Source of the DNA: an uncultured cyanobacterium | GTDB taxonomy: Bacteria > Cyanobacteriota > Cyanobacteriia > Cyanobacteriales > CAWCAG01 | Assembly (NCBI GenBank): GCA_963793425.1 | Contig: CAWCAG010000007.1 | Span: forward strand, 1-64,000 | Reading direction: 5' to 3' | DNA length: 64,000 bases | Shown: positions 1 to 64,000 of the stretch, in pieces | How positions within the stretch are numbered: the stretch's first letter is position 1 | Layout of the letters: the number at the start of each line of letters is the position of its first letter | Made by a program: the position numbers and the translations under genes | The notes under the pieces: generated by a model | The model's input: the letters and a program-made list of their open reading frames with translations, nothing else | What the model was told of the DNA's origin: nothing | The model's database searches: none

Positions 1-800
1 AATGAAATAAAGGATATAACCCCTGTTGCAACTCTAACTAATTTATATAGGCTTTACCTGGAGGAAAATGAAATAAAGGATATAACCCCTGTTGCAACTC
101 TAACTAATTTAGATGGGCTTGACCTGGGGGAAAATGAAATAAAGGATATAACCCCTGTTGCAACTCTAACTAATTTAGATGGGCTTGACCTGGGAGAAAA
201 TCAAATAGAGGATATAACCCCTGTTGCCACTCTAACTAATTTATATGAGCTTTACCTGGGAGAAAATCAAATAGAGGATATAACCCCTGTTGCCACTCTA
301 ACTAATTTATATAGGCTTTACCTGGAGGAAAATGAAATAAAGGATATAACCCCTGTTGCAACTCTAACTAATTTAGACTGGCTTGACCTGGGGGAAAATG
401 AAATAAAGGATATAACCCCTGTTGCAACTCTAACTAATTTATATGGGCTTCACCTGGAGGAAAATGAAATAAAGGATATAACTCCTGTTGCAACTCTAAC
501 TAATTTATATGAGCTTTACCTGGGGGTAAATGAAATAGAGGATATAACATCCCTATCTTCTTTAACTAATCTGACTGGGCTTGACCTGGGGGAAAATCAA
601 ATAAAGGATATAACCCCTTTGTCTTCTCTCACTAATTTGACTCGGCTTTGGCTGGGGGAAAATGAAATAGAGGATATAACATCCCTATCTTCTTTAACTA
701 ATTTAGGCTGGCTTGACCTGGGGGAAAATCAAATAAAGGATATAACCCCTTTGTCTTCTCTGACTAATTTGACTTGGCTTAAACTGTGGGGAAATCCAAA
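1..800 (+). repeat. 66-bp tandem coding repeat array, about 12 units
   Basis: Units start with AAT at 40, 106, 172 ... 766, with exact 66-bp period. Confidence 0.95.
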
Positions 801-864
801 GCTTACTAACAAAACTTGCCCAGTTGAACCGTCCTCTATTTGTATTTTTGAACCTTCTGAATAA
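1..864 (+). CDS. Internalin-type LRR protein A (5' end outside window)
   Basis: Frame open from base 1 to TAA 862-864. 22-aa repeats NLxxLxLxxNEIKDITPVATLT, then the cap KLWGNPKLTNKTCPVEPSSICIFEPSE. Confidence 0.9.
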   Translation, partial: NEIKDITPVATLTNLYRLYLEENEIKDITPVATLTNLDGLDLGENEIKDITPVATLTNLDGLDLGENQIEDITPVATLTNLYELYLGENQIEDITPVATLTNLYRLYLEENEIKDITPVATLTNLDWLDLGENEIKDITPVATLTNLYGLHLEENEIKDITPVATLTNLYELYLGVNEIEDITSLSSLTNLTGLDLGENQIKDITPLSSLTNLTRLWLGENEIEDITSLSSLTNLGWLDLGENQIKDITPLSSLTNLTWLKLWGNPKLTNKTCPVEPSSICIFEPSE

Positions 865-986
865 CTTTCCCCATCAGCTTCTTGATATTCCTCTAACAAA
901 AACTTAAACAACTACCTCTGGTACGCCCCTACTAAAAGACAACTTCCGTGTTTCAGTAAAATGTCCTTAAATCGAGGAATTGGCAA

Positions 987-2944
987 ATGAGAATTAACAA
1001 ACAAAGTCAGCGCTGGAGAGTAGTGATGTCTAAAATGAGCTTCTCCTTATGGAGACGCTACGCGAATGTTTATGCAGTTGTTGCTTTAGGTGTTGGTGGT
1101 AGTTGGCATCAAGCAACGGCTCAAGGGCAGCAGTTTGAAACCTTTGCTCAATGGTGCGAAAATCGAGAAACTTTAACCAGTGAGGCGCGACATACTGTTG
1201 AGGTTTTGTTGAGGGAAGCTGATACTGAAGATTGCCAGCTTGCTGAGGAGCAATTAACTAATTTGACTTCGCTTTACCTGGGGGCAAATGAAATAAAGGA
1301 TATAACTCCTATTGCAACTCTAACTAATTTGACTTCGCTTAACCTGGGGGGAAATGAAATAAAGGATATAACCCCTGTTGCCACTCTAACTAATTTAGAC
1401 TGGCTTCACCTGGGGGGAAATGAAATAAAGGATATAACTCCTGTTGCAACTCTAACTAATTTGACTTGGCTTTACCTGGGGGAAAATAAAATAAAGGATA
1501 TAACCTCTGTTGCAACTCTAACTAATTTAGGCGGGCTTAACCTGGGGGAAAATAAAATAAAGGATATAACTCCTGTTGCAACTCTAACTAATTTGACTTC
1601 GCTTAACCTGGAGGGAAATGAAATAAAGGATATAACTCCTGTTGCAACTCTAACTAATTTGACTTCCCTTAGCCTGTGGGAAAATCAAATAAAGGATATA
1701 ACTCCTGTTGCAACTCTAACTAATTTGACTTCGCTTAACCTGGGGGGAAATGAAATAAAGGATATAACCCCTGTTGCCACTCTAACTAATTTAGACTGGG
1801 CTTTACCTGGGGGAAAATGAAATAAAGGATATAACCCCTGTTGCAACTCTAACTAATTTGACTTGGGCTTAACCTGGGGGAAAATGAAATAAAGGATATA
1901 ACCCCTGTTGCAACTCTAACTAATTTGACTTCGCTTAACCTGGGGGGAAATGAAATAAAGGATATAACCCCTGTTGCAACTCTAACTAATTTGACTGGCT
2001 TAACCTGGGGGAAAATGAAATAAAGGATATAACCCCTGTTGCAACTCTAACTAATTTGACTTAGCTTGACCTGGGGGAAAATGAAATAAAGGATATAACC
2101 CCTGTTGCAACTCTAACTAATTTAGACTGGGCTTGACCTGGGGGAAAATCAAATAAAGGATATAACCCCTGTTGCAACTCTCACTAATTTGACTCGGCTT
2201 GACCTGGAGGGAAATGAAATAAAGGATATAACCCCTGTTGCAACTCTAACTAATTTAGACTGGCTTCACCTGGGGGAAAATGAAATAAAGGATATAACCC
2301 CTGTTGCAACTCTAACTAATTTAGACTGGCTTCACCTGGGGGAAAATGAAATAAAGGATATAACCCCTGTTGCAACTCTAACTAATTTGACTTGGCTTGA
2401 CCTGGGGGAAAATGAAATAAAGGATATAACCCCTGTTGCAACTCTAACTAATTTAACTAGGCTTCACCTGGGGGCAAATGAAATAAAGGATATAACCCCT
2501 GTTGCAACTCTAACTAATTTGACTTCGCTTGACCTGGGGGCAAATGAAATAAAGGATATAACCCCTGTTGCAACTCTAACTAATTTAACTAGGCTTGACC
2601 TGGGGGAAAATGAAATAAAGGATATAACCCCTGTTGCAACTCTAACTAATTTATACTGGCTTTACCTGGGGGAAAATGAAATAAAGGATATAACCCCTGT
2701 TGCAACTCTAACTAATTTAATTTGGCTTGACCTGGGGGAAAATGAAATAAAGGATATTACCCCTTTATCTTCTCTCACTAATTTGAATTTGCTTGAGCTG
2801 GGGGAAAATGAAATAGAGGATATTACCCCTTTGTCTTCTCTCACTAATTTGACTGAGCTTAAACTGTGGGGAAATCCAAAGCTTACTAACAAAACTTGCC
2901 CAGTTGAACCACAATCTATTTGTATTTTTGAACCTTCTGAATAA
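987..2944 (+). pseudogene. Secreted internalin-type LRR protein B, about 25 LRRs; frame disrupted at 1797-2131 (real or assembly artefact)
   Basis: ORFs 987..1820 and 2189..2944 are one array. Signal-like N-terminus (ATA-Q), Cys N-cap (WC...DC), same C-cap as gene A. Indels near 1800, 1866, 1997 and 2131; TAG at 2062-2064 in repeat register. Confidence 0.85.
1260..2880 (+). repeat. 66-bp tandem coding repeat array, 24 full units plus a terminal unit
   Basis: Unit starts 1260, 1326 ... 1788, 1855, 1922, 1988, 2053, 2119, 2186 ... 2846. Confidence 0.95.
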
Positions 2945-3180
2945 CTTTCCCCATCAACCCCTCAATATCCCCATAACAATAAAGTTAAGCAACAACCAAC
3001 TTGTAGCAGACTCTTTTCTATTTCACATCACAGCCCTTAAGAAATGAGATTAGTCATTAACTATAGCGATAAATCCTTATCTATGAGAGGATAGCCAATT
3101 GTATAGGAAAAATACCTTTGTGGTTTTCCTCTAAGTTTGTTATTCTTCAGCTTTCATACCCCAGCCTTCTGCTATTAAAT

Positions 3181-4971
3181 ATGCAACCGCAAAACTTGCT
3201 GCATCGGACAAAGATTGTTGCCACCATTGGCCCTGCTACAGCTAAACCGGAAGTGCTTCGTAGGCTTATTGAAGCCGGGGCAACTACTTTGCGGCTCAAC
3301 TTTTCCCACGGAACTCATGAAGATCACCAGCGTAGTATACGCTTAATTCGTCAGACAGCTTTTGAGTTGAATACTCCTGTGGGTATTCTCCAAGACTTAC
3401 AAGGGCCAAAAATTCGCTTAGGTAAGTTTGAAGGTGGCCCCATCAAATTAGAAAAAGGTGATCCTTATATTATCACCAGTCGCCAAGTTCCCTGTACCCA
3501 AGAAATTGGCTTTGTTAGCTATAAACCCATAGCAGAAGAAGTCCCTGAAGGAGCAAAAATTCTCCTTGATGATGGCAAAGTGGAAATGCTGGTGGAAAAG
3601 GTTGATCCTAGTCGCCAAGAATTACATTGTCGTGTGGTTGTTGAAGGTATTCTTTCTGATAATAAAGGGGTTAACTTCCCCGGAGTTTATCTTTCTGTCC
3701 GTGCTTTAACGGAAAAAGATCGTACTGATTTAACTTTTGGTTTAGATCAAGGGGTTGATTGGATTGCTTTGAGTTTTGTTTGCAACCCCCAAGATGTCTT
3801 AGAAATTAAAGAATTAATTGCTAGTGCCGGTAAATCAGTTCCAGTAATTGTCAAAATTGAAAAACATGAAGCTATTGAACAGATGGAAGCTATCCTTTCT
3901 TTGTCTGATGGGGTAATGGTAGCCAGGGGAGATTTAGGGGTAGAGTTACCAGCCGAGGATGTACCAATTTTACAAAAACGTCTCATTCGTACTGCCAATG
4001 AGTTAGGGATTCCTGTCATCACCGCAACACAAATGCTTGACAGTATGTTAAACAACCCCCGCCCCACCCGTGCTGAAGTTTCTGATGTTGCCAATGCTAT
4101 CCTTGATGGTACAGATGCAGTCATGCTCTCTAATGAAACTGCGGTGGGTAAGTATCCTGTCGAAGCTGTGGGTACAATGGCGAAAATTGCTGCTCGCATT
4201 GAACAGGAACAAACCCCTCCTATTCGGGAGCGTCCCCGCAGACGCTCTATTACCCATGCTATTTCCCAAGCAGTAAGTCAGATTGCCGCAGAGTTAGATG
4301 CCGCAGCGATTATGACTTTAACCAAAAGTGGGGCCACTGCCCGGAATGTTTCTAAGTTCCGACCTCAAACTCGCATTTTAGCAGTTACTCCCCATGTTCA
4401 TGTAGCAAGGCAATTACAGCTAGTTTGGGGTGTGAAGCCTCTGTTAGTCCTGGATCTTCCTTCTGCGGGTCAAACCTTCCAAGCAGCGATTAACGTGGCA
4501 CAGGAGCTTAATCTGCTCTCTGAGAGGGATTTAGTCGTCATGACAGCAGGAACTCTCCAAGGGGTTTCTGGTTCCACTGACTTGATTAAAGTAGAAGTGG
4601 TTACTTCTGTTTTAGGGCAAGGCATTGGCATTGGGGAAGGCTCTGTAAGTGGTTTGGCAAGGGTAGTTCATTACCCTGAAGAAATTGGTCATTTTAATCC
4701 TGGAGAAATTTTAGTCGCCCCTTCTACCAATGCAAACTTTATTGAGGTGATTCGTAAAGCCGGGGGGATTATCACTGAAGAAGAAAGCCTGACTAGTCAT
4801 GCAGCAATCATTGGTTTGCGTTTAGGCATTCCGGTAATTGTGGGGGTAAAAAAAGCGACGGAGGTAATTAGGGAAGGGGCAATTCTAACTTTAGATGCCC
4901 AACAAGGGGTAATTTATTCTGGGGCAACAGCATCAAATCAACCTAATCCTGGTATGACACCAATTCTTTGA
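3181..4971 (+). CDS. pyk: Pyruvate kinase with C-terminal PEP-utilising swivel domain
   Basis: RTKIVATIGPA, RLNFSHG, MVARGDLGVE, TSHAAI; likely ATG at 3181. Confidence 0.97.
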   Translation: MQPQNLLHRTKIVATIGPATAKPEVLRRLIEAGATTLRLNFSHGTHEDHQRSIRLIRQTAFELNTPVGILQDLQGPKIRLGKFEGGPIKLEKGDPYIITSRQVPCTQEIGFVSYKPIAEEVPEGAKILLDDGKVEMLVEKVDPSRQELHCRVVVEGILSDNKGVNFPGVYLSVRALTEKDRTDLTFGLDQGVDWIALSFVCNPQDVLEIKELIASAGKSVPVIVKIEKHEAIEQMEAILSLSDGVMVARGDLGVELPAEDVPILQKRLIRTANELGIPVITATQMLDSMLNNPRPTRAEVSDVANAILDGTDAVMLSNETAVGKYPVEAVGTMAKIAARIEQEQTPPIRERPRRRSITHAISQAVSQIAAELDAAAIMTLTKSGATARNVSKFRPQTRILAVTPHVHVARQLQLVWGVKPLLVLDLPSAGQTFQAAINVAQELNLLSERDLVVMTAGTLQGVSGSTDLIKVEVVTSVLGQGIGIGEGSVSGLARVVHYPEEIGHFNPGEILVAPSTNANFIEVIRKAGGIITEEESLTSHAAIIGLRLGIPVIVGVKKATEVIREGAILTLDAQQGVIYSGATASNQPNPGMTPIL

Positions 4972-5016
4972 TAAGGTTATCAACGTAATTTAAGTGAATT
5001 ACCAACTGGTTGAAAA

Positions 5017-5652
5017 TTACTGATCGCTGTTAACTGAAGTTGCCCACTCTCTTATTTTCTTGCGGATCATTCTTCTGCCTTCGGTACGATATTGATTAAT
5101 TATCAGAGGAATTTGTTGGACAGGAAGATTAGGAAAAACTAAACTCTGTTGCGATTCTTGATATTCCTCATTTTCTCCTAACAAATAAACCTTGAGTTTT
5201 CCTTGGGTGTAACACCACAATTCCGGTATTCCCAAACGAGCATATATCGGAAAACGATTTAAAGATTTATTAGTAATATCAATTTCTAAAATTAAATCTG
5301 GAGGAGGATCTTGGTCTAAATCATAAGCTAATTTACCCCGAATCTTCGATTCATTTTGAAAGTAAAAACAATTATCTGGCTCAATACCTGCCATTTTTGC
5401 TTGTTTACGCCAAGTAGTTGAGCCTAAACTTTCATAATCTCTTTCTAAGACTTCGGCAATATCTTGAATAGCAATACCAATATTTTCTTTATAATATTCG
5501 TGTTCGGGCAAGGGAGTCATTATTTCTAACGTTCCGTTATCATAGGCAAGACGGGCTGCACGACTTTCCCCTAAATTGACCAAGATATTCTCAAATTGTT
5601 GCCAACTAAAGTTATGTAATAATACTCTATCTGCACGACGTTGAGTAAGCAT
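5017..5652 (-). CDS. Uma2 family endonuclease-like protein
   Basis: LEIMTPLPEHE, EPDNCFY, PPPDLILEIDIT, YARLGIPELW. Confidence 0.9.
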   Translation of the reverse strand: MLTQRRADRVLLHNFSWQQFENILVNLGESRAARLAYDNGTLEIMTPLPEHEYYKENIGIAIQDIAEVLERDYESLGSTTWRKQAKMAGIEPDNCFYFQNESKIRGKLAYDLDQDPPPDLILEIDITNKSLNRFPIYARLGIPELWCYTQGKLKVYLLGENEEYQESQQSLVFPNLPVQQIPLIINQYRTEGRRMIRKKIREWATSVNSDQ

Positions 5653-5723
5653 GATAATTTTAGTATTACTAAGTATAAGAATTTAAGGAAATTTGAGATC
5701 ACCCTGTCTCCAGTACCTCTCCA

Positions 5724-6254
5724 TTACTTAACCGAAACCATCCGTTTGCGTAAAGATTCTGCTCTTTTCTTAGCAACATTATTTTCTGGTTCGTACTTAA
5801 GGGCTTCTTCGTAACTTTCTAAAGCTTTAGTTGCTAATTGCTTTTTTTCGTAAACGTGACCTAAATTATTCCAAGGAGTAACATAACTGGGATTTTGCTT
5901 AACAGCATCTTTGTAGTTACGAATAGCTAAATCATATTGCTCTTGAGCGAAATAAGCATAACCCAGAGCATTGTAGATTAAACCTTGATTCTCTGGCTCT
6001 ATTTCTTCCTTGCTTTTCAGGGCTTTTTGTAGTAAAGCAACTGCCTGAACAAAAAGCTTTTTATCAAGATAAATACTTCCTAATTCATAATATTCTTGGG
6101 CTGTTCCCTTTTCCTTTTGAAGCTTCTTTTGAAGCTTACCCAGGGTGACTTCTTTTTTACGGATTTTGAGTACCTGACGCAAAATGAAGATAGCAGATAA
6201 ACCTAAGATGACTAATAAGGTGGAAAGATAAATTATAGGAAGAGAATTGTCCAT
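5724..6254 (-). CDS. ycf37: TPR membrane protein Ycf37 (PSI assembly)
   Basis: N-terminal TM helix plus three TPRs (YYELGSIYL, YNALGYAYF, WNNLGHVYE). Confidence 0.8.
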   Translation of the reverse strand: MDNSLPIIYLSTLLVILGLSAIFILRQVLKIRKKEVTLGKLQKKLQKEKGTAQEYYELGSIYLDKKLFVQAVALLQKALKSKEEIEPENQGLIYNALGYAYFAQEQYDLAIRNYKDAVKQNPSYVTPWNNLGHVYEKKQLATKALESYEEALKYEPENNVAKKRAESLRKRMVSVK

Positions 6255-6370
6255 TTTTTTTAAAGATATTAATTAGAGATTTATTAATTAAGCACTATTT
6301 TTCTCCTAGCTTTAGCATTTTAACATTAGCCTAGCTAGGAGATCCCAGACTTAAGATAATTTATAATCTT

Positions 6371-7153
6371 TCAAGGTAAACCCCAATAAGTTGCCCTTTG
6401 GCGCAGCCAACCTGAATTATGCCAGCCTGTAATCGTCCTATTTACTTGTTGTCTTAATTTGCTATATTGCAATCCCCTCGGCATAATTATCCCTAATGGT
6501 TCACCAGATAAATAGAGGGGTAGTTGGCGATATTGAGGGTATTCTTGTTCCCACCCTGTGAGGATAGTAATATCTCCAGCAAATGCTTCTGCTTGATTAT
6601 TTTCCAATAGTTGCCATGCTTGTTGGTAAGATTCAACCCCGACTAATTTAGCTTGGGGTAAATGGTATCTGATAACAGCAATGGTACTGGAGTTTTCTAA
6701 TACGGCAATTGTACTTTGAGTAAAATCAGTTAATTTTCCTTTGGAGCTATTTTTAGTGATTAAACCCGTGCCATCCAAGTAATAATAAGGGCTAAAATCA
6801 ACTACCCTAGCGCGGGAATCCGTGAATGTTACCCTCGCAATAGCGATATCTACTTCATCGTTGAGGACTGCTTGAAAACGCTCTAAATTAGTGATAGGTT
6901 TAAAAATTATGGCTTCAGAGTCACCCAATAATTCTGCTGCTAAACCTTTAGCAATATCTATTTCTAATCCTGCTAATTCCCCTTGTTCGTCCTGAAAGCT
7001 AAGGGGAGGTAAGTTATCTTTAACTCCCACAATCAACTTACCCCGGCGTTCAATCTCTTCTAACTCTGCGGCGTAGGAAGAAAGAGAAGAAACCGATAAA
7101 GCGACAAAAGCACTAGCTAATAGTAAGCTCAAAGATGTTGTTCTTAACCACAT
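6371..7153 (-). CDS. Polar amino-acid ABC transporter substrate-binding protein (family 3)
   Basis: Signal peptide; RGKLIVGVKDNLPPL, GLEIDIA, VDFSPYY. Confidence 0.9.
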   Translation of the reverse strand: MWLRTTSLSLLLASAFVALSVSSLSSYAAELEEIERRGKLIVGVKDNLPPLSFQDEQGELAGLEIDIAKGLAAELLGDSEAIIFKPITNLERFQAVLNDEVDIAIARVTFTDSRARVVDFSPYYYLDGTGLITKNSSKGKLTDFTQSTIAVLENSSTIAVIRYHLPQAKLVGVESYQQAWQLLENNQAEAFAGDITILTGWEQEYPQYRQLPLYLSGEPLGIIMPRGLQYSKLRQQVNRTITGWHNSGWLRQRATYWGLP

Positions 7154-7230
7154 TTTTTAAAACTTTGATTCTGAAAAGGTAATAAGAAACAAGAATCAGC
7201 AATTTGTTATCCGGCTTTAGTGTAGACAAA

Positions 7231-7265
7231 TATTACCTATTACCTATTACCTATTACCTGTTACC
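7231..7265. repeat. STRR-type heptamer repeat (TATTACC) x5
   Basis: Seen directly downstream of rplT. Confidence 0.85.
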
Positions 7266-7268
7266 GAA

Positions 7269-7622
7269 TTATTCAGCTTTACTTGCTGTTTCCAATACTT
7301 TACTAAAAGCAGGAGGATCAAGAACAGCCAGTTGCGCTAATATCTTCCGATTAAGTTGAATATCCGACTTCTTTAACTTATTAATTAACTGACTGTAGCT
7401 CATGCCCTGTTGACGTGCTGCTGCGTTAATTCGGGCAATCCAGAGACGACGGAAATCGCGCTTTTTCTTGCGGCGATCGCGGTAAGCATTACGCAATGCT
7501 TTCATTACCTGTTGATTAGCCGTGCGGAAAAGTTTGGAGTGAGAACCCCGAAAACCTTTAGCTAGTTTGAGAATTTTTTTGCGGCGTTTGCGAGCAACAT
7601 TGCCCCGTTTTACCCTAGTCAT
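7269..7622 (-). CDS. rplT: 50S ribosomal protein L20
   Basis: [26 protein letters not shown] ... [11 protein letters not shown]. Confidence 0.99.
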
Positions 7623-7676
7623 AATTGATGTTTATTTTTTCTTTATAAATGTTAACAGTTGCCAATACTTGATTAA

Positions 7677-7874
7677 TTACATATAAGGCATCATCAAGCG
7701 AACATTTTTTTCGTCATTTTCATGCACTTGAGTAGCATTAGAAAGACGACGTTTCCTATCTTCTCCTTTGTGCTGAAGGAGGTGGTTTTTGTAAGCTTTA
7801 CGGCGCATGATTTTCCCTGTGCCTGTTTTCCGAAAACGTTTTGCCGCAGCTCTACGGGTTTTTAGTTTAGGCAT
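7677..7874 (-). CDS. rpmI: 50S ribosomal protein L35
   Basis: [21 protein letters not shown]; directly upstream of rplT. Confidence 0.99.
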
Positions 7875-8198
7875 GACTATTTTGATTTAAGACACAATTC
7901 ACTACTATACAACACAAAGGGAGCAGGGAGCCACGGATAATTGGGTATAATCGCCTCAAAGTAGCTTCGTATTTCGTAACATTTAACCAAAAGAGAGTTG
8001 CAAAATTGAGATCCTTTTTTAGGGAACCTCATTCTTTGGGCAACTTTCCAACTCGTGGGAAACCCCTACCAAAAAGGTTTGGTTTTCCGTGGGGTAAGAA
8101 CTACCTGGAATCTTTACAATGGGCTTAGTAGCTATTGATGCAAGTTATTTATAAACAAAAAACGAAACCTCAAGTTAAGAGAGAGGGTAAATAAAAGA

Positions 8199-10820
8199 AT
8201 GCAACCTAATAATCCCAATCAATTTACAGAAAAAGCCTATGGCGCAATCTCCCGTACTCCAGAGATTGCTAAAAGTAACAATCATCAAAAAATTGAGAGC
8301 GAACATTTATTCAAAGCTTTATTGGAACAAAAAGGGCTAGCTAACTCCATTTTTAATCGGGCTGAAGTTAGTTTAGTCAAATTAGAAGCAAAAACTGACG
8401 CATTTATTGCCAGCCAGCCAAAGGTTGCCAATGTTAGTGAATCAGTTTATTTAGGTCAAAGTTTAGATAGTTTACTTGACAGAGCAGAAAAATATCGTAC
8501 TCAGTTTGACGATGATTATATTTCTATTGAACATATAATCCTGGGCTACTGCCAAGATAAGCGTTTTGGTAAAACTATTTTCCAAGAACTAGGCTTAAAA
8601 GAAAAGACCCTAAAAGAAATTATCGAACAAATAAGAGGTTCTCAAAAGGTGACAGATCAAAATCCTGAAAATAAGTACGAATCTTTAGAAAAATTTGGTC
8701 GCGATCTCACTGAACTGGCGGAGAAAGGTAAGCTAGATCCGGTGATTGGTAGGGATGATGAGATTCGCCGCACAATTCAAATTCTCTCCCGTAGAACTAA
8801 AAATAATCCGGTGTTAATTGGGGAACCGGGAGTTGGGAAAACTGCTATTATTGAAGGCCTTGCTCAACGAATTGTTAGTCGCGATGTACCAGAATCTTTG
8901 CGCGATCGCCAAGTAATTGCTTTGGATATGGGGGCTTTGATTGCTGGGGCGAAGTATCGCGGGGAATTTGAAGAGCGTCTCAAAGCGGTATTAAAAGAAG
9001 TTACCGACTCCAAAGGGCAAATCATCATGTTTATTGATGAGATTCATACGGTGGTTGGGGCTGGCGCTACCCAAGGGGCAATGGATGCAGGGAACTTACT
9101 TAAGCCCATGTTAGCCCGTGGAGAGTTGCGTTGTATTGGGGCAACAACTTTAGATGAGTATCGCAAGTATATTGAAAAAGATGCAGCTTTAGAGCGGCGT
9201 TTCCAGGAAGTATATGTTAGTGAACCGACTGTTCCTGATACCATTTCTATTTTACGGGGACTTAAGGAGCGTTATGAGGTTCACCACGGGGTGAAAATCG
9301 CTGATACGGCGGTAGTTGCAGCAGCGATGCTTTCTAATCGTTATATTAGCGATCGCTTCTTACCAGATAAAGCTATTGATTTGATGGATGAAGCCGCAGC
9401 ACGGTTGAAGATGGAAATTACTTCTAACCCAGAAGAACTTGATGAGATTAATCGTAAGGTCTTGCAATTAGAAATGGAACGTCTTTCTTTAGGAAAAGAA
9501 GATGATGCTATTTCTCGGCAACGCTTAGAAAAGCTGGAAAAAGAGTTAGCTAATTTAAAAGAAGAACAAAGTCAGCTTAAGGCGCAATGGGAATCGGAAA
9601 AACAGGTTATTGATGATATTCGCACCGTTAAAGAAAGCATTGAGCAGGCTAATGTGGAAATTCAACAAGCTGAGAGGGATTATGACTATAACCGGGTGGC
9701 GGAATTACGTTATGGCAAGTTAGCAGAATTGGAACGCCAGAAGCAAGAAACGGAAGCCAAACTCGAAGAGATGCAAACTGGCGGTAGTACTTTGTTGCGG
9801 GAAGAGGTGAAGGAGTCGGATATTGCGGAGATTATTTCTAAGTGGACAGGCATTCCGATTAGTAAGTTAGTCGAGTCGGAAAAGGCTAAACTGCTTAACC
9901 TTGAAGATGAACTTCATGAACGAGTTGTGGGGCAAGATGAGGCGGTAACTGCTGTTGCGGATGCAATCCAACGCTCTAGGGCTGGTTTAGCTGATCCTAA
10001 TCGTCCTATTGCTAGTTTTATTTTCCTTGGTCCTACGGGGGTTGGTAAAACTGAGTTAGCTAAGGCTTTGGCGAAGAATCTGTTTGATACGGAAGAGGCG
10101 ATTGTACGCATTGATATGTCGGAGTATATGGAAAAACACTCTGTCTCTCGCCTGATGGGTGCGCCTCCGGGATATGTTGGTTATGAACAAGGAGGGCAGC
10201 TAACGGAAGCAATTCGCCGTCGTCCTTATTCTGTAATCCTCTTTGATGAAATTGAAAAAGCACACCATGATGTTTTCAACGTCATGTTGCAAATCCTCGA
10301 TGATGGGCGCTTAACCGATGCTCAAGGTCATGTGGTAGATTTCAAAAACAGCATCATCATCATGACCAGTAATATTGGTTCTCAGTTTATTTTAGATATT
10401 GCTGGGGATGACTCTCGATACAACGAAATGCACGGCAGGGTAATGGAAACTATGCGGGCTAGTTTCCGTCCGGAATTTATTAACCGGGTTGATGAAATTA
10501 TCATCTTCCGTAGCTTAGTGAAAGAACAGTTGCGCCTAATTGTGCAACAACAGGTAGAGCGTTTAAGAGAGCGTTTAGAAGAACAGAAAATATCTCTCAA
10601 ACTGGCTGATGCTGCCCTAGATTTCTTAGCTGAGGTTGGTTATGATCCCGTTTATGGTGCTAGACCTTTAAAACGCGCTGTACAAAGGTATTTGGAGACT
10701 GCGATCGCTAAGTCACTTCTAAAAGGAGATTTTAAAGGAGGAGATACTATCTTTGTTGATGTGGAAGATGAACGTTTAACTTTTAATCGTTTAGGAGCAT
10801 TGCAAATAACTGGTTCTTAA
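8199..10820 (+). CDS. clpB: ATP-dependent chaperone ClpB
   Basis: Two AAA+ modules ([16 protein letters not shown]), coiled-coil M domain, YGARPLKR. Confidence 0.98.
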
Positions 10821-10831
10821 AGATAGCCCTG

Positions 10832-10868
10832 TAGTAGTGTGACACATTTTAGTTGTGTCATGCTACTA
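10832..10868 (+). terminator. Stem-loop after clpB
   Basis: tagtagtgtgacaca / tgtgtcatgctacta: 15-bp stem with 2 G-U pairs, 7-nt loop. Confidence 0.6.
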
Positions 10869-10877
10869 GTAGTTGCG

Positions 10878-10938
10878 TGAGTTGAATTTTAACACGAATG
10901 CTAATCTGTATGCGATCGCACCTAAATCTTGTATCAGT
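10878..10938 (+). repeat. About 60-bp HIP1-containing direct repeat, copy 1
   Basis: Nearly identical to 14551-14611. Confidence 0.85.
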
Positions 10939-11018
10939 TATTTCTACCTAAGCTGCATAGTTTAGGACTTTAGGATTTAGTATGATTTTGGAGAAAAACC
11001 AGGGTATAAAATTGAGCT

Positions 11019-11105
11019 ATGGCAGAAGTTACACAGAATAAGGAGCGAGAAGAGCGAATTGAGATGGAAATTGTGGTAGATGCCTATAGCCCAGAAGAGC
11101 AGGCT
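11019..11105 (+). pseudogene. 5' fragment of a CcbP-like calcium-binding protein gene
   Basis: REERIEMEIVVDAYSPEEQA resembles the CcbP N-terminus; the frame then runs antisense into the next gene. Confidence 0.6.
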
Positions 11106-11440
11106 GTTGAAAATGGCGAAAGTAGACTATCTAATCGAAAATTCAAAGGGGAAAGTTCAGAATTTCTAAGTATTAAGCCAAAGTTTACCCATGCAAAAAG
11201 ACTAGCTATAGCTATAATAGGAAGTGTATGTGCATCAATTTTCTCAATGGTTGTAAATGGTGTAATGATAATAATAATTGCTGTCGAGCTAGATGCTAGA
11301 GAAAAAGATAGTAATTTAGGAATCTTAGATTGATCATTTCCAAATTCATTAATTAAATGGCTGGAACTAAAACCAAGAGTTGCAAGTAAGAGTATTACAA
11401 TTAGCCTAATTATATAGATAAACAATAATACCATCCTCAT
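11084..11440 (-). CDS. Small membrane protein, hypothetical
   Basis: Three hydrophobic segments; AT-rich; 3' end probably chimeric. Confidence 0.5.
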   Translation of the reverse strand: MRMVLLFIYIIRLIVILLLATLGFSSSHLINEFGNDQSKIPKLLSFSLASSSTAIIIIITPFTTIEKIDAHTLPIIAIASLFAWVNFGLILRNSELSPLNFRLDSLLSPFSTACSSGL

Positions 11441-11520
11441 TTACTACATCAATATATGAATTACACTCGTTTCAGCTAAGGATCAAAATATTTGAGATAT
11501 GAGAGTAGCAATTTGGCTTG

Positions 11521-12147
11521 TTAAATAACAGCATTAAGCACTTCTTCAGCAGTCAACTTCAAACCAGGAAAAGTAGCAGAAGCAATAGCCTGCTCACCTC
11601 TAAGCAACTCAATCTCATACTCGCCATTAACCAATCTACACACAGAAAGAGTAGGTTGTTTCGGCTTACCAATATACCGAATGCCCCCTAATCCTGCATA
11701 ATCAACAATCCAATATTCAGGGATTCCTAAAGCTGCATAATCTTCAACTTTACGGGCATAATCATTTTGCCAATTACTGCTAACCACTTCCGCCACAAAC
11801 TTAAGGGAACTTCCCCTGGTGAGAATCGACTGTTCAGCCCAAAGTGGTTCCTTAACTAATTCGGCTTTATCAACTACTGCCATATCAGGTCGAAATGCTG
11901 TCATAGTAGCATTAGCAGGACGTAATAAACACCGTTGCAAGACAAACCAAGGTAACTCTGCTTTGTCAATCTCAACACAGGCTTTCGTGGTAATGAAAGC
12001 TGCAACCTCCTCATGTTGCCCTGTAGGTTCCAAATCAAATACTTCTCCATCAATTAGTTCATAGCGTTTATCGTCACCATAATGGTTGACAAACTCATCA
12101 AAGCTAAAGGATTTTTGTTCTATTAGTCGTTTGCTTGCAAGGGTCAT
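11521..12147 (-). CDS. Uma2 family endonuclease-like protein
   Basis: RYELIDGE, FRPD, VAEVVSSNWQNDYARKVEDYAALGIPEYWIVD; likely ATG at 12147. Confidence 0.9.
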   Translation of the reverse strand: MTLASKRLIEQKSFSFDEFVNHYGDDKRYELIDGEVFDLEPTGQHEEVAAFITTKACVEIDKAELPWFVLQRCLLRPANATMTAFRPDMAVVDKAELVKEPLWAEQSILTRGSSLKFVAEVVSSNWQNDYARKVEDYAALGIPEYWIVDYAGLGGIRYIGKPKQPTLSVCRLVNGEYEIELLRGEQAIASATFPGLKLTAEEVLNAVI

Positions 12148-12252
12148 AAACTTATTCAGGGTTGGTCTAATGCTAGAAATCGACAATCTACTTTCAGTGT
12201 TGAATGCCCAATTATACTATTAGCTGTAAGCTTTACGCTTCATCTAGAAAAG

Positions 12253-13156
12253 CTAAAGTTTCTCAATCTCTTCTCTACTCAGTCCGGTCGACTTCTGCGA
12301 TCGCATCAATATCAGTACCTTTTTGTTTTAAGCTTCTGGCTATGTTAATCTTTTCCTGCTGTTTGCCTTGCTCCATACCTTCCTTAATCCCTTTCTCTAT
12401 CCCCTCTTCTAAACCTTCCAATTTTCCCTCTGAACGCGAACTTTCGATAATACTCACCTCATAACGCCTATTCTCCATAAATCTCAGGTAGTTGGCTCTT
12501 TCTTCTTCACTCAAGCTATCTACTAACAAATTTTCCTTCGCTTCTGCTAATCCTTGGGCGGTAAATTCTTCTTTGATTTGGCTTTTTTTCAGGAAATAGA
12601 TCCATTCATCTAGGGTATCTTTAGCTACATCGCTGAAGTTGTTTACTTTAATCACATAGTATTCTGGGAAGATTTCATATACTTGTTGAATCTTAAACAG
12701 TTTCTTCTGATTTATTGATAACCCTAAAGAGTCATCTAAGTGCAGACCTCGAAAATCTAAATTTCCCTTGTAAATATAATCATCCCCCTGTCCCAAGGAG
12801 AAGTAAACTACGTTCACCGAATAAACTTTTTTAACTTTGCTATAGGGCTGCCCTTTTTCCAGAAAATCGGTAATTAATCTCGCTGTGCCGTAGAGCATCC
12901 GATGAAAATAATCTTGCTCTGCACTGTTCTGCACTTCAATGAGAATTAATTCTCCTTGGTCATTTTCTGCAACAATATCAACTCGATTTAACTTGTCTTC
13001 CTCTGCTTGGCGATTACTCTCACTTTCAAGTATGGATTGAATCTTAATTTGTTTACCCAATAACTCACTCAAGAAACCTGCCAAAACGACGTAATTAGCT
13101 TTGTTTCTCAGTAACTTTTTAATAGCCCAATCAAATCTGATGTGTGTTTGGGGCAT
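12253..13156 (-). CDS. Rpn/YhgA-like PD-(D/E)XK nuclease; 1-nt indel near the C-terminus
   Basis: RFDWAIKKLLR, RVDIV, IEVQ, EGxxxG repeats, IARSLK. The canonical tail GLSREEIEKL* lies in another frame ending at 12253. Confidence 0.85.
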
Positions 13157-13226
13157 AAAAGCATCCGTTGGGAGAAGTGTACCTAATCTATTGTGACAGA
13201 TTTAGCCTTGAATCATTCAAGATAAG

Positions 13227-13667
13227 CTATTGTTTTATACCAAATGAGGTTTGAGTCCAATCTTCCCCAGTAGCAATTTTCTCCACTTCAACAAACCTAT
13301 CTGGGGGTACAATTTCCTCAAGGGATGGTACTTTTTCCCATTTTTGCTCAATAGGGGAGTACTGACAGTAGCAGATATAGATTACTCCCCATTCTCCAGA
13401 CTCATTATCTGATGAGTACTTCTCAACGCAAGAAATTTGCCAATCTCCTTCCCTAATATGAGTTTCTTTGTTTTGCAGTCTCTTAAACTGAGATAAGCGT
13501 TCACCGACTTTAGGAATAGTAGGATTAGAAGCATAACTGAGATGTTCTGTAAGAAAAGAAGTACCACTACCTGTAGGATCGAGGCGTTCTTCCCAACCTG
13601 GTTGTATTCCCTCTGTACGGTAAATAATTAGGGTTGGCTTTTGGTTATCACTATTCTTGATTGTCAT
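13227..13667 (-). CDS. Hypothetical protein
   Basis: 146-aa ATG ORF overlapping the upstream small gene. Confidence 0.65.
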   Translation of the reverse strand: MTIKNSDNQKPTLIIYRTEGIQPGWEERLDPTGSGTSFLTEHLSYASNPTIPKVGERLSQFKRLQNKETHIREGDWQISCVEKYSSDNESGEWGVIYICYCQYSPIEQKWEKVPSLEEIVPPDRFVEVEKIATGEDWTQTSFGIKQ

Positions 13668-13851
13668 GCCACAACTCCTGAAATAGAATTTCTTCTCCTA
13701 GAAATCGACAATCTACTTTGAGTGTTGGATCTTGAGTTAATTCCCAGCCCCTTGATTCCCAGCCATACTTCTTAGCCATCTCTAGACAACATTCTGGATT
13801 AACGGCTGCCTTCTTAAAAAACTTCTTTTTCGGCGATTTATCCCCTGACAC
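13651..13851 (-). CDS. Small hypothetical protein
   Basis: 66-aa ORF downstream of a TATAAT-containing repeat. Confidence 0.5.
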   Translation of the reverse strand: MSGDKSPKKKFFKKAAVNPECCLEMAKKYGWESRGWELTQDPTLKVDCRFLGEEILFQELWHDNQE

Positions 13852-13982
13852 AATTATTCTTCTTGTGAATATTTGAGAGTTGAATGTCCAATTATACTAT
13901 TGGCTGTGAGCTTTACGCTTCATCTAGAAAAGCTAAAGTTTCTCAATCTCTGTTTTTTTTCTTCAGTCCAGTTACTTCTGCG

Positions 13983-14003
13983 TAGGCAAAGCCCACCGCA
14001 GGC
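13983..14003. mobile_element. 21-nt SDR5-type element inserted in a HIP1 site
   Basis: GCG|taggcaaagcccaccgcaggc|ATCAC, where the paralogous loci at 12297 and 15594 have intact GCGATCGC. Confidence 0.7.
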
Positions 14004-14011
14004 ATCACAAT

Positions 14012-14352
14012 TTATATTTCTTGATTAGAATCCCTATCTTCAAACCCTAGCCAGAAGAGCAAAGTATCTTCAACTTGTGCTAACTGGTCTAAGTCTAATT
14101 CCCTAGTTTTCTTAGTAGTTTGGCATGAGGAATAGTAATCAGATTTTGTACATCAAAGACTCCCGACTTTAGGAATCTTACCTTAACTTCTACCTCAAAA
14201 CGTGAATCTCTCGGACTAGTTGTATGAGGAACTAAAGTAGCTAAAGCTCTATCTTGAATCAGAGCAGGAATGCTTACTACTAAACATGGCCTAACTTTGG
14301 CAACATAACCCAAATCAACAAGCCAAACTTCACCACGCTCAGGCTCAACCAT
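14012..14352 (-). CDS. PemK/MazF family toxin; 1-nt indel near 14099
   Basis: ERGEVWLVDLG..KVRPCLVVS; continuation LDLDQLAQVEDTLLFWLGF in a shifted frame to TAA at 14012. Confidence 0.85.
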
Positions 14353-14533
14353 AATCTGCTTCTTGCTGGTCTAGTGCTAAGAATAGTTCTTCGGCATTTA
14401 AAGTCAAGTCCTCATCCGTCAAGGGTGGAAAATCAAAACTGAGCATCTGCTTTAAAATTTCTACTGCAACTTTGATCTGCTCTGTCCTAGACAAACTATT
14501 AAAAGTGGTAAGGAGTTCTTGAGCTAGAGTCAT
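14345..14533 (-). CDS. Putative antitoxin of the PemK/MazF toxin
   Basis: 62-aa acidic ORF overlapping the toxin start by 8 nt. Confidence 0.65.
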   Translation of the reverse strand: MTLAQELLTTFNSLSRTEQIKVAVEILKQMLSFDFPPLTDEDLTLNAEELFLALDQQEADYG

Positions 14534-14550
14534 TTGTTTTCTTAGTTACG

Positions 14551-14611
14551 TGGGTTGAATTTTAACACGAATGCTAATTTGTGTGCGATCGCACCTAAAT
14601 CTCGTACCAGT
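14551..14611 (+). repeat. About 60-bp HIP1-containing direct repeat, copy 2
   Basis: Matches 10878-10938. Confidence 0.85.
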
Positions 14612-14821
14612 CATATAGAAGATATTAGCTCTCTAGGAAAACTGACGAATCTCAAGTTACTTGACCTGGCAAGTAACCCTATCACAGATATTAGTCCACT
14701 CAAACTCACTAACCTAGAGTCTCTTAGCCTCTCTGGGAATCAAATTGAGGATATTAGCTCTCTTGCAGGACTGACTGAGTTAAAGGAACTTGACCTTGAC
14801 TATAAGGAAGATTATTATTAG
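14612..14821 (+). pseudogene. Internal fragment of an internalin-type LRR gene
   Basis: IEDISSLGKLTNLKLLDLASNPITDISPL...; about 3 LRRs, no caps, fused to the repeat. Confidence 0.7.
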
Positions 14822-15507
14822 TATTTCATGAAGTTATTTTAGAAACTACTTATAAGTCTAAGAAAATCAATTTATCAAGTAAAGCCTCCGGAAATTATGT
14901 TTGGCAACGCAATCAAGCCCTAGAAATCGCCGAGCAGATTCGTTCTTTTATCAATCTACATTCGGGCAAATCACCTCAGCAGTTAGCTACTAAGCTTAAA
15001 CAGGAATGGGCAGTAGAAGGAGAAATTCCCATCAAGATTTTACAACACACTCCTACTCACCTAACTCTTAAAGATTCAGTGAAATTAGTTTGGTTCATAA
15101 GATTGGTTTCCAGTCCTTTTTTACTTATTGGTTGCATAGGAGTTTTTTTGAGTATCAGCGAAGGAATTTTTCCTGTTGGGGGTACGCTAGTTTTTCTAAC
15201 TTTAGGTCTTGTCGGTGTCTTGTTACCTTCTATCAAAACACTACAAATAGACAAAACGGCAAATAAGCTGACTATCAAAACTGAAAAGTTCTTACCAATA
15301 AAAATGCAAGAATATTCCCTAGATGAAGTAAGCGTAGGCATCAAAAAGATTTTCTACGGAACCCCTAAAAGACCCTTATGGAAGGTAGTTTTGAACACAG
15401 ATTCTGACTCTCGACAAATAAATTTATTTAGCTCTGTTTCTAACCGTGATGGAGCGATTGAAATTACTGAACTTATACGCTCTTTTCTTAATAAGTCTTC
15501 TGAATAA
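14806..15507 (+). pseudogene. 5'-truncated membrane protein with an internally repeated domain
   Basis: Frame of ORF 15079..15507 is open from 14806; ALEIAEQIRSFIN recurs as AIEITELIRSFLN; two TM helices. Confidence 0.55.
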
Positions 15508-15619
15508 TCACTATATACTGTTCTTGATTGCCATACCACAACTTTACAAACTAAAGTTTCTCAATCTCTGTTATCTTCAGTCCAGTTACTTCTGCGATCG
15601 CAACATTGATAAAAAACTA

Positions 15620-15646
15620 CTGATATAAACATATCAGATATGATAT
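15620..15646. promoter_or_regulatory. Palindromic operator of the RelE/XRE operon
   Basis: ctgatat-aaac-atatcag perfect inverted repeat, overlapping atatca-gata-tgatat, just before the toxin ATG. Confidence 0.55.
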
Positions 15647-15655
15647 AAATAGGTT

Positions 15656-15997
15656 ATGGATGACAAGGATAAGCCTTTAGTGTGGTTGCATGGGGAGATT
15701 AAAACTCCTCCCTTTAGCCAAGAAGCACGAATAGAAACAGGAGTGTTACTAAGACGATTGCAGCAGGGGGAAAATTTGGGGTTGCCTCACTCAAGACCAA
15801 TGCCTAGTATCGGGCTGCACTATCATGAATTGCGGGTTAGAGATACCCAGAAAAATTGGAGAATTATCTACCGTATTGATGAAGATGCGATTTTAATTCT
15901 TGAGGTGTCTAACAAAACGACTAGAACAACCCCCAATAGCATTATTAATATCTGTCAAAAAAGACTTAGTAAATATGAGCGAGACATAGAGGACTAA
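15656..15997 (+). CDS. RelE/ParE (HigB-like) toxin
   Basis: LGLPHSRPMPSIG..HELRVRD...WRIIYR; toxin-first order. Confidence 0.88.
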   Translation: MDDKDKPLVWLHGEIKTPPFSQEARIETGVLLRRLQQGENLGLPHSRPMPSIGLHYHELRVRDTQKNWRIIYRIDEDAILILEVSNKTTRTTPNSIINICQKRLSKYERDIED

Positions 15998-16001
15998 AAA
16001 G

Positions 16002-16316
16002 ATGGAAGAAAGTAAAAAGAAAAAACTAGAAGGAAAAGGTTGGAAAGTAGGAAATGTTTCAGAATTTCTTGACCTTACTCCAGAAGAAACAACACTGATT
16101 GAAATTAAGCTTGCCCTCAGTCGTTATCTTAAAGAAAAGCGGCAAAAATTAATGACTCAAACAGAGTTAGCTAACAAGTTAAATTCAAGTCAACCCCGGA
16201 TTGCTAATGCTGAGAATGGTAATGCTTCAGTTTCGATTGAATTATTAATTAAGGCAATGTTAGCAACAGGGGCAACTCCTCAAGAGATTGGGCAAGTTAT
16301 TGCACAAGTAGGTTAG
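16002..16316 (+). CDS. XRE-family HTH antitoxin
   Basis: MTQTELANKLNSSQPRIANAENG helix-turn-helix; 4 nt after the toxin. Confidence 0.88.
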   Translation: MEESKKKKLEGKGWKVGNVSEFLDLTPEETTLIEIKLALSRYLKEKRQKLMTQTELANKLNSSQPRIANAENGNASVSIELLIKAMLATGATPQEIGQVIAQVG

Positions 16317-16328
16317 GGATAAAGTTAG

Positions 16329-17999
16329 CTGATACTAAATCCGAAGTTTGTCGCAGAGGCACAGGGAAGCAAAGCAAAAGAATTATTTGAACAGGAAGGG
16401 AAAAGTCTCTACGATTTAGATCATCGGCAAATTCCCCGTTTGCAAGCTTATTTTGACGAAGATGATTCGATGTATTTGGTGCAGGATTATGTAGAAGGGG
16501 AAAATTTGCTCAAGGAGTTACTTAAGGAAGGGGCTTTTAATGAGCAGAAATTGCTCAAGTTTCTCCGGGATTTCTTACCCGTATTGCAATATATCCATCA
16601 ACAGGGATTGTTACATCGAGATATTAAACCAGAAAATATTATGCGCCGTCACAAAGATGGCAAAATCTTTTTGATTGATTTTGGGGGAGCAAAACAGCAC
16701 CTCCAAACAATGAGTATTTTTGAGACAGCTTTGTTTACTCGTGGTTATGCTGCCTATGAGCAAATTATGGGTAAAGCCCGTCGTGCTAGTGATATTTATA
16801 GCTTGGGGGCTACTTGTGTGCGTCTGTTGACAGGCTGTTTACCTGGTTTTTGTGAGCAGGGTAATAGTGAGGAGGAATTATATGACTACGATGTAGATGA
16901 ATTATATGATGCTGATGAAGCGAGGTGGTTATGGCGAGAAAAGGGTGCTAATGTTCGAGAAGGGTTAGGGAAAATCTTAGATAAGATGCTGGAGCATTCA
17001 CCAAAACAGCGTTATCAAAAAGTTGAGGAATTAATAGCTGCGATTGAAGCTATTAATAGTTTCCCACTAAAACCTGCTACTTCTCTAAAAAAGCCGATTT
17101 CTGCCAGTAATCACAACAAGATTTCCAGTATAGGCAATGAGAAAGCGCCTCATACTTCTCGTAAAAATAAAACCTTCTCCTTTCAAACTTTTACAGTCAA
17201 TCAATACGGCAAAATCATCAAAGGTCAACGAAGAGAAGCAGAATATCTTCAAGAGAACTTAGGAAATAGAGTTAGCTTGGAGATGGTGAAAATTCCTGGG
17301 GGAAGCTTTCTTATGGGTTCCCCTAGTAATGAAGAAAAGAGGTTTGATAGTGAAGGGCCACAGCATCAAGTAAATGTTCCCTCATTCTATATGGGCAAGT
17401 ATGCTATTGATCAAAACCAATGGCAAGCAATCATGGGTAACAATCCTGCTAGATTTAAAGGAGAAAATCTCCCCGTAGAAAATGTCTCCTGGTTCGAGGC
17501 TGTAGAATTTTGCCAGAAACTCTCAGAGCAATTAGGTCATAAATATTACTTACCCAGTGAATCTGAATGGGAGTATGCCTGTCGTGCTAGCACAATGACA
17601 CCTTTTCACTTTGGCATAACAATTACCACGAAATTAGCAAATTATCGTGGCAACTATACCTATGCGTCGGCTCCCAAAGGAATATACAGAGAAGAAACAA
17701 CAAAAGTAGGCAACTTCCCACCAAATGCTTTTGGTTTGTGTGATATGCACGGCAATATCTGGGAATGGTGCTATGACCAATGGCCAAAATGGAACGAAGA
17801 TTACGAAGGCGCTCCTACCGATGGTAGTGCTTGGCTAGTAGAAGATGGCAACAATGACCATTCTCGCACAATTCGCGGTGGTTCCTGGCTTAGCTCGCCG
17901 TGGTACTGCCGTTCTGCATATCGTCGTTACGAAATTCCGGATTACCGTTTCAATTACCTCGGTTTTCGTGTAGTCTGTGCTGCCACAAGAACTATTTAG
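16329..17999 (+). CDS. Ser/Thr kinase fused to FGE-sulfatase (CLec) domain, N-lobe truncated
   Basis: HRDIKPEN, DFG, SDIYSLG; FGE motifs LPSESEWEYACRA, DMHGNIWEWC, RGGSW..GFRVV. Frame open from 16329 but lacks the Gly-rich loop. Confidence 0.88.
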   Translation: MILNPKFVAEAQGSKAKELFEQEGKSLYDLDHRQIPRLQAYFDEDDSMYLVQDYVEGENLLKELLKEGAFNEQKLLKFLRDFLPVLQYIHQQGLLHRDIKPENIMRRHKDGKIFLIDFGGAKQHLQTMSIFETALFTRGYAAYEQIMGKARRASDIYSLGATCVRLLTGCLPGFCEQGNSEEELYDYDVDELYDADEARWLWREKGANVREGLGKILDKMLEHSPKQRYQKVEELIAAIEAINSFPLKPATSLKKPISASNHNKISSIGNEKAPHTSRKNKTFSFQTFTVNQYGKIIKGQRREAEYLQENLGNRVSLEMVKIPGGSFLMGSPSNEEKRFDSEGPQHQVNVPSFYMGKYAIDQNQWQAIMGNNPARFKGENLPVENVSWFEAVEFCQKLSEQLGHKYYLPSESEWEYACRASTMTPFHFGITITTKLANYRGNYTYASAPKGIYREETTKVGNFPPNAFGLCDMHGNIWEWCYDQWPKWNEDYEGAPTDGSAWLVEDGNNDHSRTIRGGSWLSSPWYCRSAYRRYEIPDYRFNYLGFRVVCAATRTI

Positions 18000-18110
18000 C
18001 TTGCACTTCGCACATATTTTTTTTAGCTAAGAAGGATTTTTAAAAATTTAAATGAAATTAATCATAAGCAAAACTTTCCTTTCTCTTCCTTAACTTAAAA
18101 ATCATTTAAA

Positions 18111-18170
18111 CCCTAGCTCCCTAGCTCCCCATCTCCCTAGCTCCCCATCTCCCCAACTCCCTAACTCCCC
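18111..18170. repeat. STRR-type octamer repeats (CTAGCTCC/CCATCTCC)
   Basis: Seen directly at the 3' end of leuC. Confidence 0.8.
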
Positions 18171-19485
18171 ATAAACTCACGAGGATCAGTAACATAACCT
18201 GTAATCGCAGAAGCCGCAGCCGTATAAGGAGAAGCGAGATAAATTTGTGCCTTCTTATCTCCCATGCGGCCAGGAAAATTACGATTAGTAGTAGAAACGC
18301 AAACCTCTGGCTTATTCATCCGACCAAAAGTATCCTTTGGCCCCCTAAACAAGCGGCACAAGAAGGGGCAGCCGGTTCAATACAACCCGCTTCGAGAAAG
18401 ATTTCTGAAAGGGTTTGCCCTTCGTATTTAACGCTGAATAAGTCCTCATAAACCTTTTGGGTGGCAGGGACAATATAAGTTGGTACGCTTACTTTATTTC
18501 CTTTGAGAATCCGCGCTGCATTATAAAAATCAGTGGTTTTCCCTCCGGTACAGGAACCAATATAAGCCCTGTCAACTTTCACATCACTGCATTCCCTCGC
18601 TAAAGCCCGGTTATCTGGGGAATGGGGCTTAGCTACTACTGGTTCTAATTCCGCTACATTGTAACGATGAGTGCTATAAAATTGGGCATCTTGGTCGGTA
18701 TAAACTGGTTCAAAATCTTTATTAGTGCGATCGCGCAAATAAGCGAAAGTTGTTTCATCTGGGGCAATAACTCCATTTTTTCCCCCAGCTTCAATAACCA
18801 TATTGCAAAGAGTCATACGTTCTTCCATGGTCATCTTCTCCACAACTTCCCCGGCAAATTCCATGGTGCGGTAAGTTGCCCCAGCCACGCCAATATCCCC
18901 AATTACTTGCAAAATCAAATCCTTCGCTAACAAGTAATCTGGCATTTCCCCATTAAACACAAAGCGCATGGTAGCAGGAACTTTAATTAAAAGTTTCCCT
19001 GTCCCCATAATAAATCCGGCATCGGTATTACCAATTCCTGTGGCAAATTGACCAAATGCCCCCGCGTTGCAGGTATGGGAATCTGTCCCGAAAAGTACTT
19101 CCCCCGGACGGGTATGACCTTCTTGGGCCAGGGCAATGTGACAAACTCCTTTATAATCAGGGTTGGCTTTAAAGTCCCCTCGATCAGTAATATCGTAGAA
19201 ATATTTAATCTTCTGCTCATGGGCAAAGTCCCGTAAAATATCCACATTACGGTTAGCTCTTTGGTCAGCAGTAAAAATATAATGGTCAGGAATAAGAACT
19301 ATTTTATCTGAGTCCCAAACCTTAGCCTCTGCACCAAATTCCCGCTTAAAAACTCCAATCGTACCAGGGCCACAAACATCATGGGTCATCAAAACATCTA
19401 CGTTAACCCAAACATTTTCCCCCGGTTCAACTTGAGAACGCCCCGTAGCACGAGCAATAATTTTTTCTGTTAAAGTCATAGCCAT
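18161..19485 (-). CDS. leuC: 3-isopropylmalate dehydratase large subunit; 1-nt indel near 18341
   Basis: [26 protein letters not shown] joins [21 protein letters not shown] in the other frame. Confidence 0.95.
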
Positions 19486-19662
19486 AGTAGTTTGTCTCCT
19501 GAGCAATAAAAATATTTTTCCCGGCCAAATTTAATAGTAGGGGCAGGTATTGCCCACTTAAAAAAACATCCAGTCCAAAAATCAAATTCAGCTTTTCTCT
19601 ATGATAGAAAGAAATTAATTTTAAGAAGCACTAGATTTATTGATTTGGTATTACCTTAAGCT

Positions 19663-21453
19663 TCAAGCAGGATAAATCCTCAACCTGCGATTGGGTTCAT
19701 CCCCAAAACTGTTAGACTTAAGGCGATAATGCTCTACCAATTCGTGTTGCATTTTGCGTACTTTACCAGAACGAGGTAGCAACTCCACAGGTTGCCCTTT
19801 AGGAATCACTATTTGCTCTACTGCTAATCTAGCTTCCTCTAAGGCCTCAATTTCGTCATCATTGCCACTTTGGGTAAACAAGCGCATATCTATCGCTTCG
19901 GGAACCTTGGGGTCATCCATATTCAAAAGACGACGTAGGACACGGCTAATTTGAGGTACGGTACTAGACTTAACTGCATGAATGGGTAATTGCCTTGCTT
20001 TAGCAATTTGTCGCAGCTTAGAATGATTTTTGATATGCGATCGCAGAGCCAAAACGGCATCTGCGCTATCCATATCTTTAGTTAAAACTATGGGAAGATT
20101 CATGATTTCAATTACTTGTTGTAATTGGTTGCGGCTGACTCCATAGGGATAAATATATAAAGGTAAATCTTCCCCATTGGGACCAGGCATTCTGAGCTGA
20201 TTTCCCCCCACATCCTGTTGCTGCCAAGATTGGTCAAGCATTTGGGCAAAATCATTTTGAGTGGCAGGGGTTGCCACCTGTTGTCTGGGCAGGGCCTTCA
20301 TTCGTCCAGAAGCACGCCATCCTCCAGGTTGCATGGTGGGTAAGGTAGGAGTATTTGGCCCCCAAGATGGTGTTTTCGCAGGTTGGGGGGCAATCTCTTC
20401 CACCAAAACCTGCCCTTCTTCATCAACGGTGCGAATCTGTACTTCTGGTTCTCTACCTCGCAACAGACTATCCACCGTCACCGAAACATCTTCCCAAACC
20501 ACCCAACGTTGCCTCTCAAGCATTTCTACAGCAATTTCAAAGGTGGGGGGAGCTTTACGCTCTAAAACGGTCTTCTGGGAGCCTCTACGCCTAGCTTCAT
20601 CATCTCCCAAGGTGACAGCTTGAATGCCCCCAACTAAATCTGAGAGGGTAGGATTTTTAATCAGGTTTTCCAGTTGATTACCATGGGCTGTCCCCACTAA
20701 CTGAACCCCCCTTTCAGCGATAGTCCGAGCCGCCATCGCCTCTAATTCTGTCCCAATTTCATCAATAATAATCACCTCTGGCATATGGTTTTCCACTGCC
20801 TCAATCATCACCTGATGCTGCAATTCCGGACGGGCAACTTGCATCCGCCGCGCCCTACCAATAGCTGGGTGGGGAACATCTCCATCTCCAGCAATTTCGT
20901 TGGAAGTATCAATAATAACAACACGCTTTTCTAGCTCGTCAGCTAAAACCCGCCCGATTTCCCGCAAAGCCGTAGTTTTGCCAACTCCAGGACGACCTAG
21001 CAAAAGGATAGAGCGACCAGTTTCTACTAAATCGCGAATCATGCCAATAGTACCAAAAACCGCCCTACCAATACGACAGGTTAAACCAACAATCTCTCCG
21101 GTACGGTTACGCATGGCACTAATGCGGTGGAGGGTTCGTTCAATTCCGGCCCGATTGTCCCCACTAAACATACCAACACGCTTAACGGAATAATCCAAAT
21201 CAGTCTTAGAGATGGGGGTTTCGCTGAGATATTCTGCACTACCAGGGAAGCGGGCTTCTGGTAATCGGCCCAAATCCATAACAACTTCGACTAACTGATC
21301 CTTATGGGGATGGGATTCTAGTTTACTCTGGATTTCAGCCGGTAAAATTTCTAATAATTTGTTGAGATTATCAGTAATCTGCATCCTTTGCACATTGGTG
21401 GTTGATTCTTGGGTCGATGAAGCTGGTTTTTCTAGAGAGTTATTAGAGTTCAC
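19663..21453 (-). CDS. Ycf45/SpoIIIAA-like AAA ATPase with R3H domain
   Basis: GRPGVGKT, DTSNEIAGDGD, DEIG, C-terminal RKMQH. Confidence 0.9.
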   Translation of the reverse strand: MNSNNSLEKPASSTQESTTNVQRMQITDNLNKLLEILPAEIQSKLESHPHKDQLVEVVMDLGRLPEARFPGSAEYLSETPISKTDLDYSVKRVGMFSGDNRAGIERTLHRISAMRNRTGEIVGLTCRIGRAVFGTIGMIRDLVETGRSILLLGRPGVGKTTALREIGRVLADELEKRVVIIDTSNEIAGDGDVPHPAIGRARRMQVARPELQHQVMIEAVENHMPEVIIIDEIGTELEAMAARTIAERGVQLVGTAHGNQLENLIKNPTLSDLVGGIQAVTLGDDEARRRGSQKTVLERKAPPTFEIAVEMLERQRWVVWEDVSVTVDSLLRGREPEVQIRTVDEEGQVLVEEIAPQPAKTPSWGPNTPTLPTMQPGGWRASGRMKALPRQQVATPATQNDFAQMLDQSWQQQDVGGNQLRMPGPNGEDLPLYIYPYGVSRNQLQQVIEIMNLPIVLTKDMDSADAVLALRSHIKNHSKLRQIAKARQLPIHAVKSSTVPQISRVLRRLLNMDDPKVPEAIDMRLFTQSGNDDEIEALEEARLAVEQIVIPKGQPVELLPRSGKVRKMQHELVEHYRLKSNSFGDEPNRRLRIYPA

Positions 21454-21535
21454 GGGTAAAAATAAGCTTTATCTAGGTTTTATGTGGCGCTATAGATAGG
21501 GTGGCAATGCCTAGCAATACCTACCTTAAACATAA

Positions 21536-22657
21536 CTAAGGAGCCATTTGTCGGGTTGCCAACTGCCCATGAGGAGATTTTAATTGTTCCACTAATTGGC
21601 GGGCTGTTGTGACTGCTGCGAAGAGCAAATCAGGATGATTTTCTAGATGGTTAGGAGCCGAGAGTGAGGACATAGGAGATGCAGTATTTTCCTTGATGGT
21701 TGAGTAATTAACTGTTTCTAACTGATTAAAAATGGGCAAAAGAAGAGAACGGGCGTAACTACCATAAGCAATACCAGCTACTTGATTTTTTTTCAGTAGC
21801 CCAAGGGCTTTTAGTTTCGTGACAGTATGCTGATTAGTACCGCCAGCTAACTGGATGTAACCCGGTAAACCAGCAGCCAAGACTTTCTGTGCCAGTCTAA
21901 CGGAGGCACTGGTTGTACCAATACCAATATCACCACTCATAGCCCGCCCATCGGTTTGCCAAATTAAGGTACAGGGCAAAGGACTGATTAGTTGGTAAAG
22001 AGATTTTAAATAAGGGATTAAATCAGAAGCATCTGGGCAACTAATGGCTACAAGTTTAAGTCGGTTGAGCCAAGGGGCAATGCCACTCCAAAGTCTTTGA
22101 AAATCTTGGAAGTGTCCCACTTGGGTATGAATTTCTACAGCATCAATACTATTGCTGGTGATTAAAGGGGTTATGGTTTCTGGGGTAGAAACATAGGAAC
22201 GAGTATAAATTAATTCACTAGGACAAATGGGCAAACACCGACCACAACCGTAACAACTTTGGTCATCGACCCCTGAAAATTTCCCTCCGGTATCTCTAAA
22301 TGCTATTGCCTGGGCTGGACAAATGCTTTCACAAGGGCGAGAACAGTTGGGGGGACATTCTGTGGGTAGAAATTCTGCTTTACGAAAATGGGGGTCTTCT
22401 CCATCATTGAGACTAACCATCAACCAAGGTTGACTTTTAGTTTTATGGGAAGCTAAGCCTTTAGCTGCCTCAACACCTTCTTGAGCCGCTGCTATCACAG
22501 CAGGATCTGCCGCAACATCAAGACAATCTGCACCCGCCAAAGTATATGCCAAGGCTAGATTGCGAATGGCAGGCAAATGTTGAAAACTGGCCCCGCAAAT
22601 TAGCTTGAACCAGCTACTTTCTCTTAGAGAGTTTAAGGGATAGTACAGTTGACTCAC
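21536..22657 (-). CDS. ldpA: Circadian-associated Fe-S protein LdpA
   Basis: WFKLICGASF, DGEDPHFRKA, two Fe-S Cys motifs, QLAGGTN. Confidence 0.93.
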   Translation of the reverse strand: MSQLYYPLNSLRESSWFKLICGASFQHLPAIRNLALAYTLAGADCLDVAADPAVIAAAQEGVEAAKGLASHKTKSQPWLMVSLNDGEDPHFRKAEFLPTECPPNCSRPCESICPAQAIAFRDTGGKFSGVDDQSCYGCGRCLPICPSELIYTRSYVSTPETITPLITSNSIDAVEIHTQVGHFQDFQRLWSGIAPWLNRLKLVAISCPDASDLIPYLKSLYQLISPLPCTLIWQTDGRAMSGDIGIGTTSASVRLAQKVLAAGLPGYIQLAGGTNQHTVTKLKALGLLKKNQVAGIAYGSYARSLLLPIFNQLETVNYSTIKENTASPMSSLSAPNHLENHPDLLFAAVTTARQLVEQLKSPHGQLATRQMAP

Positions 22658-22750
22658 CCTTATATCCTATCTTCCTTAGAGCAAAATGGGCCAAGGAAAT
22701 TATTTCAGTTCTGGTGATGGGGGTGATGGTTAAACTTTTTCTAAAAATAA

Positions 22751-22780
22751 TTGACAAACTTGTATTATTTTCGTTATGAT
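22751..22780 (+). promoter_or_regulatory. Sigma70-type promoter of tRNA-Asp
   Basis: TTGACA-N18-TATGAT. Confidence 0.6.
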
Positions 22781-22799
22781 GGAATCTGGCTCAAAAATT

Positions 22800-22873
22800 G
22801 GGATTGTAGTTCAACTGGTTAGAGCACCGCCCTGTCACGGCGGAAGTTGCGGGTTCGAATCCCGTCAGTCCCG
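22800..22873 (+). tRNA. trnD: tRNA-Asp(GTC)
   Basis: Acceptor GGGATTG/CAGTCCC, anticodon arm ccgcc-ctGTCac-ggcgg, GTTCGAATC. Confidence 0.97.
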
Positions 22874-22922
22874 TTCAAAATTAGTAATTCTCGATGCTTT
22901 CAAAGGTTTCTATTCTTTGATT

Positions 22923-23750
22923 TTAGGAACCTTCAAACCAACTTGAACGCCATGCCGACTCTGCTTCAGCGATCGCCTTTACTTGTTGTTTTTTCTTATA
23001 CTGCTTCCGCATCCTTTTGAGTTTCATATTTAAGCCACGAATTTGATTGCGTTCTGTATTAAGGGGCGGATGAGCAAATTCTATTTCTGGCAAGCGTAAA
23101 TTAACAGCAGTAATGGGGGTTGGTATTCCTTCTATTTCGTTTTCTTCTGTTTCTACTTCCACCAACAAATTAATAATATTTGGTGGCCCGCTTCCGGGGG
23201 AGTTTGCTTCTTCGGCTTCTACAGCCGCTTCTAAAACCTTATTTGGTATGTGTTTTTGTAAGATGTCTTTTTCTAGCAACAAACGATTGGTTTCTTGAGA
23301 AGCATTCTGTAGTAAATTCATAATCCCCTTTTCTACGTAAGCAGACCAAAGAAGTAACTTATCGGGAAGATTGTCTTGAAAGTTAATTTGTTCTACTTCA
23401 GGATCAAGATTATGATCATGCTCATTATTCTCTTCCTCTACCCCATCTTCAGAAGAGGAAGATTGAGAAGGAACTTCCAGTAAAGAAAGTAAATTAGTCT
23501 GGGTTTGTTTCGCTATTTGTTGAATACTTTGTTGCAGATGCTGTCGTTGATCCACTGATAAATGCAAAAAAGCTTCTGGATAAGCTTGAGTACAAACTTG
23601 ATAGCTAGCCAAAACCAACTGTTTTTGCAAAGACTCTCCTAACAGGGTCATATACTTACTATAAATATCTTGTAGTTCTTTTGCTAAATCAACTATCTTC
23701 TTTTCTAATGTGGCTATCTCTTGTTCAATTTGTTTAAGTTGTTTAACCAT
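22923..23750 (-). CDS. Cyanobacterial coiled-coil hypothetical protein
   Basis: 275 aa; [11 protein letters not shown]-terminal [11 protein letters not shown]. Confidence 0.8.
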
Positions 23751-23905
23751 TAGTGGCGTGGGGAGTTATGGAGTTGGGGAGATGGGGAGTTGGGGAATTA
23801 GGGAATCAAGAAAAGTATTGATTTTAATCTTTCCTTTACACCCTTTGATATTTAGCCTTTCCCCTTATACTCTTTACCCTAACACCCCATCATTACCCTA
23901 TTAAT

Positions 23906-24565
23906 TTACTTGTTACCAGTTTGTTCGGCTACTTACTCAGCAACATTACTTTCTTCTTTTTCGATACCCTCACCCAAAACAAAACGAGTAAAGCGGCGTA
24001 TTTGAATATTTTCTCCTAGCAAAGCAATTCCTTGCTTAACTAGTTCTTCTACTGTGATACTTTGATCGCGGATATAGGGTTGATCCAACAAAGATATCTC
24101 TTTTAAGCGCTTACCAATTCTACCTTGGACAATTTTTTCTTTAAGTTCATCGGGTTTGCCTTTCATATCATCCCGACCTTTCTCAATGTCCTTTTCCCGA
24201 TTAACTATTTCTTCAGGAATATCATCTACTTTGACATATTCCACATTAGGACAAGCGGCAACTTGCATGGCAATATTGCGTACCAGGGTCTGAAATTCCT
24301 CTCTACGGGCAACGAAGTCTGTTTCACAGTTAACCTCGACTAATACCCCAATACGCCCTCCTGTATGGATATAGCTATCTACAAGCCCTTCTGCGGCAAC
24401 ACGGTCAGCTTTCTTTCCAGCAGAAGTAATACCTTTCTGCCGCAGCCAATTAGCCGCTTTCTCCATATCACCATCGTTTTCTTTCAGCGCTTTTTTGCAA
24501 TCCATCATGCCTGCGCTGGTTTTATCCCGTAGTTCTTTAACTTGTTTTGCCGATATTTGTGCCAT
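23906..24565 (-). CDS. tsf: Elongation factor Ts; apparent premature TAA nine codons before the expected stop
   Basis: [29 protein letters not shown]; reads [13 protein letters not shown]. Confidence 0.97.
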
Positions 24566-24628
24566 CTTACTTTTAATTCCTAACTTAAGTGGCCAAAACT
24601 TCTGAAGAGAAGTTTGACTTTTTCAAGG

Positions 24629-24662
24629 TGTTTACTTCCTTAATTAAACAAGGAAGTAAACA
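24629..24662 (-). terminator. Hairpin between rpsB and tsf
   Basis: Perfect 13-bp inverted repeat tgtttacttcctt / aaggaagtaaaca. Confidence 0.55.
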
Positions 24663-24749
24663 ATTTTTATCGCTACTTGCTCATTGCTAGTTGCTAATTG
24701 AGATGTTGCTTACGCTTATAGAGGAAAGGTCGTATTTTCAGATTGAAGT

Positions 24750-25607
24750 TTATTCTTCGCTATCGTTAGCAACCTCTTCGCTACTAGCTTCAGGAGTTTC
24801 AGTTTCTTCAACAGCTTCAGCTACTTCTTCAACAGCTTCAGGGGCTTCTTCAACCTCTTCCTCGTCATAATCAACAGCTTCTATTGCCTCTTCAAACTCT
24901 TCATACTGCTCATCACTATCAACTTTGCCGTGACGACCTTCATAGATGGCATCAGCTAGTTTACCAATAATTAGCTTAATAGAACGAATGGCATCATCGT
25001 TAGCGGGGATATGAACATCGGCTAGATCAGGATCACAGTTACTATCTAATAAAGAAACCAGGGGAATTCCTAACTTTTGGCATTCTAAGATGGCATTGTA
25101 TTCCCGGCGTTGATCCACAATGACGACAACATCAGGAATACCGCGCATGGTTTTAATACCACCCAGGTATTTTTCCAGCTTTCCCAATTCCCGACGTAAA
25201 ACAGACCCTTCTTTTTTTGGTCTTCTTTCTATGTTACCGCTCTCTTCTAAAGCCTCAAGTTCTTTTAAGCGCTCAACTCTGGTTTTAATTGTTTCCCAGT
25301 TAGTAAGCATTCCTCCTAGCCAACGCTGGTTAATATAGTAAGAACCACAACGTTTAGCTTCTTCTGCAATAATTCCCGCTGCTTGACGCTTAGTACCGAC
25401 AAACAAAATTTTCTTACCTTGGGCAGAAGCATTACGCATATAAACGTAAGCCTCTTCCATTAACACAGCAGTTTGTACTAAATCTATAATATGGACACCG
25501 TTACGGGAAGTATAAATGTAAGAGTCCATTTTGGGATTCCAGCGGCGAGTTTGATGGCCGAAGTGAACCCCTGACTGTAGCATATCTGCTAAAGAAACAA
25601 CTGGCAT
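24750..25607 (-). CDS. rpsB: 30S ribosomal protein S2
   Basis: [34 protein letters not shown]. Confidence 0.99.
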
Positions 25608-25614
25608 ATTTTTT

Positions 25615-25692
25615 TCTCCTATTCGGGTTTATCCTCGCATCCAGGTGCATTCCTTATAAGTTAAAGAACACCCGAATTCCTAGATGTGTGAG
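25615..25692 (-). ncRNA. rpsB 5' leader (t44 / S2 autoregulatory RNA)
   Basis: Minus strand CACACATCTAGG..CGGGTG..CACCTGGATGCGAGG..ACCCG directly before the rpsB RBS. Confidence 0.65.
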
Positions 25693-26196
25693 ATTTATTT
25701 AAACAATCTCTCTATATTAACACGGTCTGTAGGTCAGGGTTGAAGTAGTTGTTTAAAAACATCTAAGCCGATAAACTCTAAAATATAAGAGGGAAAAATA
25801 AATCTACAATAGAATAATCTCATTAAAGGCAAAAAAGCCTTTTTATACCTGAGACTATAAATCTGCCTAATCTCAATTTTGCTCTAGTTTTACCAGGTCT
25901 TGATTAATTCAATCAAACCAAGATCACTTAACTATTTACATATAAAGCTCAATCAATATAAGCCAAATTGAAATAAGCCGTTTATTTTAGTACATGGGGG
26001 AAATATTTGTCTTTCCATCTACATTTTTGTCTCTCCCTTAGACAATCCTGAAAGTACACTTAATATCTGAAGAGAGAAAATATATCTAGATTTAGTATCA
26101 CAGGTCGAATTTATTTCTAGTGCTTAAGATTTCTTTTCTCTCCTAATTAAGAGTTTGAGTATTTTCTGTCCTTATTCAGAATCGGACAATCTTTTT

Positions 26197-27258
26197 ATGA
26201 AAAGGTTAATTTATATTAGTAAATTTGCTACATCTCTTAGTGAAGAACAAATTCGAGAGATTGGTGAAACATCTCGTCGCAATAATTCTCGCTCTAATAT
26301 CACAGGAATTTTGATTTGTTCTAGGGGGATATTTTTCCAAATCATTGAAGGAGAAAACTATAGCATCGACAGGTTGTATGGCAAAATTCTGCAAGATAAA
26401 CGCCATATAGACATAGTTTGTTTAAAAACAGAGGAAAACGTCAATTTTAGGATGTTTCCAGATTGGGCAATGGAAACTATCGATTTAGAGAATAATGCAG
26501 ACGTTTTGCTTGTACCGATTAAAACCATGTTGAATACCATTACTGAGTCGCGAATCATTTTAGAGAAGTATACTCAACCTAGCTTACTGAAAATATTACA
26601 AAAGGGGATAAATCCTTTAGATGCAAAACCGCAAAAGGTGGAGAGAATTATTATGTTTTGCGACCTAATGTCTTTCTCTCATCTTACTGAAATAGTACCT
26701 GTTCAAGAAGTCGTAGAAATTCTCAACCAGTACTTTACTATTTGTAGTTCAATTATTAATCGTTGGGGAGGAGAAGTTAGCAAATTCATTGGTGATTGTG
26801 TCATGGCTTACTTCAATAGTGAACAAGGAGATGAAGCTCTTCAAGCTAGTTTAGAGATTATTAATGAATTGGCTAAAGTCAGAGATAATGCACCTGCTGG
26901 TAGTGCGGCAAAAGTTCTTTATAGCGGTATTGGTTTAGCAAAAGGAACTGTGATTCAAGGCAACATTGGTTCTTCTGTTAAACAAGATTATACAATCATT
27001 GGTGATGCTGTGAATACTGCTCAAAGATTGGAAGCTTTAACCAGAGAATTACCTTACTTTATCGCTTTTTCTGCTGACGTTAAAAAAAGCTGCCGCTTAT
27101 CTAGAGGGTTTGTGGAAGTAGGAAATTTTAAACCTAAAGGAAAAGAAGAAACTTTAACTATTTATTCTCTTGATCGCCCTTTGAACCGAAAAACTACCAA
27201 CCCTCATAAGTTATCAGTAAGAATTAATAAATCCTTAGATAAAATGACTCTTAACTAG
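26197..27258 (+). CDS. BLUF-domain photoactivated adenylyl cyclase (bPAC/OaPAC type)
   Basis: BLUF: MKRLIYIS, N..ITG.L, FFQIIEGE, DKRH, FPDWAM. Class III cyclase: FCDL, KFIGDCVMA, YTIIGDAVNTAQRLE, KGK. Confidence 0.95.
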   Translation: MKRLIYISKFATSLSEEQIREIGETSRRNNSRSNITGILICSRGIFFQIIEGENYSIDRLYGKILQDKRHIDIVCLKTEENVNFRMFPDWAMETIDLENNADVLLVPIKTMLNTITESRIILEKYTQPSLLKILQKGINPLDAKPQKVERIIMFCDLMSFSHLTEIVPVQEVVEILNQYFTICSSIINRWGGEVSKFIGDCVMAYFNSEQGDEALQASLEIINELAKVRDNAPAGSAAKVLYSGIGLAKGTVIQGNIGSSVKQDYTIIGDAVNTAQRLEALTRELPYFIAFSADVKKSCRLSRGFVEVGNFKPKGKEETLTIYSLDRPLNRKTTNPHKLSVRINKSLDKMTLN

Positions 27259-28057
27259 AAGGGAGTTTGGGAAAGATGCGATCACACCAAAAAAGTGTTC
27301 CTGATGCGACACAAAAAGGAATAGTAAAGAAATTAAGCAAAGGAATACTAATTAAACCCAAACAAACTAAACTAAAACTTGCGCTAGAAGGAAAATTTTT
27401 CCAAACTAAACCTAGTTTGCGACGAAAACTAAGACGACGGCGTTCTGCTGCAGCATCGGTAAAATCTAAGCAAGCAATTGTCGCCGCTAAGGTTGGATAG
27501 CCAATGGCAGAAATAACTGTCCCAGCCACAGGAATAAAGCCAATTAAGAATAGAGTTCCACCTATAGTTATTAATAGTAAAAGCTTTTTTAATTCAAACA
27601 TTAACGCTCGCCAAATATCTGTCCAAAGGCTAACTTCTATAGTATTAAGCTTACCAAGACGTATTTCTTCAAGCTGTTCTGAAAGTTTCCCATACCAAGG
27701 CGCACCTAAAATTGAACCAAGGGTTAAAGTCAAATAACCGACAATTAATAATAAGATAAAGACAAATAGAAAGCGTAGCAACCATCCTAAACCAATAATT
27801 AAAAAATCTAACCAACTCAACCATTGAGGTAGATTAACTATCCACTTATCTAACCGATTAGCAAGCAGAAGCATTAATTCATTGATACCTTGCCAACTTA
27901 CCAATAATAAACCTGCATAAAGAAAGATGCCAATTAGACAATTGACTAAAATAGGAGTTAGTATATAACCCCATAAACGGGGATGACGGCGAAAAATAGC
28001 TAAAGTTTGTAAAGGGTAGGTTGCACTCTTAAAAAATCCACTAAACTCTTGTAGCAT
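27251..28057 (-). CDS. EI24/CysZ-like membrane protein
   Basis: Multiple TM helices; GAPWYGKLSEQLE, ERRRLSFRRK, IPLLN. Confidence 0.85.
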   Translation of the reverse strand: MLQEFSGFFKSATYPLQTLAIFRRHPRLWGYILTPILVNCLIGIFLYAGLLLVSWQGINELMLLLANRLDKWIVNLPQWLSWLDFLIIGLGWLLRFLFVFILLLIVGYLTLTLGSILGAPWYGKLSEQLEEIRLGKLNTIEVSLWTDIWRALMFELKKLLLLITIGGTLFLIGFIPVAGTVISAIGYPTLAATIACLDFTDAAAERRRLSFRRKLGLVWKNFPSSASFSLVCLGLISIPLLNFFTIPFCVASGTLFWCDRIFPKLPSS

Positions 28058-28095
28058 AATTAGTTAGTAAGTTAACAATTAGCAATTAATCATTC

Positions 28096-31000
28096 TTAAA
28101 GCATAACAGTCGCACCATCATTATTATCATCCTCTTCTTCTTCAGAATCAATCGGCATCAATTCTTCTAACGCTTGAGTATTGTCTTCCCCTCCAGTAGC
28201 AGTGCCAAAGGAAGTATCATCCCAAGCACTTTTTGGTAAAAGCGGCTCTCCTTCCACACTTTCAATTGTCCAAGTAACGCCTTCTTTCACTTCAGGAAAA
28301 TCATTTTCCAAAGCTTCTTCAGTCTCTGCGCCAGAACCTAAAGAACTGAGATATTTTTCATACTCTTCAACAGAAAATAATGCTCCACTATCAGTCGCAA
28401 AAATTCGATTGGCATCATCTAACTTTGCAGCAAACAAACAGACATTTTTCAGCTTTGCACCCGCCAAATTTGCTCCTAAAAGATTAGCTCCAGATAAATC
28501 TGCTCCTTCTAAATTAGCATTGTTCAAATTAGCTTTAATCAGGTTAGCTCCAGTTAAATTAGTCCAGGTTAAATCAGCATCCTTAAAGTTAGCTTCAGAT
28601 AAGCTAGCATTCCTTAATTCTGCCAAAGAAAGGTTCGCTTTCTTGAAATTAGCTTGAGGTAAAACCAGGTTAGGTAAACTAGCACTTACTAGCTGTATTT
28701 TGGTTAAATTATCTCGGATTCTGTTCCCAAAACAAGAATGAGAAAGAACCATACTTTGCCCCATAAAAAGTAATAACCTTCGGGCATCAAAACATTCAGG
28801 CTGTTCAGGGTTGCCACAAGGAAAGAAAGGTATTGATGCTAAGCGAGAAGTTACACAGAGTAAAATAAAAATATTAAGTCCTACCGCTGCATTAAATTGT
28901 AAAAGATTCAAGGGATTGCCTAACTTCCTAAGTTGGCTATGGGCTTGGCTAACCAGCCTCTCATCTAGCCATCTACCATAACAATAACCTTGATAAAAAG
29001 AGTAAAGCTTCTCAAACAAGATAGCAAAAGAGAAATTAGCCTGATTTTTTTGCTCCTCTCGCCAAAGACGTTCAACTAACAAATTTTGCATTTCCACAGA
29101 TAAAATGCCATAGCCCAAATACTGATAAAGATACTGGGCAACTTCCCTAGCAGAATTGAGAACAAAACTTTTTTCTCCATAGCGATCGCGAACTTGACAA
29201 GTAATTCGCATCAATTTTTGAGCAATTTCTTCTGCACTAAGAAACTCCCCTAAACTAGGATGGGTAAAGGTAATAGGGAAGTTGGGATGAGGAATGGGCG
29301 GAATAGGGTTAGGAACAGGTAAAGTTGCTTCCGCTTGGGGGGAAGGCAAAGAATGAAAGAAAAATGCTGGCAGAGGATAAGAAATATCTTCTTTCTTCTC
29401 ACTAATTGTCCAACTCCAATCTCCAGTTTGCCAAATCTTAAAAGCCAACTGCTGTATATCAGCACGAATTTGCTCTGGATCTCGACCCCCTAATAAATGA
29501 GCAATAGCTTCTGGGGTGCGATAGGCATGGGCTAAGCCTTCCCTAACCAATTCTGGCATCTGATTACTGCCAGGATAAGGCTGACCGAGTAACCAACGAC
29601 AAGTCCGGTCATAAACCTCAAACTTCGCTTGAGGAAGTTTCATTTGTAACAAGTTCTCTTCTAATAAGCCGTCTCGATATAAAATTCCTAAAATATAAAG
29701 CATCCAAGGTTGTCTTACCAAAGCAGCCAAAGGTTTTTCTTGGGGGCCTTTAGTAAACAATCCCTCTTGCTTTAAAAAAGAAAAATAGGCTTGGGCAATA
29801 GCTGGAGATTGGACATTTTTCCAATGAACGAACCACTTACGCCATTCTTCTTGGGCCATAGGCTGAATTTGCACCCGCTGTATTTGATTGTGGGCGACAA
29901 AAACATTGTCTGCCTTATATTTGCGATTAAGAATTTCTGAGGTTAATTGCTTGGCTGTCAGCATGATTTTGTGTTTTCTCGGAGGCTGACTAGCAAGGCA
30001 TTGGCGGTGGAAATGGAAAATTTGTTCTAGTAATACTTCAGGAGTAGGACGAAACCTTTGGGGATGGGGAGGAAGTTCATCCAAACCATCGAGGATTAAA
30101 AGACAAGGAATAGCGCTATTTCCTAACCAGCCATCGGTATCCCTAAAGTTAGCTAGGGGGAAAGCTGAATCAAGGGTTTGTTCTAAATTTTCTCCTAACT
30201 TCACTTCCCGCAGGCGAATAATCACAGGCATCCATTCTGGATAAAGTTCTTGGGCAACCTGTGCCGCCCAAATCTGGCAAAAGCTGGTTTTACCAAATCC
30301 TGATTCTCCTTCTACGACAGCAATAGTTTGAGGATCTTCCAGTTGAGATTCAGCCCACTCCATCAAATCAACTTGCCGACGGGTTTCGGTGACCTCTATC
30401 TCATCCCCTCGTAGAGTTGTCGCTTTTAAGGGTACATAAATATCCTTTAAAGCAAAGGGATCAGCCATTAAAGGTTGGCTCAGATTTTTCAGCAGTTGAG
30501 CGCGATATTCTTCCCTGTTTTGATTAATTACAAACTCGTCGCTAACCAAGCGAGGATCAAAATCTTCGCTTTCTGCTTGTTGTCTGCGCCGTTCGCTAAA
30601 CTTGCCTAAACCAGCAAATTTTTGTAGTTGAGCGAGGGCTAGGGTATTTTCTGTGATAGTAGTTAGCAAATGTCCTGGCAAGCCATTAATCAAGCGTTGA
30701 GCAATTAGTTTAGCTTCAGTTTCTTCTGTACCATTAGCAATAAACCAAGCAATAGCCAGATTATTCATTTGCTTAACTAACAAAGAACTACCAATGGTAG
30801 AAAGGGCTTGTTCAGCTTGAGTGTCACTGAGTTTCCCTGGCCGTAAAGTTTTGAGGAAAGCTTGGAGTTGAATATCGATTAGGGGTTCATCAAAATCCTC
30901 TTCCCTCATTAAATGAGTACGATTAATCCAAGGTCTCCTAATCGCTGCTTCCTGTTCTAAAATCTGCTGTAAGGCATTGAGATAAGCTACCTGAAAGGCT

Positions 31001-31278
31001 AGCCAAGTACCCTCAGAACGCCGTAAGGGTTTTTTACGATTGAGAAGGCGTAATACTGATTGAGTAAGCTGGGCAACAGGCTTAGCTATTTGCCAAGCGG
31101 AAATTAAAGGTAATTCTAAAACATCCGTCAGGGAACAGAGATCAAAAGGAGTCAAGCTTTTGACACTCATATCTTGAACCATACGAAAAGCAACACTAGA
31201 TACCTCCGCACCGGGGTGTCCTAGTTGTGCGAGTTTAATGTGGCGTTCTGCTAACCACTGCTTAATCTTGAGGCTCAT
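28096..31278 (-). CDS. NACHT-like NTPase with C-terminal pentapeptide repeats
   Basis: GESGFGKT, LLILDGLDE, FTHPSLGEFL, A(N/D)Lxx repeats, acidic tail. Confidence 0.88.
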   Translation of the reverse strand: MSLKIKQWLAERHIKLAQLGHPGAEVSSVAFRMVQDMSVKSLTPFDLCSLTDVLELPLISAWQIAKPVAQLTQSVLRLLNRKKPLRRSEGTWLAFQVAYLNALQQILEQEAAIRRPWINRTHLMREEDFDEPLIDIQLQAFLKTLRPGKLSDTQAEQALSTIGSSLLVKQMNNLAIAWFIANGTEETEAKLIAQRLINGLPGHLLTTITENTLALAQLQKFAGLGKFSERRRQQAESEDFDPRLVSDEFVINQNREEYRAQLLKNLSQPLMADPFALKDIYVPLKATTLRGDEIEVTETRRQVDLMEWAESQLEDPQTIAVVEGESGFGKTSFCQIWAAQVAQELYPEWMPVIIRLREVKLGENLEQTLDSAFPLANFRDTDGWLGNSAIPCLLILDGLDELPPHPQRFRPTPEVLLEQIFHFHRQCLASQPPRKHKIMLTAKQLTSEILNRKYKADNVFVAHNQIQRVQIQPMAQEEWRKWFVHWKNVQSPAIAQAYFSFLKQEGLFTKGPQEKPLAALVRQPWMLYILGILYRDGLLEENLLQMKLPQAKFEVYDRTCRWLLGQPYPGSNQMPELVREGLAHAYRTPEAIAHLLGGRDPEQIRADIQQLAFKIWQTGDWSWTISEKKEDISYPLPAFFFHSLPSPQAEATLPVPNPIPPIPHPNFPITFTHPSLGEFLSAEEIAQKLMRITCQVRDRYGEKSFVLNSAREVAQYLYQYLGYGILSVEMQNLLVERLWREEQKNQANFSFAILFEKLYSFYQGYCYGRWLDERLVSQAHSQLRKLGNPLNLLQFNAAVGLNIFILLCVTSRLASIPFFPCGNPEQPECFDARRLLLFMGQSMVLSHSCFGNRIRDNLTKIQLVSASLPNLVLPQANFKKANLSLAELRNASLSEANFKDADLTWTNLTGANLIKANLNNANLEGADLSGANLLGANLAGAKLKNVCLFAAKLDDANRIFATDSGALFSVEEYEKYLSSLGSGAETEEALENDFPEVKEGVTWTIESVEGEPLLPKSAWDDTSFGTATGGEDNTQALEELMPIDSEEEEDDNNDGATVML

Positions 31279-31485
31279 ATAAATTTAATAATTCTAATAC
31301 TGGGCCCATCTTGATTTTTAAACTTAATACAATATGACAAGTCAGAAAATACTTGCTATTAACTCTTTCTTGGTAGTTAATTACTAGTATTGGGCAACAA
31401 AGTCTTAACTGTTGATTCCGGAATAGGCATTCCGGAAGTCTGTTCTCGGTTATTGATTATTCTCTAGTGGCAGTAGCTCCTATCC

Positions 31486-33291
31486 GTGGTCAAAAGATAT
31501 CGTGCATCTTCAAATTTTCAGCCCCGTAAACGACGGGGACGTAAAGTTATCAGGTTAACAGAGTTAACTTCTGTATCTACTGAGCAAACTAGACAGGATA
31601 AAGAAAAATCAATCCTCGTCCGTAATTATGATCATAAACCTCAAAAAAAAGGCGGCTTTTGGCGCTTATTGGTGTTTTGGTTTAATGTACTCCTAATTGT
31701 GGGCGGGAGTGCCTCTTTAGGTATTTTATGGTTAACTAAGTTACCACCCCAGGTAGATTGCCGAGAACTATCTCCTTTAGCAGCAGATAGCGATCGCTTA
31801 TTCTGTGTCCAAAAAAGAGCAGAATCAGGGGAATTAGCCTCTCTTGCCAAGGCAATTAATCTCGTAGCACCTTGGCAAGAAAATCATCCTCTTTATCCTG
31901 AAGCCCAACGTTTATTGGGAACTTGGTCAGGAGAAGTTTTACAAATGGCCCAGGGCAAAATTAGCCGGGGTAAATTTGAAGCTGCTGTGAAGACAGCGAA
32001 AAAAATTCCCGTTACAAGTCCTTTATACCCTGAAGCACGAGCAGCGATCGCAGCTTGGGAACATCAATGGCAGTTAGGAAAAGAAATTATTGCCCAATTT
32101 GAGAATGCCCTGAAAAACCAGAACTGGCAACAAGCAACCCAATTACTGCCTGAACTTTCTCAATTGAAGATGAAATACTGGCAAGAAGTTGGTATAGATG
32201 AGTTGATGGTTAGATTGACAAAAGAAAAGTCTGCTTGGCAGCAGTTGCAAGATGCTCAGGAAATTGCTAAACCCAATACTCCTCAAGCTTTAGGAGAAGG
32301 GATTGCCTTAATTGGCAAAATTGGGACTCAAACCTATGCTAAAGCTGAAGGGGAAAGAGTGCAAAGTATTTGGGGACGCAAGTTGTTAACTACGGCTGGG
32401 GAACTTGTTAATCAACAAAAGTTCGTTGAGGCAATTGCTGTAGCCAGTTATATTCCTGGTGATAGTAAGCTTTACCCGGAAGCAGAAGATTGGATTGTTT
32501 TAAGCCAGGCTTCCCAAGCGGCTCAGAAACAAAATATGATTACTTATTTAGATGCCTTGTCTGGTTTAGAGAAAATTGATAGTCAAAGCCCCATATATGA
32601 AAAAGCTCAACAGAAAGCCTCTCAATGGCAAGGTCAATTGCAAGATAAAATGCAACTGAGACTTGCTCGTACTACCGCTCAGTTGGGTTATCAACCTAGT
32701 TTAGACTTAGCAGTAGCCCAAGCCCAAAAAATAGAGCCAGGAAGCCCAGGAAGGATAGAAGCTCAAACCTGGATTGCTAAATGGGGGAAAGATTTAGCTT
32801 TTATTGAAGACCGTTTTCTGTTAGCAGAAGCTAAGAAAATTGCCGTTGGGGGTAATACAGATGCTTTGAAAGGGGCTATTGCTAAGGCACAAGGAATTGT
32901 GAAGGGTCGTCCTCTGCGTATTGAAGCTCAAACCTGGATTGCTTGGTGGGACAAAGAAATTAAAATTCTTGAAGATCAACCAACCCTAGATTTAGCAAAA
33001 GGATTTGCCCAAAGAGGTGAATTGGCAACAGCGATTGAAACAGTACAAAAAATTAGTTCTAACCGTCCTCTTTACCCAGAAGCCCAAAGTCTCGCGGTAC
33101 AATGGTCACAAGAGATTAAAGAGGCCCAAGACCGCGAAATCTTACAAACAGCCGCAATCTTAGCTCAACAAGGCGACCTGAAAGGGGCCATTGCCCAAGC
33201 TACAGCAATTCCAGCCAACCGCCCTCTTTATCAAGAAGCACAAATTGCGATCGCCGCTTGGAAGCTACAGCTACAGAAAGAAAAACCTTGA
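31486..33291 (+). CDS. Membrane-anchored helical-repeat protein
   Basis: One TM, then recurring IPxxxPLYxEAQ..I..W units. Confidence 0.8.
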   Translation: MVKRYRASSNFQPRKRRGRKVIRLTELTSVSTEQTRQDKEKSILVRNYDHKPQKKGGFWRLLVFWFNVLLIVGGSASLGILWLTKLPPQVDCRELSPLAADSDRLFCVQKRAESGELASLAKAINLVAPWQENHPLYPEAQRLLGTWSGEVLQMAQGKISRGKFEAAVKTAKKIPVTSPLYPEARAAIAAWEHQWQLGKEIIAQFENALKNQNWQQATQLLPELSQLKMKYWQEVGIDELMVRLTKEKSAWQQLQDAQEIAKPNTPQALGEGIALIGKIGTQTYAKAEGERVQSIWGRKLLTTAGELVNQQKFVEAIAVASYIPGDSKLYPEAEDWIVLSQASQAAQKQNMITYLDALSGLEKIDSQSPIYEKAQQKASQWQGQLQDKMQLRLARTTAQLGYQPSLDLAVAQAQKIEPGSPGRIEAQTWIAKWGKDLAFIEDRFLLAEAKKIAVGGNTDALKGAIAKAQGIVKGRPLRIEAQTWIAWWDKEIKILEDQPTLDLAKGFAQRGELATAIETVQKISSNRPLYPEAQSLAVQWSQEIKEAQDREILQTAAILAQQGDLKGAIAQATAIPANRPLYQEAQIAIAAWKLQLQKEKP

Positions 33292-33363
33292 ATCTGTTAA
33301 TCTGTAATATCTGGGTTTTTTGCTAGTGGCTAATTGCTAGTAAGGAATAGTAATAGTACTATC

Positions 33364-33420
33364 ACTCCCCAGCTCCCCAGCTCCCCAGCTCCCCAGCTCC
33401 CTAATTCCCCAACTCCCTTC
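33364..33420. repeat. STRR-type octamer repeat (CCCCAGCT)n
   Basis: Seen directly. Confidence 0.8.
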
Positions 33421-33424
33421 CTAA

Positions 33425-35140
33425 ATGAGCGACGATAAAATTAAACTAGTTCTCATTGATGATGATCCTGTTTTTCAGTTGGGTCTATCTGCGGCTTTCC
33501 CTGCTTATACGGACTTAGAAATTGTGGGTAGAGGGGAAGCGGCTAGGTTGGCAGAAATATTGGCTTCTTTGGGGCAGGATGTTTCTTTGGTAATTTTGTT
33601 AGCCTCTGGAGATAATTTTCCTTGGCAGTTGTGCCAAAGCGTTAAACAGGATTATCCTCACAGCAAAATTCTGTTGTTATTGACTCAAGTAAATTTAGAG
33701 TTAGTTGCTACTGCTAAAGCATCAGGAGTTAAGGGTTACTGTCTTAAAGGAATTGCGATCGCTGATTTAGTTGAGGCTATTTGTCAAGTCGCAGTAGGAG
33801 AAGAATATTGGCCAGAATCATCTACTTCTAACTCTAACCTCAACAAGTCTTTGCCCAAACCTGTACGCCCACCTCAATGGTTGTACAATATGCGCCAATC
33901 GGGGTTACAACAAATTGAAGATAGTCTCGTTCAAGTCAAAGCTTCTTTACAAAAACCCCAGTTAACTCTTCTGGATCTTTGGTATTGGCAAGGTAGGCAT
34001 CGGGAGTTAGTTACTGCACGGTGGTTGGTTAATCAGCTTTTGCCGGTGGAAGTTATTCTTGAACAAGCTAATAGTCAGAAGATTCCCAAATCCTCTTCTA
34101 GTTTGGTAATTTCTCCTAACTCTGTTATCCCAGCTCAGCAATTTTTACTCACAGAAACTTCAGATAATTTGACTACTGCTCAATTATTATTTGCTAATAC
34201 TTTAGAAAAGATTCAATCGGGAGTTAAAAATACCACAGAACAAGTTCTTGCTATAGATGTTCTCACCGAAGATAGAAAGCAGGAGTTGCTTTATTTGGTT
34301 TTACAACAGGTAGGCAAAACTCTTGAGGAATTGACCTTTCTTAAAATTGATAGAGAGCAATTATCTCAAAGAAGAGAAGCAATTCTAAGGCAAATCTGGC
34401 AATCTGTCACTACAGATTTTTTCAGTAAGTACTATATTCCTAAATCTAATCAACCAGATTATCATCTTGTAGATTTTTTGCTACGAGATGGTGCAAGTTT
34501 TCTCGCTACAAGTAAAGAAAAAGTACCTTTTGTTATTGACTTATTTGCCTATTTAGCCATAGAAACTCCTTTTATTATTGATGATATTCCCTATCCTGTA
34601 GCTGCACCTGAATCCTTAGCAAGGGCAGAAATTATTTTACACAACTTGATTATTCAAGTAGCTAACGCAGTAATGGAGCTACTTTTAAATAATTATCCAG
34701 AAGCAGAAACTATTAAATACAATCTCTATCAAAAACGCTTCTTTTCTTCGCGGGAAATTGCTCGTTTTCGCAACGACCTTTCTTGGCAATATCGTCAAGA
34801 ATACTACCTCAATCAACCCAAAGCAATATTTGAAAGTCAGTATCGGTTGTTTTATTGCAACGGTATTAGTTTAAAGAAAACCTTTATTTATGGCTCTCGT
34901 CAAAACGAACTTAACCAACTTACCGGTTTACCCTGGTTGATTACGATTATTTTAGAAATTAGAGATGCGATCGCACCTCGCGTTCGGGCCTTAGTTGGTT
35001 TAGTTGGTAACGGTGCTGTTTATTTTCTGACTCAAGTTGTTGGCAAAGCTATTGGTTTAGTTGGTCGCGGTATTATTCAAGGAGTTGGTAATAGTTTACA
35101 AGAGGCGCGTTATGGCAAAAATAGCCACAGAGGAAAGTAA
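33425..35140 (+). CDS. Ycf55-like receiver + DUF3685 protein
   Basis: N-terminal receiver-like LIDDD; PKAIFESQY, LEIRDAIAPR. Confidence 0.85.
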   Translation: MSDDKIKLVLIDDDPVFQLGLSAAFPAYTDLEIVGRGEAARLAEILASLGQDVSLVILLASGDNFPWQLCQSVKQDYPHSKILLLLTQVNLELVATAKASGVKGYCLKGIAIADLVEAICQVAVGEEYWPESSTSNSNLNKSLPKPVRPPQWLYNMRQSGLQQIEDSLVQVKASLQKPQLTLLDLWYWQGRHRELVTARWLVNQLLPVEVILEQANSQKIPKSSSSLVISPNSVIPAQQFLLTETSDNLTTAQLLFANTLEKIQSGVKNTTEQVLAIDVLTEDRKQELLYLVLQQVGKTLEELTFLKIDREQLSQRREAILRQIWQSVTTDFFSKYYIPKSNQPDYHLVDFLLRDGASFLATSKEKVPFVIDLFAYLAIETPFIIDDIPYPVAAPESLARAEIILHNLIIQVANAVMELLLNNYPEAETIKYNLYQKRFFSSREIARFRNDLSWQYRQEYYLNQPKAIFESQYRLFYCNGISLKKTFIYGSRQNELNQLTGLPWLITIILEIRDAIAPRVRALVGLVGNGAVYFLTQVVGKAIGLVGRGIIQGVGNSLQEARYGKNSHRGK

Positions 35141-35255
35141 GCTACTAATCAAGAAGAATGTAAACAAATCGTAACAAACTCAATTAGACAAAGAAAAATC
35201 TTGCATACTAATCAGCGGAGCTAATTAATCAAGTCAAGTAAATAAACGAATCTTT

Positions 35256-37502
35256 ATGTCCCATCCTCTTCATGTTGCTTTTATCTGGCATCAACACCAA
35301 CCTTTATACAAATCTCGCAACGCTACCAAAGATAACTTAGGGGCGTACCGCTTGCCTTGGGTTCGTCTCCATGGGACAAAGGATTATTTAGATTTAGTTC
35401 TGATTTTGGAACGCTACCCCCAGCTACACCAAACCGTCAATCTAGTTCCTTCGTTAATTTTGCAGCTAGAAGATTATATTTCTAACCAAGCTATGGACCC
35501 TTATTTAGCCTTAGCTTTGACTCAAGAAGAAAAATTAGACCAAAATCAGCGCCAATTTATCATCCAGCATTTCTTTGATGCTAACCACCATACCCTTATT
35601 GATCCTCATCCCCGCTATGCCGAGTTGTATTACCAACGTCAAGATCATGGTTATGATTGGTGCTTGGAAAATTGGACAGCTAGAGAATATGGAGACTTAC
35701 TTGCTTGGCATAACTTAGCTTGGATTGATCCTCTCTTCTGGGATGATCCTGAAATTGCCACTTGGTTGGAACGGGGTAAAGATTTTAGTTTAAGCGATCG
35801 CCAACGCATCTATACCAAGCAAAAACAGATCCTCAGTCGCATTATTCCCCAACACAAAAAGATGCAGGATGCAGGGCAGTTGGAAGTTACAACAACTCCT
35901 TACACTCACCCCATTTTACCCCTATTAGCAGACACGAATTCTGGGCAAGTCGCTGTACCCGACATGGCTTTACCCCAGAAAAGATTTCAGTGGGAAGAAG
36001 ATATTCCTCGGCATTTGCAAAAAGCTTGGGATATGTATAAAGACAGATTTGGCAGGGAACCAAGGGGGTTATGGCCCTCGGAACAGTCTGTGAGTCCAGC
36101 CAGTTTACCTTATATTGCCCAACAGGGTTTTAAATGGATTTGTTCTGATGAAGCAGTTTTGGGATGGAGTATCAAGCACTTTTTCCATCGGGATGAAGTG
36201 GGTAATGTTTGGGAACCAGAATTACTCTATCGTCCTTATCGCTTAGAAACCCCCCAAGGTGACTTAGCTATTGTCTTTCGTGATCACCGCCTTTCTGACT
36301 TAATTGGCTTTACCTATGGTTCAATGGAACCCAACCATGCTGCCGCAGATTTAGTTGGGCATTTAGAAGCGATCGCCAGAACCTTAAAACAACACCAAAA
36401 CGACCAGCATAATGGTTTAGAACAGCCTTGGTTAGTTACCATCGCTTTAGATGGAGAAAACTGTTGGGAATATTATCAAAAAGACGGCTTACTCTTCCTC
36501 GAAGCCCTCTATAAAAAATTAAGCCAAGAAACAGATATTGAACTAGTAACCGTAGGAGAGTTTGTCGATAAATTCCCTCCCACAGAAACTATCCCAGCAG
36601 CCCAACTTCACAGTGGCTCTTGGGTAGATGGTAGCTTTACTACCTGGATTGGTGATCCTGCCAAAAATCGGGCTTGGGACTTATTAACTGAAGCAAGGCA
36701 AATGTTAGCTAATCATCCTGAAGCAACAGAAGAAAACAACCCTGAAGCCTGGGAAGCCTTATATGCAGCAGAAGGATCTGATTGGTTTTGGTGGTTCGGA
36801 GAAGGGCATTCTTCCAATCAAGATGCTATGTTTGACCAACTATTTCGGGAACACTTAGCAGGTATTTACCAAGCCTTAAATGAACCTGTACCTCCCCATG
36901 TCTACCACCAAGTAGAATCTCATCAAGTGAAAGGAAATCAACTACCAAGGAGTTTTATTCACCCTAATATAGATGGCTTAGGGGATGAACAAGATTGGAA
37001 CAACGCGGGACGGATTGAAGTTGGGGGTGCAAGGGGAACTATGCACCGCAGCAGCACTGTACAGCGGCTTTTTTATGGTTTAGATCACCTCAATTTTTAC
37101 CTACGTCTAGATTTTCAGGCAGGAGTTCAACCAGGTAAAGATATTCCCCCAGAAGTACATCTGTTATGGTTCTATGCAGGAAAAACTATGTTTAATGCCC
37201 CTGCACCTATTATGGATTTGCCAGATGTGGCTCCTTTAAATTATTTATTTCATCACCACTTGGGAATTAACCTAATCACTCAATCAAGCTGGTTTGAAGA
37301 AGCTAACGAGAATTATCAATGGCAGACTAGAGCTGGTCGAGCTTCTGTTGCTTTCAATCAATGCTTAGAATTAGAAGTACCTTGGGCAAATCTCCATATT
37401 CAACCAGACTATCCCCTCAGATTAATGGTGGTTTTAGCTGATCACAGCAAGTTTAAAAGCCATGTACCAGAAGGAGATTTAATTGCTCTGACTTGCCCTT
37501 GA
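35256..37502 (+). CDS. Glycoside hydrolase family 57 (amylopullulanase-like)
   Basis: WHQHQP, HPILPL, GLWPSEQ, IALDGEN, AEGSDWFWW. Confidence 0.93.
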   Translation: MSHPLHVAFIWHQHQPLYKSRNATKDNLGAYRLPWVRLHGTKDYLDLVLILERYPQLHQTVNLVPSLILQLEDYISNQAMDPYLALALTQEEKLDQNQRQFIIQHFFDANHHTLIDPHPRYAELYYQRQDHGYDWCLENWTAREYGDLLAWHNLAWIDPLFWDDPEIATWLERGKDFSLSDRQRIYTKQKQILSRIIPQHKKMQDAGQLEVTTTPYTHPILPLLADTNSGQVAVPDMALPQKRFQWEEDIPRHLQKAWDMYKDRFGREPRGLWPSEQSVSPASLPYIAQQGFKWICSDEAVLGWSIKHFFHRDEVGNVWEPELLYRPYRLETPQGDLAIVFRDHRLSDLIGFTYGSMEPNHAAADLVGHLEAIARTLKQHQNDQHNGLEQPWLVTIALDGENCWEYYQKDGLLFLEALYKKLSQETDIELVTVGEFVDKFPPTETIPAAQLHSGSWVDGSFTTWIGDPAKNRAWDLLTEARQMLANHPEATEENNPEAWEALYAAEGSDWFWWFGEGHSSNQDAMFDQLFREHLAGIYQALNEPVPPHVYHQVESHQVKGNQLPRSFIHPNIDGLGDEQDWNNAGRIEVGGARGTMHRSSTVQRLFYGLDHLNFYLRLDFQAGVQPGKDIPPEVHLLWFYAGKTMFNAPAPIMDLPDVAPLNYLFHHHLGINLITQSSWFEEANENYQWQTRAGRASVAFNQCLELEVPWANLHIQPDYPLRLMVVLADHSKFKSHVPEGDLIALTCP

Positions 37503-37734
37503 ATCAATGATGTCTACACAAGGGCAAGCCAAATAATGTAGGGGCGACCTGCTTTCTAAGTGTTGTTGAGAAACAAGGGTTTAAATTGGGTTGCCCGTTT
37601 GTTATCAATGATGGTAGCTATAGGTAAATTGGCGATCGCCTTTAGTCACAAACTTCATCAATATAGCCTGTAACCAAGGCAAGGCTATATTGATACTAAT
37701 ATCAACTAAACTACTCATTCCGAACAGTTCTACT

Positions 37735-38019
37735 ATGCTAGCTCAAGAATCTCCCAGTAATTCTACTTTTGAAATGAAATTTCATTATATTAACGGCAAA
37801 ACTCAATCTTTTCAGATTCAACGTTTTGACAGTGCAGGGCAGACTGAACAAGATATACGCCAACATCTACGCCATTTCTTCCAAGAGAATTGGTGGATGC
37901 TGAGGACACACGAACGAACTTACATGATTAATTCTGCTAATATTCTCCATGTAGAAATAACTCCTAGCATTACCAATTACCAGGGGGAAGGGTTTCTCTG
38001 TGCGGAATTGCCAACTTAA
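37735..38019 (+). CDS. Hypothetical protein
   Basis: ORF 37690..38019, likely ATG at 37735. Confidence 0.6.
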   Translation: MLAQESPSNSTFEMKFHYINGKTQSFQIQRFDSAGQTEQDIRQHLRHFFQENWWMLRTHERTYMINSANILHVEITPSITNYQGEGFLCAELPT

Positions 38020-38369
38020 ATTAAAACACACAAGATAAATAAAAATTTAGCGTTAGAATGTTCTAAATTGGCTAACTCCTCAACAACTTTTTCCTGAAAA
38101 TAGTCATTAGGTGCTGGGTATCATACTAGACTGGTGTTTAGTTGCAGCAGGGAGTAGGAGTTTAAGAACTTCATTAGTAACCAGATTTGATATCAATAGA
38201 AAACAGTCATTCTCAATATTCAGGATATAAGTAAAGTTTTTTGAGTTACGTAAGCCCATTCATCAGGATTTTTTCTTCGAGGAGGTAAATTCCAACTCTG
38301 GGGAGAACAACTTCTACTCAAACTAGTGAACAATAACTATAATATATTCTCCTAGAATAAAAGTAGCTA

Positions 38370-39077
38370 ATGACAAGGTCTAACTGGCTTAGCCAAGCGA
38401 ATAATAATCAAGTTAAACAATCTCTTTATTATCAAAATAAAGCTTCCTTAATTCAGAGAAAAAAGAAATCTCATAGTGGAAGTAAACTAATCTTTTTAAC
38501 CTTCTTGGGATTTTTGATTCTTTGCTTCCATATTGCTAGCAACAACAAAGCTTTTTTATTAAAGCAAGCTGGTTATATCTCTCCTTTAGCTATGACAGGA
38601 GGAAACCCTTATATCCGTGCCTTGATGCGGACAATTTCTGTCAGTGAAGCTAAAGATTCTAGCCCCTACACTCTTCTGTATGGTGGTGAACATATTACAG
38701 ATTTAAGCCGTCATCCTGACCAATGTATTACTATTGTCTCAGGCCCTAACGAAGGTAACTGTAGTACTGCCGCAGGAAGATACCAAATTTTAACCACAAC
38801 CTGGCAAGAAAAAGTTAGTAAATATGGACAAGGAAATACTCAAATTTATGGTTTTCAACCCTTTTCTCAAGACCAAGTAGTTTATGCTTGGTTGAGTGAT
38901 CAACAAGCCTGGGGAGAAAATATTTCTGTATTACTTCAAGAAGGAAAAGTTGAAGAAGTTTTACAAATTCTCTCTGGGACTTGGACGAGTTTAGGCTATG
39001 GCATAGAAAATAATCAGCTTACCCCTTTGTTACCGGAAATATACGAACAGGTTTTAGCAGAAGAATTAGCTAAATAG
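38370..39077 (+). CDS. Membrane-anchored lambda-type lysozyme/muramidase
   Basis: TM segment, then ALMRTISVSE, YTLLYGG, STAAGRYQIL, SQD, WTSL. Confidence 0.85.
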   Translation: MTRSNWLSQANNNQVKQSLYYQNKASLIQRKKKSHSGSKLIFLTFLGFLILCFHIASNNKAFLLKQAGYISPLAMTGGNPYIRALMRTISVSEAKDSSPYTLLYGGEHITDLSRHPDQCITIVSGPNEGNCSTAAGRYQILTTTWQEKVSKYGQGNTQIYGFQPFSQDQVVYAWLSDQQAWGENISVLLQEGKVEEVLQILSGTWTSLGYGIENNQLTPLLPEIYEQVLAEELAK

Positions 39078-39108
39078 CTTGAGGAATAAGCTTTGGTCTG
39101 AATTCAGA

Positions 39109-39258
39109 TTACCCAGAGGAAAGCTTACCAATCTCTGCTACCCAGCGTCTGCGCTCAGAATGTTCCAGCATTAAGATATCATCTAAAGACCAGTGAAAGT
39201 GTAAGGCAATAAAGGCTACCTCTTGGTACAACTCATCCAAGGGGTAGCCAAAAATTCC
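39109..39258 (-). CDS. DUF6760-like CIS ORF, probably the -1 frameshift extension of the upstream gene (absent from ORF track)
   Basis: GIFGYPLDELYQEVAFIALHFHWSLDDILMLEHSERRRWVAEIGKLSSG*; overlaps the upstream gene in the -1 frame. Confidence 0.8.
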   Translation of the reverse strand, partial: GIFGYPLDELYQEVAFIALHFHWSLDDILMLEHSERRRWVAEIGKLSSG

Positions 39259-39563
39259 CCCGACACACCCAATACCTCCTCTATTAAGTTGAGGCGTTGA
39301 TAAAAGTCTTGTAAGTAAGCAAAGTCTACTAAAAAGAGCTTTTGTAAGGTTTCTGGGGTAACAGTACTAAGCTGACCTAAAGAAGTGATTACCTGTGATA
39401 AAGCCACAAAAACCCGATCTTCTTGGTTATTAGTTTTATGGTATTTTTGGACAAAAATTTCATCTTTTCCTGTCGCAGGACGCATTTTTCCGTGGCGATG
39501 GACAACTCCTTGCTCATCTACAAAACCTTTGGGTAGAGTAAAGGAAAATTCAGTATAGGACAT
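39216..39563 (-). CDS. CIS tail-assembly-chaperone-like protein 2
   Basis: TEFSFTLPKGFVDEQGVVHRHGKMRPATGKDEI...LFLVDFAYLQDFY; paralog of the next gene. Confidence 0.8.
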   Translation of the reverse strand: MSYTEFSFTLPKGFVDEQGVVHRHGKMRPATGKDEIFVQKYHKTNNQEDRVFVALSQVITSLGQLSTVTPETLQKLFLVDFAYLQDFYQRLNLIEEVLGVSGEFLATPWMSCTKR

Positions 39564-39644
39564 ATCATTTCATTTATCATTAACCATTATTGGCGCTAGC
39601 CTTGCCGTAGGCTACATTAATCATTTTCCTAATTAGATGAATCT

Positions 39645-39983
39645 TTATTCCGTATTTTCTTGCGCTTTTACTTCTTTGGGTTGCTCGTTTTCTAACTCCA
39701 AACCATTGATTTGACGGTAGAATTTTTGCAAATAGTTGAGATCACAAGCAAAAAAGCCTTCAATTATAACTGGGCTGATATCATCCAAAGCTCCCAAGCG
39801 AGTTATAACCCTGGCGAGAATTAATACTGTAGCGTAGGCAGGATTTGATTTAACGCGAGGATCGCGCATGGGGGTGATTTCATCCATCGCCCGTGAAAGA
39901 CGCATTACCCCTTTGCGGTGGAGATTTCCTTCTGTATCGATGTAACCTTTTGGTAAAGTAAAATCAAACTCAGTTTGCAGCAT
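39645..39983 (-). CDS. CIS tail-assembly-chaperone-like protein 1
   Basis: TEFDFTLPKGYIDTEGNLHRKGVMRL..DEITPMRDPRVKSNPAY. Confidence 0.85.
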   Translation of the reverse strand: MLQTEFDFTLPKGYIDTEGNLHRKGVMRLSRAMDEITPMRDPRVKSNPAYATVLILARVITRLGALDDISPVIIEGFFACDLNYLQKFYRQINGLELENEQPKEVKAQENTE

Positions 39984-39985
39984 TT

Positions 39986-40114
39986 ATGTCAAATCCGGTT
40001 GGGTAACATAGGTTATTAGTTAGGGTAGGGAGTAGGGAGTAGGGAGTAGGCAGCAGGATTCCGTGAGCTTTTTTCTCAGATTTCATACTAGTTGTCAATA
40101 ACCGGATTTGATAT
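39986..40114. mobile_element. 129-bp MITE-like element with 15-bp terminal inverted repeats
   Basis: atgtcaaatccggtt ... aaccggatttgatat (14/15 complementary), enclosing (TAGGGAG)n. Confidence 0.6.
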
Positions 40115-40199
40115 TTTGGTAATTTTTTTATTGTGAGGAAGTAGAAGAATAAGACGATTAGCTGTTAGCCATTAGCCATTAGCCATTAGCAAAACCAGG

Positions 40200-40685
40200 C
40201 TACTTCACCCGAATAAAATGATCCACAGCTAATTCTACTTCTTCAACCTCAAACTCATTGTTACCGGCTTTAACGTCTCCTATTTTGTAACCTACAGGCC
40301 AAGCACCTTGAAAACGGAATCTCGCCCTTTCAATTGCACCTTGGTCATAAATTGTCAAGTCCCCATCTTTCCTTTGCTTACTCCACTCTCCTTCTTCTAC
40401 GGCTTGAAACCACTTCCACATAGTTGTCGAAACCGTTAAACCTCGCTTCAGAGTAATATTCTCGCTTTTGCTGTTACCAGGAAGTTTAGTACGGACAACC
40501 TTACCGTTTTTAGCTCCACCCTTGCCCCATTTTTGGGGAGTAACCTCGCAGATTTCAATAACCTCTTGGCTACGCTTAAACCCTTGACACTCCATAAAAT
40601 AGGCATCAATAGGATTTTTCGACCCATCTAATTTTAATTCTAGGTAAAAGCGGGCGCTACTAAGGATTTCAAATTGTTCTGACAT
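40200..40685 (-). CDS. CIS tail tube protein (gp19-like) 3
   Basis: FMECQGF, KLPG, NITLKRGLT, WKWF, RFRFQGAWPV, VEEVELA. Confidence 0.92.
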   Translation of the reverse strand: MSEQFEILSSARFYLELKLDGSKNPIDAYFMECQGFKRSQEVIEICEVTPQKWGKGGAKNGKVVRTKLPGNSKSENITLKRGLTVSTTMWKWFQAVEEGEWSKQRKDGDLTIYDQGAIERARFRFQGAWPVGYKIGDVKAGNNEFEVEEVELAVDHFIRVK

Positions 40686-40772
40686 AATTCACCTCCTCAA
40701 GGGAGACAATAAAATAGTAGAGGCGAAAGACCGATTCTTACAGAAAGTCTTCCGCCAATGCTCCGGCAAAGC

Positions 40773-41246
40773 TTACTTCACCCGGTGCAGATTTTCGTAA
40801 ACAATCTCTACAGTTTCTGTACCTAATTCCGTGGCACCTGCTTCTAACTTAGATGACTTGTAACTTGAAGGCATCGCTCCGGTAAAATTCCAACGAGCCG
40901 CTTCTTCTCCAGCTTGGTTATAAAGAATAATTGAGCCTGTTTTCCTTTCTCCTTTACTGCTTGTACCACCACCAGCAATAGGTTCGGAGTGGGAGTCCTC
41001 ATACCATTGCATCAATCTATTATCTTCAACAGTATCCACATACTCTATAGTTATTTTGCCGTTCTCTACCCCAGTAACAGTAGCCTGCATTTGGCTTTTG
41101 CCTCCCTTGGTAACACCAAAAGCTTTGCTATCACCAGCAGTTTGTAATTTAACTTCTATACCACTAACCTTTTTGACGATTAGATCATCTAAGCCATCTA
41201 GCTGAGCATAAAACTTAGAACAAGCAAGAATTTCACCAGCAGCCAT
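40773..41246 (-). CDS. CIS tail tube protein (gp19-like) 2
   Basis: RKTGSIILYNQAGEEAARWNFTGAMPSSY..ETVEIVYE. Confidence 0.88.
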   Translation of the reverse strand: MAAGEILACSKFYAQLDGLDDLIVKKVSGIEVKLQTAGDSKAFGVTKGGKSQMQATVTGVENGKITIEYVDTVEDNRLMQWYEDSHSEPIAGGGTSSKGERKTGSIILYNQAGEEAARWNFTGAMPSSYKSSKLEAGATELGTETVEIVYENLHRVK

Positions 41247-41295
41247 AGTTCAACTCCAAATTTAGTTCAATAATAATTATTTAATAGCTTTCCCA

Positions 41296-41769
41296 CTATT
41301 TCACACGATTAACTTGTTCGCAGAGTACAGTAAAAGTTTCCTTACAAAGGTCTTTACTATCTGCGGCGAAGTCATTGACTTTATAGGTTTTAATCCAGAT
41401 ATTGACAAGATTCCAGCGCAAAACTTCGTTATCTTCACTGTCATAACCAACGATGGAACCATTTTTACGGTTTTCACGCCACTTACCGTCGCCACCTTCG
41501 CTCTTGGGCATGGTCGTCTTTAACCAGCTATACCAGTCCAAGTCACCTTCACAGAGGTAAGTTTCTATGGTGACATCAGGGTTTTCTTCAAATCCTGCTG
41601 AGGTGGTTTGCCACATGGTCTTACCATTTTTCGTGGAAGCTAAAGGTTTTTCATGACCTGCCGTTTGTCCAGTAAAAGTTACCTCTTGGACACTAGCAAC
41701 TAGCTTATCTGTCAGACCATCTACTTCCCAATAAAATCGACTAGTTGGGGTTGGTTTTAATTCTGTCAT
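41296..41769 (-). CDS. CIS tail tube protein (gp19-like) 1
   Basis: RKNGSIVGYDSEDNEVLRWNLVNIWIKTY..ETFTVLCE. Confidence 0.88.
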   Translation of the reverse strand: MTELKPTPTSRFYWEVDGLTDKLVASVQEVTFTGQTAGHEKPLASTKNGKTMWQTTSAGFEENPDVTIETYLCEGDLDWYSWLKTTMPKSEGGDGKWRENRKNGSIVGYDSEDNEVLRWNLVNIWIKTYKVNDFAADSKDLCKETFTVLCEQVNRVK

Positions 41770-41887
41770 TGTTTAACTCCTAATCTGCAACAAAATTAAC
41801 AATTTTCTTTTGCTTAGTTGGAACAGAAGAAGGGCGACTGTTATAAGTTTTTTTTAGGTCGCTCTTCTCTATTTTATACCCTAATAA

Positions 41888-43603
41888 TTACTGGTTGGGG
41901 GCCCACTGGCTAACCCGGAAAATGACAAATTCCGCAGGACGTACAGGGCAAACACCAACTTCTACATAAAGACGACCCATCATCATGGTTTCTGGGGTGT
42001 TGAGAGTGCCGTCACACTTGACATAAAAAGATTCGCTGGGGGAAGCACCAAATAACGCTCCTTCCCGCCACAAACGCTCTAGGAATGTACCAACGGTACG
42101 CTTCACCCGCTCCCAAAGATCCATATCATTAGGTTCAAAAACAACCCATTGAGTACCAATTTCAATGGATTTTTCAATGTAGCTAATCAAACGACGCACA
42201 CTAATGTAGCGCCACTGAATATTATCTGGCTCTACCAGAGTACGAGCGCCCCAAACTTTGTAACCTCGGTTGTAATTAGCAAAGTTACGAATACAGTTAA
42301 TTCCCATGGGGTTGAGGAGTTCCTGTTCCCGCATATTGGTTTCGTAAGATAAACCAATTACGCCTCTGGGGGTGTCATTAGCTGGAGCTTTAAAAATACC
42401 GCGGTTTTGGTCAGTGCGACACCAGATTCCCATCATATGACCGCAAGGAGGAATACTAATAGGTCTTCCTGCGTTGCGAGGGTTAGGAACTTTAATCCAA
42501 GGGTAGTAAAGAGCGCCGAACATAGAACGGCGGTTGAATGCTTTTAACCATTCAGCTACGTGTTGAGGTCTTTGCTCTTCCGGTTTGACGGCTTGGTTCT
42601 CATTTTTACCCATTTTGACAGGAGGGGGATCTAAAACAACCATGCGGTAAGGAGGTCCAGGGAAGGAGTTCTCGCAGAGACTAACCATCATCTCCATGAC
42701 CCCATGTACCTGATCCAAGTCCAGCAATTCGTCTTGGTAGGCACGCATCAAGTCAGGACAAGCAATCATAGCTACTTCGTCCACTTCAAACAAACCCTGC
42801 ATCCCTTGGCGTTCATCCCGGCTACCTGTAACATCCCTAGTTAAGCGTTCAGGAGGTGCAATGTAAGGTGGTGGGGCAACTTCATAGGTTCCGTTTCCAG
42901 GTCTGCGGGAGATAGCAGATTGTCCGGTGATGGAAATATCAGCAACGCTGACATATTCAGAAGCTTCCATAACCGCAACAGCATAATCTGCTACAGCAGT
43001 CTCTACTTCTGGGTTCATGGTGAGGTTATCGTAGCGTTCTAATTCCTCATTACCGCTTCTAATCACTACGTTAAAGAATTCCCCAGTATTGATCGGGGAT
43101 TCTGCGTCTTCTGGGGCATTTTCGGGTAGGGGTTTGGGTGTACTTTCTTCAACATAAACCCGGATGCGTCCATCAGCAGAAGGTAAGGCAGGTAAATTGT
43201 CTTCTCCTTCTGGCATTTTCAGGTTAAATGCTAAACAAGGTTTGCCCCCAGGAGTAAGCATTTTAGTAGCGGTTTCTTCTGGTGCTGGTGCTGGTGTGCC
43301 TGGTAATTTTGTACCAATACTAGTTACCCAACAACGCCCTCCCCCATTCAAAAACCAACCTTGAACAGCAAAAGGAAGATAAGCATCGAAATCTGTAAAA
43401 CCATCAGAACCTGGTTTTGCAAAATACTCCCTAAACTGATCGAAGTTAGTCACCATCATTGGCTTAAAAAGTTCTGCGTCGCCCCGGACATCTTCGGTAA
43501 AACCGATAAATCCTGCTACGCTCATACTCAACCCTTCAATCGGGCGACTGCCCCGGTCTACTTCTTCAACGTAGACCCCAGGAGCAAAATAATCCAATGC
43601 CAT
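41888..43603 (-). CDS. CIS contractile tail sheath protein
   Basis: APGVYVEEVD, WFLNGGGRCWV, ALYYPW, KAPAN, VWGARTL, WRYISVRR, VFEPND, PVRPAEFVIFR. Confidence 0.96.
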   Translation of the reverse strand: MALDYFAPGVYVEEVDRGSRPIEGLSMSVAGFIGFTEDVRGDAELFKPMMVTNFDQFREYFAKPGSDGFTDFDAYLPFAVQGWFLNGGGRCWVTSIGTKLPGTPAPAPEETATKMLTPGGKPCLAFNLKMPEGEDNLPALPSADGRIRVYVEESTPKPLPENAPEDAESPINTGEFFNVVIRSGNEELERYDNLTMNPEVETAVADYAVAVMEASEYVSVADISITGQSAISRRPGNGTYEVAPPPYIAPPERLTRDVTGSRDERQGMQGLFEVDEVAMIACPDLMRAYQDELLDLDQVHGVMEMMVSLCENSFPGPPYRMVVLDPPPVKMGKNENQAVKPEEQRPQHVAEWLKAFNRRSMFGALYYPWIKVPNPRNAGRPISIPPCGHMMGIWCRTDQNRGIFKAPANDTPRGVIGLSYETNMREQELLNPMGINCIRNFANYNRGYKVWGARTLVEPDNIQWRYISVRRLISYIEKSIEIGTQWVVFEPNDMDLWERVKRTVGTFLERLWREGALFGASPSESFYVKCDGTLNTPETMMMGRLYVEVGVCPVRPAEFVIFRVSQWAPNQ

Positions 43604-43701
43604 GATTCAGCAATCCTCCAGATGTAGAATATCTTTACCTTAAATTTATTAATCCCCCAAGTTTAGTAAACAGCCGCATTAGGGCAAATTTCTTAAACTT
43701 T

Positions 43702-44271
43702 TCAAGAATGTTTACCCAACTTAATCAATTTCTTTTGGGAAAAAGGAGATTTACTTACCAGTTTTGAGGTAGGGTTAGGCTGATAACTTAGGGGAACTGT
43801 AACTGTTACATAGAGAGCAGGACGCAAGGGAACTCCTAAAGCACTCCAAAAAGTAGCAGTGTCTTTTATTTCTTGGGCAGAAACTTTTAAGGGCAAGGAG
43901 CCACGACCCTGTAATCCAGGAGCTAGAAGTTCTTCTGGCAGAGAGCGATAATTCCCTAAGAGGCTTAGGGCTTCGCTAAGGAGATGTTGTTCACCTAGAG
44001 TAGTGCGATCCCAAGCTGTGATCAGGAAAGATAAATCAAACCAGATAAAAGAGCAATCTTGATCGGCATTTGACTCCTTTGCTTGCCCCGCATAATTTAC
44101 CTTAGTATTTTCTCTGATGTCATAGCAGTAAAGGTTTAACCTAGGGCTAAAATACTGTTCTAGGGCTGCTGGACGCTCAAAATCAATTTGTTCTGTCGTA
44201 ATTGAGGGGCTACCCTCAGCTAATATTTCTGCCAGAGTTTGAGTAACAGTATTAATCATAAGTAAAGCCAT
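43702..44271 (-). CDS. Pvc16/DUF4255 CIS cap (sheath terminator) protein
   Basis: LNLYCYDIREN, LSFLITAW, EQHLL, FWSALGVPLRPALYVTVTVP; start 44271 or 44259. Confidence 0.88.
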   Translation of the reverse strand: MALLMINTVTQTLAEILAEGSPSITTEQIDFERPAALEQYFSPRLNLYCYDIRENTKVNYAGQAKESNADQDCSFIWFDLSFLITAWDRTTLGEQHLLSEALSLLGNYRSLPEELLAPGLQGRGSLPLKVSAQEIKDTATFWSALGVPLRPALYVTVTVPLSYQPNPTSKLVSKSPFSQKKLIKLGKHS

Positions 44272-44448
44272 CTGATAAATTAGGCTATACGTAGCATTCA
44301 GTCTAAACAAGGGATTTGGTCATAACCATTAGACTTTGGTCTAAAGCTGAGCCTGGGGGAGTAGGGGCAAGTATTAATTTTTTCTAACTCTTGGGAGATG
44401 TTATTCCTATATTGAGTTAAATTAAAGAACAAAAAGCGATAAAGCATA

Positions 44449-45603
44449 ATGCAATTATCAGCTCTTCCTTTGCCAGAAAAAAGCCCATTGCTAGATAGTA
44501 ATGTTGTTGCAACCTTCCCTGAAAGCTTGAATAGTTTCTGCCAAGGGCAACTAGAACTAATGGTCAACCAACTGCCTTCCCAGGCGGCTTGGATCATTGG
44601 GCGTTCTCAAAGTGCAACTCAAAAACATTATTTAGCTTATTGGTGCAAAGAAACAGCCAGCTTAAACGAACAAAATCTTATTTATTTAGAATCAGAGGCT
44701 TGGTTAAAACAACTTGAATTTCTTTGGCAAGATCAGTTGAGAATTAGTCCTAGCTTGGAAATATGTGACCTTGTTTATCTATTCCCTTTGCTGGATGAAC
44801 AAAACTCTTCTGCTTCTGATCAACCTCAGTTAGATGAATACCTATTAATCTGGGCTGAACAACCTCTATCATTAGATCAACAAGAGAAAATCCAGCAACA
44901 GGCAGCATTCATTGCTGATTATTTGTCTCTATCTCGCCAGTGCCATAGACAACAAGAACAACTCAAACTCTATCAGCAAATCTTGCAACAAGGAGAACAT
45001 CAGTTAAGAAATCCCCTTGCTATGATTGGTTTATATGCTGAGAACCTTTATTTAAGATTGCCAGAGGGGGCGTTGCGTCAGCAAGCTAAGGTAGTGAGGG
45101 AAACAGTCAAAGACCTTAGCGCCAACCTCAAAAATCTTTTGCATTGTTCTCAACAAAACCAACTTCAATTATCTCATGCAAATTTTCAGGTTATTCTAGC
45201 TGAGACTATTCAGATTTTGGAACCTCAATTAGAAGCCAAAGGAATTACCCTTAACATTCCTCAAAACGCTTTAACTTTGACCGTAGATAGTTGGAAAATC
45301 AAACAAGTTTTTGCCAACATCCTCAGCAATGCCGTAGATTTTAGCCCAGTAGGGGGAATGATAACCGTGAACTGGCAGCTATTTGGCAAAGAGTTATTAG
45401 TAGAAATTGTTGATCAAGGGCCAGGACTTACTCCAGAAGTCCTCAAACACGTATTCACACCTTTTTATTCTCAAAAAGAAGGAGGAACAGGTTTAGGATT
45501 AGCCATTGCCAAAAAAAATATTCTCGCTCATCAAGGTAGCATCTGGGTAGAAAACTTACCCAATGGTGGGGCGCAATTTTCTTTTACCCTGCCCCGTTTG
45601 TAA
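44449..45603 (+). CDS. Cytoplasmic sensor histidine kinase
   Basis: HQLRNPL, NILSNA, DQGPG, FTPFY, GTGLGLAI; no TM. Confidence 0.92.
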   Translation: MQLSALPLPEKSPLLDSNVVATFPESLNSFCQGQLELMVNQLPSQAAWIIGRSQSATQKHYLAYWCKETASLNEQNLIYLESEAWLKQLEFLWQDQLRISPSLEICDLVYLFPLLDEQNSSASDQPQLDEYLLIWAEQPLSLDQQEKIQQQAAFIADYLSLSRQCHRQQEQLKLYQQILQQGEHQLRNPLAMIGLYAENLYLRLPEGALRQQAKVVRETVKDLSANLKNLLHCSQQNQLQLSHANFQVILAETIQILEPQLEAKGITLNIPQNALTLTVDSWKIKQVFANILSNAVDFSPVGGMITVNWQLFGKELLVEIVDQGPGLTPEVLKHVFTPFYSQKEGGTGLGLAIAKKNILAHQGSIWVENLPNGGAQFSFTLPRL

Positions 45604-45697
45604 AAAAAATCAGGAAAAGTTAAGTGAAAGTTTGAAGTTAAAAAGACGAAAAATTTTTCTTGATAACTTCTTCGCAAAAAAGTTTTAGGGGTAATTT

Positions 45698-46393
45698 ATG
45701 ATAACTACAGCAACCCAGTCAATCTCAATTTTATTAGTAGACGACCAGCCTCTATTTCGCCAGGGGCTGCGTACCTTATTGAACTTTTATGGCGAAAGTG
45801 GTTCTTTACAATTTAATATCATTGGTGAAGCGGCAACTGTAGAGCAAGCTGTTAAACTGACAATTCAACAGAATCCTGCCTTAATTTTGTTGGATTTAGA
45901 ATTAGCTCAAGGTAGCGGTATTCAGGCCCTCCTCCGTTTAAGGGAGTTATCCTATAAAGGAAGAGTATTGGTTCTTTCTGCCCATCAGGAAGACGAATGG
46001 GTCTTCAAGGCCATGCAAGCAGGGGCCAAAGGCTATGTGTTTAAAGATCACCTAGCTAGCCAGCTTTGCGAAGCCATTTCTACAGTCATGCGCGATGAAG
46101 TCTATTTAGCCCCAGAGGTGGCCACCAGCTTTTTTAGGATGTTTCACTTCTATGCAGGCAATTCTTTTAAAACAGCTTCTAACCTCAATTTAACGGAAAG
46201 AGAACAAGAAGTCTTACACTGGTTAGTGCAGGGTTCTTCTAATGATCAAATTGCTCGTAATTTGCACGTCACCGTAGCCACAGTTAAAGCTCATTTAACT
46301 TCTATTTTTGATAAGTTAAGTGTCAGAAGCCGAACCCAAGCAATCATTAAAGCTTTAAAACTGGGGCTAGTAGGGGCAACCATCGTACCCTAG
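45698..46393 (+). CDS. NarL/LuxR family response regulator
   Basis: LVDDQ, LLDL, GYVFK; LTEREQEVL..TVKAHLTSIFDKL. Confidence 0.95.
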   Translation: MITTATQSISILLVDDQPLFRQGLRTLLNFYGESGSLQFNIIGEAATVEQAVKLTIQQNPALILLDLELAQGSGIQALLRLRELSYKGRVLVLSAHQEDEWVFKAMQAGAKGYVFKDHLASQLCEAISTVMRDEVYLAPEVATSFFRMFHFYAGNSFKTASNLNLTEREQEVLHWLVQGSSNDQIARNLHVTVATVKAHLTSIFDKLSVRSRTQAIIKALKLGLVGATIVP

Positions 46394-46486
46394 CAGCCCT
46401 ATTCTACATTTTGAGGAAGTGATGAAGAGAATAAAACTATTCCCCATTCCCCACTCCCTACTCCCTACTCCCCACTCCCTTCTGAA

Positions 46487-47785
46487 ATGAGTAATTATCT
46501 AGCAATTGCCACCGTAACGGCTGTTCTACAAAGAACTTTAATTAAGGCAATAGAGGCAGATATAGAGGGCGTAAGAGTAACCACCAGCCGCCCTGATAAC
46601 CCTGGTGGTGGCATACCAGAAACCAGAGTTAATCTTTATCTTTATCAAGCTGAACTTAATGAAGTGTGGCGCAATAGTGCCAACATGAGAGCAAATCGTA
46701 ATCGTCAAACAGAGTCTGCGAAGCAAAATCGTACTGCTTTTGATCTTCACTATATGATTAGTTTTTATGGTAATGATGCAGAATTAAAGCCTCAACGCCT
46801 GATGGGGAGTGCAATACAAGCTCTGACAGACAAACCGATTATTACTACAGAGATGATTCGAGGAGCAACTAGTGACTCGACCTTTGCTTACTTAGCAGAT
46901 AATACTCTGGTTCAACAAGTAGAACAAATTAAATTCATTCCCTTAGATTTATCTGTAGAAGATTTATCAAAAATCTGGTCAATCTTTTTTCAAACTCCCT
47001 ATACTTTATCCATTGCCTATCGTGTCACAGCCGTAGTTATTGAAGGACATAAACCGGCCCAGAAAGCTTTGCCAGTTACAGAAAGAAGCACCGGGGGTAT
47101 AGCACCTTTTCCTAACCAGCCAATTATTGAAAGTATAGAATCAGAAGGCGGTAGATTTGAACCAATTTTGGCCAGTAGTGCCTTAGTAATTAAAGGACAA
47201 AATTTACAAGGTCAAATTACTCAGATTTTAGTGGGGGATTTTGAAGCGACACCAACAGAGGTAAATGATGCTGAAGTAAAATTTGACCTTGGTTTGTTAC
47301 CTAGTCCAGCTTTTAAAGCCGGGGTACAAAGTTTGCAAATAATTCATCGCTTTAACCCCGGTGAAGTTCCCCAAATTATTACGCCTCAAACTAAATCTAT
47401 GACTGTTGTCGAGTCTAATGTTATGCCTTTTGTGGTACGTCCTATCATCAAAGAAATTAAGGTAGAAAATTTACGAGGGCGTCATGATGAACTCCGTTCT
47501 GGAGATTTAGTTATTCAAACTGATGTCACTGTGGGTAAGGAGCAGCGCATACTTCTATCCTTGAATGAATGGTCAACTGATGATCCGGCAACTTATATGT
47601 TTAAAAGTCCTCACTCTCGTTCTGAGGATACTCAAACTATTACCGTACCTATTAACCAAGTTCAAGCCGGACAATATTTAGTTCGCCTTCATATTGATGG
47701 GGCAGAAAGTCCTCTCAAAAAAGATACCGACCCTGATAGTGATACTTTTGATTTATATGTTGCCCCTCAAGTTTTAATTAGTTAA
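46487..47785 (+). CDS. Pvc16/DUF4255 protein with C-terminal beta-rich (IPT/TIG-like) extension
   Basis: MSNYLAIATVTAVL, VNLYLYQ, DLHYMISFYG, LSKIWS..FQTPY.LSIAY; C-terminal GQYLVRLHIDGAES. Confidence 0.85.
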   Translation: MSNYLAIATVTAVLQRTLIKAIEADIEGVRVTTSRPDNPGGGIPETRVNLYLYQAELNEVWRNSANMRANRNRQTESAKQNRTAFDLHYMISFYGNDAELKPQRLMGSAIQALTDKPIITTEMIRGATSDSTFAYLADNTLVQQVEQIKFIPLDLSVEDLSKIWSIFFQTPYTLSIAYRVTAVVIEGHKPAQKALPVTERSTGGIAPFPNQPIIESIESEGGRFEPILASSALVIKGQNLQGQITQILVGDFEATPTEVNDAEVKFDLGLLPSPAFKAGVQSLQIIHRFNPGEVPQIITPQTKSMTVVESNVMPFVVRPIIKEIKVENLRGRHDELRSGDLVIQTDVTVGKEQRILLSLNEWSTDDPATYMFKSPHSRSEDTQTITVPINQVQAGQYLVRLHIDGAESPLKKDTDPDSDTFDLYVAPQVLIS

Positions 47786-47808
47786 CCTTGAGAATAATTA
47801 GTAAGCTT

Positions 47809-48033
47809 ATGTACCGTATTAGAATTTCTGGTTTAGGTTTTATTCATAAACAATGGCAAGATGAAGAACCAAGATTTTGTAGCACTAAAACTAAAGCAAA
47901 AACTTGGAAAAGTCTGAAGGGAGCAATGGATTTTGGTAACAAAAAGCTTACTCCTAAAGTTAAAATTGGTTGGGAGTTATGGCAAGAAGCAGATGATGGA
48001 TTAACTCCTGTGTTTCGCCCTCGACCTAGATGA
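47809..48033 (+). CDS. Small basic hypothetical protein
   Basis: ORF 47788..48033, likely ATG at 47809. Confidence 0.55.
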   Translation: MYRIRISGLGFIHKQWQDEEPRFCSTKTKAKTWKSLKGAMDFGNKKLTPKVKIGWELWQEADDGLTPVFRPRPR

Positions 48034-48070
48034 TGGAGAGCTAGAGAACTAGGGGAGTAATAAGTGATAA

Positions 48071-48337
48071 ATGTTAAATGATGAGGTGAGGAAAATGGAA
48101 GATCAAGATGTAAATGAAGAACAAGATGAACAAGAAAAGGAAGAGGAAGTTCTTAGTTTAAATAAGTTAACTGAATTAGGTAATCAAGCTATTAGCGATC
48201 GCCTAATTTTTGGTCATGGCTATCGGGGCGGTAAATATGAAATTCTTCGCCAGGGGGAAGTTTTGTTAATGACTCCTCAAGAAGCTGAAAGTTATTTGCA
48301 GGAGTTAATTGATGGAAGATCCCAGAAAAGCACCTAA
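48071..48337 (+). CDS. Small acidic hypothetical protein
   Basis: 88-aa ORF. Confidence 0.6.
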   Translation: MLNDEVRKMEDQDVNEEQDEQEKEEEVLSLNKLTELGNQAISDRLIFGHGYRGGKYEILRQGEVLLMTPQEAESYLQELIDGRSQKST

Positions 48338-48360
48338 ATTATCTTGATGGTGAGAGAATT

Positions 48361-49689
48361 TTAAGCCAACTGTTTAGGTAAAGAGGTATTGCTTTGATTT
48401 GTGGCCCTAACCCTTTCAGAATTCTTCGCGTAAACCCTTTCTACTACCTCTGCTAAACGTTTCATTGCTGTAGCAATTTCTTCAGGAGTGGCAGTTAAGC
48501 TAATGCGAATACATTGTTGTTTGTGTGACCATTGTTCGTGCAAACCAGGGAAGAAAGGACTGCCGGGAACAACAATGACTCCTACTTCTTTTAATTCTTG
48601 ATAAAGTTCCCAATCTGTTAATGGTAAATCCTCTAACCACAGCCAAGCAAAAATAGCCCCTTCGCCACGGTGCAAAAACCACGGTAAGTCTTGGGGAAGG
48701 GCCGCATCTAAGGTGTTTTCTAAGATGGCTAATTTGTTTTGGTAATGGGGACGAATTACTGATGTAGCAATTTCTGCTAAAGCGCCACTAGCGATCGCCT
48801 TAGTAGCGATCGCCTGTCCGTAGCGAGAAGAATGGAGGCAGAGGTTGGTTTGGAAACATTCTAAAACTTGAATTAATTGCGGATCACCAATGGCTACCCC
48901 TACCCTTTCCCCTGGTAATCCGGCTTTGGAGAGGCTAAGGCAATGGATGATGTTGCTGCCAAATTGGGGTGTCATAGCCGTAAAGTTTAGGGCTGGGTAG
49001 GGGATTGCGTAGGCAGAGTCGATTAAAACTGGTACGTCATGGGGAGCAGCTAAGTCAGTGATTTTCTGCACTTCTGCGTCGCTGAGGACGTTGCCTGTGG
49101 GGTTGCAAGGACGGGAAAAGATTACGCAGCCTGTGGTTTCATCAATGACAAGTCGGCTAAAATCTGGGCGGTATTTGAAGCGATGTTCTTGGTCGTTAAT
49201 TTCTAAGTTGGGTTTGTAGGCAATAATTGTGTCTGGGGTTAAGCTAACTCCCCCATATCCGGTGTAATCAGGGCTTAGGGGTAGAACAACTCGTTTTAAT
49301 TTTCCGGCGGGAGTGTAGCCAGCTAAGGCATTAGCTGCGTAAAAGTAAATAGATTGGGAACCAGGGGTGATGAGAATGTTTCTGTCGGTGAGGTTCAACC
49401 CATAACGTTGGTTAAAATCATTAGCGATCGCCTCAATTAAAGGAGTATATCCTTGAGAAGAGCCATAACGCCCCACTACTTCACCATATTCAGGGCTGGC
49501 TAGCAATTGTGCGTTACAATCTCGCCACAATTGTTCTACTTCTGGCAAAATTACCGGGTTGCCAGCACTAAGATTGATAAAATCCCTCCCTTGACCTGCT
49601 CGCAAGGTTTCGATAATATCTTTCATAATTGCCCGAACCCCTGTGAGAGTGGACATTTGCTTACCAATTTTTGATAGGTGAGGATTCAT
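48361..49689 (-). CDS. avtA: Valine--pyruvate transaminase
   Basis: LSAGNP, SRPCNPTGNV, DSAY, SLSKAGLPGERVG. Confidence 0.92.
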   Translation of the reverse strand: MNPHLSKIGKQMSTLTGVRAIMKDIIETLRAGQGRDFINLSAGNPVILPEVEQLWRDCNAQLLASPEYGEVVGRYGSSQGYTPLIEAIANDFNQRYGLNLTDRNILITPGSQSIYFYAANALAGYTPAGKLKRVVLPLSPDYTGYGGVSLTPDTIIAYKPNLEINDQEHRFKYRPDFSRLVIDETTGCVIFSRPCNPTGNVLSDAEVQKITDLAAPHDVPVLIDSAYAIPYPALNFTAMTPQFGSNIIHCLSLSKAGLPGERVGVAIGDPQLIQVLECFQTNLCLHSSRYGQAIATKAIASGALAEIATSVIRPHYQNKLAILENTLDAALPQDLPWFLHRGEGAIFAWLWLEDLPLTDWELYQELKEVGVIVVPGSPFFPGLHEQWSHKQQCIRISLTATPEEIATAMKRLAEVVERVYAKNSERVRATNQSNTSLPKQLA

Positions 49690-49804
49690 GATGCTTGTTG
49701 AGGTTGATGGGGAGATTTTTTTTACTATTTAGTTATCTTACTTGCTCTAGTGTTCCCCTTTCCCTACCCCAACAAATAACCTATGGAACTAAACCGATTT
49801 GGTA

Positions 49805-51466
49805 CTACTTAATTATTGGTAACGTAACCGTAACTGTCGTACCTTGATTTTTTCCTGAACTAGCTATCTTGATACTACCTCCCATCAAAGTAATTAATTT
49901 GTGAGCGATAGATAGTCCTACTCCATTTCCTGCATAGCTGCGGGTTGTTGAACCATCTGCCATAACAAAAGGCTCAAATATTTTTTTGACCTTTTCCGGT
50001 TCGATGCCGATACCTGTGTCTTGGATAGTGGCTAAAGCTAGAGGATTTTTGCCACAATCTGTATGATCCTGAATTTGTATTTTAGTACTAATGGTAATAC
50101 TGCCACTTGCAGTAAATTTAATAGCGTTATCAAGAATATTAAAAAAGACTTGCTTTAGTTTCCTAAAGTTGGCTTTCACCTTAATTGGTTCTAGAGACAA
50201 ATTAACATTAAACTGAAGATTTTTTTGCTGTATTCGAGGCTGCTTTAAAGAAATAGCTTCTTGCAAACAATTACCTAAATCTATTTCCTGTAAATCTAAA
50301 GAAAGTTGTCCGGCCTCAAGGACAGATAAATCTAAAACATCATCAATTAAACTAATTAAATGTAAAGCAGAATTATTAGCTTCCTGGATTAATTCTTGCT
50401 GTTCCTCTTCATCATCATACAAATCATCTTTTAGTATTTGCAGACAACCAGTAATACCATTGAGTGGAGTGCGTAATTCGTGGGAAATATTTTTCAAGAA
50501 CTCATCTTTAAGCTGATTCATTTCTCGCAATGCGAAATTTTTAGCTTCTAGTTGGTTAGTGAAATTGCGTCTTTCTACTTCTATTTGTTTACGTTCAGTT
50601 ATATCTTGAAAAGCAATGATGGCATGACTAATATTACCTGCCAAATCTAAAATTGGTGTTCCCCATACTTCTAAGGGAATAACCTTGCCATCGCGATGAA
50701 TTTCCATGTTATCAACACTACAGCTTTCTCCCTTTAAGGCCCGTATGCTAGGGCTTTGCCATTGAGGATAAGCCAAGTTAGTTCCTGCTAAATAAATGGA
50801 AGTATTAACATCATCTGCTCTCATCTGAGAAGTTTGTTGAAACTTACAGAAAATTTGACAATTACCAAATAAATCTTTTGCTCTTTGATTGCAATAATAA
50901 GTGTTACCATTTCCTTCTAGCACTGCAACTCCTACAGGCATAGCATCTAAAAAAGCCACCATTCTTCTTAAGCTTTCCCGCTCTGCTTGGGTTTTTAGTT
51001 CTAGCATTGCCCAGTGAGTTTCTAGCAAGCGTTGTACTCGCCGACGCAAGACTTGCCATTGTATAGGTTTGGCAATGAAATCTATGGCTCCCACTTCAAA
51101 AGCTCTGTGTACTGATTCCCGGTCATCAAGGGCGGTTACCATTAATACAGGAGGACAATCTTCACCATAAAGCGTATGTAGCTTGGCACAGCAGGTAAAA
51201 CCGTCCATTCCTGGCATCAACCCATCTAACAAGACCATATCCGGTTTTGCTGTAGGAAAAATTTCTAAACAGGCTTCTCCACTATCTGCTTCAAGTACAG
51301 TATAACCCTCCTGCTCCAAAGATTTACGGGAGAGCTGTCTGGTCATTCGATGGTCATCCACCACCAAAATAACCGCAGGCTTTTGCAAAAAGTTTAAACC
51401 TCTTATCTTTTCCACAGAAAAATATCTATTCCCGGAATACAATTGTGAGTGTTTGGGCTTTATCAA
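49805..51466 (-). CDS. Hybrid receiver-PAS-histidine kinase
   Basis: VVDD, LLDGLMPGMDG, PAS (FQDITERK), SHELRTPL, DTGIG; start uncertain. Confidence 0.92.
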   Translation of the reverse strand: MIKPKHSQLYSGNRYFSVEKIRGLNFLQKPAVILVVDDHRMTRQLSRKSLEQEGYTVLEADSGEACLEIFPTAKPDMVLLDGLMPGMDGFTCCAKLHTLYGEDCPPVLMVTALDDRESVHRAFEVGAIDFIAKPIQWQVLRRRVQRLLETHWAMLELKTQAERESLRRMVAFLDAMPVGVAVLEGNGNTYYCNQRAKDLFGNCQIFCKFQQTSQMRADDVNTSIYLAGTNLAYPQWQSPSIRALKGESCSVDNMEIHRDGKVIPLEVWGTPILDLAGNISHAIIAFQDITERKQIEVERRNFTNQLEAKNFALREMNQLKDEFLKNISHELRTPLNGITGCLQILKDDLYDDEEEQQELIQEANNSALHLISLIDDVLDLSVLEAGQLSLDLQEIDLGNCLQEAISLKQPRIQQKNLQFNVNLSLEPIKVKANFRKLKQVFFNILDNAIKFTASGSITISTKIQIQDHTDCGKNPLALATIQDTGIGIEPEKVKKIFEPFVMADGSTTRSYAGNGVGLSIAHKLITLMGGSIKIASSGKNQGTTVTVTLPIIK

Positions 51467-51687
51467 ATCAATAAATTACCAGACATTGAATATTTTAGTG
51501 ACTTTATCATCAAAATGCTCAAATATTTTTATATCATAAAACAATGAATAATTAAGCTAATTCTCTATCAGTATCAAGTCTATTGTAGATCAATAATAAA
51601 TAAGAAATTAAGAGTCACATAAATATATTAAGTATACTCGTTTACAGTTACTCAAATACTTTCTGTTTATGTATTTAGGGCTACAGT

Positions 51688-52590
51688 CTAAGCCACCTCT
51701 TTTTGCTTTTGACCGATTAAATTTAGTTTAGCGACTTGGGGTGGAAAGTTTCTTTTGCTTGTTGAACAGGCAGTAGAATAATTTTGCTTCAACTCCCAAA
51801 CTTTGAGAGTAATCACAAACTCGTAGAAGGCTTGCAATACACACCAAGTAAACCCAACCCTACCATCTAACATTCCCCCCAGGAAGAAATACATATAAAT
51901 AAAACGGAATAAAGGACGGCAAGGCAAACGTAAAGACAAATTTTTAAGAGCGCGTCGTCTTTCAACTTCAGTATTCCCAAAAAACAAAGCTTGCCAATTA
52001 ATACTGCCTGATTTTAATTGTTGCAAAGTTTCTGTAGCTTCATCAGTAGAGTAACGGTTATGTTTATCTAGCCAGCGGCTTAAACCTTTACCACAAGTAA
52101 AATGGGGATAAGTCTCTTTTAAAAAGCCTGTAGAACCTTGGCATACTTCTCTTTCTGCATGGCCATAATCATTGAATGAAACAGCATCTTTTCTCAACAA
52201 GCGCATTTGGTAACGAGGATATTGAGTGCTGTGGCGAATCCAATGTCCCATAAACATCACTTTTTCAGCAACATAATAACCAATATGTTGAGGCTTTTTG
52301 ATGGTGGCTAGACATTCTTGAAATAGTTCTGGGGTCATCCTTTCATCAGCTTCTAAAATATAAGCCCATTTATATTTAGTAGGAATATTTCTTAGCATCC
52401 AACTGCGCTGTTTACCATGACTTTCAAAGCGATGTTGAGCAATACGGACAGGATATTCTGTAGCAATTCTGATAGTATTATCCGTACTGAAAGAGTCTAC
52501 TACTATGACATCATCGCTGTATAAAGCTGATTCTATACAAGCAGCAATATCTAATTCTTCGTTATGGGTGAGGATGTAAATAGAGAACAT
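51688..52590 (-). CDS. Glycosyltransferase family 2
   Basis: ILTHNEE, VVDSFSTD, EADE. Confidence 0.9.
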   Translation of the reverse strand: MFSIYILTHNEELDIAACIESALYSDDVIVVDSFSTDNTIRIATEYPVRIAQHRFESHGKQRSWMLRNIPTKYKWAYILEADERMTPELFQECLATIKKPQHIGYYVAEKVMFMGHWIRHSTQYPRYQMRLLRKDAVSFNDYGHAEREVCQGSTGFLKETYPHFTCGKGLSRWLDKHNRYSTDEATETLQQLKSGSINWQALFFGNTEVERRRALKNLSLRLPCRPLFRFIYMYFFLGGMLDGRVGFTWCVLQAFYEFVITLKVWELKQNYSTACSTSKRNFPPQVAKLNLIGQKQKEVA

Positions 52591-52880
52591 TAGTTAAACC
52601 TGGGAAGCAATTTGTCGAGTTATTCTGGATTTGGTTAACTTCCAAGTTAAGCTAAATGGTTCCTCAGTAATATTTTTTTTTGGTAAAAAATTCCTCTAGT
52701 TTTACGAAGATTCTATGAAGTTGAAAAATAATCATCAAAGCCTTGATTTAGTTGCGATCAAGACTCTATTTGCTAATGCTCATGAGAAAGGAGAGAAACA
52801 GCATTATCACTTGTTTCCCTCCTGAAAGTCTTTGTGAGCGTAATTATTAAGCAGGCTGTCAGGACTAAATAATCAATAAA

Positions 52881-53093
52881 TTAAGCTTCGTCATAAGCTT
52901 CAATATCTAGTAAATGAAGATAAGGCTTAGCTAATTCAGTACGTTGAAAAGCAATAGCCCGCAAAAGATGCCAATCTGACAAAGCTTCAAAAGGACTAGA
53001 ATACTCGTCTTTTTCTAAACGTTTAGCCAAATTTGCCACCTCATCTGATGTTAAAGCAGAAATTTTTTGTTTGGAAATACTTAGTGTTGTCAT
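52881..53093 (-). CDS. isiD: IsiD / DUF2555 family protein
   Basis: LAKRLEKDEYSSPFEALSDWHLLRAIAFQR..PYLHLLDIEAYDE. Confidence 0.8.
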   Translation of the reverse strand: MTTLSISKQKISALTSDEVANLAKRLEKDEYSSPFEALSDWHLLRAIAFQRTELAKPYLHLLDIEAYDEA

Positions 53094-53226
53094 TACCTTA
53101 CTTCCCCAAGATACTTAAGTACCAAATATAGTTTAACTCCCTCAAGGACAATTTATTCTTTAATTTATTTATCTGCTCCATCTCGGATAAAATTGAGCAT
53201 GATATGCAAGCAATATATACATTCAG

Positions 53227-54192
53227 ATGCGAATATTAGCTCTTGTTCCCGGCGGAATTGGCGATCAAATTCTGTTCTTCCCAACTCTTGCTGACCTCAA
53301 GCAGCACTATGAAGATGCCACCATTGATGTCATGGTGGAACTTCGCGCAAAAAGTGCTTACAGAGTTTGTCAATCTGTCCATGAGGTACTTACTTTTAAT
53401 TTTCCCGACCGCAATGGCATGGCAGACTATCTCAACCTCTTGGGAGTTGTCCGCGATCGCGAATACGATATTGCTATTTCTGTTGGTAATAATTGGACTG
53501 TGGGTTTACTACTTTGGCTTAATGGTATTCCTGTGCGAGTTGGCTACCAGGTTTCTAATTCTTGGTTTTTAACTAGTGCTGTACCTTTAAAAACAGAACA
53601 GTACGCCGCTTATAGATACCACGATCTTCTTCAAGGTTTGGGTATTCATACCCCTTGTCCTCAACCTCAAGTCAATGTCCCTAAACAAGATATTGCTTGG
53701 GCTGAAGAAGAACAAAAATCTTTAGGCATTGCTGAAAGTGGCTACATCCTACTCTATAGTGAGGCGAGTAAAATTTCTCCATCTAAGGGAATTAACAAAA
53801 TTTATCCTGTGACAAAATGGCAGCAAGTCGTTGAGGATATTCATACCAAACAGCCTGAATTACCTATTGTTCTTTTACAAAGTCCAGATGACGACGAAGA
53901 ATGGCTAGCAATGATGAAACAAGCTTGTCCAAACCTCAAGGTGATTGTGCCAGGAGATATTGGTAAGCTAGCAGCAACTATTGCTGGGGCTAATTTGATG
54001 TTGTGTACCGATAGCGCCCCTTTGTATTTATCCTTAGCTGTGGGAACCTATACTATTGCTCTTTTTGGTCTTACAGAAGCTAAAAAGCGCCTCCCTCCTA
54101 ATAGTGAAAGTTGTGTAGGTATTCAATCTCCTACTCAGGCGATCGCAGATATTGAACCCCAAAAAATTCTTGAACAAATGTGGCGGAGTTAA
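53227..54192 (+). CDS. Glycosyltransferase family 9 (heptosyltransferase-like)
   Basis: GGIGDQIL, CTDSAPLYL, IALFG. Confidence 0.9.
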   Translation: MRILALVPGGIGDQILFFPTLADLKQHYEDATIDVMVELRAKSAYRVCQSVHEVLTFNFPDRNGMADYLNLLGVVRDREYDIAISVGNNWTVGLLLWLNGIPVRVGYQVSNSWFLTSAVPLKTEQYAAYRYHDLLQGLGIHTPCPQPQVNVPKQDIAWAEEEQKSLGIAESGYILLYSEASKISPSKGINKIYPVTKWQQVVEDIHTKQPELPIVLLQSPDDDEEWLAMMKQACPNLKVIVPGDIGKLAATIAGANLMLCTDSAPLYLSLAVGTYTIALFGLTEAKKRLPPNSESCVGIQSPTQAIADIEPQKILEQMWRS

Positions 54193-54249
54193 AAGGAAAG
54201 TTTTTTCTTGCGGTGAAGCCTTCAAGGTTATTGAGGGCTTCATCAGCAC

Positions 54250-55116
54250 TTACCTCTTTTGAGGAAAATGGTAAACTAGCGACTCTATCATTGACAAACT
54301 TCCCCAGTATTGTCCTTGGGGTTTCTTAATAAGGTATTTCCACTGCTCTTTTTCAAGAACTTTAGATTCTGAGTACAAATAGTCTATTAAACGCGGTTTA
54401 GCAATAGTTTGCCATGCTCCTTGAGTTAGCATTTGATTTGTTTCATCTAAGCGTAACCAACAAACCTTAACTGTATCAGATAAATAGACCATACCATTGT
54501 GAGCAACGAGGGATGCTAGGTGATTAAGAAATTGTTCTTCGAGTTTCCTAACGAATTGCCACAGAGGCTTTCGCCATTCTGGATCTGAAGTGAGGGCAGA
54601 TAGAGATTGAGGGAAATGGTGTAAGAAAATAGATTCTATTTCTTGTCGCACCAAGGCTGATATTCGGGTAAGCATTCCTGAACAAACAATCAGGTTATAT
54701 TTTGGTTCAGGTGTTGGTTTACAGAAATGCAGTGGTGTGGAGATTAGTAGTTGCCCCAAAGCTTGTAAACAGGATGAAGGATTCTGGGCAACGGCAGCTA
54801 TTTCTTCAGCTTGTGGTGTAATAGTTGCCAGGATGCAAGTTAAATCTTCCTGGTAAAAAGTGTAAGTATGATTGCCCAAAGAACGCTTCCGAGAGATTAA
54901 TTCTACAATCCCTGCATCCTTTTCTACAAGATCAACTTGAATAAATCTCCTACCCAAAATATCCAGGGGAACTTCTTCACATCCGCTACTACTCAAAACC
55001 AAGGCACGCCCTGTCCCTGCCATTTTAGTAGCATACTGAATTAAATCTTTGCTATTTTGCAGATGAGCTTGGGCATTTCTTTCCACAAAGGAGAGTGATT
55101 TTTCTAATTCAGTCAT
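54250..55116 (-). CDS. Hypothetical protein, class I SAM-methyltransferase-like
   Basis: ALVLSSSGCEE (degenerate motif I), VDLVE, QEDLT, YNLIVCS, GMVYLSD. Confidence 0.6.
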   Translation of the reverse strand: MTELEKSLSFVERNAQAHLQNSKDLIQYATKMAGTGRALVLSSSGCEEVPLDILGRRFIQVDLVEKDAGIVELISRKRSLGNHTYTFYQEDLTCILATITPQAEEIAAVAQNPSSCLQALGQLLISTPLHFCKPTPEPKYNLIVCSGMLTRISALVRQEIESIFLHHFPQSLSALTSDPEWRKPLWQFVRKLEEQFLNHLASLVAHNGMVYLSDTVKVCWLRLDETNQMLTQGAWQTIAKPRLIDYLYSESKVLEKEQWKYLIKKPQGQYWGSLSMIESLVYHFPQKR

Positions 55117-55137
55117 TAATTACAAATCCTTTGTGGG

Positions 55138-56274
55138 TTAACTATCAAGGAGTACGTAACCTAGGGGTTGGGCAAATATTTCTTCTTGATTGTCTTTATT
55201 GATCACCATCCAGTTACCTCTTTCTGGTAGGTTTTCTGTATTAGTTTGTTCATAGTACATAATGATAGCTTCGGGAGTTGGTTCAACTAACAACAGTTTT
55301 GATTCTTCTTTTGCTGTTTCTTGTTGCTGATGTTGTTCTAGCAATTCATCAATATCCCCAAACATCCCGTTTAAGTATGATTCCAGGATTTCTCTTCCTT
55401 CAGAGTTAGGGCAAATTTTAATTGCTTCTAAGGCTTGTTCCCTTTCTTTTAATGCTGCCCAAATCAAAAAACTTTTGGTATCTATTTTGTCTAGAATTGC
55501 TTTGATTTCCTCTGCATGGGTAGCAATTTCTTCAGCCGTCTACCCAATCAAAAGTTGGTCACGCTCCGGGAATGTTCCAACTGCTAAACCATAGATCAAA
55601 GGTAAAGTTATTTTTCCCTGCTGCAAGTCTGTTATACTATCGGGATACCAAATCGATTCCATATCTTAAAGATTTGGAGAGCAAGTGCCAAGATGATAAC
55701 CAAAAATACCACAAGCTTGGATTAATTCAGGATTTCCTGTTCCTACCATTGCTCCAGTTGCACAAGCAGTGGCATAGAAAGCGGTAGTTTTTCTTTCGAT
55801 AGTTGACCAGTAATCTGCCACCGTCTTAGTTAATCCTGCTAAATCTCGATCCTGACCTGCGGCTATGGTAAAAAAAGTATCAATATAGGCTTGATTGATT
55901 TCTTTGAATAGTTGATGAGGAAAAGGCGCTTGGTTGAGTATCTGACAAGCTAAGTTATGGATCGCACAGGCAAAGTTCCACGCCCGCGCTGTTCCTACTT
56001 CTTCCCACAGTTGTTGAGGTCTATCCTGGTCTTCTAATTCATCAAGAATGCGCCAAGATGCCATAAAACTCACTAAAGCTGCGGCTACAGGAGTAGCATA
56101 AGCAAGGTTTCCTTCCACAGCTTGACAAGACGCTAAAGGTAGAATCGCTTCAGCTATCATCGGGTCAGTAAATTTTTTTAGCTGAACTTCTAATTGAGGC
56201 AATTCATAGGGAATTGAGTTTTTAATCAGTTCTCTAATTTCCGGATAGAGATCGTGGAGAGAGGTTATTTCCAT
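55138..56274 (-). pseudogene. Polyprenyl-synthetase-like (ComQ-like) prenyltransferase, interrupted by two in-frame stops
   Basis: ILDELED, GQDRDL, KT, GYHLG, DLQQGKITLP. ORFs 55666..56274 and 55138..55467 share a frame; stops at 55666 and 55540. Confidence 0.75.
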
Positions 56275-56316
56275 ACATTTATATTTACCACTTGAAAAGC
56301 TTAGCAGGGAAAATAG

Positions 56317-57450
56317 TTATGGATCTCTCCAGACAAACTCTCCTTTTTTATTGATATAGCCACAATTACTAACCCTAAGACAGGCCCGAGCTAATTCCCC
56401 TTGAAAAGGATCTCCATAATTAAATTTCATCGGAATAGCAATCTCCCCTATTTTATCAATGTAGCCCCAAAGATTTCCGTCTTTACTAACTCCAGCTAGT
56501 CCCTCTGAGAAGGGTTGTGTTTCTGCAAACTCTGCCTTTATAACCATTTCTCCTATTTTATCAATGTAACCCCACTTTCCTTCTGTAAGATACTGGGCCA
56601 TTGATGCTGGCACAGACCCTGTTTTCACTTGAGCTAACCCCTCGGAGAACTTTCTAACAACATAAAACTGAGGTTCAATAACTATTCTGCCTCTCTTGTC
56701 CATATAGCCACGTCCTTGATCTGTAACAATTGGAGCTAATCCTTCGTCAAAGCCTGAAGGAATCGATGTTATTTTTCTTGAAAAACGGAAAGCTGGTTTG
56801 CCTCGCTTATCAATAAAGCCAATCCAAGTCGGCGCTCCCTCCCTTCCATCTATAAGGGCTAACCCTTCTTGAAAATCTTCAGCTATGAATATTGTTGCTG
56901 GAATTACCATCTCACCAGCTTTATTGATGTAGCCCATATCACCCTGCTCTAGTTTGACAGCAGCTAAACCGTCAGAAAAGTTGCCAGAATAAACAGGGTC
57001 GAACTGTGGAGGAACCACTAGCCCACCAACTTTATTGATGTATCCTAACTTATCATCAATGATTATCCCGGCCATTCCTTCTGAGAAATTACGTACGCTA
57101 TCAAACTGGGGAGTAATGGCTATTTTGCCTGTGGTATCAATGTAACCCCATTTACCTTCAAGTTCTTGATTAAATGGTGCTAGTCCTCCAGAAAAACTTC
57201 TGACTTGGTAAAACTGAGGTTTAATAACTATCTCACCTGTTGCGTCAATATAACCCCACTGATCATCTACCTCAACAGGGTATAGCTCTAAGCTAGGTTC
57301 AGTTTCTGCTTTGTTCTCTACTGTACTACTGGATAGTGAAGTAGCTTGGGGTGAACTACAAGCGCTTAGAGTTGAGGCTACCAGAAAGCATGAGATAGCA
57401 ATCTTCAGAAAATACTTGAGTTGATAAAGATTGTGCATGAATGCCCTCAT
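56317..57450 (-). CDS. WG/KWG-repeat lipoprotein, candidate immunity protein
   Basis: Lipobox LSAC; about eight repeats of WGYIDxxGxxxIxPQF...FSEGLA. Confidence 0.88.
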   Translation of the reverse strand: MRAFMHNLYQLKYFLKIAISCFLVASTLSACSSPQATSLSSSTVENKAETEPSLELYPVEVDDQWGYIDATGEIVIKPQFYQVRSFSGGLAPFNQELEGKWGYIDTTGKIAITPQFDSVRNFSEGMAGIIIDDKLGYINKVGGLVVPPQFDPVYSGNFSDGLAAVKLEQGDMGYINKAGEMVIPATIFIAEDFQEGLALIDGREGAPTWIGFIDKRGKPAFRFSRKITSIPSGFDEGLAPIVTDQGRGYMDKRGRIVIEPQFYVVRKFSEGLAQVKTGSVPASMAQYLTEGKWGYIDKIGEMVIKAEFAETQPFSEGLAGVSKDGNLWGYIDKIGEIAIPMKFNYGDPFQGELARACLRVSNCGYINKKGEFVWRDP

Positions 57451-57500
57451 TATTACCGAAATAATATAATCTAAACCTTCACATACAGATTAGGATATAA

Positions 57501-59136
57501 CTACCCCCTGTTAGAATCGTCTACTCTCGCAACACTTCCTATATGTCCACTACCATGGCGTTTGTTAATTATGTGCCTAAAGACTTTGCGCCAATTACCC
57601 GTAACGCTTATACATCCTGCCGAATAGTCACCACGATGTACGTACTCATCACCTTGTGGACCGTCCTTAATCCTAAACCAGACATCGCTATATTTCCCAT
57701 ATGCAGAAGCATCGTTATGAGGATTATCTGGTATATTTACTGCATATGTAGTACCCTTTTTGATCATATCCACTCCGCTCGGAACCTCTATCTCCGCTTT
57801 CTCTTCACCGCCACCATACTGTAAAACTCCTCTACTAAGAATAGGTTTACCCTCTGCATCGGTTTTGACTGTCTCTTGCCAGAAAACCATATGAGCTGGG
57901 CCACCCCAACTCATAGGTTTGGCAACTCCTAGTTGCAGACGAACTATCTGATTTAGCTCGTCTCCTTCTGCTACCACCACATAATCACGATTGTACTGTT
58001 TTTTGTAATAGTTAACCTTCTGGCTATGAAATAAAGATACCCGATTTTCCTGTTTCTCACCCCCAGTGGTATCAAACCCTTGGATGAATCCTTGAGTCTG
58101 ATTGTGACTCAAAGCATCAATACCCAATCTTGTTCCTCTAGGAAAAGAAGGTGTTTGTTCCTGGTTGGGATCTTCTTCTGATCTGGGACGAACTTGCCTC
58201 CTTAAAGTCTTTGAATTATCTTTCTGATGTATAGCTGAAGAGCTAGCTGGCTCTAAAACTTGTCGTTGGGAAGCAGCAATCTTATCTATCGAATTTCCTT
58301 TCTTAAAATTCTCAATCTCCTGACGATAAATAGCAGGATCATGATTGCCATTACCTTTCAAAGATTGTAGATGAGTCAACACCTCACTCTTCGGCGTAGA
58401 AACTTCCTTCCTACTAACCTTATTCTGTTGACTCTTCTTTTGTACCCCAGCACCTCCTTGCTGCACCACATGGGTTAACTCATGGGCAATCAACTCCTGC
58501 CCACTCCCACTCTTAGGTGCATAAGCACCTTGACGGAAAAAGACATCTTTTCCTGTGGCAAAGGCTTTTGCTTGTAGGGAATGATTTAACTGATCTGCTT
58601 CAGGATTAGTATGTACTTTCACCCCACTAAAATCTGCCCCCATCGCTTCACCCATCTTCCCTTGTAAGTCTGGGGCTAAGGGCTGTCCACCACCTTTAGC
58701 AGAATTAATCTTGCTTTCTATCTCTGATGAAGCTGCTCCCCCTTTCCCTTCTCCTTTGAGTTGCAACTCTGGCTGACTAACTGCTTGACGCTGTATGTTG
58801 TTATTCCCTTCATTAGGAGTTTCTGGGGCAGAGGGAGCATTAATTTTCTGCACTACTTCTGCGGCTACAGAATCTGCTTCTTGTTCATATTTATCCCCAA
58901 CTTCTCCAATGTTTAACTTAGTTTGAATTGGTTGCTCTGGGGCAGATTTAGAGAAGTCAACCATATGGTCACCAAGGCGCTCTGCATTCGCCCGGCTAAT
59001 TGCCATTTCTTCTAAAGTCAGACCCTTTTTTTTGTTGCTGTACGGGAAGTTGTTGATGCTTTTTATGTAAATTTGAAGGTGATGAAGATTTGGCTGGTTG
59101 GAAAGTGGGCTTTTTGATGTGCTGATATTTTCCCAT
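57501..59136 (-). CDS. DUF4157 (eCIS-core) protein with Tlde1-like C-terminal domain; T8 indel at 59026-59033
   Basis: GDKYEQEAD, GADFSGVKVHT, AHELTHVVQQ; C-terminal HRGDYSAGCIS. ATG at 59136 is 1 nt out of frame with ORF 57501..59006. Confidence 0.88.
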
Positions 59137-59530
59137 GATTAGCCTTTAAGTAACTTCTGGAATATTGAGTTGCATTGGTAAGACGAAGATGATGATAAGA
59201 ATTATACCGACAAACTTTAGGTATTAGTTAATTTAATTTGAGAAACTTTAGACTGAAAGTTTCTATTCTTGATTTGCTGATTAAGACGATTTTCTTTAAG
59301 AATATGCTTGGCGATCGCAACTCTACAAAAATCAAACTTCATTTCTTAATATTAGAAACAAGATAAATAATTTAAAAGCATATTAATAAGTAGTCGTAGA
59401 TTGGGTTAGGCGTAAATAAACCTAGGGAGAAATCCGGCAATTACCTTTGTTGCCGCAACCCAACAAAACTTTTTGTTTTAACTCTTCTAGGTTGCCTATG
59501 ATTAATCATAGTTTCAACAGGAGGGCAATC

Positions 59531-60256
59531 TTATTCTGTTTCTTCTACCACAACCACAGTAATATTATCAGAACCACCTTCTTTTTTCGCTTCTTCAACT
59601 AAATCTTTAGCTATTTGTTCAGAAGAAGAATTAGTGATTAAATAAGAACCAATAACTTCATCTGATAACTCTTCTGTTAAACCATCGCTACACAGCAACA
59701 AGCGATCGCCTGGTTTAACTTCTAGGGTTTGAATTTCAATATGTTGTAAATCTTTGCGACCTAAACACTGGGATAAAACGTGTCTCCAGGGGTGGACTCT
59801 TGCTTGTTCGAGGGTCAAATCTCCTGCTTTGGTGGCCCTTGATACCCACGTATGATCTTCTGTAATTTGCTCTAATTGGGAGCCTCGCAGCCTATAAAGG
59901 CGGGAATCTCCTACATGGGCGCACCACGATTCTCCTTGACGAAAAATCATCACTACTGCTGTAGTTCCCATATCCCCCCTTTCTGGGTTACTTTGTTGAT
60001 CTGCAACAATAGCTAAATTAGCTCTTTCCAAAGCTTCATTCAATAACTTTGTTGAGGGTCTAGGGGACTCCCAATACTCTTCTAAATCTTCTTTTACCAC
60101 TTCTGTGGCAATATGACTAGCTTCCTGCCCGCCAGCGTGACCTCCCATACCGTCAGCGATAATAAAAAAGCGCCCCTCTGGATCTATGTAGTAATCATCC
60201 TGATTTACAGAGCGTACTAGTCCCGGATCACTTAGACCCGCGAAGCGTCGTTTCAT
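59531..60256 (-). CDS. PP2C-type Ser/Thr phosphatase
   Basis: RSVNQD, ADGMGGH, HVGDSR, LCSDGL, GGSDNIT. Confidence 0.95.
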   Translation of the reverse strand: MKRRFAGLSDPGLVRSVNQDDYYIDPEGRFFIIADGMGGHAGGQEASHIATEVVKEDLEEYWESPRPSTKLLNEALERANLAIVADQQSNPERGDMGTTAVVMIFRQGESWCAHVGDSRLYRLRGSQLEQITEDHTWVSRATKAGDLTLEQARVHPWRHVLSQCLGRKDLQHIEIQTLEVKPGDRLLLCSDGLTEELSDEVIGSYLITNSSSEQIAKDLVEEAKKEGGSDNITVVVVEETE

Positions 60257-60292
60257 ATGCTTGTTGCTTAAAATACAAATTTACTAGGGGAA

Positions 60293-62047
60293 TCAGTATC
60301 TATCAAGGCGGTCAATACGTCTTAATAGGCGGAATAAAGCTAATCCTGCGGCTATTGCTGCTAACACAACAATAACAGCAAACCCTACTTTGCCGTTAAC
60401 CAAAAGGATAGTAGCAGACAAAGTAAAGGCACTAACTAATAAAGTATAGTTGGTTCCTAGCTGAATAGCACTTATTTTCCTTAAAACGCGGTCTGATTCT
60501 GTGGATCTAACTCTTACTCGAATGTCTCCCCTTTCTAGTTTGTTGAGGGTGTCTTCGATACGTCGTGGCAAACTTAATGCACTGGTACTCACTTTAGCTG
60601 CTTGCCGTCCGATTTCATTAAAGATGCCGTTGTCAAAATTACCGTTTTCATCACTCATAAGTCGCATTGCAAAGGGTTGGGCAACCTCCATAAAGTTAAA
60701 GTCTGGATCTAATCCCTTACCTACACCTTCTAGGGTAGAAAAGGCCCGCATGACAAAGGTAAAAGTCGCAGGAAAGCGGAAAGGTTGATCGTAGGCAATT
60801 TCGTAAAGGTCATCGCTGATAGCGCTTACAGACTGTTCTTCAAAAGGTTGGTCCATAAAGTTATCTAGCATATACTGAATCGAGCGCCGTACTGATCCCA
60901 TATCTCCTGTGGGAGATAAAGCACCAAGTTCTACCAGGGAAGTTACTACTCTATCAGAGTTTTTTTCTGCAATCCCGTATAGGGTTTGCATTAATTTTTC
61001 CCGAATATTTGTCTTGATTTGCCCCATCATACCGAAGTCATAAAAGATTAGAGATCCTTCCGGACTCACAGCCAGGTTACCGGGATGGGGGTCGGCATGG
61101 AAAAAACCATCGTTGAGTAGTTGTTGGAGGTAAGCTTTTGCCCCTAATCTGGCTAAAACTTTGCGGTCTAAACCTGCTGCTTCTAAGGCTTCGTAGTGAC
61201 TAATTTTAATGCCAGGAAGATATTCTAAAGTCAAAACCCTCAAAGAAGTGTAGCGCCAATAGACGCGAGGTACTTTGATCCAATCTTGAGTGCGGAAGTT
61301 ACGGCGAAAAGTATCAGCGTTACTTCCTTCGTTGAGATAATCAGTTTCTTGCCAAAGAATACGACAGCACTCTTCATAAATCCCTAGCCAATCTCGGCCT
61401 TTTCCCCAACGCGGATGATTTTGAAAATAAATAGAAATCCTTTTCAGGATGGCGAGATCGATGGTAAAAAGTTGTTTTAATCCTGGACGTTGAATTTTAA
61501 CAACGACTTCTTCTCCACTATGGAGTTTTGCTTTGTGAACCTGACCTAAACTAGCTGCTGCTAAGGGCAGAGGATCGAAACGAGCGAATAGTTTGGTGAC
61601 AGATTTACCTAAATCTTTTTCAACAATTGTTACTACTTGTTGATATTCAAAAGCAGGAACTTGATCCTGTAGTTTGCTTAATTGTTCTACATACTCAACA
61701 GGAAATAAGTCGGCGCGGGTGGAAAATAATTGACCTACTTTGATGAAAGTTGGCCCTAACTCTAACAAGCTTTCGCGAATCCAAGCAGCTTGCTTTTTAC
61801 GCCTTGCTAAGCGTTTTTCTTCTGTGTATCCCCCCACATAACTCCACTTTTTCCCATCACGCCAAAATTGAGATAAAAGCCGCAGGACAAAAGTCCAAAT
61901 GTCTAGCCGTCTTCGAGTGCGAGAGTAATTCTCCCGATTCCATTTATAAGTATTTTTTCCCTTCTCTAAAGGAGATAAATCTTTTGCGTCAACAGAGTCA
62001 GGGGAATATTGAATAGAAGTTTTGGAGTCTTGGGGAAAAGCAGACAC
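60293..62047 (-). CDS. AarF/ABC1/UbiB family kinase
   Basis: LGPTFIKVGQ, AAASLGQVH, VVKIQRP, FHADPHPGN, DFGM. Confidence 0.95.
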   Translation of the reverse strand: MSAFPQDSKTSIQYSPDSVDAKDLSPLEKGKNTYKWNRENYSRTRRRLDIWTFVLRLLSQFWRDGKKWSYVGGYTEEKRLARRKKQAAWIRESLLELGPTFIKVGQLFSTRADLFPVEYVEQLSKLQDQVPAFEYQQVVTIVEKDLGKSVTKLFARFDPLPLAAASLGQVHKAKLHSGEEVVVKIQRPGLKQLFTIDLAILKRISIYFQNHPRWGKGRDWLGIYEECCRILWQETDYLNEGSNADTFRRNFRTQDWIKVPRVYWRYTSLRVLTLEYLPGIKISHYEALEAAGLDRKVLARLGAKAYLQQLLNDGFFHADPHPGNLAVSPEGSLIFYDFGMMGQIKTNIREKLMQTLYGIAEKNSDRVVTSLVELGALSPTGDMGSVRRSIQYMLDNFMDQPFEEQSVSAISDDLYEIAYDQPFRFPATFTFVMRAFSTLEGVGKGLDPDFNFMEVAQPFAMRLMSDENGNFDNGIFNEIGRQAAKVSTSALSLPRRIEDTLNKLERGDIRVRVRSTESDRVLRKISAIQLGTNYTLLVSAFTLSATILLVNGKVGFAVIVVLAAIAAGLALFRLLRRIDRLDRY

Positions 62048-62116
62048 TCGATTTCCTAAAATCTAAATAAATTTTGCTCAAAAAATTGCTTTTTATTGCT
62101 CAGTTTACGACAACTG

Positions 62117-62443
62117 TCAAATTGATTTAGTCGTAACATAAAGCTTTAGCTCTGTTCGCATCCGAGCAATTTCTGCTCTGAGTTCGTCGATGGTTTGTTG
62201 CAAGTCAGCAGGGGAAGATTTAGTAGCAACAGTAGCAGTACTAGGTGTGGTATTTACTTCTCCTTGCGCTTGTTCAGCCTTCACCATAACTTTAGCTGTA
62301 AATTGCCGCAGATTTTCTCTTTGTTCAGCATCGAATTTGCCTAGTTCGCTCAAAGCATTGGTGAGAGTATCTTCTAGCTGTTCCCCTAAAACCTCAGCAA
62401 AAGCCCTACCCAGAAAAAAAGCATGAATGACAGGATTACTCAT
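62117..62443 (-). CDS. Conserved cyanobacterial protein upstream of the ABC1 kinase
   Basis: [26 protein letters not shown]. Confidence 0.85.
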
Positions 62444-62517
62444 GAAAATAATTTATTTTATGTTTCGTTACAAATTATATCTTGCTTACTGGGTTACTGG
62501 GGTTTAATGGCATTATC

Positions 62518-62547
62518 TTGACAAAAGAAAGATATTCCCTATATAAT
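62518..62547 (+). promoter_or_regulatory. Sigma70-type promoter of tRNA-Gly
   Basis: TTGACA-N18-TATAAT. Confidence 0.65.
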
Positions 62548-62560
62548 GACAAGGCATTAT

Positions 62561-62632
62561 GCGGGTATAGCTCAGTGGTAGAGCGTCACCTTGCCAAGGT
62601 GAATGTCGCGCGTTCGAATCGCGTTACCCGCT
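62561..62632 (+). tRNA. trnG: tRNA-Gly(GCC)
   Basis: Acceptor GCGGGTA/TACCCGC, anticodon arm cacct-tGCCa-aggtg, GTTCGAATC. Confidence 0.97.
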
Positions 62633-62761
62633 TCTGACAGCTTAACAAAAAAACGTCAAAAAGTAGCAAGAACCACAGCTACCCGAAGCTTTGTAACCTT
62701 TTTAACAAAATCAGGAAAAAATAGCTCAAAAAAAAATTAAACCTGCATTTTATCAAACAGT

Positions 62762-63223
62762 TTGTCCATAATAGATTTAGGAAAATCTGAAAAATACCTC
62801 TTTTACGCTTCGCTTGTGCAACCTCGTAAAGCTCAGAAGATAGACTTAAGTACTGAGTACCCTTGCCCCTGTCGTCGCAAGGGTCATCTCCTACCAATTA
62901 CCCTAACAGACGCTTTTGGTTGTGATCGCTGTCAGCAAATTTTTGTTGTGGAAGAGAATGGTAAAGTTTTAGAACAATTATCAACAGGTTACCCCTCTAA
63001 ACGCTCTTGGCGCTGGACAGGCAACCGTTGGATTGATACTCGGACTAAGTTCAAGAAATTTTACATACCCCTGACCTTGGGATTGTTTACTATTGTTTTT
63101 TTGATGATAGTCTGGTGGTTACACACCCTACCTTGGGACATATTACTGAAAGTAGTTATTCTACCTCTAGCAGTATTACTGAGCTTATTTGCAGTAATAT
63201 TTTGGTTGGCTTATAGACGTTGA
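62762..63223 (+). CDS. Zn-ribbon membrane protein, hypothetical
   Basis: CPC..CDRC plus two C-terminal TM helices; start uncertain. Confidence 0.75.
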   Translation: MSIIDLGKSEKYLFYASLVQPRKAQKIDLSTEYPCPCRRKGHLLPITLTDAFGCDRCQQIFVVEENGKVLEQLSTGYPSKRSWRWTGNRWIDTRTKFKKFYIPLTLGLFTIVFLMIVWWLHTLPWDILLKVVILPLAVLLSLFAVIFWLAYRR

Positions 63224-63228
63224 AAAGA

Positions 63229-64000
63229 ATGGCGATTGATGACTATGACGCAGCCCAAGACCGAACTCTTGCTAGAGTTAAAAGTGCTTACCAAGCCTCT
63301 TTAAAACTAGCAACGACAAAAGGTGTGAAGCGTAGCTATGGAGTAGCTTGTATGGCCCAGGCCCTAGAAGAAGGGTTTGAGGAAATCCTTGAAGCTAATA
63401 CTCTTGATCTAGAAACTAGCCGAGAAATGGCAGTATCAGATATTATTATCGATTGGTTGAGGTTAACACCAGAAAGACTCCATAGTACCATTGACATTTT
63501 GCACAGCTTAGAAGCATTGCCAGACCCTCTGCAAAAGTTAAGGAATGCTCCTTATCAACTAGAGCCTTTTCAAAACTATTGCCAACCGATGCCTTTAGGA
63601 ACTATTGCTTTTGTTTATGAAGCATTTCCTGAATTGGGTGCTATTGCCGCAGGGATGTCTGTTAAAACTGGTAATAGTTTGATTTTGCGTGGTAGCAGTG
63701 AAGCTAGCTATTCTAATGCTGCGATCGCTAAAGCTTTGTTTCTCGCTATAGAAGAGGCTGACTTGCCAACAGGTAGCTTAGAGATTCTTGCTGCGGACAG
63801 GGGGGCTTCTATTTCTGATTTGGTAGAGCTAGATCAATATATTAATTTAATCATTCCTTATGGGCGTTTTAGTTTGGTACAGCAAGTTACCCAGCTAGCT
63901 ACCATGCCAGTTTTACAGTCTGCAATGGGTAATTGTTATCTCTACTGGTCTTTGAATAGTGAAGTAGAGATAGTTCGTAAGATTATCATTGATAGTCATG
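63229..64000 (+). CDS. proA: Gamma-glutamyl phosphate reductase-like protein (partial)
   Basis: ILEANTLDL, PMPLGTIAFVYEAFP, KTGNSLILRGSSEA, LIIPYG; open to the window end. Confidence 0.85.
   Translation, partial: MAIDDYDAAQDRTLARVKSAYQASLKLATTKGVKRSYGVACMAQALEEGFEEILEANTLDLETSREMAVSDIIIDWLRLTPERLHSTIDILHSLEALPDPLQKLRNAPYQLEPFQNYCQPMPLGTIAFVYEAFPELGAIAAGMSVKTGNSLILRGSSEASYSNAAIAKALFLAIEEADLPTGSLEILAADRGASISDLVELDQYINLIIPYGRFSLVQQVTQLATMPVLQSAMGNCYLYWSLNSEVEIVRKIIIDSH

What the first reader, a model, noticed from the sequence alone, without database searches (positions are those of the whole stretch)
1..2944. Tandem LRR genes with homogenised scaffold and hypervariable ligand-face codons (VLR-like variable receptors?)
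Seen: about 37 units of 66 bp in two adjacent paralogs. Scaffold codons are almost invariant, even at silent sites. Variation concentrates in the x codons of LxxLxLxxN. Codon 4 is mostly NNG (AGG, GGG, TGG, CGG, GAG, TCG, TTG; one TCC), codon 6 mostly NAC (Y/D/H/N), codon 9 GNA (E/A/G/V). Variants recur in shuffled combinations; both genes share a near-identical C-cap and 3' flank. Known: these positions form the concave binding sheet of internalin-type LRRs. Inference: concerted evolution with unit shuffling or targeted diversification generates a repertoire of secreted binders.
Basis: partly seen in the sequence, partly recalled or inferred. Interest (0 to 1): 0.78.

Follow-up and report, generated by a model that had tools for sequence, protein, structure and literature searches.

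The report
Homogenised secreted LRR genes, variable binding face
Two neighbouring cyanobacterial genes encode secreted leucine-rich-repeat binding proteins whose repeats are nearly identical except on the ligand-binding face; this is a known way of evolving binders fast, and no special mutation machinery is seen.

Summary
The region holds 37 units of 66 nt: 35 LRR units and two C-cap units, in two tandem genes. In 23 units of the main type, 13 of 18 x-codon columns vary against 5 of 48 scaffold columns (p = 2e-6).

- The window starts at a contig end, inside the array of gene 1.
- Gene 2 (987-2944) is broken by four single-base indels and one TAG. All lie in the most variable codon, in six central units. 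I judge them probably consensus errors of the metagenome assembly.

The proteins have a probable signal peptide, a helical N-cap, internalin-fold 22-residue LRRs (rmsd 0.7 Å to InlA) and a short two-cysteine C-cap. The family occurs in many filamentous cyanobacteria. Usually its arrays are ordinary, with 50-70% identity between units.

Here one unit type has overwritten the arrays of three genes at two loci since the split from a same-genus relative. That is concerted evolution. The variable residues x6 and x8 lie on the concave β-strand.

I found no reverse transcriptase nearby, no adenine-specific pattern and no array of donor cassettes, so neither a DGR nor a VLR-like mechanism is supported. 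Positive selection is only suggestive (ω about 1.5-2.2). [quoted passage not shown] Similar arrays were noted earlier in this scan on phage DNA.

The parts
1..864 (+). Gene 1, 3' fragment: 11 LRR units of 22 aa plus the C-cap (…LWGNPKLTNKTCPVEPSSICIFEPSE*). Its 5' end is missing because the contig starts here.
   Evidence: Pfam LRR_4 at 4e-50.
865..986 (.). Spacer between gene 1 and gene 2.
   Evidence: No convincing promoter or terminator match.
987..2944 (+). Gene 2 as a whole: signal-peptide-like N-terminus, N-cap, 24 LRR units and C-cap. It reads as two open frames (987-1820 and 2189-2944) because of the lesions listed below.
   Evidence: The intact 625-aa ortholog with 24 units lies at the same place, next to pyruvate kinase, in G001.
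987..1121 (+). Probable Sec signal peptide: basic N-region, hydrophobic AVVALGVGG stretch, and ...ATA|QG. An alternative start is the ATG at 1026.
   Evidence: By inspection of the translation. Paralogs show the same pattern. No signal-peptide predictor was available.
1122..1253 (+). Helical N-cap with two conserved cysteines (F..WC....TV..LL....DC).
   Evidence: In 60 family members F3, W6, C7, T20, V21, L24 and L25 are invariant and C33 is at least 90% conserved. The model shows helices H3-8, H15-28 and H33-41.
1254..2839 (+). Array of 24 units of 66 nt in gene 2. The central units are the most alike (edit distance 2-5) and the edge units the most divergent.
1782..2182 (+). Six central units that carry all five lesions: an extra G in GGG at 1798-1800, 1865-1867 and 2129-2131; one base missing in ACTGGC at 1994-1999; TAG at 2062-2064. 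All lie in or at the edge of codon x6.
   Evidence: Each lesion is one edit from in-frame alleles seen in other units.
2840..2944 (+). C-cap of gene 2 (LWGNPKLTNKTCPVEPQSICIFEPSE*), with two cysteines. It matches the C-cap region of gene 1 at 125 of 132 nt.
3118..4971 (+). Pyruvate kinase gene, the syntenic anchor shared with G001. The likely true start is the ATG at 3181. It is not part of the system.

Best explanation
These are two tandem paralogs of a family of signal-peptide-bearing LRR proteins from filamentous cyanobacteria. Each protein has a helical N-cap, internalin-fold repeats of 22 residues and a short two-cysteine C-cap.

In this lineage one unit type (…NEIKDITPVATLTNL…) has been copied over most of the arrays of gene 1, gene 2 and a third gene on contig C9. 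The likely means are unequal crossing-over and gene conversion within and between the genes. This keeps the scaffold DNA nearly uniform, a state called high internal conservation.

Differences survive almost only in five or six codons per unit (x5, x6, x8, x10, x11, x13). These codons encode the concave beta-strand and its edges. Each unit therefore adds a different stripe to one long binding surface, and shuffling units makes new surfaces quickly.

The diversity comes from ordinary point mutation and recombination. It is retained by relaxed or diversifying selection, not by a dedicated mutator. The ligand is unknown.

The five lesions in the middle of gene 2 are most likely consensus errors. 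They lie where a metagenome assembly could not separate near-identical units or strains.

Shown: the repeat anatomy, the fold, the concentration of variation, the concerted evolution and the absence of diversification machinery. Inferred: secretion, binding, selection and the artefact status of the lesions.
For: Anatomy and statistics.

Fold:
- Pfam LRR_4 and LRR_8 match.
- By sequence, InlA is the best solved structure at E = 5e-87.
- The AlphaFold model of 1137-1799, built with a 60-sequence alignment, has pLDDT 98.4. Its strands fall exactly on x6-L7-x8 of each unit.
- Foldseek gives InlA at rmsd 0.7 Å over 183 columns and InlC2 at TM 0.86 including the cap.

Concerted evolution:
- Mean identity between units is 0.84-0.86 within G000 genes, 0.72 within the G001 ortholog, and 0.74-0.75 between the two genomes.
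- 23 of 32 units best match the one unit G001_3.
- Units of the C9 gene are up to 97% identical to gene 2 units. Its G001 counterpart next to the MiaB-like gene has only 3 units, of another subtype.
- The centre of the array is the most uniform and the edges the most divergent.

Family context:
- 60 loci were found in named genomes, all of filamentous cyanobacteria by their record titles.
- Of 59 arrays there, only 1 reaches 0.80 mean unit identity. The arrays here are at 0.84-0.90.
- Homogenised arrays with other scaffolds recur in G033, G017 and G015.

No machinery.

Lesions:
- All five lie in six adjacent central units and in the most polymorphic codon. Each is one edit from observed alleles.
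- The ortholog is intact.
- Passages of PMC12222747 report single-base homopolymer misassemblies in arrays of this kind in long-read data.
Against: Selection is not proven. By allele counts omega_x is 1.5 (p = 0.13) in all units and 2.2 (p = 0.03) in PVAT units. Relaxed constraint alone could give most of the pattern.

Silent changes also look enriched in x codons: 5 over 3.4 silent sites against 4 over 13 in the scaffold. A purely selective model does not predict that.

The lesions could be real. The C9 copy also has two single-base deletions. The public contigs I laid were too short to decide.

The number and order of units cannot be trusted fully, because the contig starts inside gene 1 and the genome comes from a metagenome.

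Secretion rests on inspection only. No expression data were found: all four runs that hold the stretch are DNA.
Confidence: 0.7

Rival explanations
1. A dedicated diversification system acts on the x codons. Candidates are DGR-type mutagenic retrohoming, VLR- or pilS-like copying from silent cassettes, or a local hypermutator.
For: The five lesions all hit codon x6. Silent changes look enriched in x codons. A promoterless LRR remnant lies upstream of the C9 gene and could act as a donor. In 3 of 4 metagenome runs, a contig with gene-2-specific letters carries the gene-1 letters at 2911-2914.
Against: The seven RT genes all lie far from both loci, and none is on contig C7. At x8 only the first base varies while the adjacent A is kept in 29 of 31 units, so the pattern is not adenine-specific. 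Variation is spread over more than 30 units with no template/variable pair. No cassette arrays exist in the genome. The neighbours are pyruvate kinase, Uma2, TPR, a solute-binding protein, L20 and ClpB. The remnant is simply cut off next to a TnpB gene. Contigs built from short words can be chimeric across the 54 identical bases.
Confidence: 0.06
2. Gene 2, and the C9 copy, are real pseudogenes in this strain. On this reading the arrays are decaying relics and the x-codon variation is neutral drift at unconstrained surface sites.
For: Gene 2 has four frameshifts and a stop. The C9 locus has two single-base deletions and a truncated upstream remnant. Omega_x is not clearly above 1. PMC12222747 also reports read-supported stop codons in one strain's array (passages).
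Against: The other roughly 1560 nt of gene 2 and the 864 nt of gene 1 have no lesion at all. The scaffold is under strong purifying constraint, with omega 0.05-0.15. Five lesions in one 3-nt codon position of six adjacent units is not how random decay looks.
Confidence: 0.2
3. The array itself is largely an assembly product. Unit number, unit order and some x-codon combinations were created by collapsing or expanding reads from several units or strains.
For: The contig begins inside the gene 1 array. The genome is held by sediment metagenome runs with strain-level differences in the flanks. The lesions look like mixtures of two alleles. In G001 the same locus appears twice at contig ends. The two copies are 99.1% alike, and the second shows a 133-nt deletion and single-base indels.
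Against: An intact 24-unit ortholog exists in G001. Homogenised arrays with the same variable positions occur in several unrelated assemblies. The edge units and both caps are anchored in unique sequence.
Confidence: 0.1

Closest known systems
Listeria internalins (InlA, InlB, InlC2/InlH): LRR domain with helical cap
   Same: The repeat has the same 22 residues (LxxLxLxxNxIxDIxPLxxLxN). The fold is the same: rmsd 0.7 Å over 183 columns at 47% identity to InlA, and TM 0.85-0.86 to InlB and InlC2 including the helical N-cap. The N-terminus looks like a signal peptide.
   Different: There is no Ig-like inter-repeat domain and no LPXTG or GW anchor. The protein ends in a cap of about 25 residues with two cysteines. 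All NCBIfam internalin models score far below their cut-offs, for example 534 against 1275 bits. Internalin repeats are not homogenised.
Repeats with high internal conservation (HIC): the WD40/ANK/TPR domains of fungal NLRs (Podospora HNWD genes) and the WD/TPR domains of bacterial NLRs
   Same: The repeats are near-identical. Variation is confined to a few codons on the binding face. Repeats are exchanged within and between paralogs, and repeat number differs between relatives. This matches the description in passages of PMC4986451 and of the preprint 10.1101/2020.01.06.895854.
   Different: The repeat type is LRR, which those papers say is absent from fungal and prokaryotic NLRs. There is no NACHT or NB-ARC module, and the protein is probably exported rather than cytoplasmic. 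Mean amino-acid identity between units is 0.74-0.81, just under their 85% criterion. Positive selection is not firmly shown here.
Lamprey variable lymphocyte receptors and the engineered repebodies built from them
   Same: A capped LRR solenoid has a fixed scaffold and diversity on the concave sheet. Repebody and InlB-VLR chimeras appear among the sequence hits.
   Different: VLR diversity is made somatically by copying flanking cassettes into an incomplete gene with cytidine deaminases (recalled, not from a call). Here I found no cassette array and no linked enzyme, and the diversity is in the germ-line sequence.
Homogenised LRR arrays of uncultured phages noted earlier in this scan (e1-5674195, e1-5642457, e1-5802017)
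   Same: The pattern is the same: tens of near-identical LRR units with a frozen frame and fast-changing exposed codons. Those notes also explain it by ordinary recombination and mutation (AI notes, not checked here).
   Different: Those arrays use 23-residue BspA/TpLRR or InlJ-type repeats in phage tail or binder genes. This one is a chromosomal, internalin-type, signal-peptide-bearing cyanobacterial family.
LRR domain of the Chlorobium tepidum Roco protein (PDB 5il7, 6hlu)
   Same: It is the second-best sequence match and the top structural match: E = 2e-78 by sequence, and TM 0.83 at 45% identity by structure.
   Different: Roco proteins are cytoplasmic LRR-Roc-COR GTPases. The genes here carry no such domains. 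A separate Roco-like gene of this genome has its own homogenised 23-residue array.

Membership tests
LRR proteins, internalin-type 22-residue class | Tandem 22-residue units with the LxxLxLxxNxIxDIxPLxxLxN consensus | tested here: met
   35 units of 66 nt. Consensus and per-position table. Pfam LRR_4 at 4e-50, 4e-38 and 1e-48, all above the cut-off.
LRR proteins, internalin-type 22-residue class | Solenoid fold with one short beta-strand per unit on the concave side | tested here: met
   The model has pLDDT 98.4 with a strand every 22 residues at x6-L7-x8. InlA matches at rmsd 0.7 Å over 183 columns.
Listeria internalin family | Ig-like inter-repeat domain directly after the LRR region | tested here: not met
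   Both genes end about 25 residues after the last unit with CPVEP..ICIFEPSE*. No non-LRR Pfam domain reaches its cut-off.
Listeria internalin family | Score above the curated cut-off of an NCBIfam internalin model | tested here: not met
   Best scores for the full G001 ortholog are 534 bits against a cut-off of 1275, 455 against 1600, and 352 against 1050.
Listeria internalin family | Signal peptide and helical N-terminal cap | tested here: inconclusive
   The cap is met: helices H3-8, H15-28 and H33-41, and TM 0.85-0.86 to capped InlB and InlC2. The signal peptide was judged by eye only.
High-internal-conservation (HIC) repeat arrays | Repeats at least about 85% identical to each other over at least 100 residues (criterion quoted in PMC4986451) | tested here: inconclusive
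   Mean identity between units is 0.84-0.90 at the nucleotide level and 0.74-0.81 at the amino-acid level. This is just under the criterion, because the variable positions make up about a quarter of a 22-residue unit.
High-internal-conservation (HIC) repeat arrays | Variation confined to positions of the binding surface | tested here: met
   13 of 18 x columns vary against 5 of 48 scaffold columns. x6 and x8 lie in the concave strand.
High-internal-conservation (HIC) repeat arrays | Concerted evolution: exchange of repeats within and between paralogs | tested here: met
   All 32 units are closer to a unit of their own genome than to any unit of the ortholog, and 23 of 32 point to one ortholog unit. 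Units of gene 1 and gene 2 are up to 98% alike, and units of gene 2 and the C9 gene up to 97%.
High-internal-conservation (HIC) repeat arrays | Positive diversifying selection at the variable codons | tested here: inconclusive
   pN(x)/pS(scaffold) is 1.7-3.2. By allele counts omega_x is 1.5 (p = 0.13) and 2.2 (p = 0.03).
High-internal-conservation (HIC) repeat arrays | Repeat-number differences between close relatives | tested here: met
   The gene next to the MiaB-like gene has 3 units in G001 against about 11 in G000. The two 99.1%-identical copies of the G001 locus differ by a 133-nt deletion. No strain series of this species was available.
Diversity-generating retroelement (DGR) target | A reverse transcriptase and a template repeat near the variable region | tested here: not met
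   The genome has 7 RT matches. None is on C7, and the nearest are about 190-310 kb from either locus. No array-like DNA lies near any of them.
Diversity-generating retroelement (DGR) target | Variation only at positions that are adenine in a template | tested here: not met
   In x8 (NAC) the first base takes all four values, while the adjacent A is kept in 29 of 31 units. In x11 (GNA) the final A never varies.
VLR-type or pilS/vls-type cassette systems | An expression site plus an array of silent donor cassettes | tested here: not met
   Scaffold-like DNA occurs only at C7:1-2944 and C9:634.4-636.1 kb. The one promoterless remnant there is cut off next to a TnpB gene.
VLR-type or pilS/vls-type cassette systems | Differences between cells of one clone (somatic change) | not testable with these tools
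   Only short contigs of four metagenome runs could be laid. No raw long reads or clonal cultures were available.

The most novel reading that the evidence does not exclude
Filamentous cyanobacteria may keep a fast-evolving exported repertoire of LRR binders. This would be an extracellular counterpart of the homogenised sensor repeats of fungal and bacterial NLRs. Array turnover between paralogs and strains would continually make new concave surfaces for recognising non-self such as phage, grazers or foreign filaments. On this reading, the cluster of lesions and silent changes in codon x6 reflects real heterogeneity within the population, or a local mutational hotspot, rather than assembly noise.
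Probability: 0.12. Interest if true: 0.7.

Novelty: new member of a known kind. Interest (0 to 1): 0.35.

Why it matters
Repeats with a frozen frame and a changing binding face mark proteins under pressure to recognise changing partners. They have been described for fungal and bacterial NLR sensors, lamprey VLRs and phage adhesins. I found no description for exported LRR proteins of cyanobacteria in four full-text searches.

The family is widespread in filamentous cyanobacteria and has no known ligand or function. The homogenised members show which residues are likely to contact the ligand, so they are the natural place to start experiments.

The case is also a warning for annotation. Such arrays break assemblies and collect spurious frameshifts, so they tend to be called pseudogenes or lost from draft genomes.

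Tried and rejected
- Laying public data. Only four DNA runs of one study hold the stretch, and only as short contigs. They could not show whether the five lesions are real or how many units a single molecule has. No indel row inside 1782-2182 was listed, but most contigs fit two places, so this says nothing either way.
- Single-sequence AlphaFold model of 2189-2941. It was poor (pLDDT 69; Foldseek TM 0.2-0.47) and was replaced by the alignment-based model.
- PADLOC. No meaningful hit; the only one was a DndG stretch at E = 0.0014.
- Promoter and terminator scan of 700-3300. No more sites than in shuffles.
- Protein search with the N-terminal 100 residues. Only 3 hits, named 'leucine-rich repeat domain-containing protein'.
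- Metagenome scan with the N-cap. It gave 11 loci, all distant at 35-78% identity, so no close strains to compare.
- Higher-order periodicity in the arrays. None was seen in the edit-distance matrices.
- DGR and cassette models. Rejected for the reasons given under the rival explanations.
- An early note of mine said that positions 3, 5, 7 and 8 are the most variable in all 19 arrays. The exact counts are 18, 17, 17 and 17 of 19.
Full report
WHAT IS THERE

The window is the first 64 kb of contig C7 of a 5.28-Mb genome in 9 contigs. Four sediment-metagenome DNA runs from one study hold the stretch.

Tandem Repeats Finder reports two arrays of period 66. One lies at 1-770 (11.7 copies, 87% matches) and one at 1255-2874 (24.5 copies, 91% matches, 1% indels). 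Anchoring on the invariant ACTAAT gives 37 units: 12 in gene 1 and 25 in gene 2. The last unit of each gene is a C-cap.

Gene 1 is open from the first base to the stop at 862-864. It lacks its 5' end because the contig starts inside its array.

Gene 2 starts at 987 and ends at 2944, but it reads as two open frames, 987-1820 and 2189-2944. Between them:
- three units are 67 nt long, with an extra G at 1798-1800, 1865-1867 and 2129-2131;
- one unit is 65 nt long (ACTGGC at 1994-1999);
- one unit carries TAG at 2062-2064.

THE PATTERN OF VARIATION

I use the register L1 T2 N3 L4 x5 x6 L7 x8 L9 x10 x11 N12 x13 I14 x15 D16 I17 T18 P19 V20 A21 T22. The counts below are on the 31 full units in register.

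Amino-acid entropy is 2.0, 2.5 and 2.3 bits at x5, x6 and x8. It is 0.8-1.3 bits at x10, x11 and x13. At ten scaffold positions it is zero.

- x6 is NNG in 30 of 31 units.
- x8 is NAC in 28 of 31.
- x11 is GNA in 31 of 31.

Variation is concentrated in the x codons:
- In the 23 units of the main 'PVAT' type, 13 of 18 x-codon columns vary against 5 of 48 scaffold columns (Fisher p = 2e-6). Nucleotide diversity is 0.287 against 0.029.
- In all 31 units the figures are 14 of 18 against 14 of 48 (p = 6e-4).
- There are 27 distinct x-haplotypes among the 31 units.
- Most pairs of x codons show all four combinations of some allele pairs, so alleles do recur in shuffled combinations.

Silent sites in the scaffold are quiet but not invariant. 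pS is 0.18 in all units and 0.10 in PVAT units.

The two C-cap regions agree at 125 of 132 nt. The 3' flanks agree only for about a dozen bases after the stop codon.

WHAT THE PROTEINS ARE

Pfam finds only LRR families, with LRR_4 at 1e-48 to 4e-50. The best solved relative by sequence is the LRR domain of Listeria InlA (5e-87). The LRR of the Chlorobium Roco protein follows.

I aligned residues 51-271 of gene 2 with 59 family members taken from fetched loci. The AlphaFold model built on this alignment has pLDDT 98.4 and pTM 0.93. It shows:
- a three-helix N-cap;
- one three-residue strand every 22 residues, falling exactly on x6-L7-x8;
- a short helix on T-P-V-A-T.

With L7 in the core, x6 and x8 point to the concave surface. 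x5, x10 and x11 flank the strand.

Foldseek places the model on InlA at rmsd 0.7 Å over 183 columns. It places it on InlB and InlC2, cap included, at TM 0.85-0.86.

The proteins are not internalins in the family sense:
- There is no Ig-like inter-repeat domain and no anchor. The chain ends about 25 residues after the last unit, in a cap with two cysteines.
- All NCBIfam internalin models score far below their cut-offs.

The N-terminus has a basic stretch, a hydrophobic stretch and an Ala-x-Ala site, as do the paralogs. The N-cap has an invariant cysteine and a nearly invariant one. I therefore infer export and disulfide-stabilised caps. No predictor or experiment supports this yet.

THE FAMILY AND ITS DYNAMICS

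The genome holds about a dozen genes of this architecture. Those on contig C5 have ordinary arrays, with 0.52-0.60 nucleotide identity between units. Gene 1, gene 2 and a gene at C9:634.4-635.5 kb have 0.84-0.90.

A same-genus genome, G001, has a single intact 625-aa gene with 24 units at the same place beside pyruvate kinase. Its units are 0.74 identical to each other.

Comparing the units of the two genomes shows no positional orthology:
- 23 of 32 G000 units have the one unit G001_3 as their best match.
- All 32 are closer to another unit of their own genome than to any G001 unit.
- Units of gene 1 and gene 2 reach 98% identity, and units of gene 2 and the C9 gene reach 97%.

The C9 gene sits next to a MiaB-like gene. 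Its G001 counterpart has only three units, of another subtype. So one unit type has spread within and between loci since the two species split. This is concerted evolution by unequal crossing-over and gene conversion.

The centre of the gene 2 array is the most uniform and its edges the most divergent, as that process predicts.

Across 60 loci from named genomes, all filamentous cyanobacteria by their record titles, 59 arrays could be measured. Only one reaches 0.80 mean unit identity; 10 lie at 0.7-0.8 and 48 below 0.7. Short-read assemblies probably under-represent homogenised arrays.

Homogenised arrays with different scaffolds recur in three other genomes of the order (0.82-0.89) and in one metagenome contig (0.83).

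In 19 arrays examined, positions 3, 5, 7 and 8 of LxxLxLxxN are among the six most variable in 18, 17, 17 and 17 arrays. The variable positions are therefore generic to the family. What is special here is how uniform the rest of the unit is.

SELECTION OR MUTATION

- The ratio of amino-acid diversity at x codons to silent diversity in the scaffold is 1.7 in all units and 3.2 in PVAT units.
- Counting alleles instead of pairs gives omega_x = 1.5 (p = 0.13) and 2.2 (p = 0.03). Scaffold omega is 0.05-0.15.
- This suggests diversifying selection but does not exclude simple lack of constraint.
- Silent changes also look enriched in x codons: 5 over 3.4 silent sites against 4 over 13. The numbers are small, and I leave this unexplained.

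NO DEDICATED MACHINERY

- The genome has seven RT matches. None is on C7, and the nearest are about 190-310 kb from either locus.
- The changes are not adenine-specific.
- Scaffold-like DNA exists only at the two loci.
- Neighbours in the window are pyruvate kinase, two Uma2-family genes, a TPR protein, a solute-binding protein, ribosomal protein L20 and ClpB. Neighbours at C9 are a MiaB-like gene, XisH/XisI and a TnpB gene that abuts a truncated LRR remnant.
- PADLOC finds nothing.

THE LESIONS

All five lesions lie in six adjacent central units, and in or at the edge of codon x6, the most polymorphic codon. The remaining roughly 1560 nt of gene 2 and all of gene 1 have none.

Each lesion is one edit away from in-frame alleles seen in other units:
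- The 13-mer found twice is one deletion from two different observed alleles.
- The stop is a prefix/suffix join of observed TGG or TCG alleles with GAG alleles.

By my own arithmetic, five random hits all falling in one 3-nt slot of a 66-nt unit would have a chance of about 2e-7. This fits a consensus built from reads of different units or strains. A mutational hotspot would also fit.

Other evidence bearing on this:
- Passages of PMC12222747 report both kinds of event in such arrays: a homopolymer misassembly in long-read data and read-supported stop codons.
- The laid contigs could not decide the matter.

My estimate is about 0.7 that the lesions are artefacts and about 0.2 that they are real.

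COMPARISON AND VERDICT

In how it works, this matches repeats with high internal conservation. These are described for fungal NLR WD40/ANK/TPR domains (PMC4986451, passages) and for bacterial NLR WD/TPR domains (preprint 10.1101/2020.01.06.895854, passages). Those texts state that LRRs are not found in those proteins.

The differences here are:
- the repeat type is LRR;
- there is no NTPase module;
- the protein is probably exported;
- amino-acid identity between units (0.74-0.81) is just under their 85% criterion.

The resemblance to VLRs is limited to the design of the protein. Notes of this scan describe the same pattern in phage LRR genes and reach the same ordinary explanation (not checked here). 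Four full-text searches found no description of this cyanobacterial family beyond a passing mention of 'internalins' in Nostoc gene clusters.

I file it as a new member of a known kind, of moderate interest.

Noticed in passing
G000 contig C5:1765162-1766499 (outside the window): An LRR-Roc-type gene has about 12 near-identical 23-residue units (LTNLTSLxLxxNQLTALPAEIVQ). They vary at the same x positions, so a second and unrelated LRR gene of this genome shows the same homogenised state.
   Followed up: no
L013 (G001:C11 end) and L014 (G001:C2 start): In the same-genus genome, the pyruvate-kinase/LRR locus is present at two contig ends that are 99.1% identical. One copy is intact. The other has single-base insertions, a 7-nt and a 133-nt deletion, and a different C-cap and 3' flank. 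These may be two strains or a duplicated locus.
   Followed up: partly
G000 contig C9:1141621-1141799 (contig end) and window 1: The end of contig C9 matches the gene that lies upstream of the LRR gene in G001. C9's end and C7's start are therefore probably neighbours, separated by a gap that holds the 5' part of gene 1.
   Followed up: partly
G000 contig C9:635741-637359 (L016): A truncated, frameshifted LRR remnant with a damaged C-cap lies directly beside a TnpB (IS605 OrfB) gene, upstream of the C9 LRR gene. The insertion probably cut it.
   Followed up: partly
window 2911-2914: In 3 of 4 metagenome runs, a contig with gene-2-specific letters at 2842 and 2855-2856 reads GTCC here instead of ACAA. 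GTCC is the gene 1 version, so this is either a short exchange between the paralogs in another strain or a chimeric contig.
   Followed up: partly
window units, codons L4-x5-x6 (e.g. 1389-1400 versus 1455-1466): The alleles TTA GAC TGG and TTG ACT TGG differ by four substitutions but by only one inserted and one deleted base. The silent TTA/TTG choice is tightly linked to x5: TTG goes with ACT in 12 units, and TTA with non-ACT codons in 15.
   Followed up: no
window 5017-5652 and 11521-12186 (- strand); 12275-13156 (- strand): Two Uma2-family putative endonuclease genes and a PD-(D/E)XK transposase-like gene lie within 13 kb of the locus. These are common in cyanobacteria, and I saw no link to the arrays.
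   Followed up: no

Follow-up and report, generated by a model that had tools for sequence, protein, structure and literature searches.

Near the end of a phage-tail-like operon in an uncultured cyanobacterium, a short open reading frame runs into a second coding frame that lies one base back. Does this pair encode two separate small proteins, or does a fraction of the ribosomes slip from one frame into the other and thus make a short and a long product with a common N-terminus? A preliminary description of the window, by which we mean the whole 64,000-nucleotide stretch of DNA analysed, had given the second answer and proposed a programmed −1 frameshift in a tail chaperone of the phage G/GT kind. 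The comparative tests described below support this interpretation, and as judged from sequences we consider it very probable that the locus carries a programmed −1 ribosomal frameshift of the P2 E/E+E′ type, kept in injection-system loci.

Operon setting and the two overlapping frames

The two frames close a minus-strand operon of phage-tail type that consists of a cap, a sheath, three tube genes and two small chaperone-like ORFs. The features needed here are as follows:

43702..44310, minus strand: Pvc16_N cap/terminator gene, Cis16-like (PF14065, E 8.8e-26), a hallmark of contractile injection system (CIS) loci
41888..43603, minus strand: sheath gene of 571 aa (PF17482, E 1.6e-17; PF04984, E 3e-11)
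41769..41296, 41246..40773 and 40685..40200, minus strand: three gp19-type tube genes (PF06841, E 7.5e-30, 3.1e-21 and 3.9e-14)
39645..39983, minus strand: upstream tandem paralogue of the chaperone-like ORF, 112 aa, without G run and without extension (phrog_508, E 0.0024)
39216..39563, minus strand: zero-frame ORF of 115 aa, tail-assembly-chaperone-like, candidate gpE/gpG analogue and short product (matches to PF10109 and phrog_508)
39275..39281, minus strand: GAGGAGG, internal Shine–Dalgarno (SD)-like heptamer and possible stimulator, 13 nt (39274-39262) upstream of the slip site
39255..39261, minus strand: putative slippery heptamer G GGG GAA, zero-frame codons xxG GGG GAA, read in the window as TCG GGG GAA
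39214..39249, minus strand: stem-loop 5 nt downstream of the heptamer, with 7 bp, a 1x1 mismatch, 5 bp and a 10-nt loop
39109..39261, minus strand: −1 frame extension of 50 codons plus stop with a DUF6760 domain (match to PF20546), homologue of P2 E′

A gene at 38370..39077 lies on the opposite strand, and the operon of the window therefore ends after the 115-aa ORF. Judged by its gene content, with a Pvc16_N cap present and no head genes in view, the setting fits a CIS rather than a phage. Complete loci elsewhere begin with an AAA ATPase, the Pvc16_N cap, sheath, tube and the chaperone-like gene, and continue with eCIS_core or family-less proteins, a CIS_tube-LysM initiator, a VgrG-like spike, PAAR and gp25. 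The chaperone-like gene directly followed a tube gene in the window and in seven of the eight scanned loci, the exception (L087) having its sheath and tube genes downstream of the chaperone-like gene. For wider comparisons we used 110 loci, made up of 30 fetched from genomes of the same phylum and the best 80 of 599 stretches from a scan of one genome per GTDB species; a second chaperone-like ORF was present upstream in 54 of these. Pfam and PHROG scans of the downstream proteins of other loci recognised no tape-measure gene, and in the window the operon ends at that point.

The zero frame opens with an ATG at 39563. Read from 39261, the −1 frame translates as GGIFGYPLDELYQEVAFIALHFHWSL... for 50 residues and ends at a stop codon at 39111-39109, and translation thus reproduced the previously described extension to 39109. 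The GAGGAGG element, the 13-nt spacer and the in-frame G-GGG-GAA were likewise found exactly where they had been placed on the minus strand, and the anticipated product sizes of 115 and about 151 aa agree with our counts: the unshifted product has 115 aa, and a shifted product would join 102 zero-frame codons to 49 codons of the −1 frame, giving 151 aa. It was also right that no ATG or GTG precedes the conserved motif of the −1 frame, though the earliest of any ATG, GTG or TTG, a TTG at 39240, sits just inside this motif, past the conserved Y-P.

The zero-frame ORF is weakly tied by sequence to known chaperone families. Its match to PF10109 Phage_TAC_7 (gpE, Mu gp41) scored 22.3 bits (E 1.4e-4), under the 25-bit gathering cut-off, and just 4 of the 49 zero-frame family members matched PF10109 at E up to 0.01. 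Matches to phrog_508 'tail assembly chaperone' (E 1.2e-4 for the window, 4.8e-7 for locus L067) were taken as likeness and not as family membership, and hhalign found no likeness between the zero-frame family and the single sequence of P2 gpE (probability 0.07%). A structure model of the 115-aa ORF computed from alignment A3 reached a pLDDT of 76.9 and a pTM of 0.36. At E up to 0.001 the model had no matches in BFVD and, with Foldseek, none in the PDB; the weak rows included the HK97 chaperone 2ob9 (PDB, E 5.4) and a mycobacteriophage chaperone (E 1.3), and the best hit of a wide VIA-align search had a Z of 4.0, with single long helices only. Neither frame belongs to any NCBIfam family, and no Rfam family was found within 38900-40100 at E up to 1.

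The −1 frame of the window matched PF20546 (DUF6760) with 51.2 bits and E 1.4e-13, above the gathering cut-off of 27, and PF20546 was matched by all 22 aligned extensions. As a single sequence, the window extension scored 17.7 bits (E 0.0026) against PF06528 Phage_P2_GpE, below the cut-off of 23, and 9 of the 22 DUF6760 sequences touched this family at E up to 0.05. When a profile of the 22 extensions was aligned to P2 E′ with hhalign, the probability was 93.7% and E 1.9e-7 over 41 columns, with an FHW motif common to both sides. The profile match and the contacts with PF06528 together identify the extension as a homologue of P2 E′, which gives substance to the likeness to phage G/GT noted earlier. 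For reference, P2 gpE itself matched PF10109 at E 1.5e-12, and the P2 E′ extension, read from its slip site T TTT TTG, matched PF06528 at E 2.1e-22. Neither the single sequence nor the profile of DUF6760 matched any solved CIS chain at E up to 10. A tblastn search of cultured phages with the extension gave no match at E up to 0.01; among IMG/VR contigs, 14 loci had matches and nine of them (L115-L123) showed the same G-run arrangement.

Conservation of the proposed slip site and its surroundings

The genome of the window has one DUF6760, and of 401 genomes sampled within its phylum, 36 carry the domain, with that of the window included in the count. By record title, 44 of the 80 loci from the GTDB scan (best 80 of 599) are cyanobacterial and 36 are not, the latter being labelled Chloroflexota, Acidobacteriota, Proteobacteria, Myxococcota, Nitrospira, Actinomycetota and Armatimonadota, together with two archaeal MAG contigs and three unclassified records. 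The DUF6760 frame was −1 relative to the homologous upstream ORF in 30/30 phylum loci and in 80/80 of the best-of-599 loci, and an in-frame DUF6760 was seen in none of the 110. A model of the upstream ORF matched the zero frame across the slip site in every one of the same 110 loci; 49 of their upstream ORFs had gone into the model, and the match thus verifies that the ORFs are alike without testing this independently. An in-register run of at least five G was likewise present in 110 of 110 (30 plus best 80 of 599). With the same arrangement in all these related loci, that of the window is beyond chance. The conservation asked about in the preliminary description thus concerns the G run and the −1 overlap, the codon before the run varying in its first two bases.

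The pattern NNG GGG GAR stood in register in all 30 phylum loci. Over the 110 loci (30 plus best 80 of 599), the heptamers were GGGGGAG in 56, GGGGGAA in 38, GGGGGGA in 9, GGGGGGG in 6 and GGGGGTA in 1, the last from a locus where the G run extends upstream; the run was five G long in 91 loci, six in 9, seven in 6 and eight in 4. In this same set, the two bases before the run took nine values (GC, CT, TC, CC, GT, AT, GG, TT and GA), corresponding to different residues, and the third-position G of that codon never changed. A variable codon with a fixed third-position G indicates that it is the RNA that is constrained, rather than the protein. The distance from the heptamer to the zero-frame stop, again in the 110 loci (30 plus best 80 of 599), was 0-1 codon in 92, 5 codons in 9, 8 in 1 and 12 in 8, the window being among the last; the upstream frame is shortened in one locus, L009. 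In L026, a stop codon of the −1 frame lies directly before the heptamer. Given also that other loci have their zero-frame stop immediately past the heptamer, the change of frame must fall within these seven bases.

For the signals around the heptamer, we used 51 representatives with identities below 80% to one another in the slip-site region. The downstream hairpin was absent from the preliminary description. In the window it folds at −19.5 kcal/mol (z −5.06), and none of 200 dinucleotide shuffles folded as well; the same 44 nt reached −12 kcal/mol or lower in 49 of the 51 representatives, with a mean of −18.5. In the gapless alignment A2, the 13 hairpin pairs were formed in 88.2% of cells, compared with 33-58% when the 3′ partner was slid by 1-3 columns as a control. 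Compensatory change was seen at five pairs with 29 cells changed on both sides, a level reached by 0 of 500 shuffles, the structure being derived from the same sequences that were used to score it and the loci being phylogenetically related. Most telling is a pair between the initial base of the codon preceding Tyr (Gly, Ser, Cys or Arg, always NGC) and the third base of the Ala codon of E-V-A, a synonymous position; this pair occurs as GC in 29, AU in 7, CG in 2 and GU in 3 representatives, 10 being unpaired. At another pair, C-G was replaced by U-A alongside a change of Val to Ile (L021, L076). The conserved Y-P and E-V-A are encoded by the arms of the hairpin, so that constraints on the protein and on the RNA are intertwined here. 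With all 70 columns, RNAalifold preferred a different helix, in which the G run is paired with the CCCC of the Tyr-Pro codons, and it predicted the hairpin only when the G run was excluded. Such a helix is impossible when a ribosome occupies the heptamer, though it may compete with the hairpin in free mRNA.

Upstream of the heptamer, an SD-like 4-mer was found at −23..−10 in 33 of the 51 representatives, with peaks at −15 and −20, and 18 had no such 4-mer within 30 nt. The rate was 68% for 106 non-identical regions against 15% for other windows in the same ORFs, an enrichment that is confounded by the conserved Val-Glu. The longest match, covering all seven bases, is that of the window. The internal SD proposed earlier as a stimulator is thus a common element but not a universal one; from its distribution, it is likely a helper in the window and not a defining part of the signal.

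The proposed mechanism is as follows. Most ribosomes would read the 115-codon frame and stop at its end, and a fraction would slip back by one base on G GGG GAA. The tRNA-Gly would re-pair from GGG to GGG, with or without slipping of the tRNA-Glu in the A site; if the A-site tRNA slips too, tRNA-Glu would re-pair to GGA with a G:U pair. The slipped ribosomes would then read 49 further codons of the −1 frame and complete a 151-aa protein with a C-terminal DUF6760/P2 E′-like domain. The 12-bp hairpin, starting 5 nt past the heptamer, probably promotes the slip, and GAGGAGG, 13 nt before it, probably assists in this window. As a heptamer, G GGG GAR departs from the canonical X XXY YYZ pattern. 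We read the site as one of ribosomal −1 slippage because GGGGGAA is a chaperone motif of the SEA-PHAGES annotations and stands in register in L5 gene 24/25. In the available portion of PMC10885494, GGGGGAA is accepted as a chaperone slip motif in actinobacteriophages and is the sole 'fivetwo' motif among about a thousand annotated SEA-PHAGES chaperone frameshifts; the same portion states that, provided G:U pairs are permitted, re-pairing of tRNA-Glu with GGA is possible.

Alternative readings of the overlap

The main mechanistic rival is slippage of the RNA polymerase, which would add one G to the run in a fraction of transcripts and so bring the fusion into one frame. The site is a homopolymer, its length varies between five and eight G among the 110 loci (30 plus best 80 of 599), as it should were the run the one thing that counts, and one extra base would yield the same −1 reading. 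Known transcriptional slippage in bacteria, however, uses runs of about 8-9 A or T, against which five G is short. A polymerase would have no need for the A followed by A or G that occupies positions 6-7 in 94 of the 110 loci (30 plus best 80 of 599), and the hairpin 5 nt downstream and the SD-like element some 11-16 nt upstream are classic stimulators of ribosomes. The same heptamer is, moreover, treated as a ribosomal site in phage chaperone genes in the accessible part of PMC10885494. We thus disfavour an origin of the shift in transcription and regard it as very unlikely.

Alternatively, DUF6760 could be a separate small protein, translated from the TTG at 39240, from a non-canonical start or by termination-reinitiation. 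Gene callers favour this reading: 594 DUF6760 cluster representatives were counted at E up to 0.001, and the best 150 of them include 142 of 42-115 aa, called as free small proteins, and 8 of 121-323 aa. An ATG, GTG or TTG is found upstream of Y-P in the −1 frame in 11 of the 30 phylum loci, and the zero-frame stop at 0-1 codon past the heptamer in 92 of 110 loci (30 plus best 80 of 599) could serve reinitiation. Against this, another 11 of the 30 phylum loci have no ATG, GTG or TTG in the −1 frame between the upstream stop and 14 codons past Y-P, so that they lack any common start codon in the relevant stretch, and 8 more have candidates only after Tyr-Pro. The TTG of the window follows the conserved G-G-x-x-x-Y-P, which would be left untranslated and yet conserved. 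An independent start also leaves unexplained the invariant G run with its variable preceding codon, and the homologous P2 E′ is, by annotation, made by frameshifting only.

The separate-protein reading gives no account, either, of the relatives in which the two parts form a single ORF. Longer relatives escaped a single-sequence search, but when longer proteins were searched with a profile, 21 with 105 aa or more came up. Of the 17 inspected, three (P0017, P0018 and P0019) are plain fusions in a single ORF that lack a G run and four (P0007, P0008, P0012 and P0020) are fused across a Gly-Gly junction; several others are high-GC read-throughs of the −1 frame. P0018 is a protein of 153 aa with the NCBI name 'phage tail assembly protein'; its identity to the zero-frame product of the window is 57% (residues 1-109) and to the −1 product 72% (residues 97-149), and its layout follows that of the predicted 151-aa product almost residue for residue. 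The two frames of the window are therefore one polypeptide in a close relative. We judge a separate DUF6760 protein to be highly improbable. The suggestion that DUF6760-like 'genes' of CIS loci are frameshift extensions has gained in strength from the above-cut-off match to PF20546, the 11 of 30 loci without a start, the stop codon of L026 and the single-ORF fusions.

That a sequencing or assembly indel, or decay of the gene, broke one ORF by a lost or gained G is next to inconceivable: homopolymer runs are error-prone and the upstream frame is shortened in L009, but the register of the break is the same in all of the 110 loci (30 plus best 80 of 599), which come from many projects and phyla, and both frames are under clear protein-level conservation. 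The run of five G, the reading of which the preliminary description had wished to see confirmed, is intact in the contigs of four runs of one study, which span 39050-39650 without an inserted or missing base and are not independent, since three of the runs may be the source of this DNA. The contig of the fourth run has a single substitution, at 39232 within the hairpin loop.

Significance and comparison with known systems

Programmed −1 ribosomal frameshifting thus remains our reading of the locus, and the function of its products can be approached through phages, where a frameshifted chaperone is a well known kind of gene. According to Xu, Hendrix, Duda and Davidson for lambda gpG/gpGT and Christie and colleagues for P2 E/E+E′, both products are reportedly needed, the common part is said to bind the tape-measure protein and the extension to recruit the tube protein. 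By analogy, the two products of the CIS loci may jointly chaperone the assembly of a tape-measure-like protein and the tube, with a fixed ratio between them, and would be absent from the finished CIS particle. The available text of Casu et al. (PMC10066040) describes Streptomyces CIS clusters without a typical tape measure and with 'additional proteins of unknown function', and tape-measure-related CIS effectors in Streptomyces appear in the accessible parts of PMC11126660 and PMC13277306. One may speculate that effectors of this type are clients of the chaperone.

No description appears to exist so far of the hairpin, of what DUF6760 is, or of the conserved occurrence of such a frameshift in the CIS loci of cells. 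A full-text literature search found no mention of 'DUF6760'. In the portions available of the CIS literature, no frameshift or tail assembly chaperone in CIS loci was found mentioned, and supplementary gene tables could still name one: a CIS frameshift was absent or the term unrelated in PMC8894136, PMC8894135, PMC12546770, PMC10066040, PMC10598620, PMC11126660 and PMC13277306, and an assembly chaperone in the same works and in PMC12210884. The literature search also returned a mouse liver study, PMC13222765, with one occurrence each of 'frameshift' and 'chaperone' in its accessible text.

On the proposed reading, DUF6760 would turn from a Pfam family of unknown function into the frameshift extension of a tail-assembly-chaperone-like gene, and automatic annotation would be systematically wrong here, calling a free small ORF in place of the joined product. 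An assembly factor would be added that is missing from the parts lists of CIS in the available portions of the cited literature. The heptamer and hairpin, about 50 nt in all, would make a compact and conserved bacterial −1 cassette predicted to act on a non-canonical G-rich site, and with such a cassette at hand the idea of G:U re-pairing on GGGGGAA is directly testable.

A broader proposal, which we put forward tentatively and with somewhat less than even confidence in the whole, is that a programmed −1 frameshift of phage origin has been retained across a large clade of cellular CIS, where it provides a core assembly factor so far unnoticed, with DUF6760/E′ as a coupling handle and the shift rate setting stoichiometry. 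If this is true, the clade extends from cyanobacteria to records with the labels of about seven other bacterial phyla and possibly to archaea, and the event would be among the most widely distributed cases of cellular −1 recoding. Through DUF6760/E′, the growing tube would be coupled to a tape-measure-like protein or to an effector related to tape measures, of the type reported for Streptomyces CIS, and the heptamer, hairpin and SD-like element would set the shift rate and hence the stoichiometry of loading or length control.

Among the known CIS components, the spike plug Cis6/Afp6/Pvc6/Alg6 is, in the available parts of PMC8894135, PMC8894136 and PMC12546770, small, largely helical and essential for particle assembly; the name Cis6 was given by homology to Afp6, whose number between Afp5 and Afp7 places it after the tube genes. 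The gene of the window is likewise small, largely helical and encoded after tube genes, but Cis6 is a free protein in the particle and DUF6760 here has no start of its own. We found no link between the Cis6/Afp6 plug and DUF6760, in keeping with the search of solved CIS chains described above.

The −1 signal of E. coli dnaX consists of a slippery heptamer, an upstream SD-like element and a downstream stem-loop. The window resembles it in having all three parts: its heptamer is preceded at 13 nt by an SD-like element and followed at 5 nt by a stable hairpin. It differs in that its heptamer is G-rich and non-canonical, in that the SD-like element is not universal in the DUF6760 family, and in the outcome: the shifted product of dnaX is the shorter one, whereas that of the window would be the longer.

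Lambda gpG/gpGT and L5 gp24/gp25 follow the same logic of expression as proposed for the window. The heptamer had been recognised as the site of mycobacteriophage L5, and indeed we found G GGG GAA in L5 gene 24 in identical register, 7 codons before the stop of the short ORF; gene 24 is annotated as tail assembly chaperone and gene 25 as the joined product. The chaperones of lambda and L5 differ from that of the window in belonging to siphoviruses and to other sequence families, and in having a tape-measure gene next.

The closest counterpart is P2. The P2 tail operon (AF063097) is annotated in the order FI sheath, FII tube, E, E+E′ ('-1 frameshift') and T 'tail length determinator', and it continues as FI-FII-E-E′-T-U-D. 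Its tape-measure gene T thus comes next, where the operon of the window ends, and P2 is a phage (Peduovirus), whereas the window holds a cellular CIS locus. The slip sites differ, being T TTT TTG in P2 and G GGG GAR in the CIS loci, and the N-terminal parts, P2 gpE and the ORF of the window, have no detectable likeness. In both, the gene comes directly after sheath and tube, so that the order FI-FII-E/E′ is matched, a short product and a −1 extended one with a common N-terminus are made in P2 and predicted in the window, and the extensions, of 57 aa from the slip site in P2 and 50 aa in the window, are close in size and homologous.

Predicted alternative pairing at the slip site

The CCCC of the conserved Tyr-Pro codons can pair with the G run of the GGGGGAA slip site (39240-39261, minus strand; columns 8-12 with 25-29 in the gapless slip-site and hairpin alignment of 51 representatives). 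RNAalifold prefers this helix for the full alignment. Its bases are partly those of the hairpin's 5' arm, which makes the two structures mutually exclusive. The pairs of the helix are G–C in 28-49 of the 51 sequences each, and no compensatory change was found for it in this alignment. At three loci from Pseudonocardiaceae MAG contigs (L090, L093 and L104), Tyr-Pro is replaced by Tyr-Ala. Here different bases make up a hairpin whose register is shifted (GUACGCG pairing to CGCGUAC; for L090, -24.8 kcal/mol), the structure being retained with a different arm sequence. Within the window, position 39232 in the hairpin loop is A, not C (plus strand), in X4, one of four runs from a single study.

The chaperone-like gene and its surroundings

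In the C-terminal third of the chaperone-like protein alignment, most relatives have a CPxC segment, encoded 5' of the slip site and giving weak matches to zinc-ribbon families. The segment is missing from the ORF of the window and from a few others (L018, L019, L022, L026, L030 and L051). Upstream of the ORF lies a tandem paralogue lacking both the G run and the extension, and a second chaperone-like ORF was similarly found 300-1500 nt upstream at 54 of the 110 loci of the main comparison set; record titles or membership of the phylum sample mark all 54 as cyanobacterial. The upstream paralogue may be a separate-gene source of the "short form".

Chaperone paralogue and flanking genes in the window
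39645-39983, minus strand: 112-aa ORF, the tandem paralogue of the chaperone-like gene
38370-39077, plus strand: convergent gene, 235 aa; part of the product resembles a lysozyme or endolysin (phrog_90 endolysin, E 4.4e-16); no Pfam match at an E-value of 0.01 or below
44298-44597, minus strand: 99-aa ORF overlapping the start of the cap gene; neither Pfam nor PHROG match found

The injection-system genes are dispersed over contigs 5, 7 and 9 of the genome; those in the window, on contig 7, are limited to the cap, sheath, tube and chaperone genes.

Injection-system genes on other contigs of the same genome
Contig 5, 330920-331342 (G000:C5; L112): CIS_tube initiator
Contig 9, 201317-201571 (G000:C9; L113): gp25

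Archaeal-labelled and distant relatives

The same heptamer and hairpin occur at two loci, L059 and L061, whose contigs are archaeal by binning (one Halobacteria MAG and one Methanothrix MAG), where a binning error is possible; L059 additionally has a CIS context. More distant relatives of the extension, found on IMG/VR contigs (L124 and L125/L126), lack the G run, although each is again read in frame -1 relative to an ORF upstream. By eye, the overlap of L124 contains A AAT TTT and that of L125/L126 a run of A just 5' of the stop, which suggests the same architecture with different slip sites.

Follow-up and report, generated by a model that had tools for sequence, protein, structure and literature searches.

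A probable shaft module of a dispersed, Streptomyces-like contractile injection system in an uncultured cyanobacterium

Gene content of the locus

The locus lies at nt 39109–47785 of the analysed stretch of DNA (64,000 nucleotides, hereafter the window). From the ORF list and Pfam, the minus strand carries a Pvc16-type cap, a sheath, three gp19-type tubes, two paralogous chaperones and a DUF6760 ORF; on the plus strand are a histidine kinase, a response regulator of the GerE/LuxR type and a further Pvc16-type cap, this one with Ig-like domains. Every ORF of the module is intact. The minus-strand genes make up a sheath operon, and the kinase, the GerE regulator, the second cap (cap 16B) and two small ORFs make up a divergent operon. 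The same minus-strand run had been listed in a preliminary description, and the ORFs together with the Pfam, PHROG and fold matches bear it out.

Gene cap 16A (nt 43702–44310, minus strand) encodes a Pvc16_N tail-terminator protein (Pfam Pvc16_N 91.1 bits, match from residue 21). The ORF as listed has 202 residues and a TTG start; translation probably begins at an internal ATG some 13 codons further in. Its nearest solved relative is Streptomyces Cis16 (9gts_0A, 62.6 bits, E 4e-16). The sheath gene (nt 41888–43603, minus strand) encodes a Cis2-like protein of 571 residues (Phage_sheath_1C 63.9 bits, Phage_sheath_1 43.9 bits), the sole match in a whole-genome sheath search. It matches Streptomyces Cis2 (8bky 349 bits, 8bl4 341 bits) and 9ezm (282 bits) over the full length. 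The strong Shine-Dalgarno sites noted earlier are found as GGAG(G) motifs upstream of the sheath and all three tube genes, the strongest being GAGGAGG ahead of tube C, but no such motif precedes the two chaperone genes.

Upstream of cap 16A, comparison of the cap16A–kinase intergenic regions identified a conserved 10-mer, AAAGTCTAAT (nt 44328–44337, minus strand), which contains a -10-like TCTAAT and is present in all 11 regions compared. It may serve as a promoter element for the sheath operon. The genome has 10 copies, as many as chance predicts, and none of them is close to another CIS locus; its absence from the other modules leaves co-regulation by the response regulator unsupported.

The kinase (nt 44449–45603, plus strand, 384 residues; HATPase_c 91.9 bits, HisKA weak) is divergent from the sheath operon. 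Its orthologues, with 35–49% identity, adjoin the module in 11 of 20 loci and also in Acaryochloris marina. The response regulator (nt 45698–46393, plus strand, 231 residues; Response_reg 77.5 bits, GerE 71.3 bits) has orthologues of 59–72% identity in the neighbouring position. A GerE regulator with a kinase upstream is a reported feature of eCIS loci (PMC8213781).

Cap 16B (nt 46487–47785, plus strand) is a second Pvc16_N protein, of 432 residues (149.1 bits), with two C-terminal Ig/FN3-like domains (weak TIG match). A PDB sequence search gave no match. In its AF2 model (pLDDT 71), the N-domain resembles the cap chains of AlgoCIS (7adz_0A, TMt 0.56), Anabaena (7b5i_AA, 0.54) and PlPVC1 (9qgn_A), and the C-terminal half resembles tandem FN3/Ig receptors. 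Both Pvc16_N genes of the genome, the two caps described earlier, lie inside the window. Two small ORFs of 81 and 88 residues (nt 47788–48337, plus strand) follow cap 16B, and their position is conserved: orf88 homologues (50–63% identity) lie behind cap 16B in loci L040, L041 and L045, and both ORFs do in A. marina (L076; 59% and 58%). Pfam and PHROG searches gave no family match for either.

The Pfam scan covered 57 of the 60 window ORFs of at least 100 residues, with six nested ORFs left out. Among the scanned ORFs no spike, baseplate, tape measure, fibre, capsid or T6SS membrane gene was found, in agreement with the preliminary description. Its statement that no AAA ATPase is present holds for the Cis15 type, the nearest match being at C7:299 kb, but not for AAA genes at large, as a housekeeping-type ClpB (nt 8199–10820) and another AAA-like gene (nt 19663–21453) are in the window. 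The window also contains a gene missing from the earlier list, at nt 57501–59006 (minus strand), encoding a 501-residue eCIS_core (DUF4157) protein (102.7 bits), a candidate cargo whose C-terminal 199 residues have no Pfam match. Separately, a lysozyme-like gene (nt 38370–39077; PHROG endolysin, E 4e-16) adjoins the module; it is not conserved beside the module in the 20 loci compared.

Tubes, chaperones and the DUF6760 frame

The three tube paralogues are all on the minus strand: A (nt 41296–41769, 157 residues, pI 4.9; Phage_T4_gp19 53.1 bits), B (nt 40773–41246, 157 residues, pI 5.1; 76.0 bits) and C (nt 40200–40685, 161 residues, pI 7.7; 103.9 bits). Their identity to each other and to the tube on contig C5 is 21–33%. 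In the tree, tube A belongs to an orthologue clade of 15 rows (SH-aLRT 95) and the tube B group is its sister, the joint A/B clade also having SH-aLRT 95. Clade C (SH-aLRT 96) is found in 21/21 genomes of the tree, and in every locus tube C comes last of the tubes. All 21 tree genomes retain one or more A/B-type genes and one or more of the C type. This constant co-retention argues against redundant alternatives and for non-redundant, putatively structural roles of the two clades.

The sole solved match of tube A is Streptomyces Cis1a (8bl4_v, 30.3 bits), which is also the best of tube B (29.2 bits). Tube C matches Alg1 (36.8 bits), All3324 (30.8), Pvc1 (26.3) and Afp1 (22.2). With A/B pointing to Cis1a and C to Alg1/Cis1/Pvc1, all at 20–37 bits, the bulk-tube paralogue cannot be picked from these matches. 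That the bulk tube is made of one clade and special rings of the other is a tentative reading with a little under an even chance; co-polymerization of the clades in mixed rings or layers is somewhat unlikely, and a role other than these is unlikely.

T6SS Hcp paralogues serve as interchangeable alternatives. The three tubes might likewise each form a complete tube dedicated to its own set of cargoes, and the nine eCIS_core genes and several ATPases of the genome, together with the differing charge of the paralogues, would suit such use. However, all three are in one operon, in fixed order and with their own Shine-Dalgarno sites, and the retention of both types in every tree genome fits obligatory joint use better. 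We regard interchangeability as improbable.

Chaperone paralogue 1 (TAC1; nt 39645–39983, minus strand, 112 residues) matches the tail assembly chaperone family phrog_508 (E 0.0024) and has no match in Pfam. In alignment it is highly conserved among the module proteins (64–76% identity). Its AF2 model (pLDDT 88), compared with 48,161 chains, gave YqbN (3klu, Z 6.8), the HK97 tail assembly chaperone (2ob9, Z 5.8) and 3fgx (Z 5.5) as the top three, after which Z drops to 4.4 and 3.0. The ESM Atlas gave phage tail assembly clusters, which serve as a lead only. Chaperone paralogue 2 (TAC2; nt 39216–39563, minus strand, 115 residues) matches phrog_508 (E 1.2e-4) and Phage_TAC_7 (22.3 bits, under the 25-bit cut-off), and is 40% identical to TAC1 (E 8e-24). 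The two are predicted to be tail assembly chaperones, the family matches being below the curated cut-offs and the fold Z scores middling.

The 3′ end of the TAC2 gene contains a conserved G-run, GGGGGAA (nt 39261–39255, minus strand). The DUF6760 frame on the same strand occupies nt 39109–39240 as an ORF, or nt 39109–39261 if read from the G-run (DUF6760 51.7 bits, cut-off 27; weak Phage_P2_GpE match, E 0.066). In 14/14 loci compared, its frame is -1 with respect to TAC2. Of 101 sequences, 73 have a single copy of the motif GGGGGAR-N5-RGCTAYCC. At 64 of these 73 sites a zero-frame stop follows 2–3 codons past the GGG; the -1 frame is open without ATG, GTG or TTG at 40 and contains a possible start codon at the other 33. 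We propose that DUF6760 may be a -1 frameshift extension of TAC2, by analogy with P2 E+E′; with possible start codons at 33 sites, it may instead be initiated separately.

In the phages P2 (E / E+E′) and lambda (G / GT), the tube gene is followed by a small chaperone gene, whose 3′ end is overlapped in the -1 frame by a second ORF, and then by the gene for a long protein. The same arrangement of chaperone, -1 overlapping ORF and long protein gene is seen here, and the chaperone has YqbN and the HK97 chaperone as its closest structural neighbours. The differences are two chaperone paralogues instead of one, a conserved slip site G GGG GAR that departs from the canonical X XXY YYZ heptamer, and a long protein of S/T/P/E/Q-rich repeats in place of an obvious helical tape measure.

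The remainder of the machine and its distribution in cyanobacteria

The host genome is metagenome-assembled, in 9 contigs, and linkage of the modules is inferred from single-copy counts and co-occurrence. It contains one gp25 and one Baseplate_J gene, both on C9 with a Tail_P2_I gene adjoining. They belong to the sole wedge module of the genome (gp25, J, P2_I-like, DUF4159, Cache-HAMP and WD40). The sole spike module is on C5 and consists of tube5, a repeat protein of about 1,335 residues, a Cis7-like initiator (CIS_tube) and VgrG. Tube5 is the fourth gp19 tube of the genome and scores 48.5 bits against Streptomyces Cis1b, a tube initiator (PMC12237407). The one intact PAAR gene is elsewhere on C5. 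The repeat gene is split by a frame change, which could reflect a genuine defect or an artefact of the assembly, and an IS1 transposase lies directly 3′ of the spike module. Several Cis15-like ATPases are present, adjoining eCIS_core genes at C5:135–137.5 kb and C1:151–153 kb and within about 3.3 kb of one at C7:522–527 kb; the eCIS_core genes number nine, including that of the window. The suggestion of a dispersed system in the preliminary description is supported, and the baseplate and spike genes, whose absence anywhere in the genome it had equated with a relic locus, are present.

Among 401 genomes sampled from the phylum, 26 have a full-length sheath orthologue, and in 25 of them a J orthologue is present too. 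The module, with three tubes, two chaperones, DUF6760, the kinase-regulator pair and the second cap, recurs across cyanobacteria, and its gene order is retained across families at 31–79% protein identity. Three consecutive tubes are found in 67 of 71 named loci, the Cache-HAMP membrane-type protein is conserved within the wedge module, and the wedge module is within 10 kb of the sheath in just 4 of 34 loci with full flanks. One genome (G144) is near-contiguous: Cache-HAMP genes, DUF4159, I, J and gp25 are followed by eCIS_core genes, by an AAA ATPase, orf88 and cap16B, and then by sheath, A, B, C, TAC1, TAC2, tube5, repeat protein, tube7 and VgrG.

The architecture, first taken as unusual, is thus a recurrent one. 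It corresponds in part to a described subtype: dbeCIS (Chen et al. 2019, Table S2) includes "split" loci of subtype IId from eight cyanobacterial genomes. One of these is A. marina MBIC11017, which is syntenic with the window. The A. marina sheath is 79% identical to that of the window; the order is eCIS_core, orf88, orf81, cap16B, regulator and kinase, then cap16A, sheath, A, B, C, TAC1 and TAC2; and the three-way dispersal is the same (J ~6.498 Mb, VgrG ~5.977 Mb, sheath ~0.27 Mb). At the level compared, nothing of substance differs. The dbeCIS entry gives subtype and "split" status only, and the accessible portion of its text and supplement does not describe tube triplication, chaperones, frameshift or regulators for the split loci. 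In the literature we found no account of two non-redundant tube clades, of a conserved signal for -1 frameshifting from chaperone 2 into DUF6760, or of sensor-type genes in the wedge module.

Relationship to known systems and proposed assembly

In sequence, the nearest relative of the sheath, cap and baseplate J is the Streptomyces cytoplasmic CIS (dbeCIS subtype IId) rather than the Anabaena thylakoid system (tCIS). For the sheath, cap 16A and J, the best relatives with a solved structure all come from the CIS of S. coelicolor and S. venezuelae (CIS-Sc; 384.7 bits for J). Both systems have a one-ORF VgrG and a single J gene, no Afp13-type fibre was seen, and Cis1b corresponds to tube5. The Streptomyces genes form a contiguous 19-ORF cluster with a single cap protein and just two tube homologues, Cis1a as bulk and Cis1b as initiator (PMC10066040, PMC12237407). 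The system described here has tube5 in addition to three Cis1-like tubes, a further cap that bears Ig-like domains, a kinase-regulator pair and several dispersed loci. Two chaperone paralogues and DUF6760 may be further differences, unless their counterparts are among the Streptomyces ORFs of "unknown function".

The particle could also work as in Anabaena sp. PCC 7120, with its baseplate in thylakoid membranes and firing on cell lysis. The cyanobacterial host, the conserved Cache-HAMP protein, the fold match of cap 16B to 7b5i_AA and the bipartite cap, which Anabaena has as Cis16A/B (PMC8894136), are in keeping with this. DUF4157 cargo candidates are likewise common to both systems (PMC8894136). 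The lineage differs, however: the sheath scores 163 bits against All3325, in the C-terminal part only, versus 349 for Streptomyces, J scores 24 bits against All3317, and Anabaena has one contiguous cluster (all3313–all3327) with one Cis1 tube. Sequence does not tell whether the particle acts in the cytoplasm, at a membrane or after release. An Anabaena-like mode is quite improbable.

A decaying CIS or prophage-tail remnant that makes no particles would account for the scattered genes, the repeat gene in two frames, the neighbouring IS1 transposase, and the sheaths in two pieces in G014 and G092 (stop codons inside the match being recorded for G014 only). Against this relic reading, which is very unlikely, the module ORFs are intact, the structural parts are each present once and open, the order is kept across families, and sheath and J co-occur. 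That the same genome has one intact spike module, a wedge module, PAAR, Cis15-like ATPases and nine eCIS_core genes argues that the locus is not a relic.

In P2-like tails, the sheath and tube genes are followed by the chaperone, its frameshifted form, the long protein and the hub. A prophage tail or R-type tailocin would share that order, the phage-like chaperone fold and the adjoining lysozyme-like gene, but it is hardly credible in view of the two caps with Pvc16_N, a core eCIS domain (PMC8213781), the Streptomyces CIS parts as nearest solved relatives, the nine eCIS_core genes and several Cis15-like ATPases, the lack of capsid, portal, terminase and integrase genes in the window and the flanks of the other modules, and a lysozyme-like gene not kept beside the module in 20 loci.

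The window therefore very probably holds the "shaft" module of one complete, Streptomyces-like (IId) contractile injection system, spread over at least four structural loci and separate ATPase/effector loci. The wedge and spike modules would form the baseplate, and tube5 and tube7 the initiator rings. A -1 slip on G GGG GAR would give a chaperone 2–DUF6760 fusion, and the chaperone pair with this fusion may keep the long repeat protein in place as a ruler during polymerization of the tube rings. The sheath would polymerize around the tube; cap 16A would shut the tube, and cap 16B the sheath, with its Ig-like domains on display. The Cis15-like ATPases may load DUF4157-tagged cargo, and the kinase-regulator pair may control the sheath operon. 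The locus is a further example of a catalogued kind, uncharacterised at the bench and common in cyanobacteria.

The shaft and regulator genes

Judging by its genes, the locus at 39109..47785 is the predicted shaft-and-regulator module of a complete, dispersed contractile injection system (CIS) of the Streptomyces type (probably subtype IId of the dbeCIS catalogue). The gene list of the preliminary description was borne out, coordinates included, by an ORF listing and by Pfam scans of the window. On the minus strand, listed as transcribed, lie a Pvc16_N cap gene (cap 16A, 43702–44310, Pfam 91.1 bits), the sheath gene (41888–43603, Pfam match over cut-off), three tube genes matching Phage_T4_gp19, namely tube A (41296–41769, 53.1 bits), tube B (40773–41246, 76.0 bits) and tube C (40200–40685, 103.9 bits), two small putative chaperone genes, paralogue 1 (39645–39983) and paralogue 2 (39216–39563), and a 43-residue DUF6760 ORF (39109–39240, 51.7 bits). 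GGAG-type ribosome-binding motifs precede the sheath and every tube gene. The plus-strand genes begin 138 bases away from the cap 16A gene and encode, in order, a histidine kinase, a GerE response regulator, a second Pvc16_N protein (cap 16B, 432 residues, 149.1 bits) and two small ORFs. The sheath, the gp19-type tube and the Pvc16/DUF4255 terminator, which are traits of the eCIS superfamily, are all encoded in the window with Pfam matches over the cut-offs.

The window was also said to be without spike, baseplate, fibre, capsid and T6SS membrane genes, and none was found in the 57 of its 60 ORFs of at least 100 residues that were scanned. An eCIS_core (DUF4157) gene at 57501–59006 on the minus strand had been overlooked; no Pfam family was detected in the C-terminal ~300 residues of its product. 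It is followed on the same strand by a gene for a WG_beta_rep protein with a lipoprotein-like N-terminus (56317–57450). A housekeeping-type ClpB is encoded in the window as well. Three tandem leucine-rich-repeat genes (1–2944), a BLUF-adenylate/guanylate cyclase (26155–27258) and a NACHT-pentapeptide STAND protein (28096–31278) show no link to the CIS.

Two candidates were rejected, one as a gene and one as a part of the system. The first, a 99-residue ORF at 44298–44597, matches no family and runs across the space between the divergent operons into the start of the kinase gene. The second, at 38370–39077 on the plus strand, adjoins the module; its 235-residue product has a hydrophobic N-terminal segment and resembles lysozymes over part of its length (PHROG endolysin, E 4e-16), with no match in Pfam. 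It has no counterpart beside the module in 20 fetched loci and is not counted as a part of the system.

Rfam detected two tRNAs in the window and nothing else, and both the promoters (17 found, 18.2 expected) and the terminators (12 found, 9.8 expected) predicted over 38900–48500 are at chance level. The 10-mer AAAGTCTAAT at 44328–44337, which contains the −10-like TCTAAT, occurs in 11 of 11 cap 16A-kinase intergenic regions from different genomes. As a shared regulatory motif it does not hold, with a chance frequency genome-wide and no occurrence near the wedge, spike or cargo loci. A Pfam scan of the N-terminal region of the kinase found no family.

No structure in the PDB matches cap 16B by sequence. 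In a model built from 12 sequences (pLDDT 71), the N-terminal domain resembles the cap chains of AlgoCIS, Anabaena CIS and Photorhabdus PVC (TM 0.37–0.56 on the target), and the C-terminal half resembles tandem FN3/Ig domains. The Anabaena cap is described as two proteins, one closing the tube and one closing the sheath (PMC8894136), and the Streptomyces cap as a single protein (PMC12237407).

Baseplate, spike and candidate cargo genes elsewhere in the genome

The assembly comprises 5.28 Mb in 9 contigs, with 98.6% completeness and 2.0% contamination, and the window is the first 64 kb of one of them (C7). Whole-assembly family searches gave the counts of gp25, Baseplate_J (J), tubes, Pvc16_N, sheath and PAAR. 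One gp25 and one J gene lie together on contig C9 near 199–201 kb. The gp19 tubes number four, three in the window and one (tube5) on contig C5 at 326 kb. There is a single sheath gene, and both Pvc16_N genes of the genome are within the window. The only PAAR gene is on C5 at 587 kb; its frame is open and its product is 48% identical to the PAAR following VgrG in another sampled genome (G029).

Pfam scans of the flanks resolved two further modules. The wedge module on C9 contains gp25, J, Tail_P2_I, DUF4159, dCache-HAMP and WD40 genes. The spike module on C5 contains tube5 (gp19), two ORFs rich in S, T, P, E and Q repeats, tube7 (CIS_tube) and VgrG, in which Phage_GPD and Phage_base_V are joined in one ORF of 599 residues. 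The J, gp25, VgrG-like spike and LysM/CIS_tube initiator genes each occur once, on C9 and C5, and not in the window. Even were the contigs abutting, the distance from the sheath would be no less than ~236 kb to the wedge genes and no less than ~365 kb to the spike genes. The preliminary description had suggested a dispersed CIS, to be taken for a relic if baseplate and spike genes were missing everywhere. The genome search found J, gp25, spike, initiator and PAAR, with modules on three contigs; the system is thus dispersed, and the relic can be set aside.

A repeat gene of ~1,335 residues (9843–13851 of L009, the C5 flank; C5 ~326.8–330.9 kb) separates tube5 from tube7 and is placed where a tape-measure gene would be expected. 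It is broken into ORFs of 352 and 614 residues by a frame change near L009:10860, which could be an assembly error in the repeats or a real break. Its counterparts elsewhere are of about 1,050 to 1,400 residues. Directly 3′ of the spike module is an IS1-family transposase gene (L009:17213–17707), which may be a trace of the rearrangement that parted the modules.

The genome has nine eCIS_core genes, at dispersed sites on C1, C5 and C7. A WHD+AAA ATPase, which is Afp15-like and lies beside cap 16B in genome G144, has homologues at no fewer than four places in the genome and none in the window. Two of these homologues adjoin eCIS_core genes and a third is within ~3.3 kb of one. The sites where the Cis15-like WHD+AAA and eCIS_core genes meet (C5, 135–137.5 kb; C1, 151–153.5 kb; C7, 522–527 kb) are far from any structural module and look like dispersed loader-cargo pairs.

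The wedge genes are accompanied by further accessories. The P2_I-like baseplate gene is followed by DUF4159 and a WD40 protein of ~710 residues in four of four genomes (the present one, G000, and G144, G029 and G384), and a Cache/HAMP or Tll0287/HAMP membrane-type protein is encoded between the two in three of the four. In the present genome the DUF4159, dCache-HAMP and WD40 genes occupy 6248–11623 of L007, the C9 flank. We infer that these products could anchor or trigger the machine.

Tube classes and the putative chaperone pair

The three window tubes display 21–33% identity with one another and with the tube on C5. A maximum likelihood tree (quick search, LG+G4) was computed for 63 tube proteins of 21 genomes, with six tube5 sequences as the root. 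The final tube of each locus falls into clade C (SH-aLRT 96), which is represented in 21 of 21 genomes, and all other tubes fall into clade A/B (SH-aLRT 95). Within A/B, clade A (15 rows, SH-aLRT 95) stands apart from a B-like group that includes the first tube of two-tube loci. Each of the 21 genomes retains at least one gene per clade, in unchanged order. This retention of both clades in every tree genome points to non-redundant roles for A/B and C. Tubes A and B are acidic and find the Streptomyces bulk tube Cis1a as sole or best solved match, at ~30 bits. Tube C is near neutral in charge and matches Alg1, Anabaena Cis1, Pvc1 and Afp1 at 22–37 bits. By such matches to solved structures, either clade could form the bulk tube.

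As for tube5, the 140-residue Streptomyces chain 9gtp_a scores 48.5 bits and Afp5 43.9 bits. The tube-initiator layers in Streptomyces consist of Cis1b and Cis7, according to PMC12237407. By analogy, tube5 and tube7 would be the initiator pair of the present system, to which the window adds three further tubes.

The two chaperone paralogues share 40% identity (E 8e-24) and match the PHROG tail-assembly-chaperone family weakly (E 0.0024 for paralogue 1 and 1.2e-4 for paralogue 2). An AF2 model of paralogue 1 was built from 27 aligned sequences (pLDDT 88). Compared with 48,161 chains, it comes nearest to YqbN at Z 6.8, then to the HK97 tail assembly chaperone at Z 5.8 and to 3fgx at Z 5.5; the chains ranked after these reach 4.4 and 3.0. 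Two of the same three chains lead a Foldseek search with this model; the best E is a weak 0.067, and no match reaches E ≤ 0.001.

In 14 of 14 loci, DUF6760 lies in the −1 frame with respect to paralogue 2. Where the two meet, 73 of 101 sequences have a single copy of a 20-base motif, GGGGGAR-N5-RGCTAYCC. The 101 comprise the window, 20 loci and a further 80, and short contigs are among the 28 that lack the motif. In the window its G-run, GGGGGAR, is at 39255–39261 on the minus strand, at the end of chaperone 2, and the same site is present in the 72 other loci. The chaperone frame reads Gly-Glu at the motif and meets a stop within one more codon at 64 of the 73 sites. The −1 frame reads Gly-Gly-x-x-Gly/Ser-Tyr-Pro and continues into the conserved DUF6760 peptide; at 40 of the 73 sites this open frame has no ATG, GTG or TTG ahead of that peptide. 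This is most simply explained by a programmed −1 frameshift, in which the glycine tRNA slips on the G-run and a predicted chaperone 2-DUF6760 fusion results.

Chaperone fusions made by frameshift are found in phages P2 (E+E′) and lambda (GT). As in phages of this type, the second ORF overlaps the 3′ end of the first in the −1 frame, and this is conserved in relatives. The canonical slippery heptamer X XXY YYZ, however, is replaced here by the conserved site G GGG GAR. In a slip on this site the P-site glycine tRNA would re-pair perfectly, and the A-site would need a G-U pair. Neither DUF6760 nor a frameshift in a CIS chaperone is reported in the literature searched.

It is possible, if on the whole unlikely, that these features all belong to one scheme. 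The inner tube of this cyanobacterial lineage would then consist of two paralogue classes, encoded here by three genes and obligatorily retained together, which would form mixed or zoned rings and no homopolymer. A P2-like chaperone pair, with one member extended by a non-canonical −1 slip on G GGG GAR, would act on a repeat-protein ruler of ~1,300 residues. Genes for membrane and sensor proteins (Cache-HAMP, WD40, DUF4159) would be coupled to those of the wedge and would make firing dependent on a signal, and the whole machine, ATPase-cargo pairs included, would form a dispersed regulon rather than an operon.

Relatives and distribution in cyanobacteria

Relatedness was assessed by sequence search against all solved structures. 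The sheath matches 8bky (349 bits) and 8bl4 (341 bits) over its full length, then 9ezm (282 bits). The best solved match of cap 16A is 9gts_0A (62.6 bits), and J scores 384.7 bits with 9gtp_1K versus 24 bits with Anabaena All3317. Entries 8BKY and 8BL4 are cited by the Streptomyces CIS paper, 9GTP by the CisA paper and 9EZM by the haloarchaeal CIS paper. By these scores the closest solved relatives of the sheath, cap 16A and J are Streptomyces CIS parts. Close kinship of core parts with the Anabaena thylakoid-anchored CIS was not found; besides the low J score, the match between the window sheath and Anabaena sheath All3325 (163 bits) is confined to the C-terminal part of the former.

The Streptomyces systems were assigned to dbeCIS subclade IId (PMC10066040), for which the criteria are a single afp11, an afp8 in one ORF with gp27 and gp5 parts, and the presence of PAAR (PMC6899500). 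The genes here fit, with one J, a single-ORF VgrG (afp8) containing gp27 and gp5 parts, and an intact PAAR. Membership in IId also finds indirect support in the Streptomyces origin of the best solved J and in a syntenic Acaryochloris marina locus that is listed as IId. The system differs from Streptomyces CIS-Sc, which has one Cis16 cap, two tube homologues (Cis1a and Cis1b) and a contiguous cluster; the present genome has two Pvc16_N genes, tube5 in addition to three Cis1-like tubes, and modules spread over three contigs.

Full-length sheath orthologues (60–79% identity, >700 bits) are present in 26 of 401 sampled genomes of the phylum, the present one included, and in two further genomes of the 401 the sheath gene is in pieces. 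J orthologues occur in 26 genomes; of the 26 whose sheath gene is intact, 25 are among them, as is one of the two in which it is broken. Sheath and J share a contig in seven genomes. The distance between them is 11–23 kb in five of these, 51 kb in the sixth and 1.49 Mb in the seventh; in four more genomes, the sheath lies 51–265 kb from the nearest contig end and J is on another contig. After the sheath, the 20 fetched loci have three tubes (14 loci) or two (6 loci), then two chaperone genes and, in most, DUF6760. The kinase-regulator pair is nearby in 11 of the 20 and cap 16B in 12 or 13.

A scan of a species-level genome collection identified 185 stretches encoding a relative. The best 80 of the 185 are 67–83% identical, and all taxon-named ones among these 80 are cyanobacteria. 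Tubes were counted by script in the 71 of the 80 loci with at least 2.5 kb downstream, giving three tubes in 63, five in four, four in two, two in one and none in one. On inspection, the last four odd-count loci have three tubes each, the miscounts being caused by a split ORF, a neighbouring tube5, a long gap and a start that overlaps. The Spirulina records L117–L119 and L122 have five tubes after the sheath; the one locus inspected reads A-B-A-B-C, which is a further duplication of the A/B pair. For 34 loci the 10-kb flanks are complete; these contain wedge genes in 4, tube7 or VgrG in 17, tube5 alone in 8, and none of these in 9.

The dispersed arrangement, which had been taken for an unusual architecture, is thus the norm in a widespread cyanobacterial lineage. 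It has been catalogued before: of the 13 "split" eCIS-like loci given by Chen et al. (2019), eight are cyanobacterial IId, including that of A. marina MBIC11017 (PMC6899500). In this strain the sheath is 79% identical and the gene order (L076) is that of the window, including the two small ORFs after cap 16B, with eCIS_core nearby. On its 6.50-Mb chromosome J is at 6.498 Mb, VgrG at 5.977 Mb and the sheath near 0.27 Mb. Class IId regions in filamentous cyanobacteria are mentioned by Vladimirov et al. (2023), and GerE regulators, sometimes with an upstream kinase, and DUF4157 are given as eCIS features by Geller et al. (2021; PMC8213781). A match to a described subtype therefore holds in part, through the syntenic A. 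marina locus catalogued as split IId, whereas the tube clades, the frameshift signal and the second cap are not described in the accessible text of that catalogue. Nor did the literature searched, with bioRxiv supplements out of reach, describe the tube clades, a chaperone frameshift or a second cap for such loci.

The system is thus of a kind already known, a catalogued and widespread cyanobacterial lineage that is experimentally untouched, and the window adds one more member. To our knowledge, IId systems have been studied in Streptomyces only; there they function within the cell that makes them and influence its development. A sister lineage of these systems is widespread in cyanobacteria, as the 26 of 401 genomes and the 185 stretches attest. 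Because its modules are usually encoded separately, cluster-based surveys will under-call the lineage or see only fragments of it. It offers testable departures from the Streptomyces model in the extra tubes, the bipartite cap, the chaperone pair with its frameshift signal, the two-component system and the wedge sensor genes. The same arrangement is found in cultured, sequenced strains such as A. marina MBIC11017 and Leptolyngbya sp. PCC 6406, and a heteromeric or partitioned tube is therefore open to direct study at the bench.
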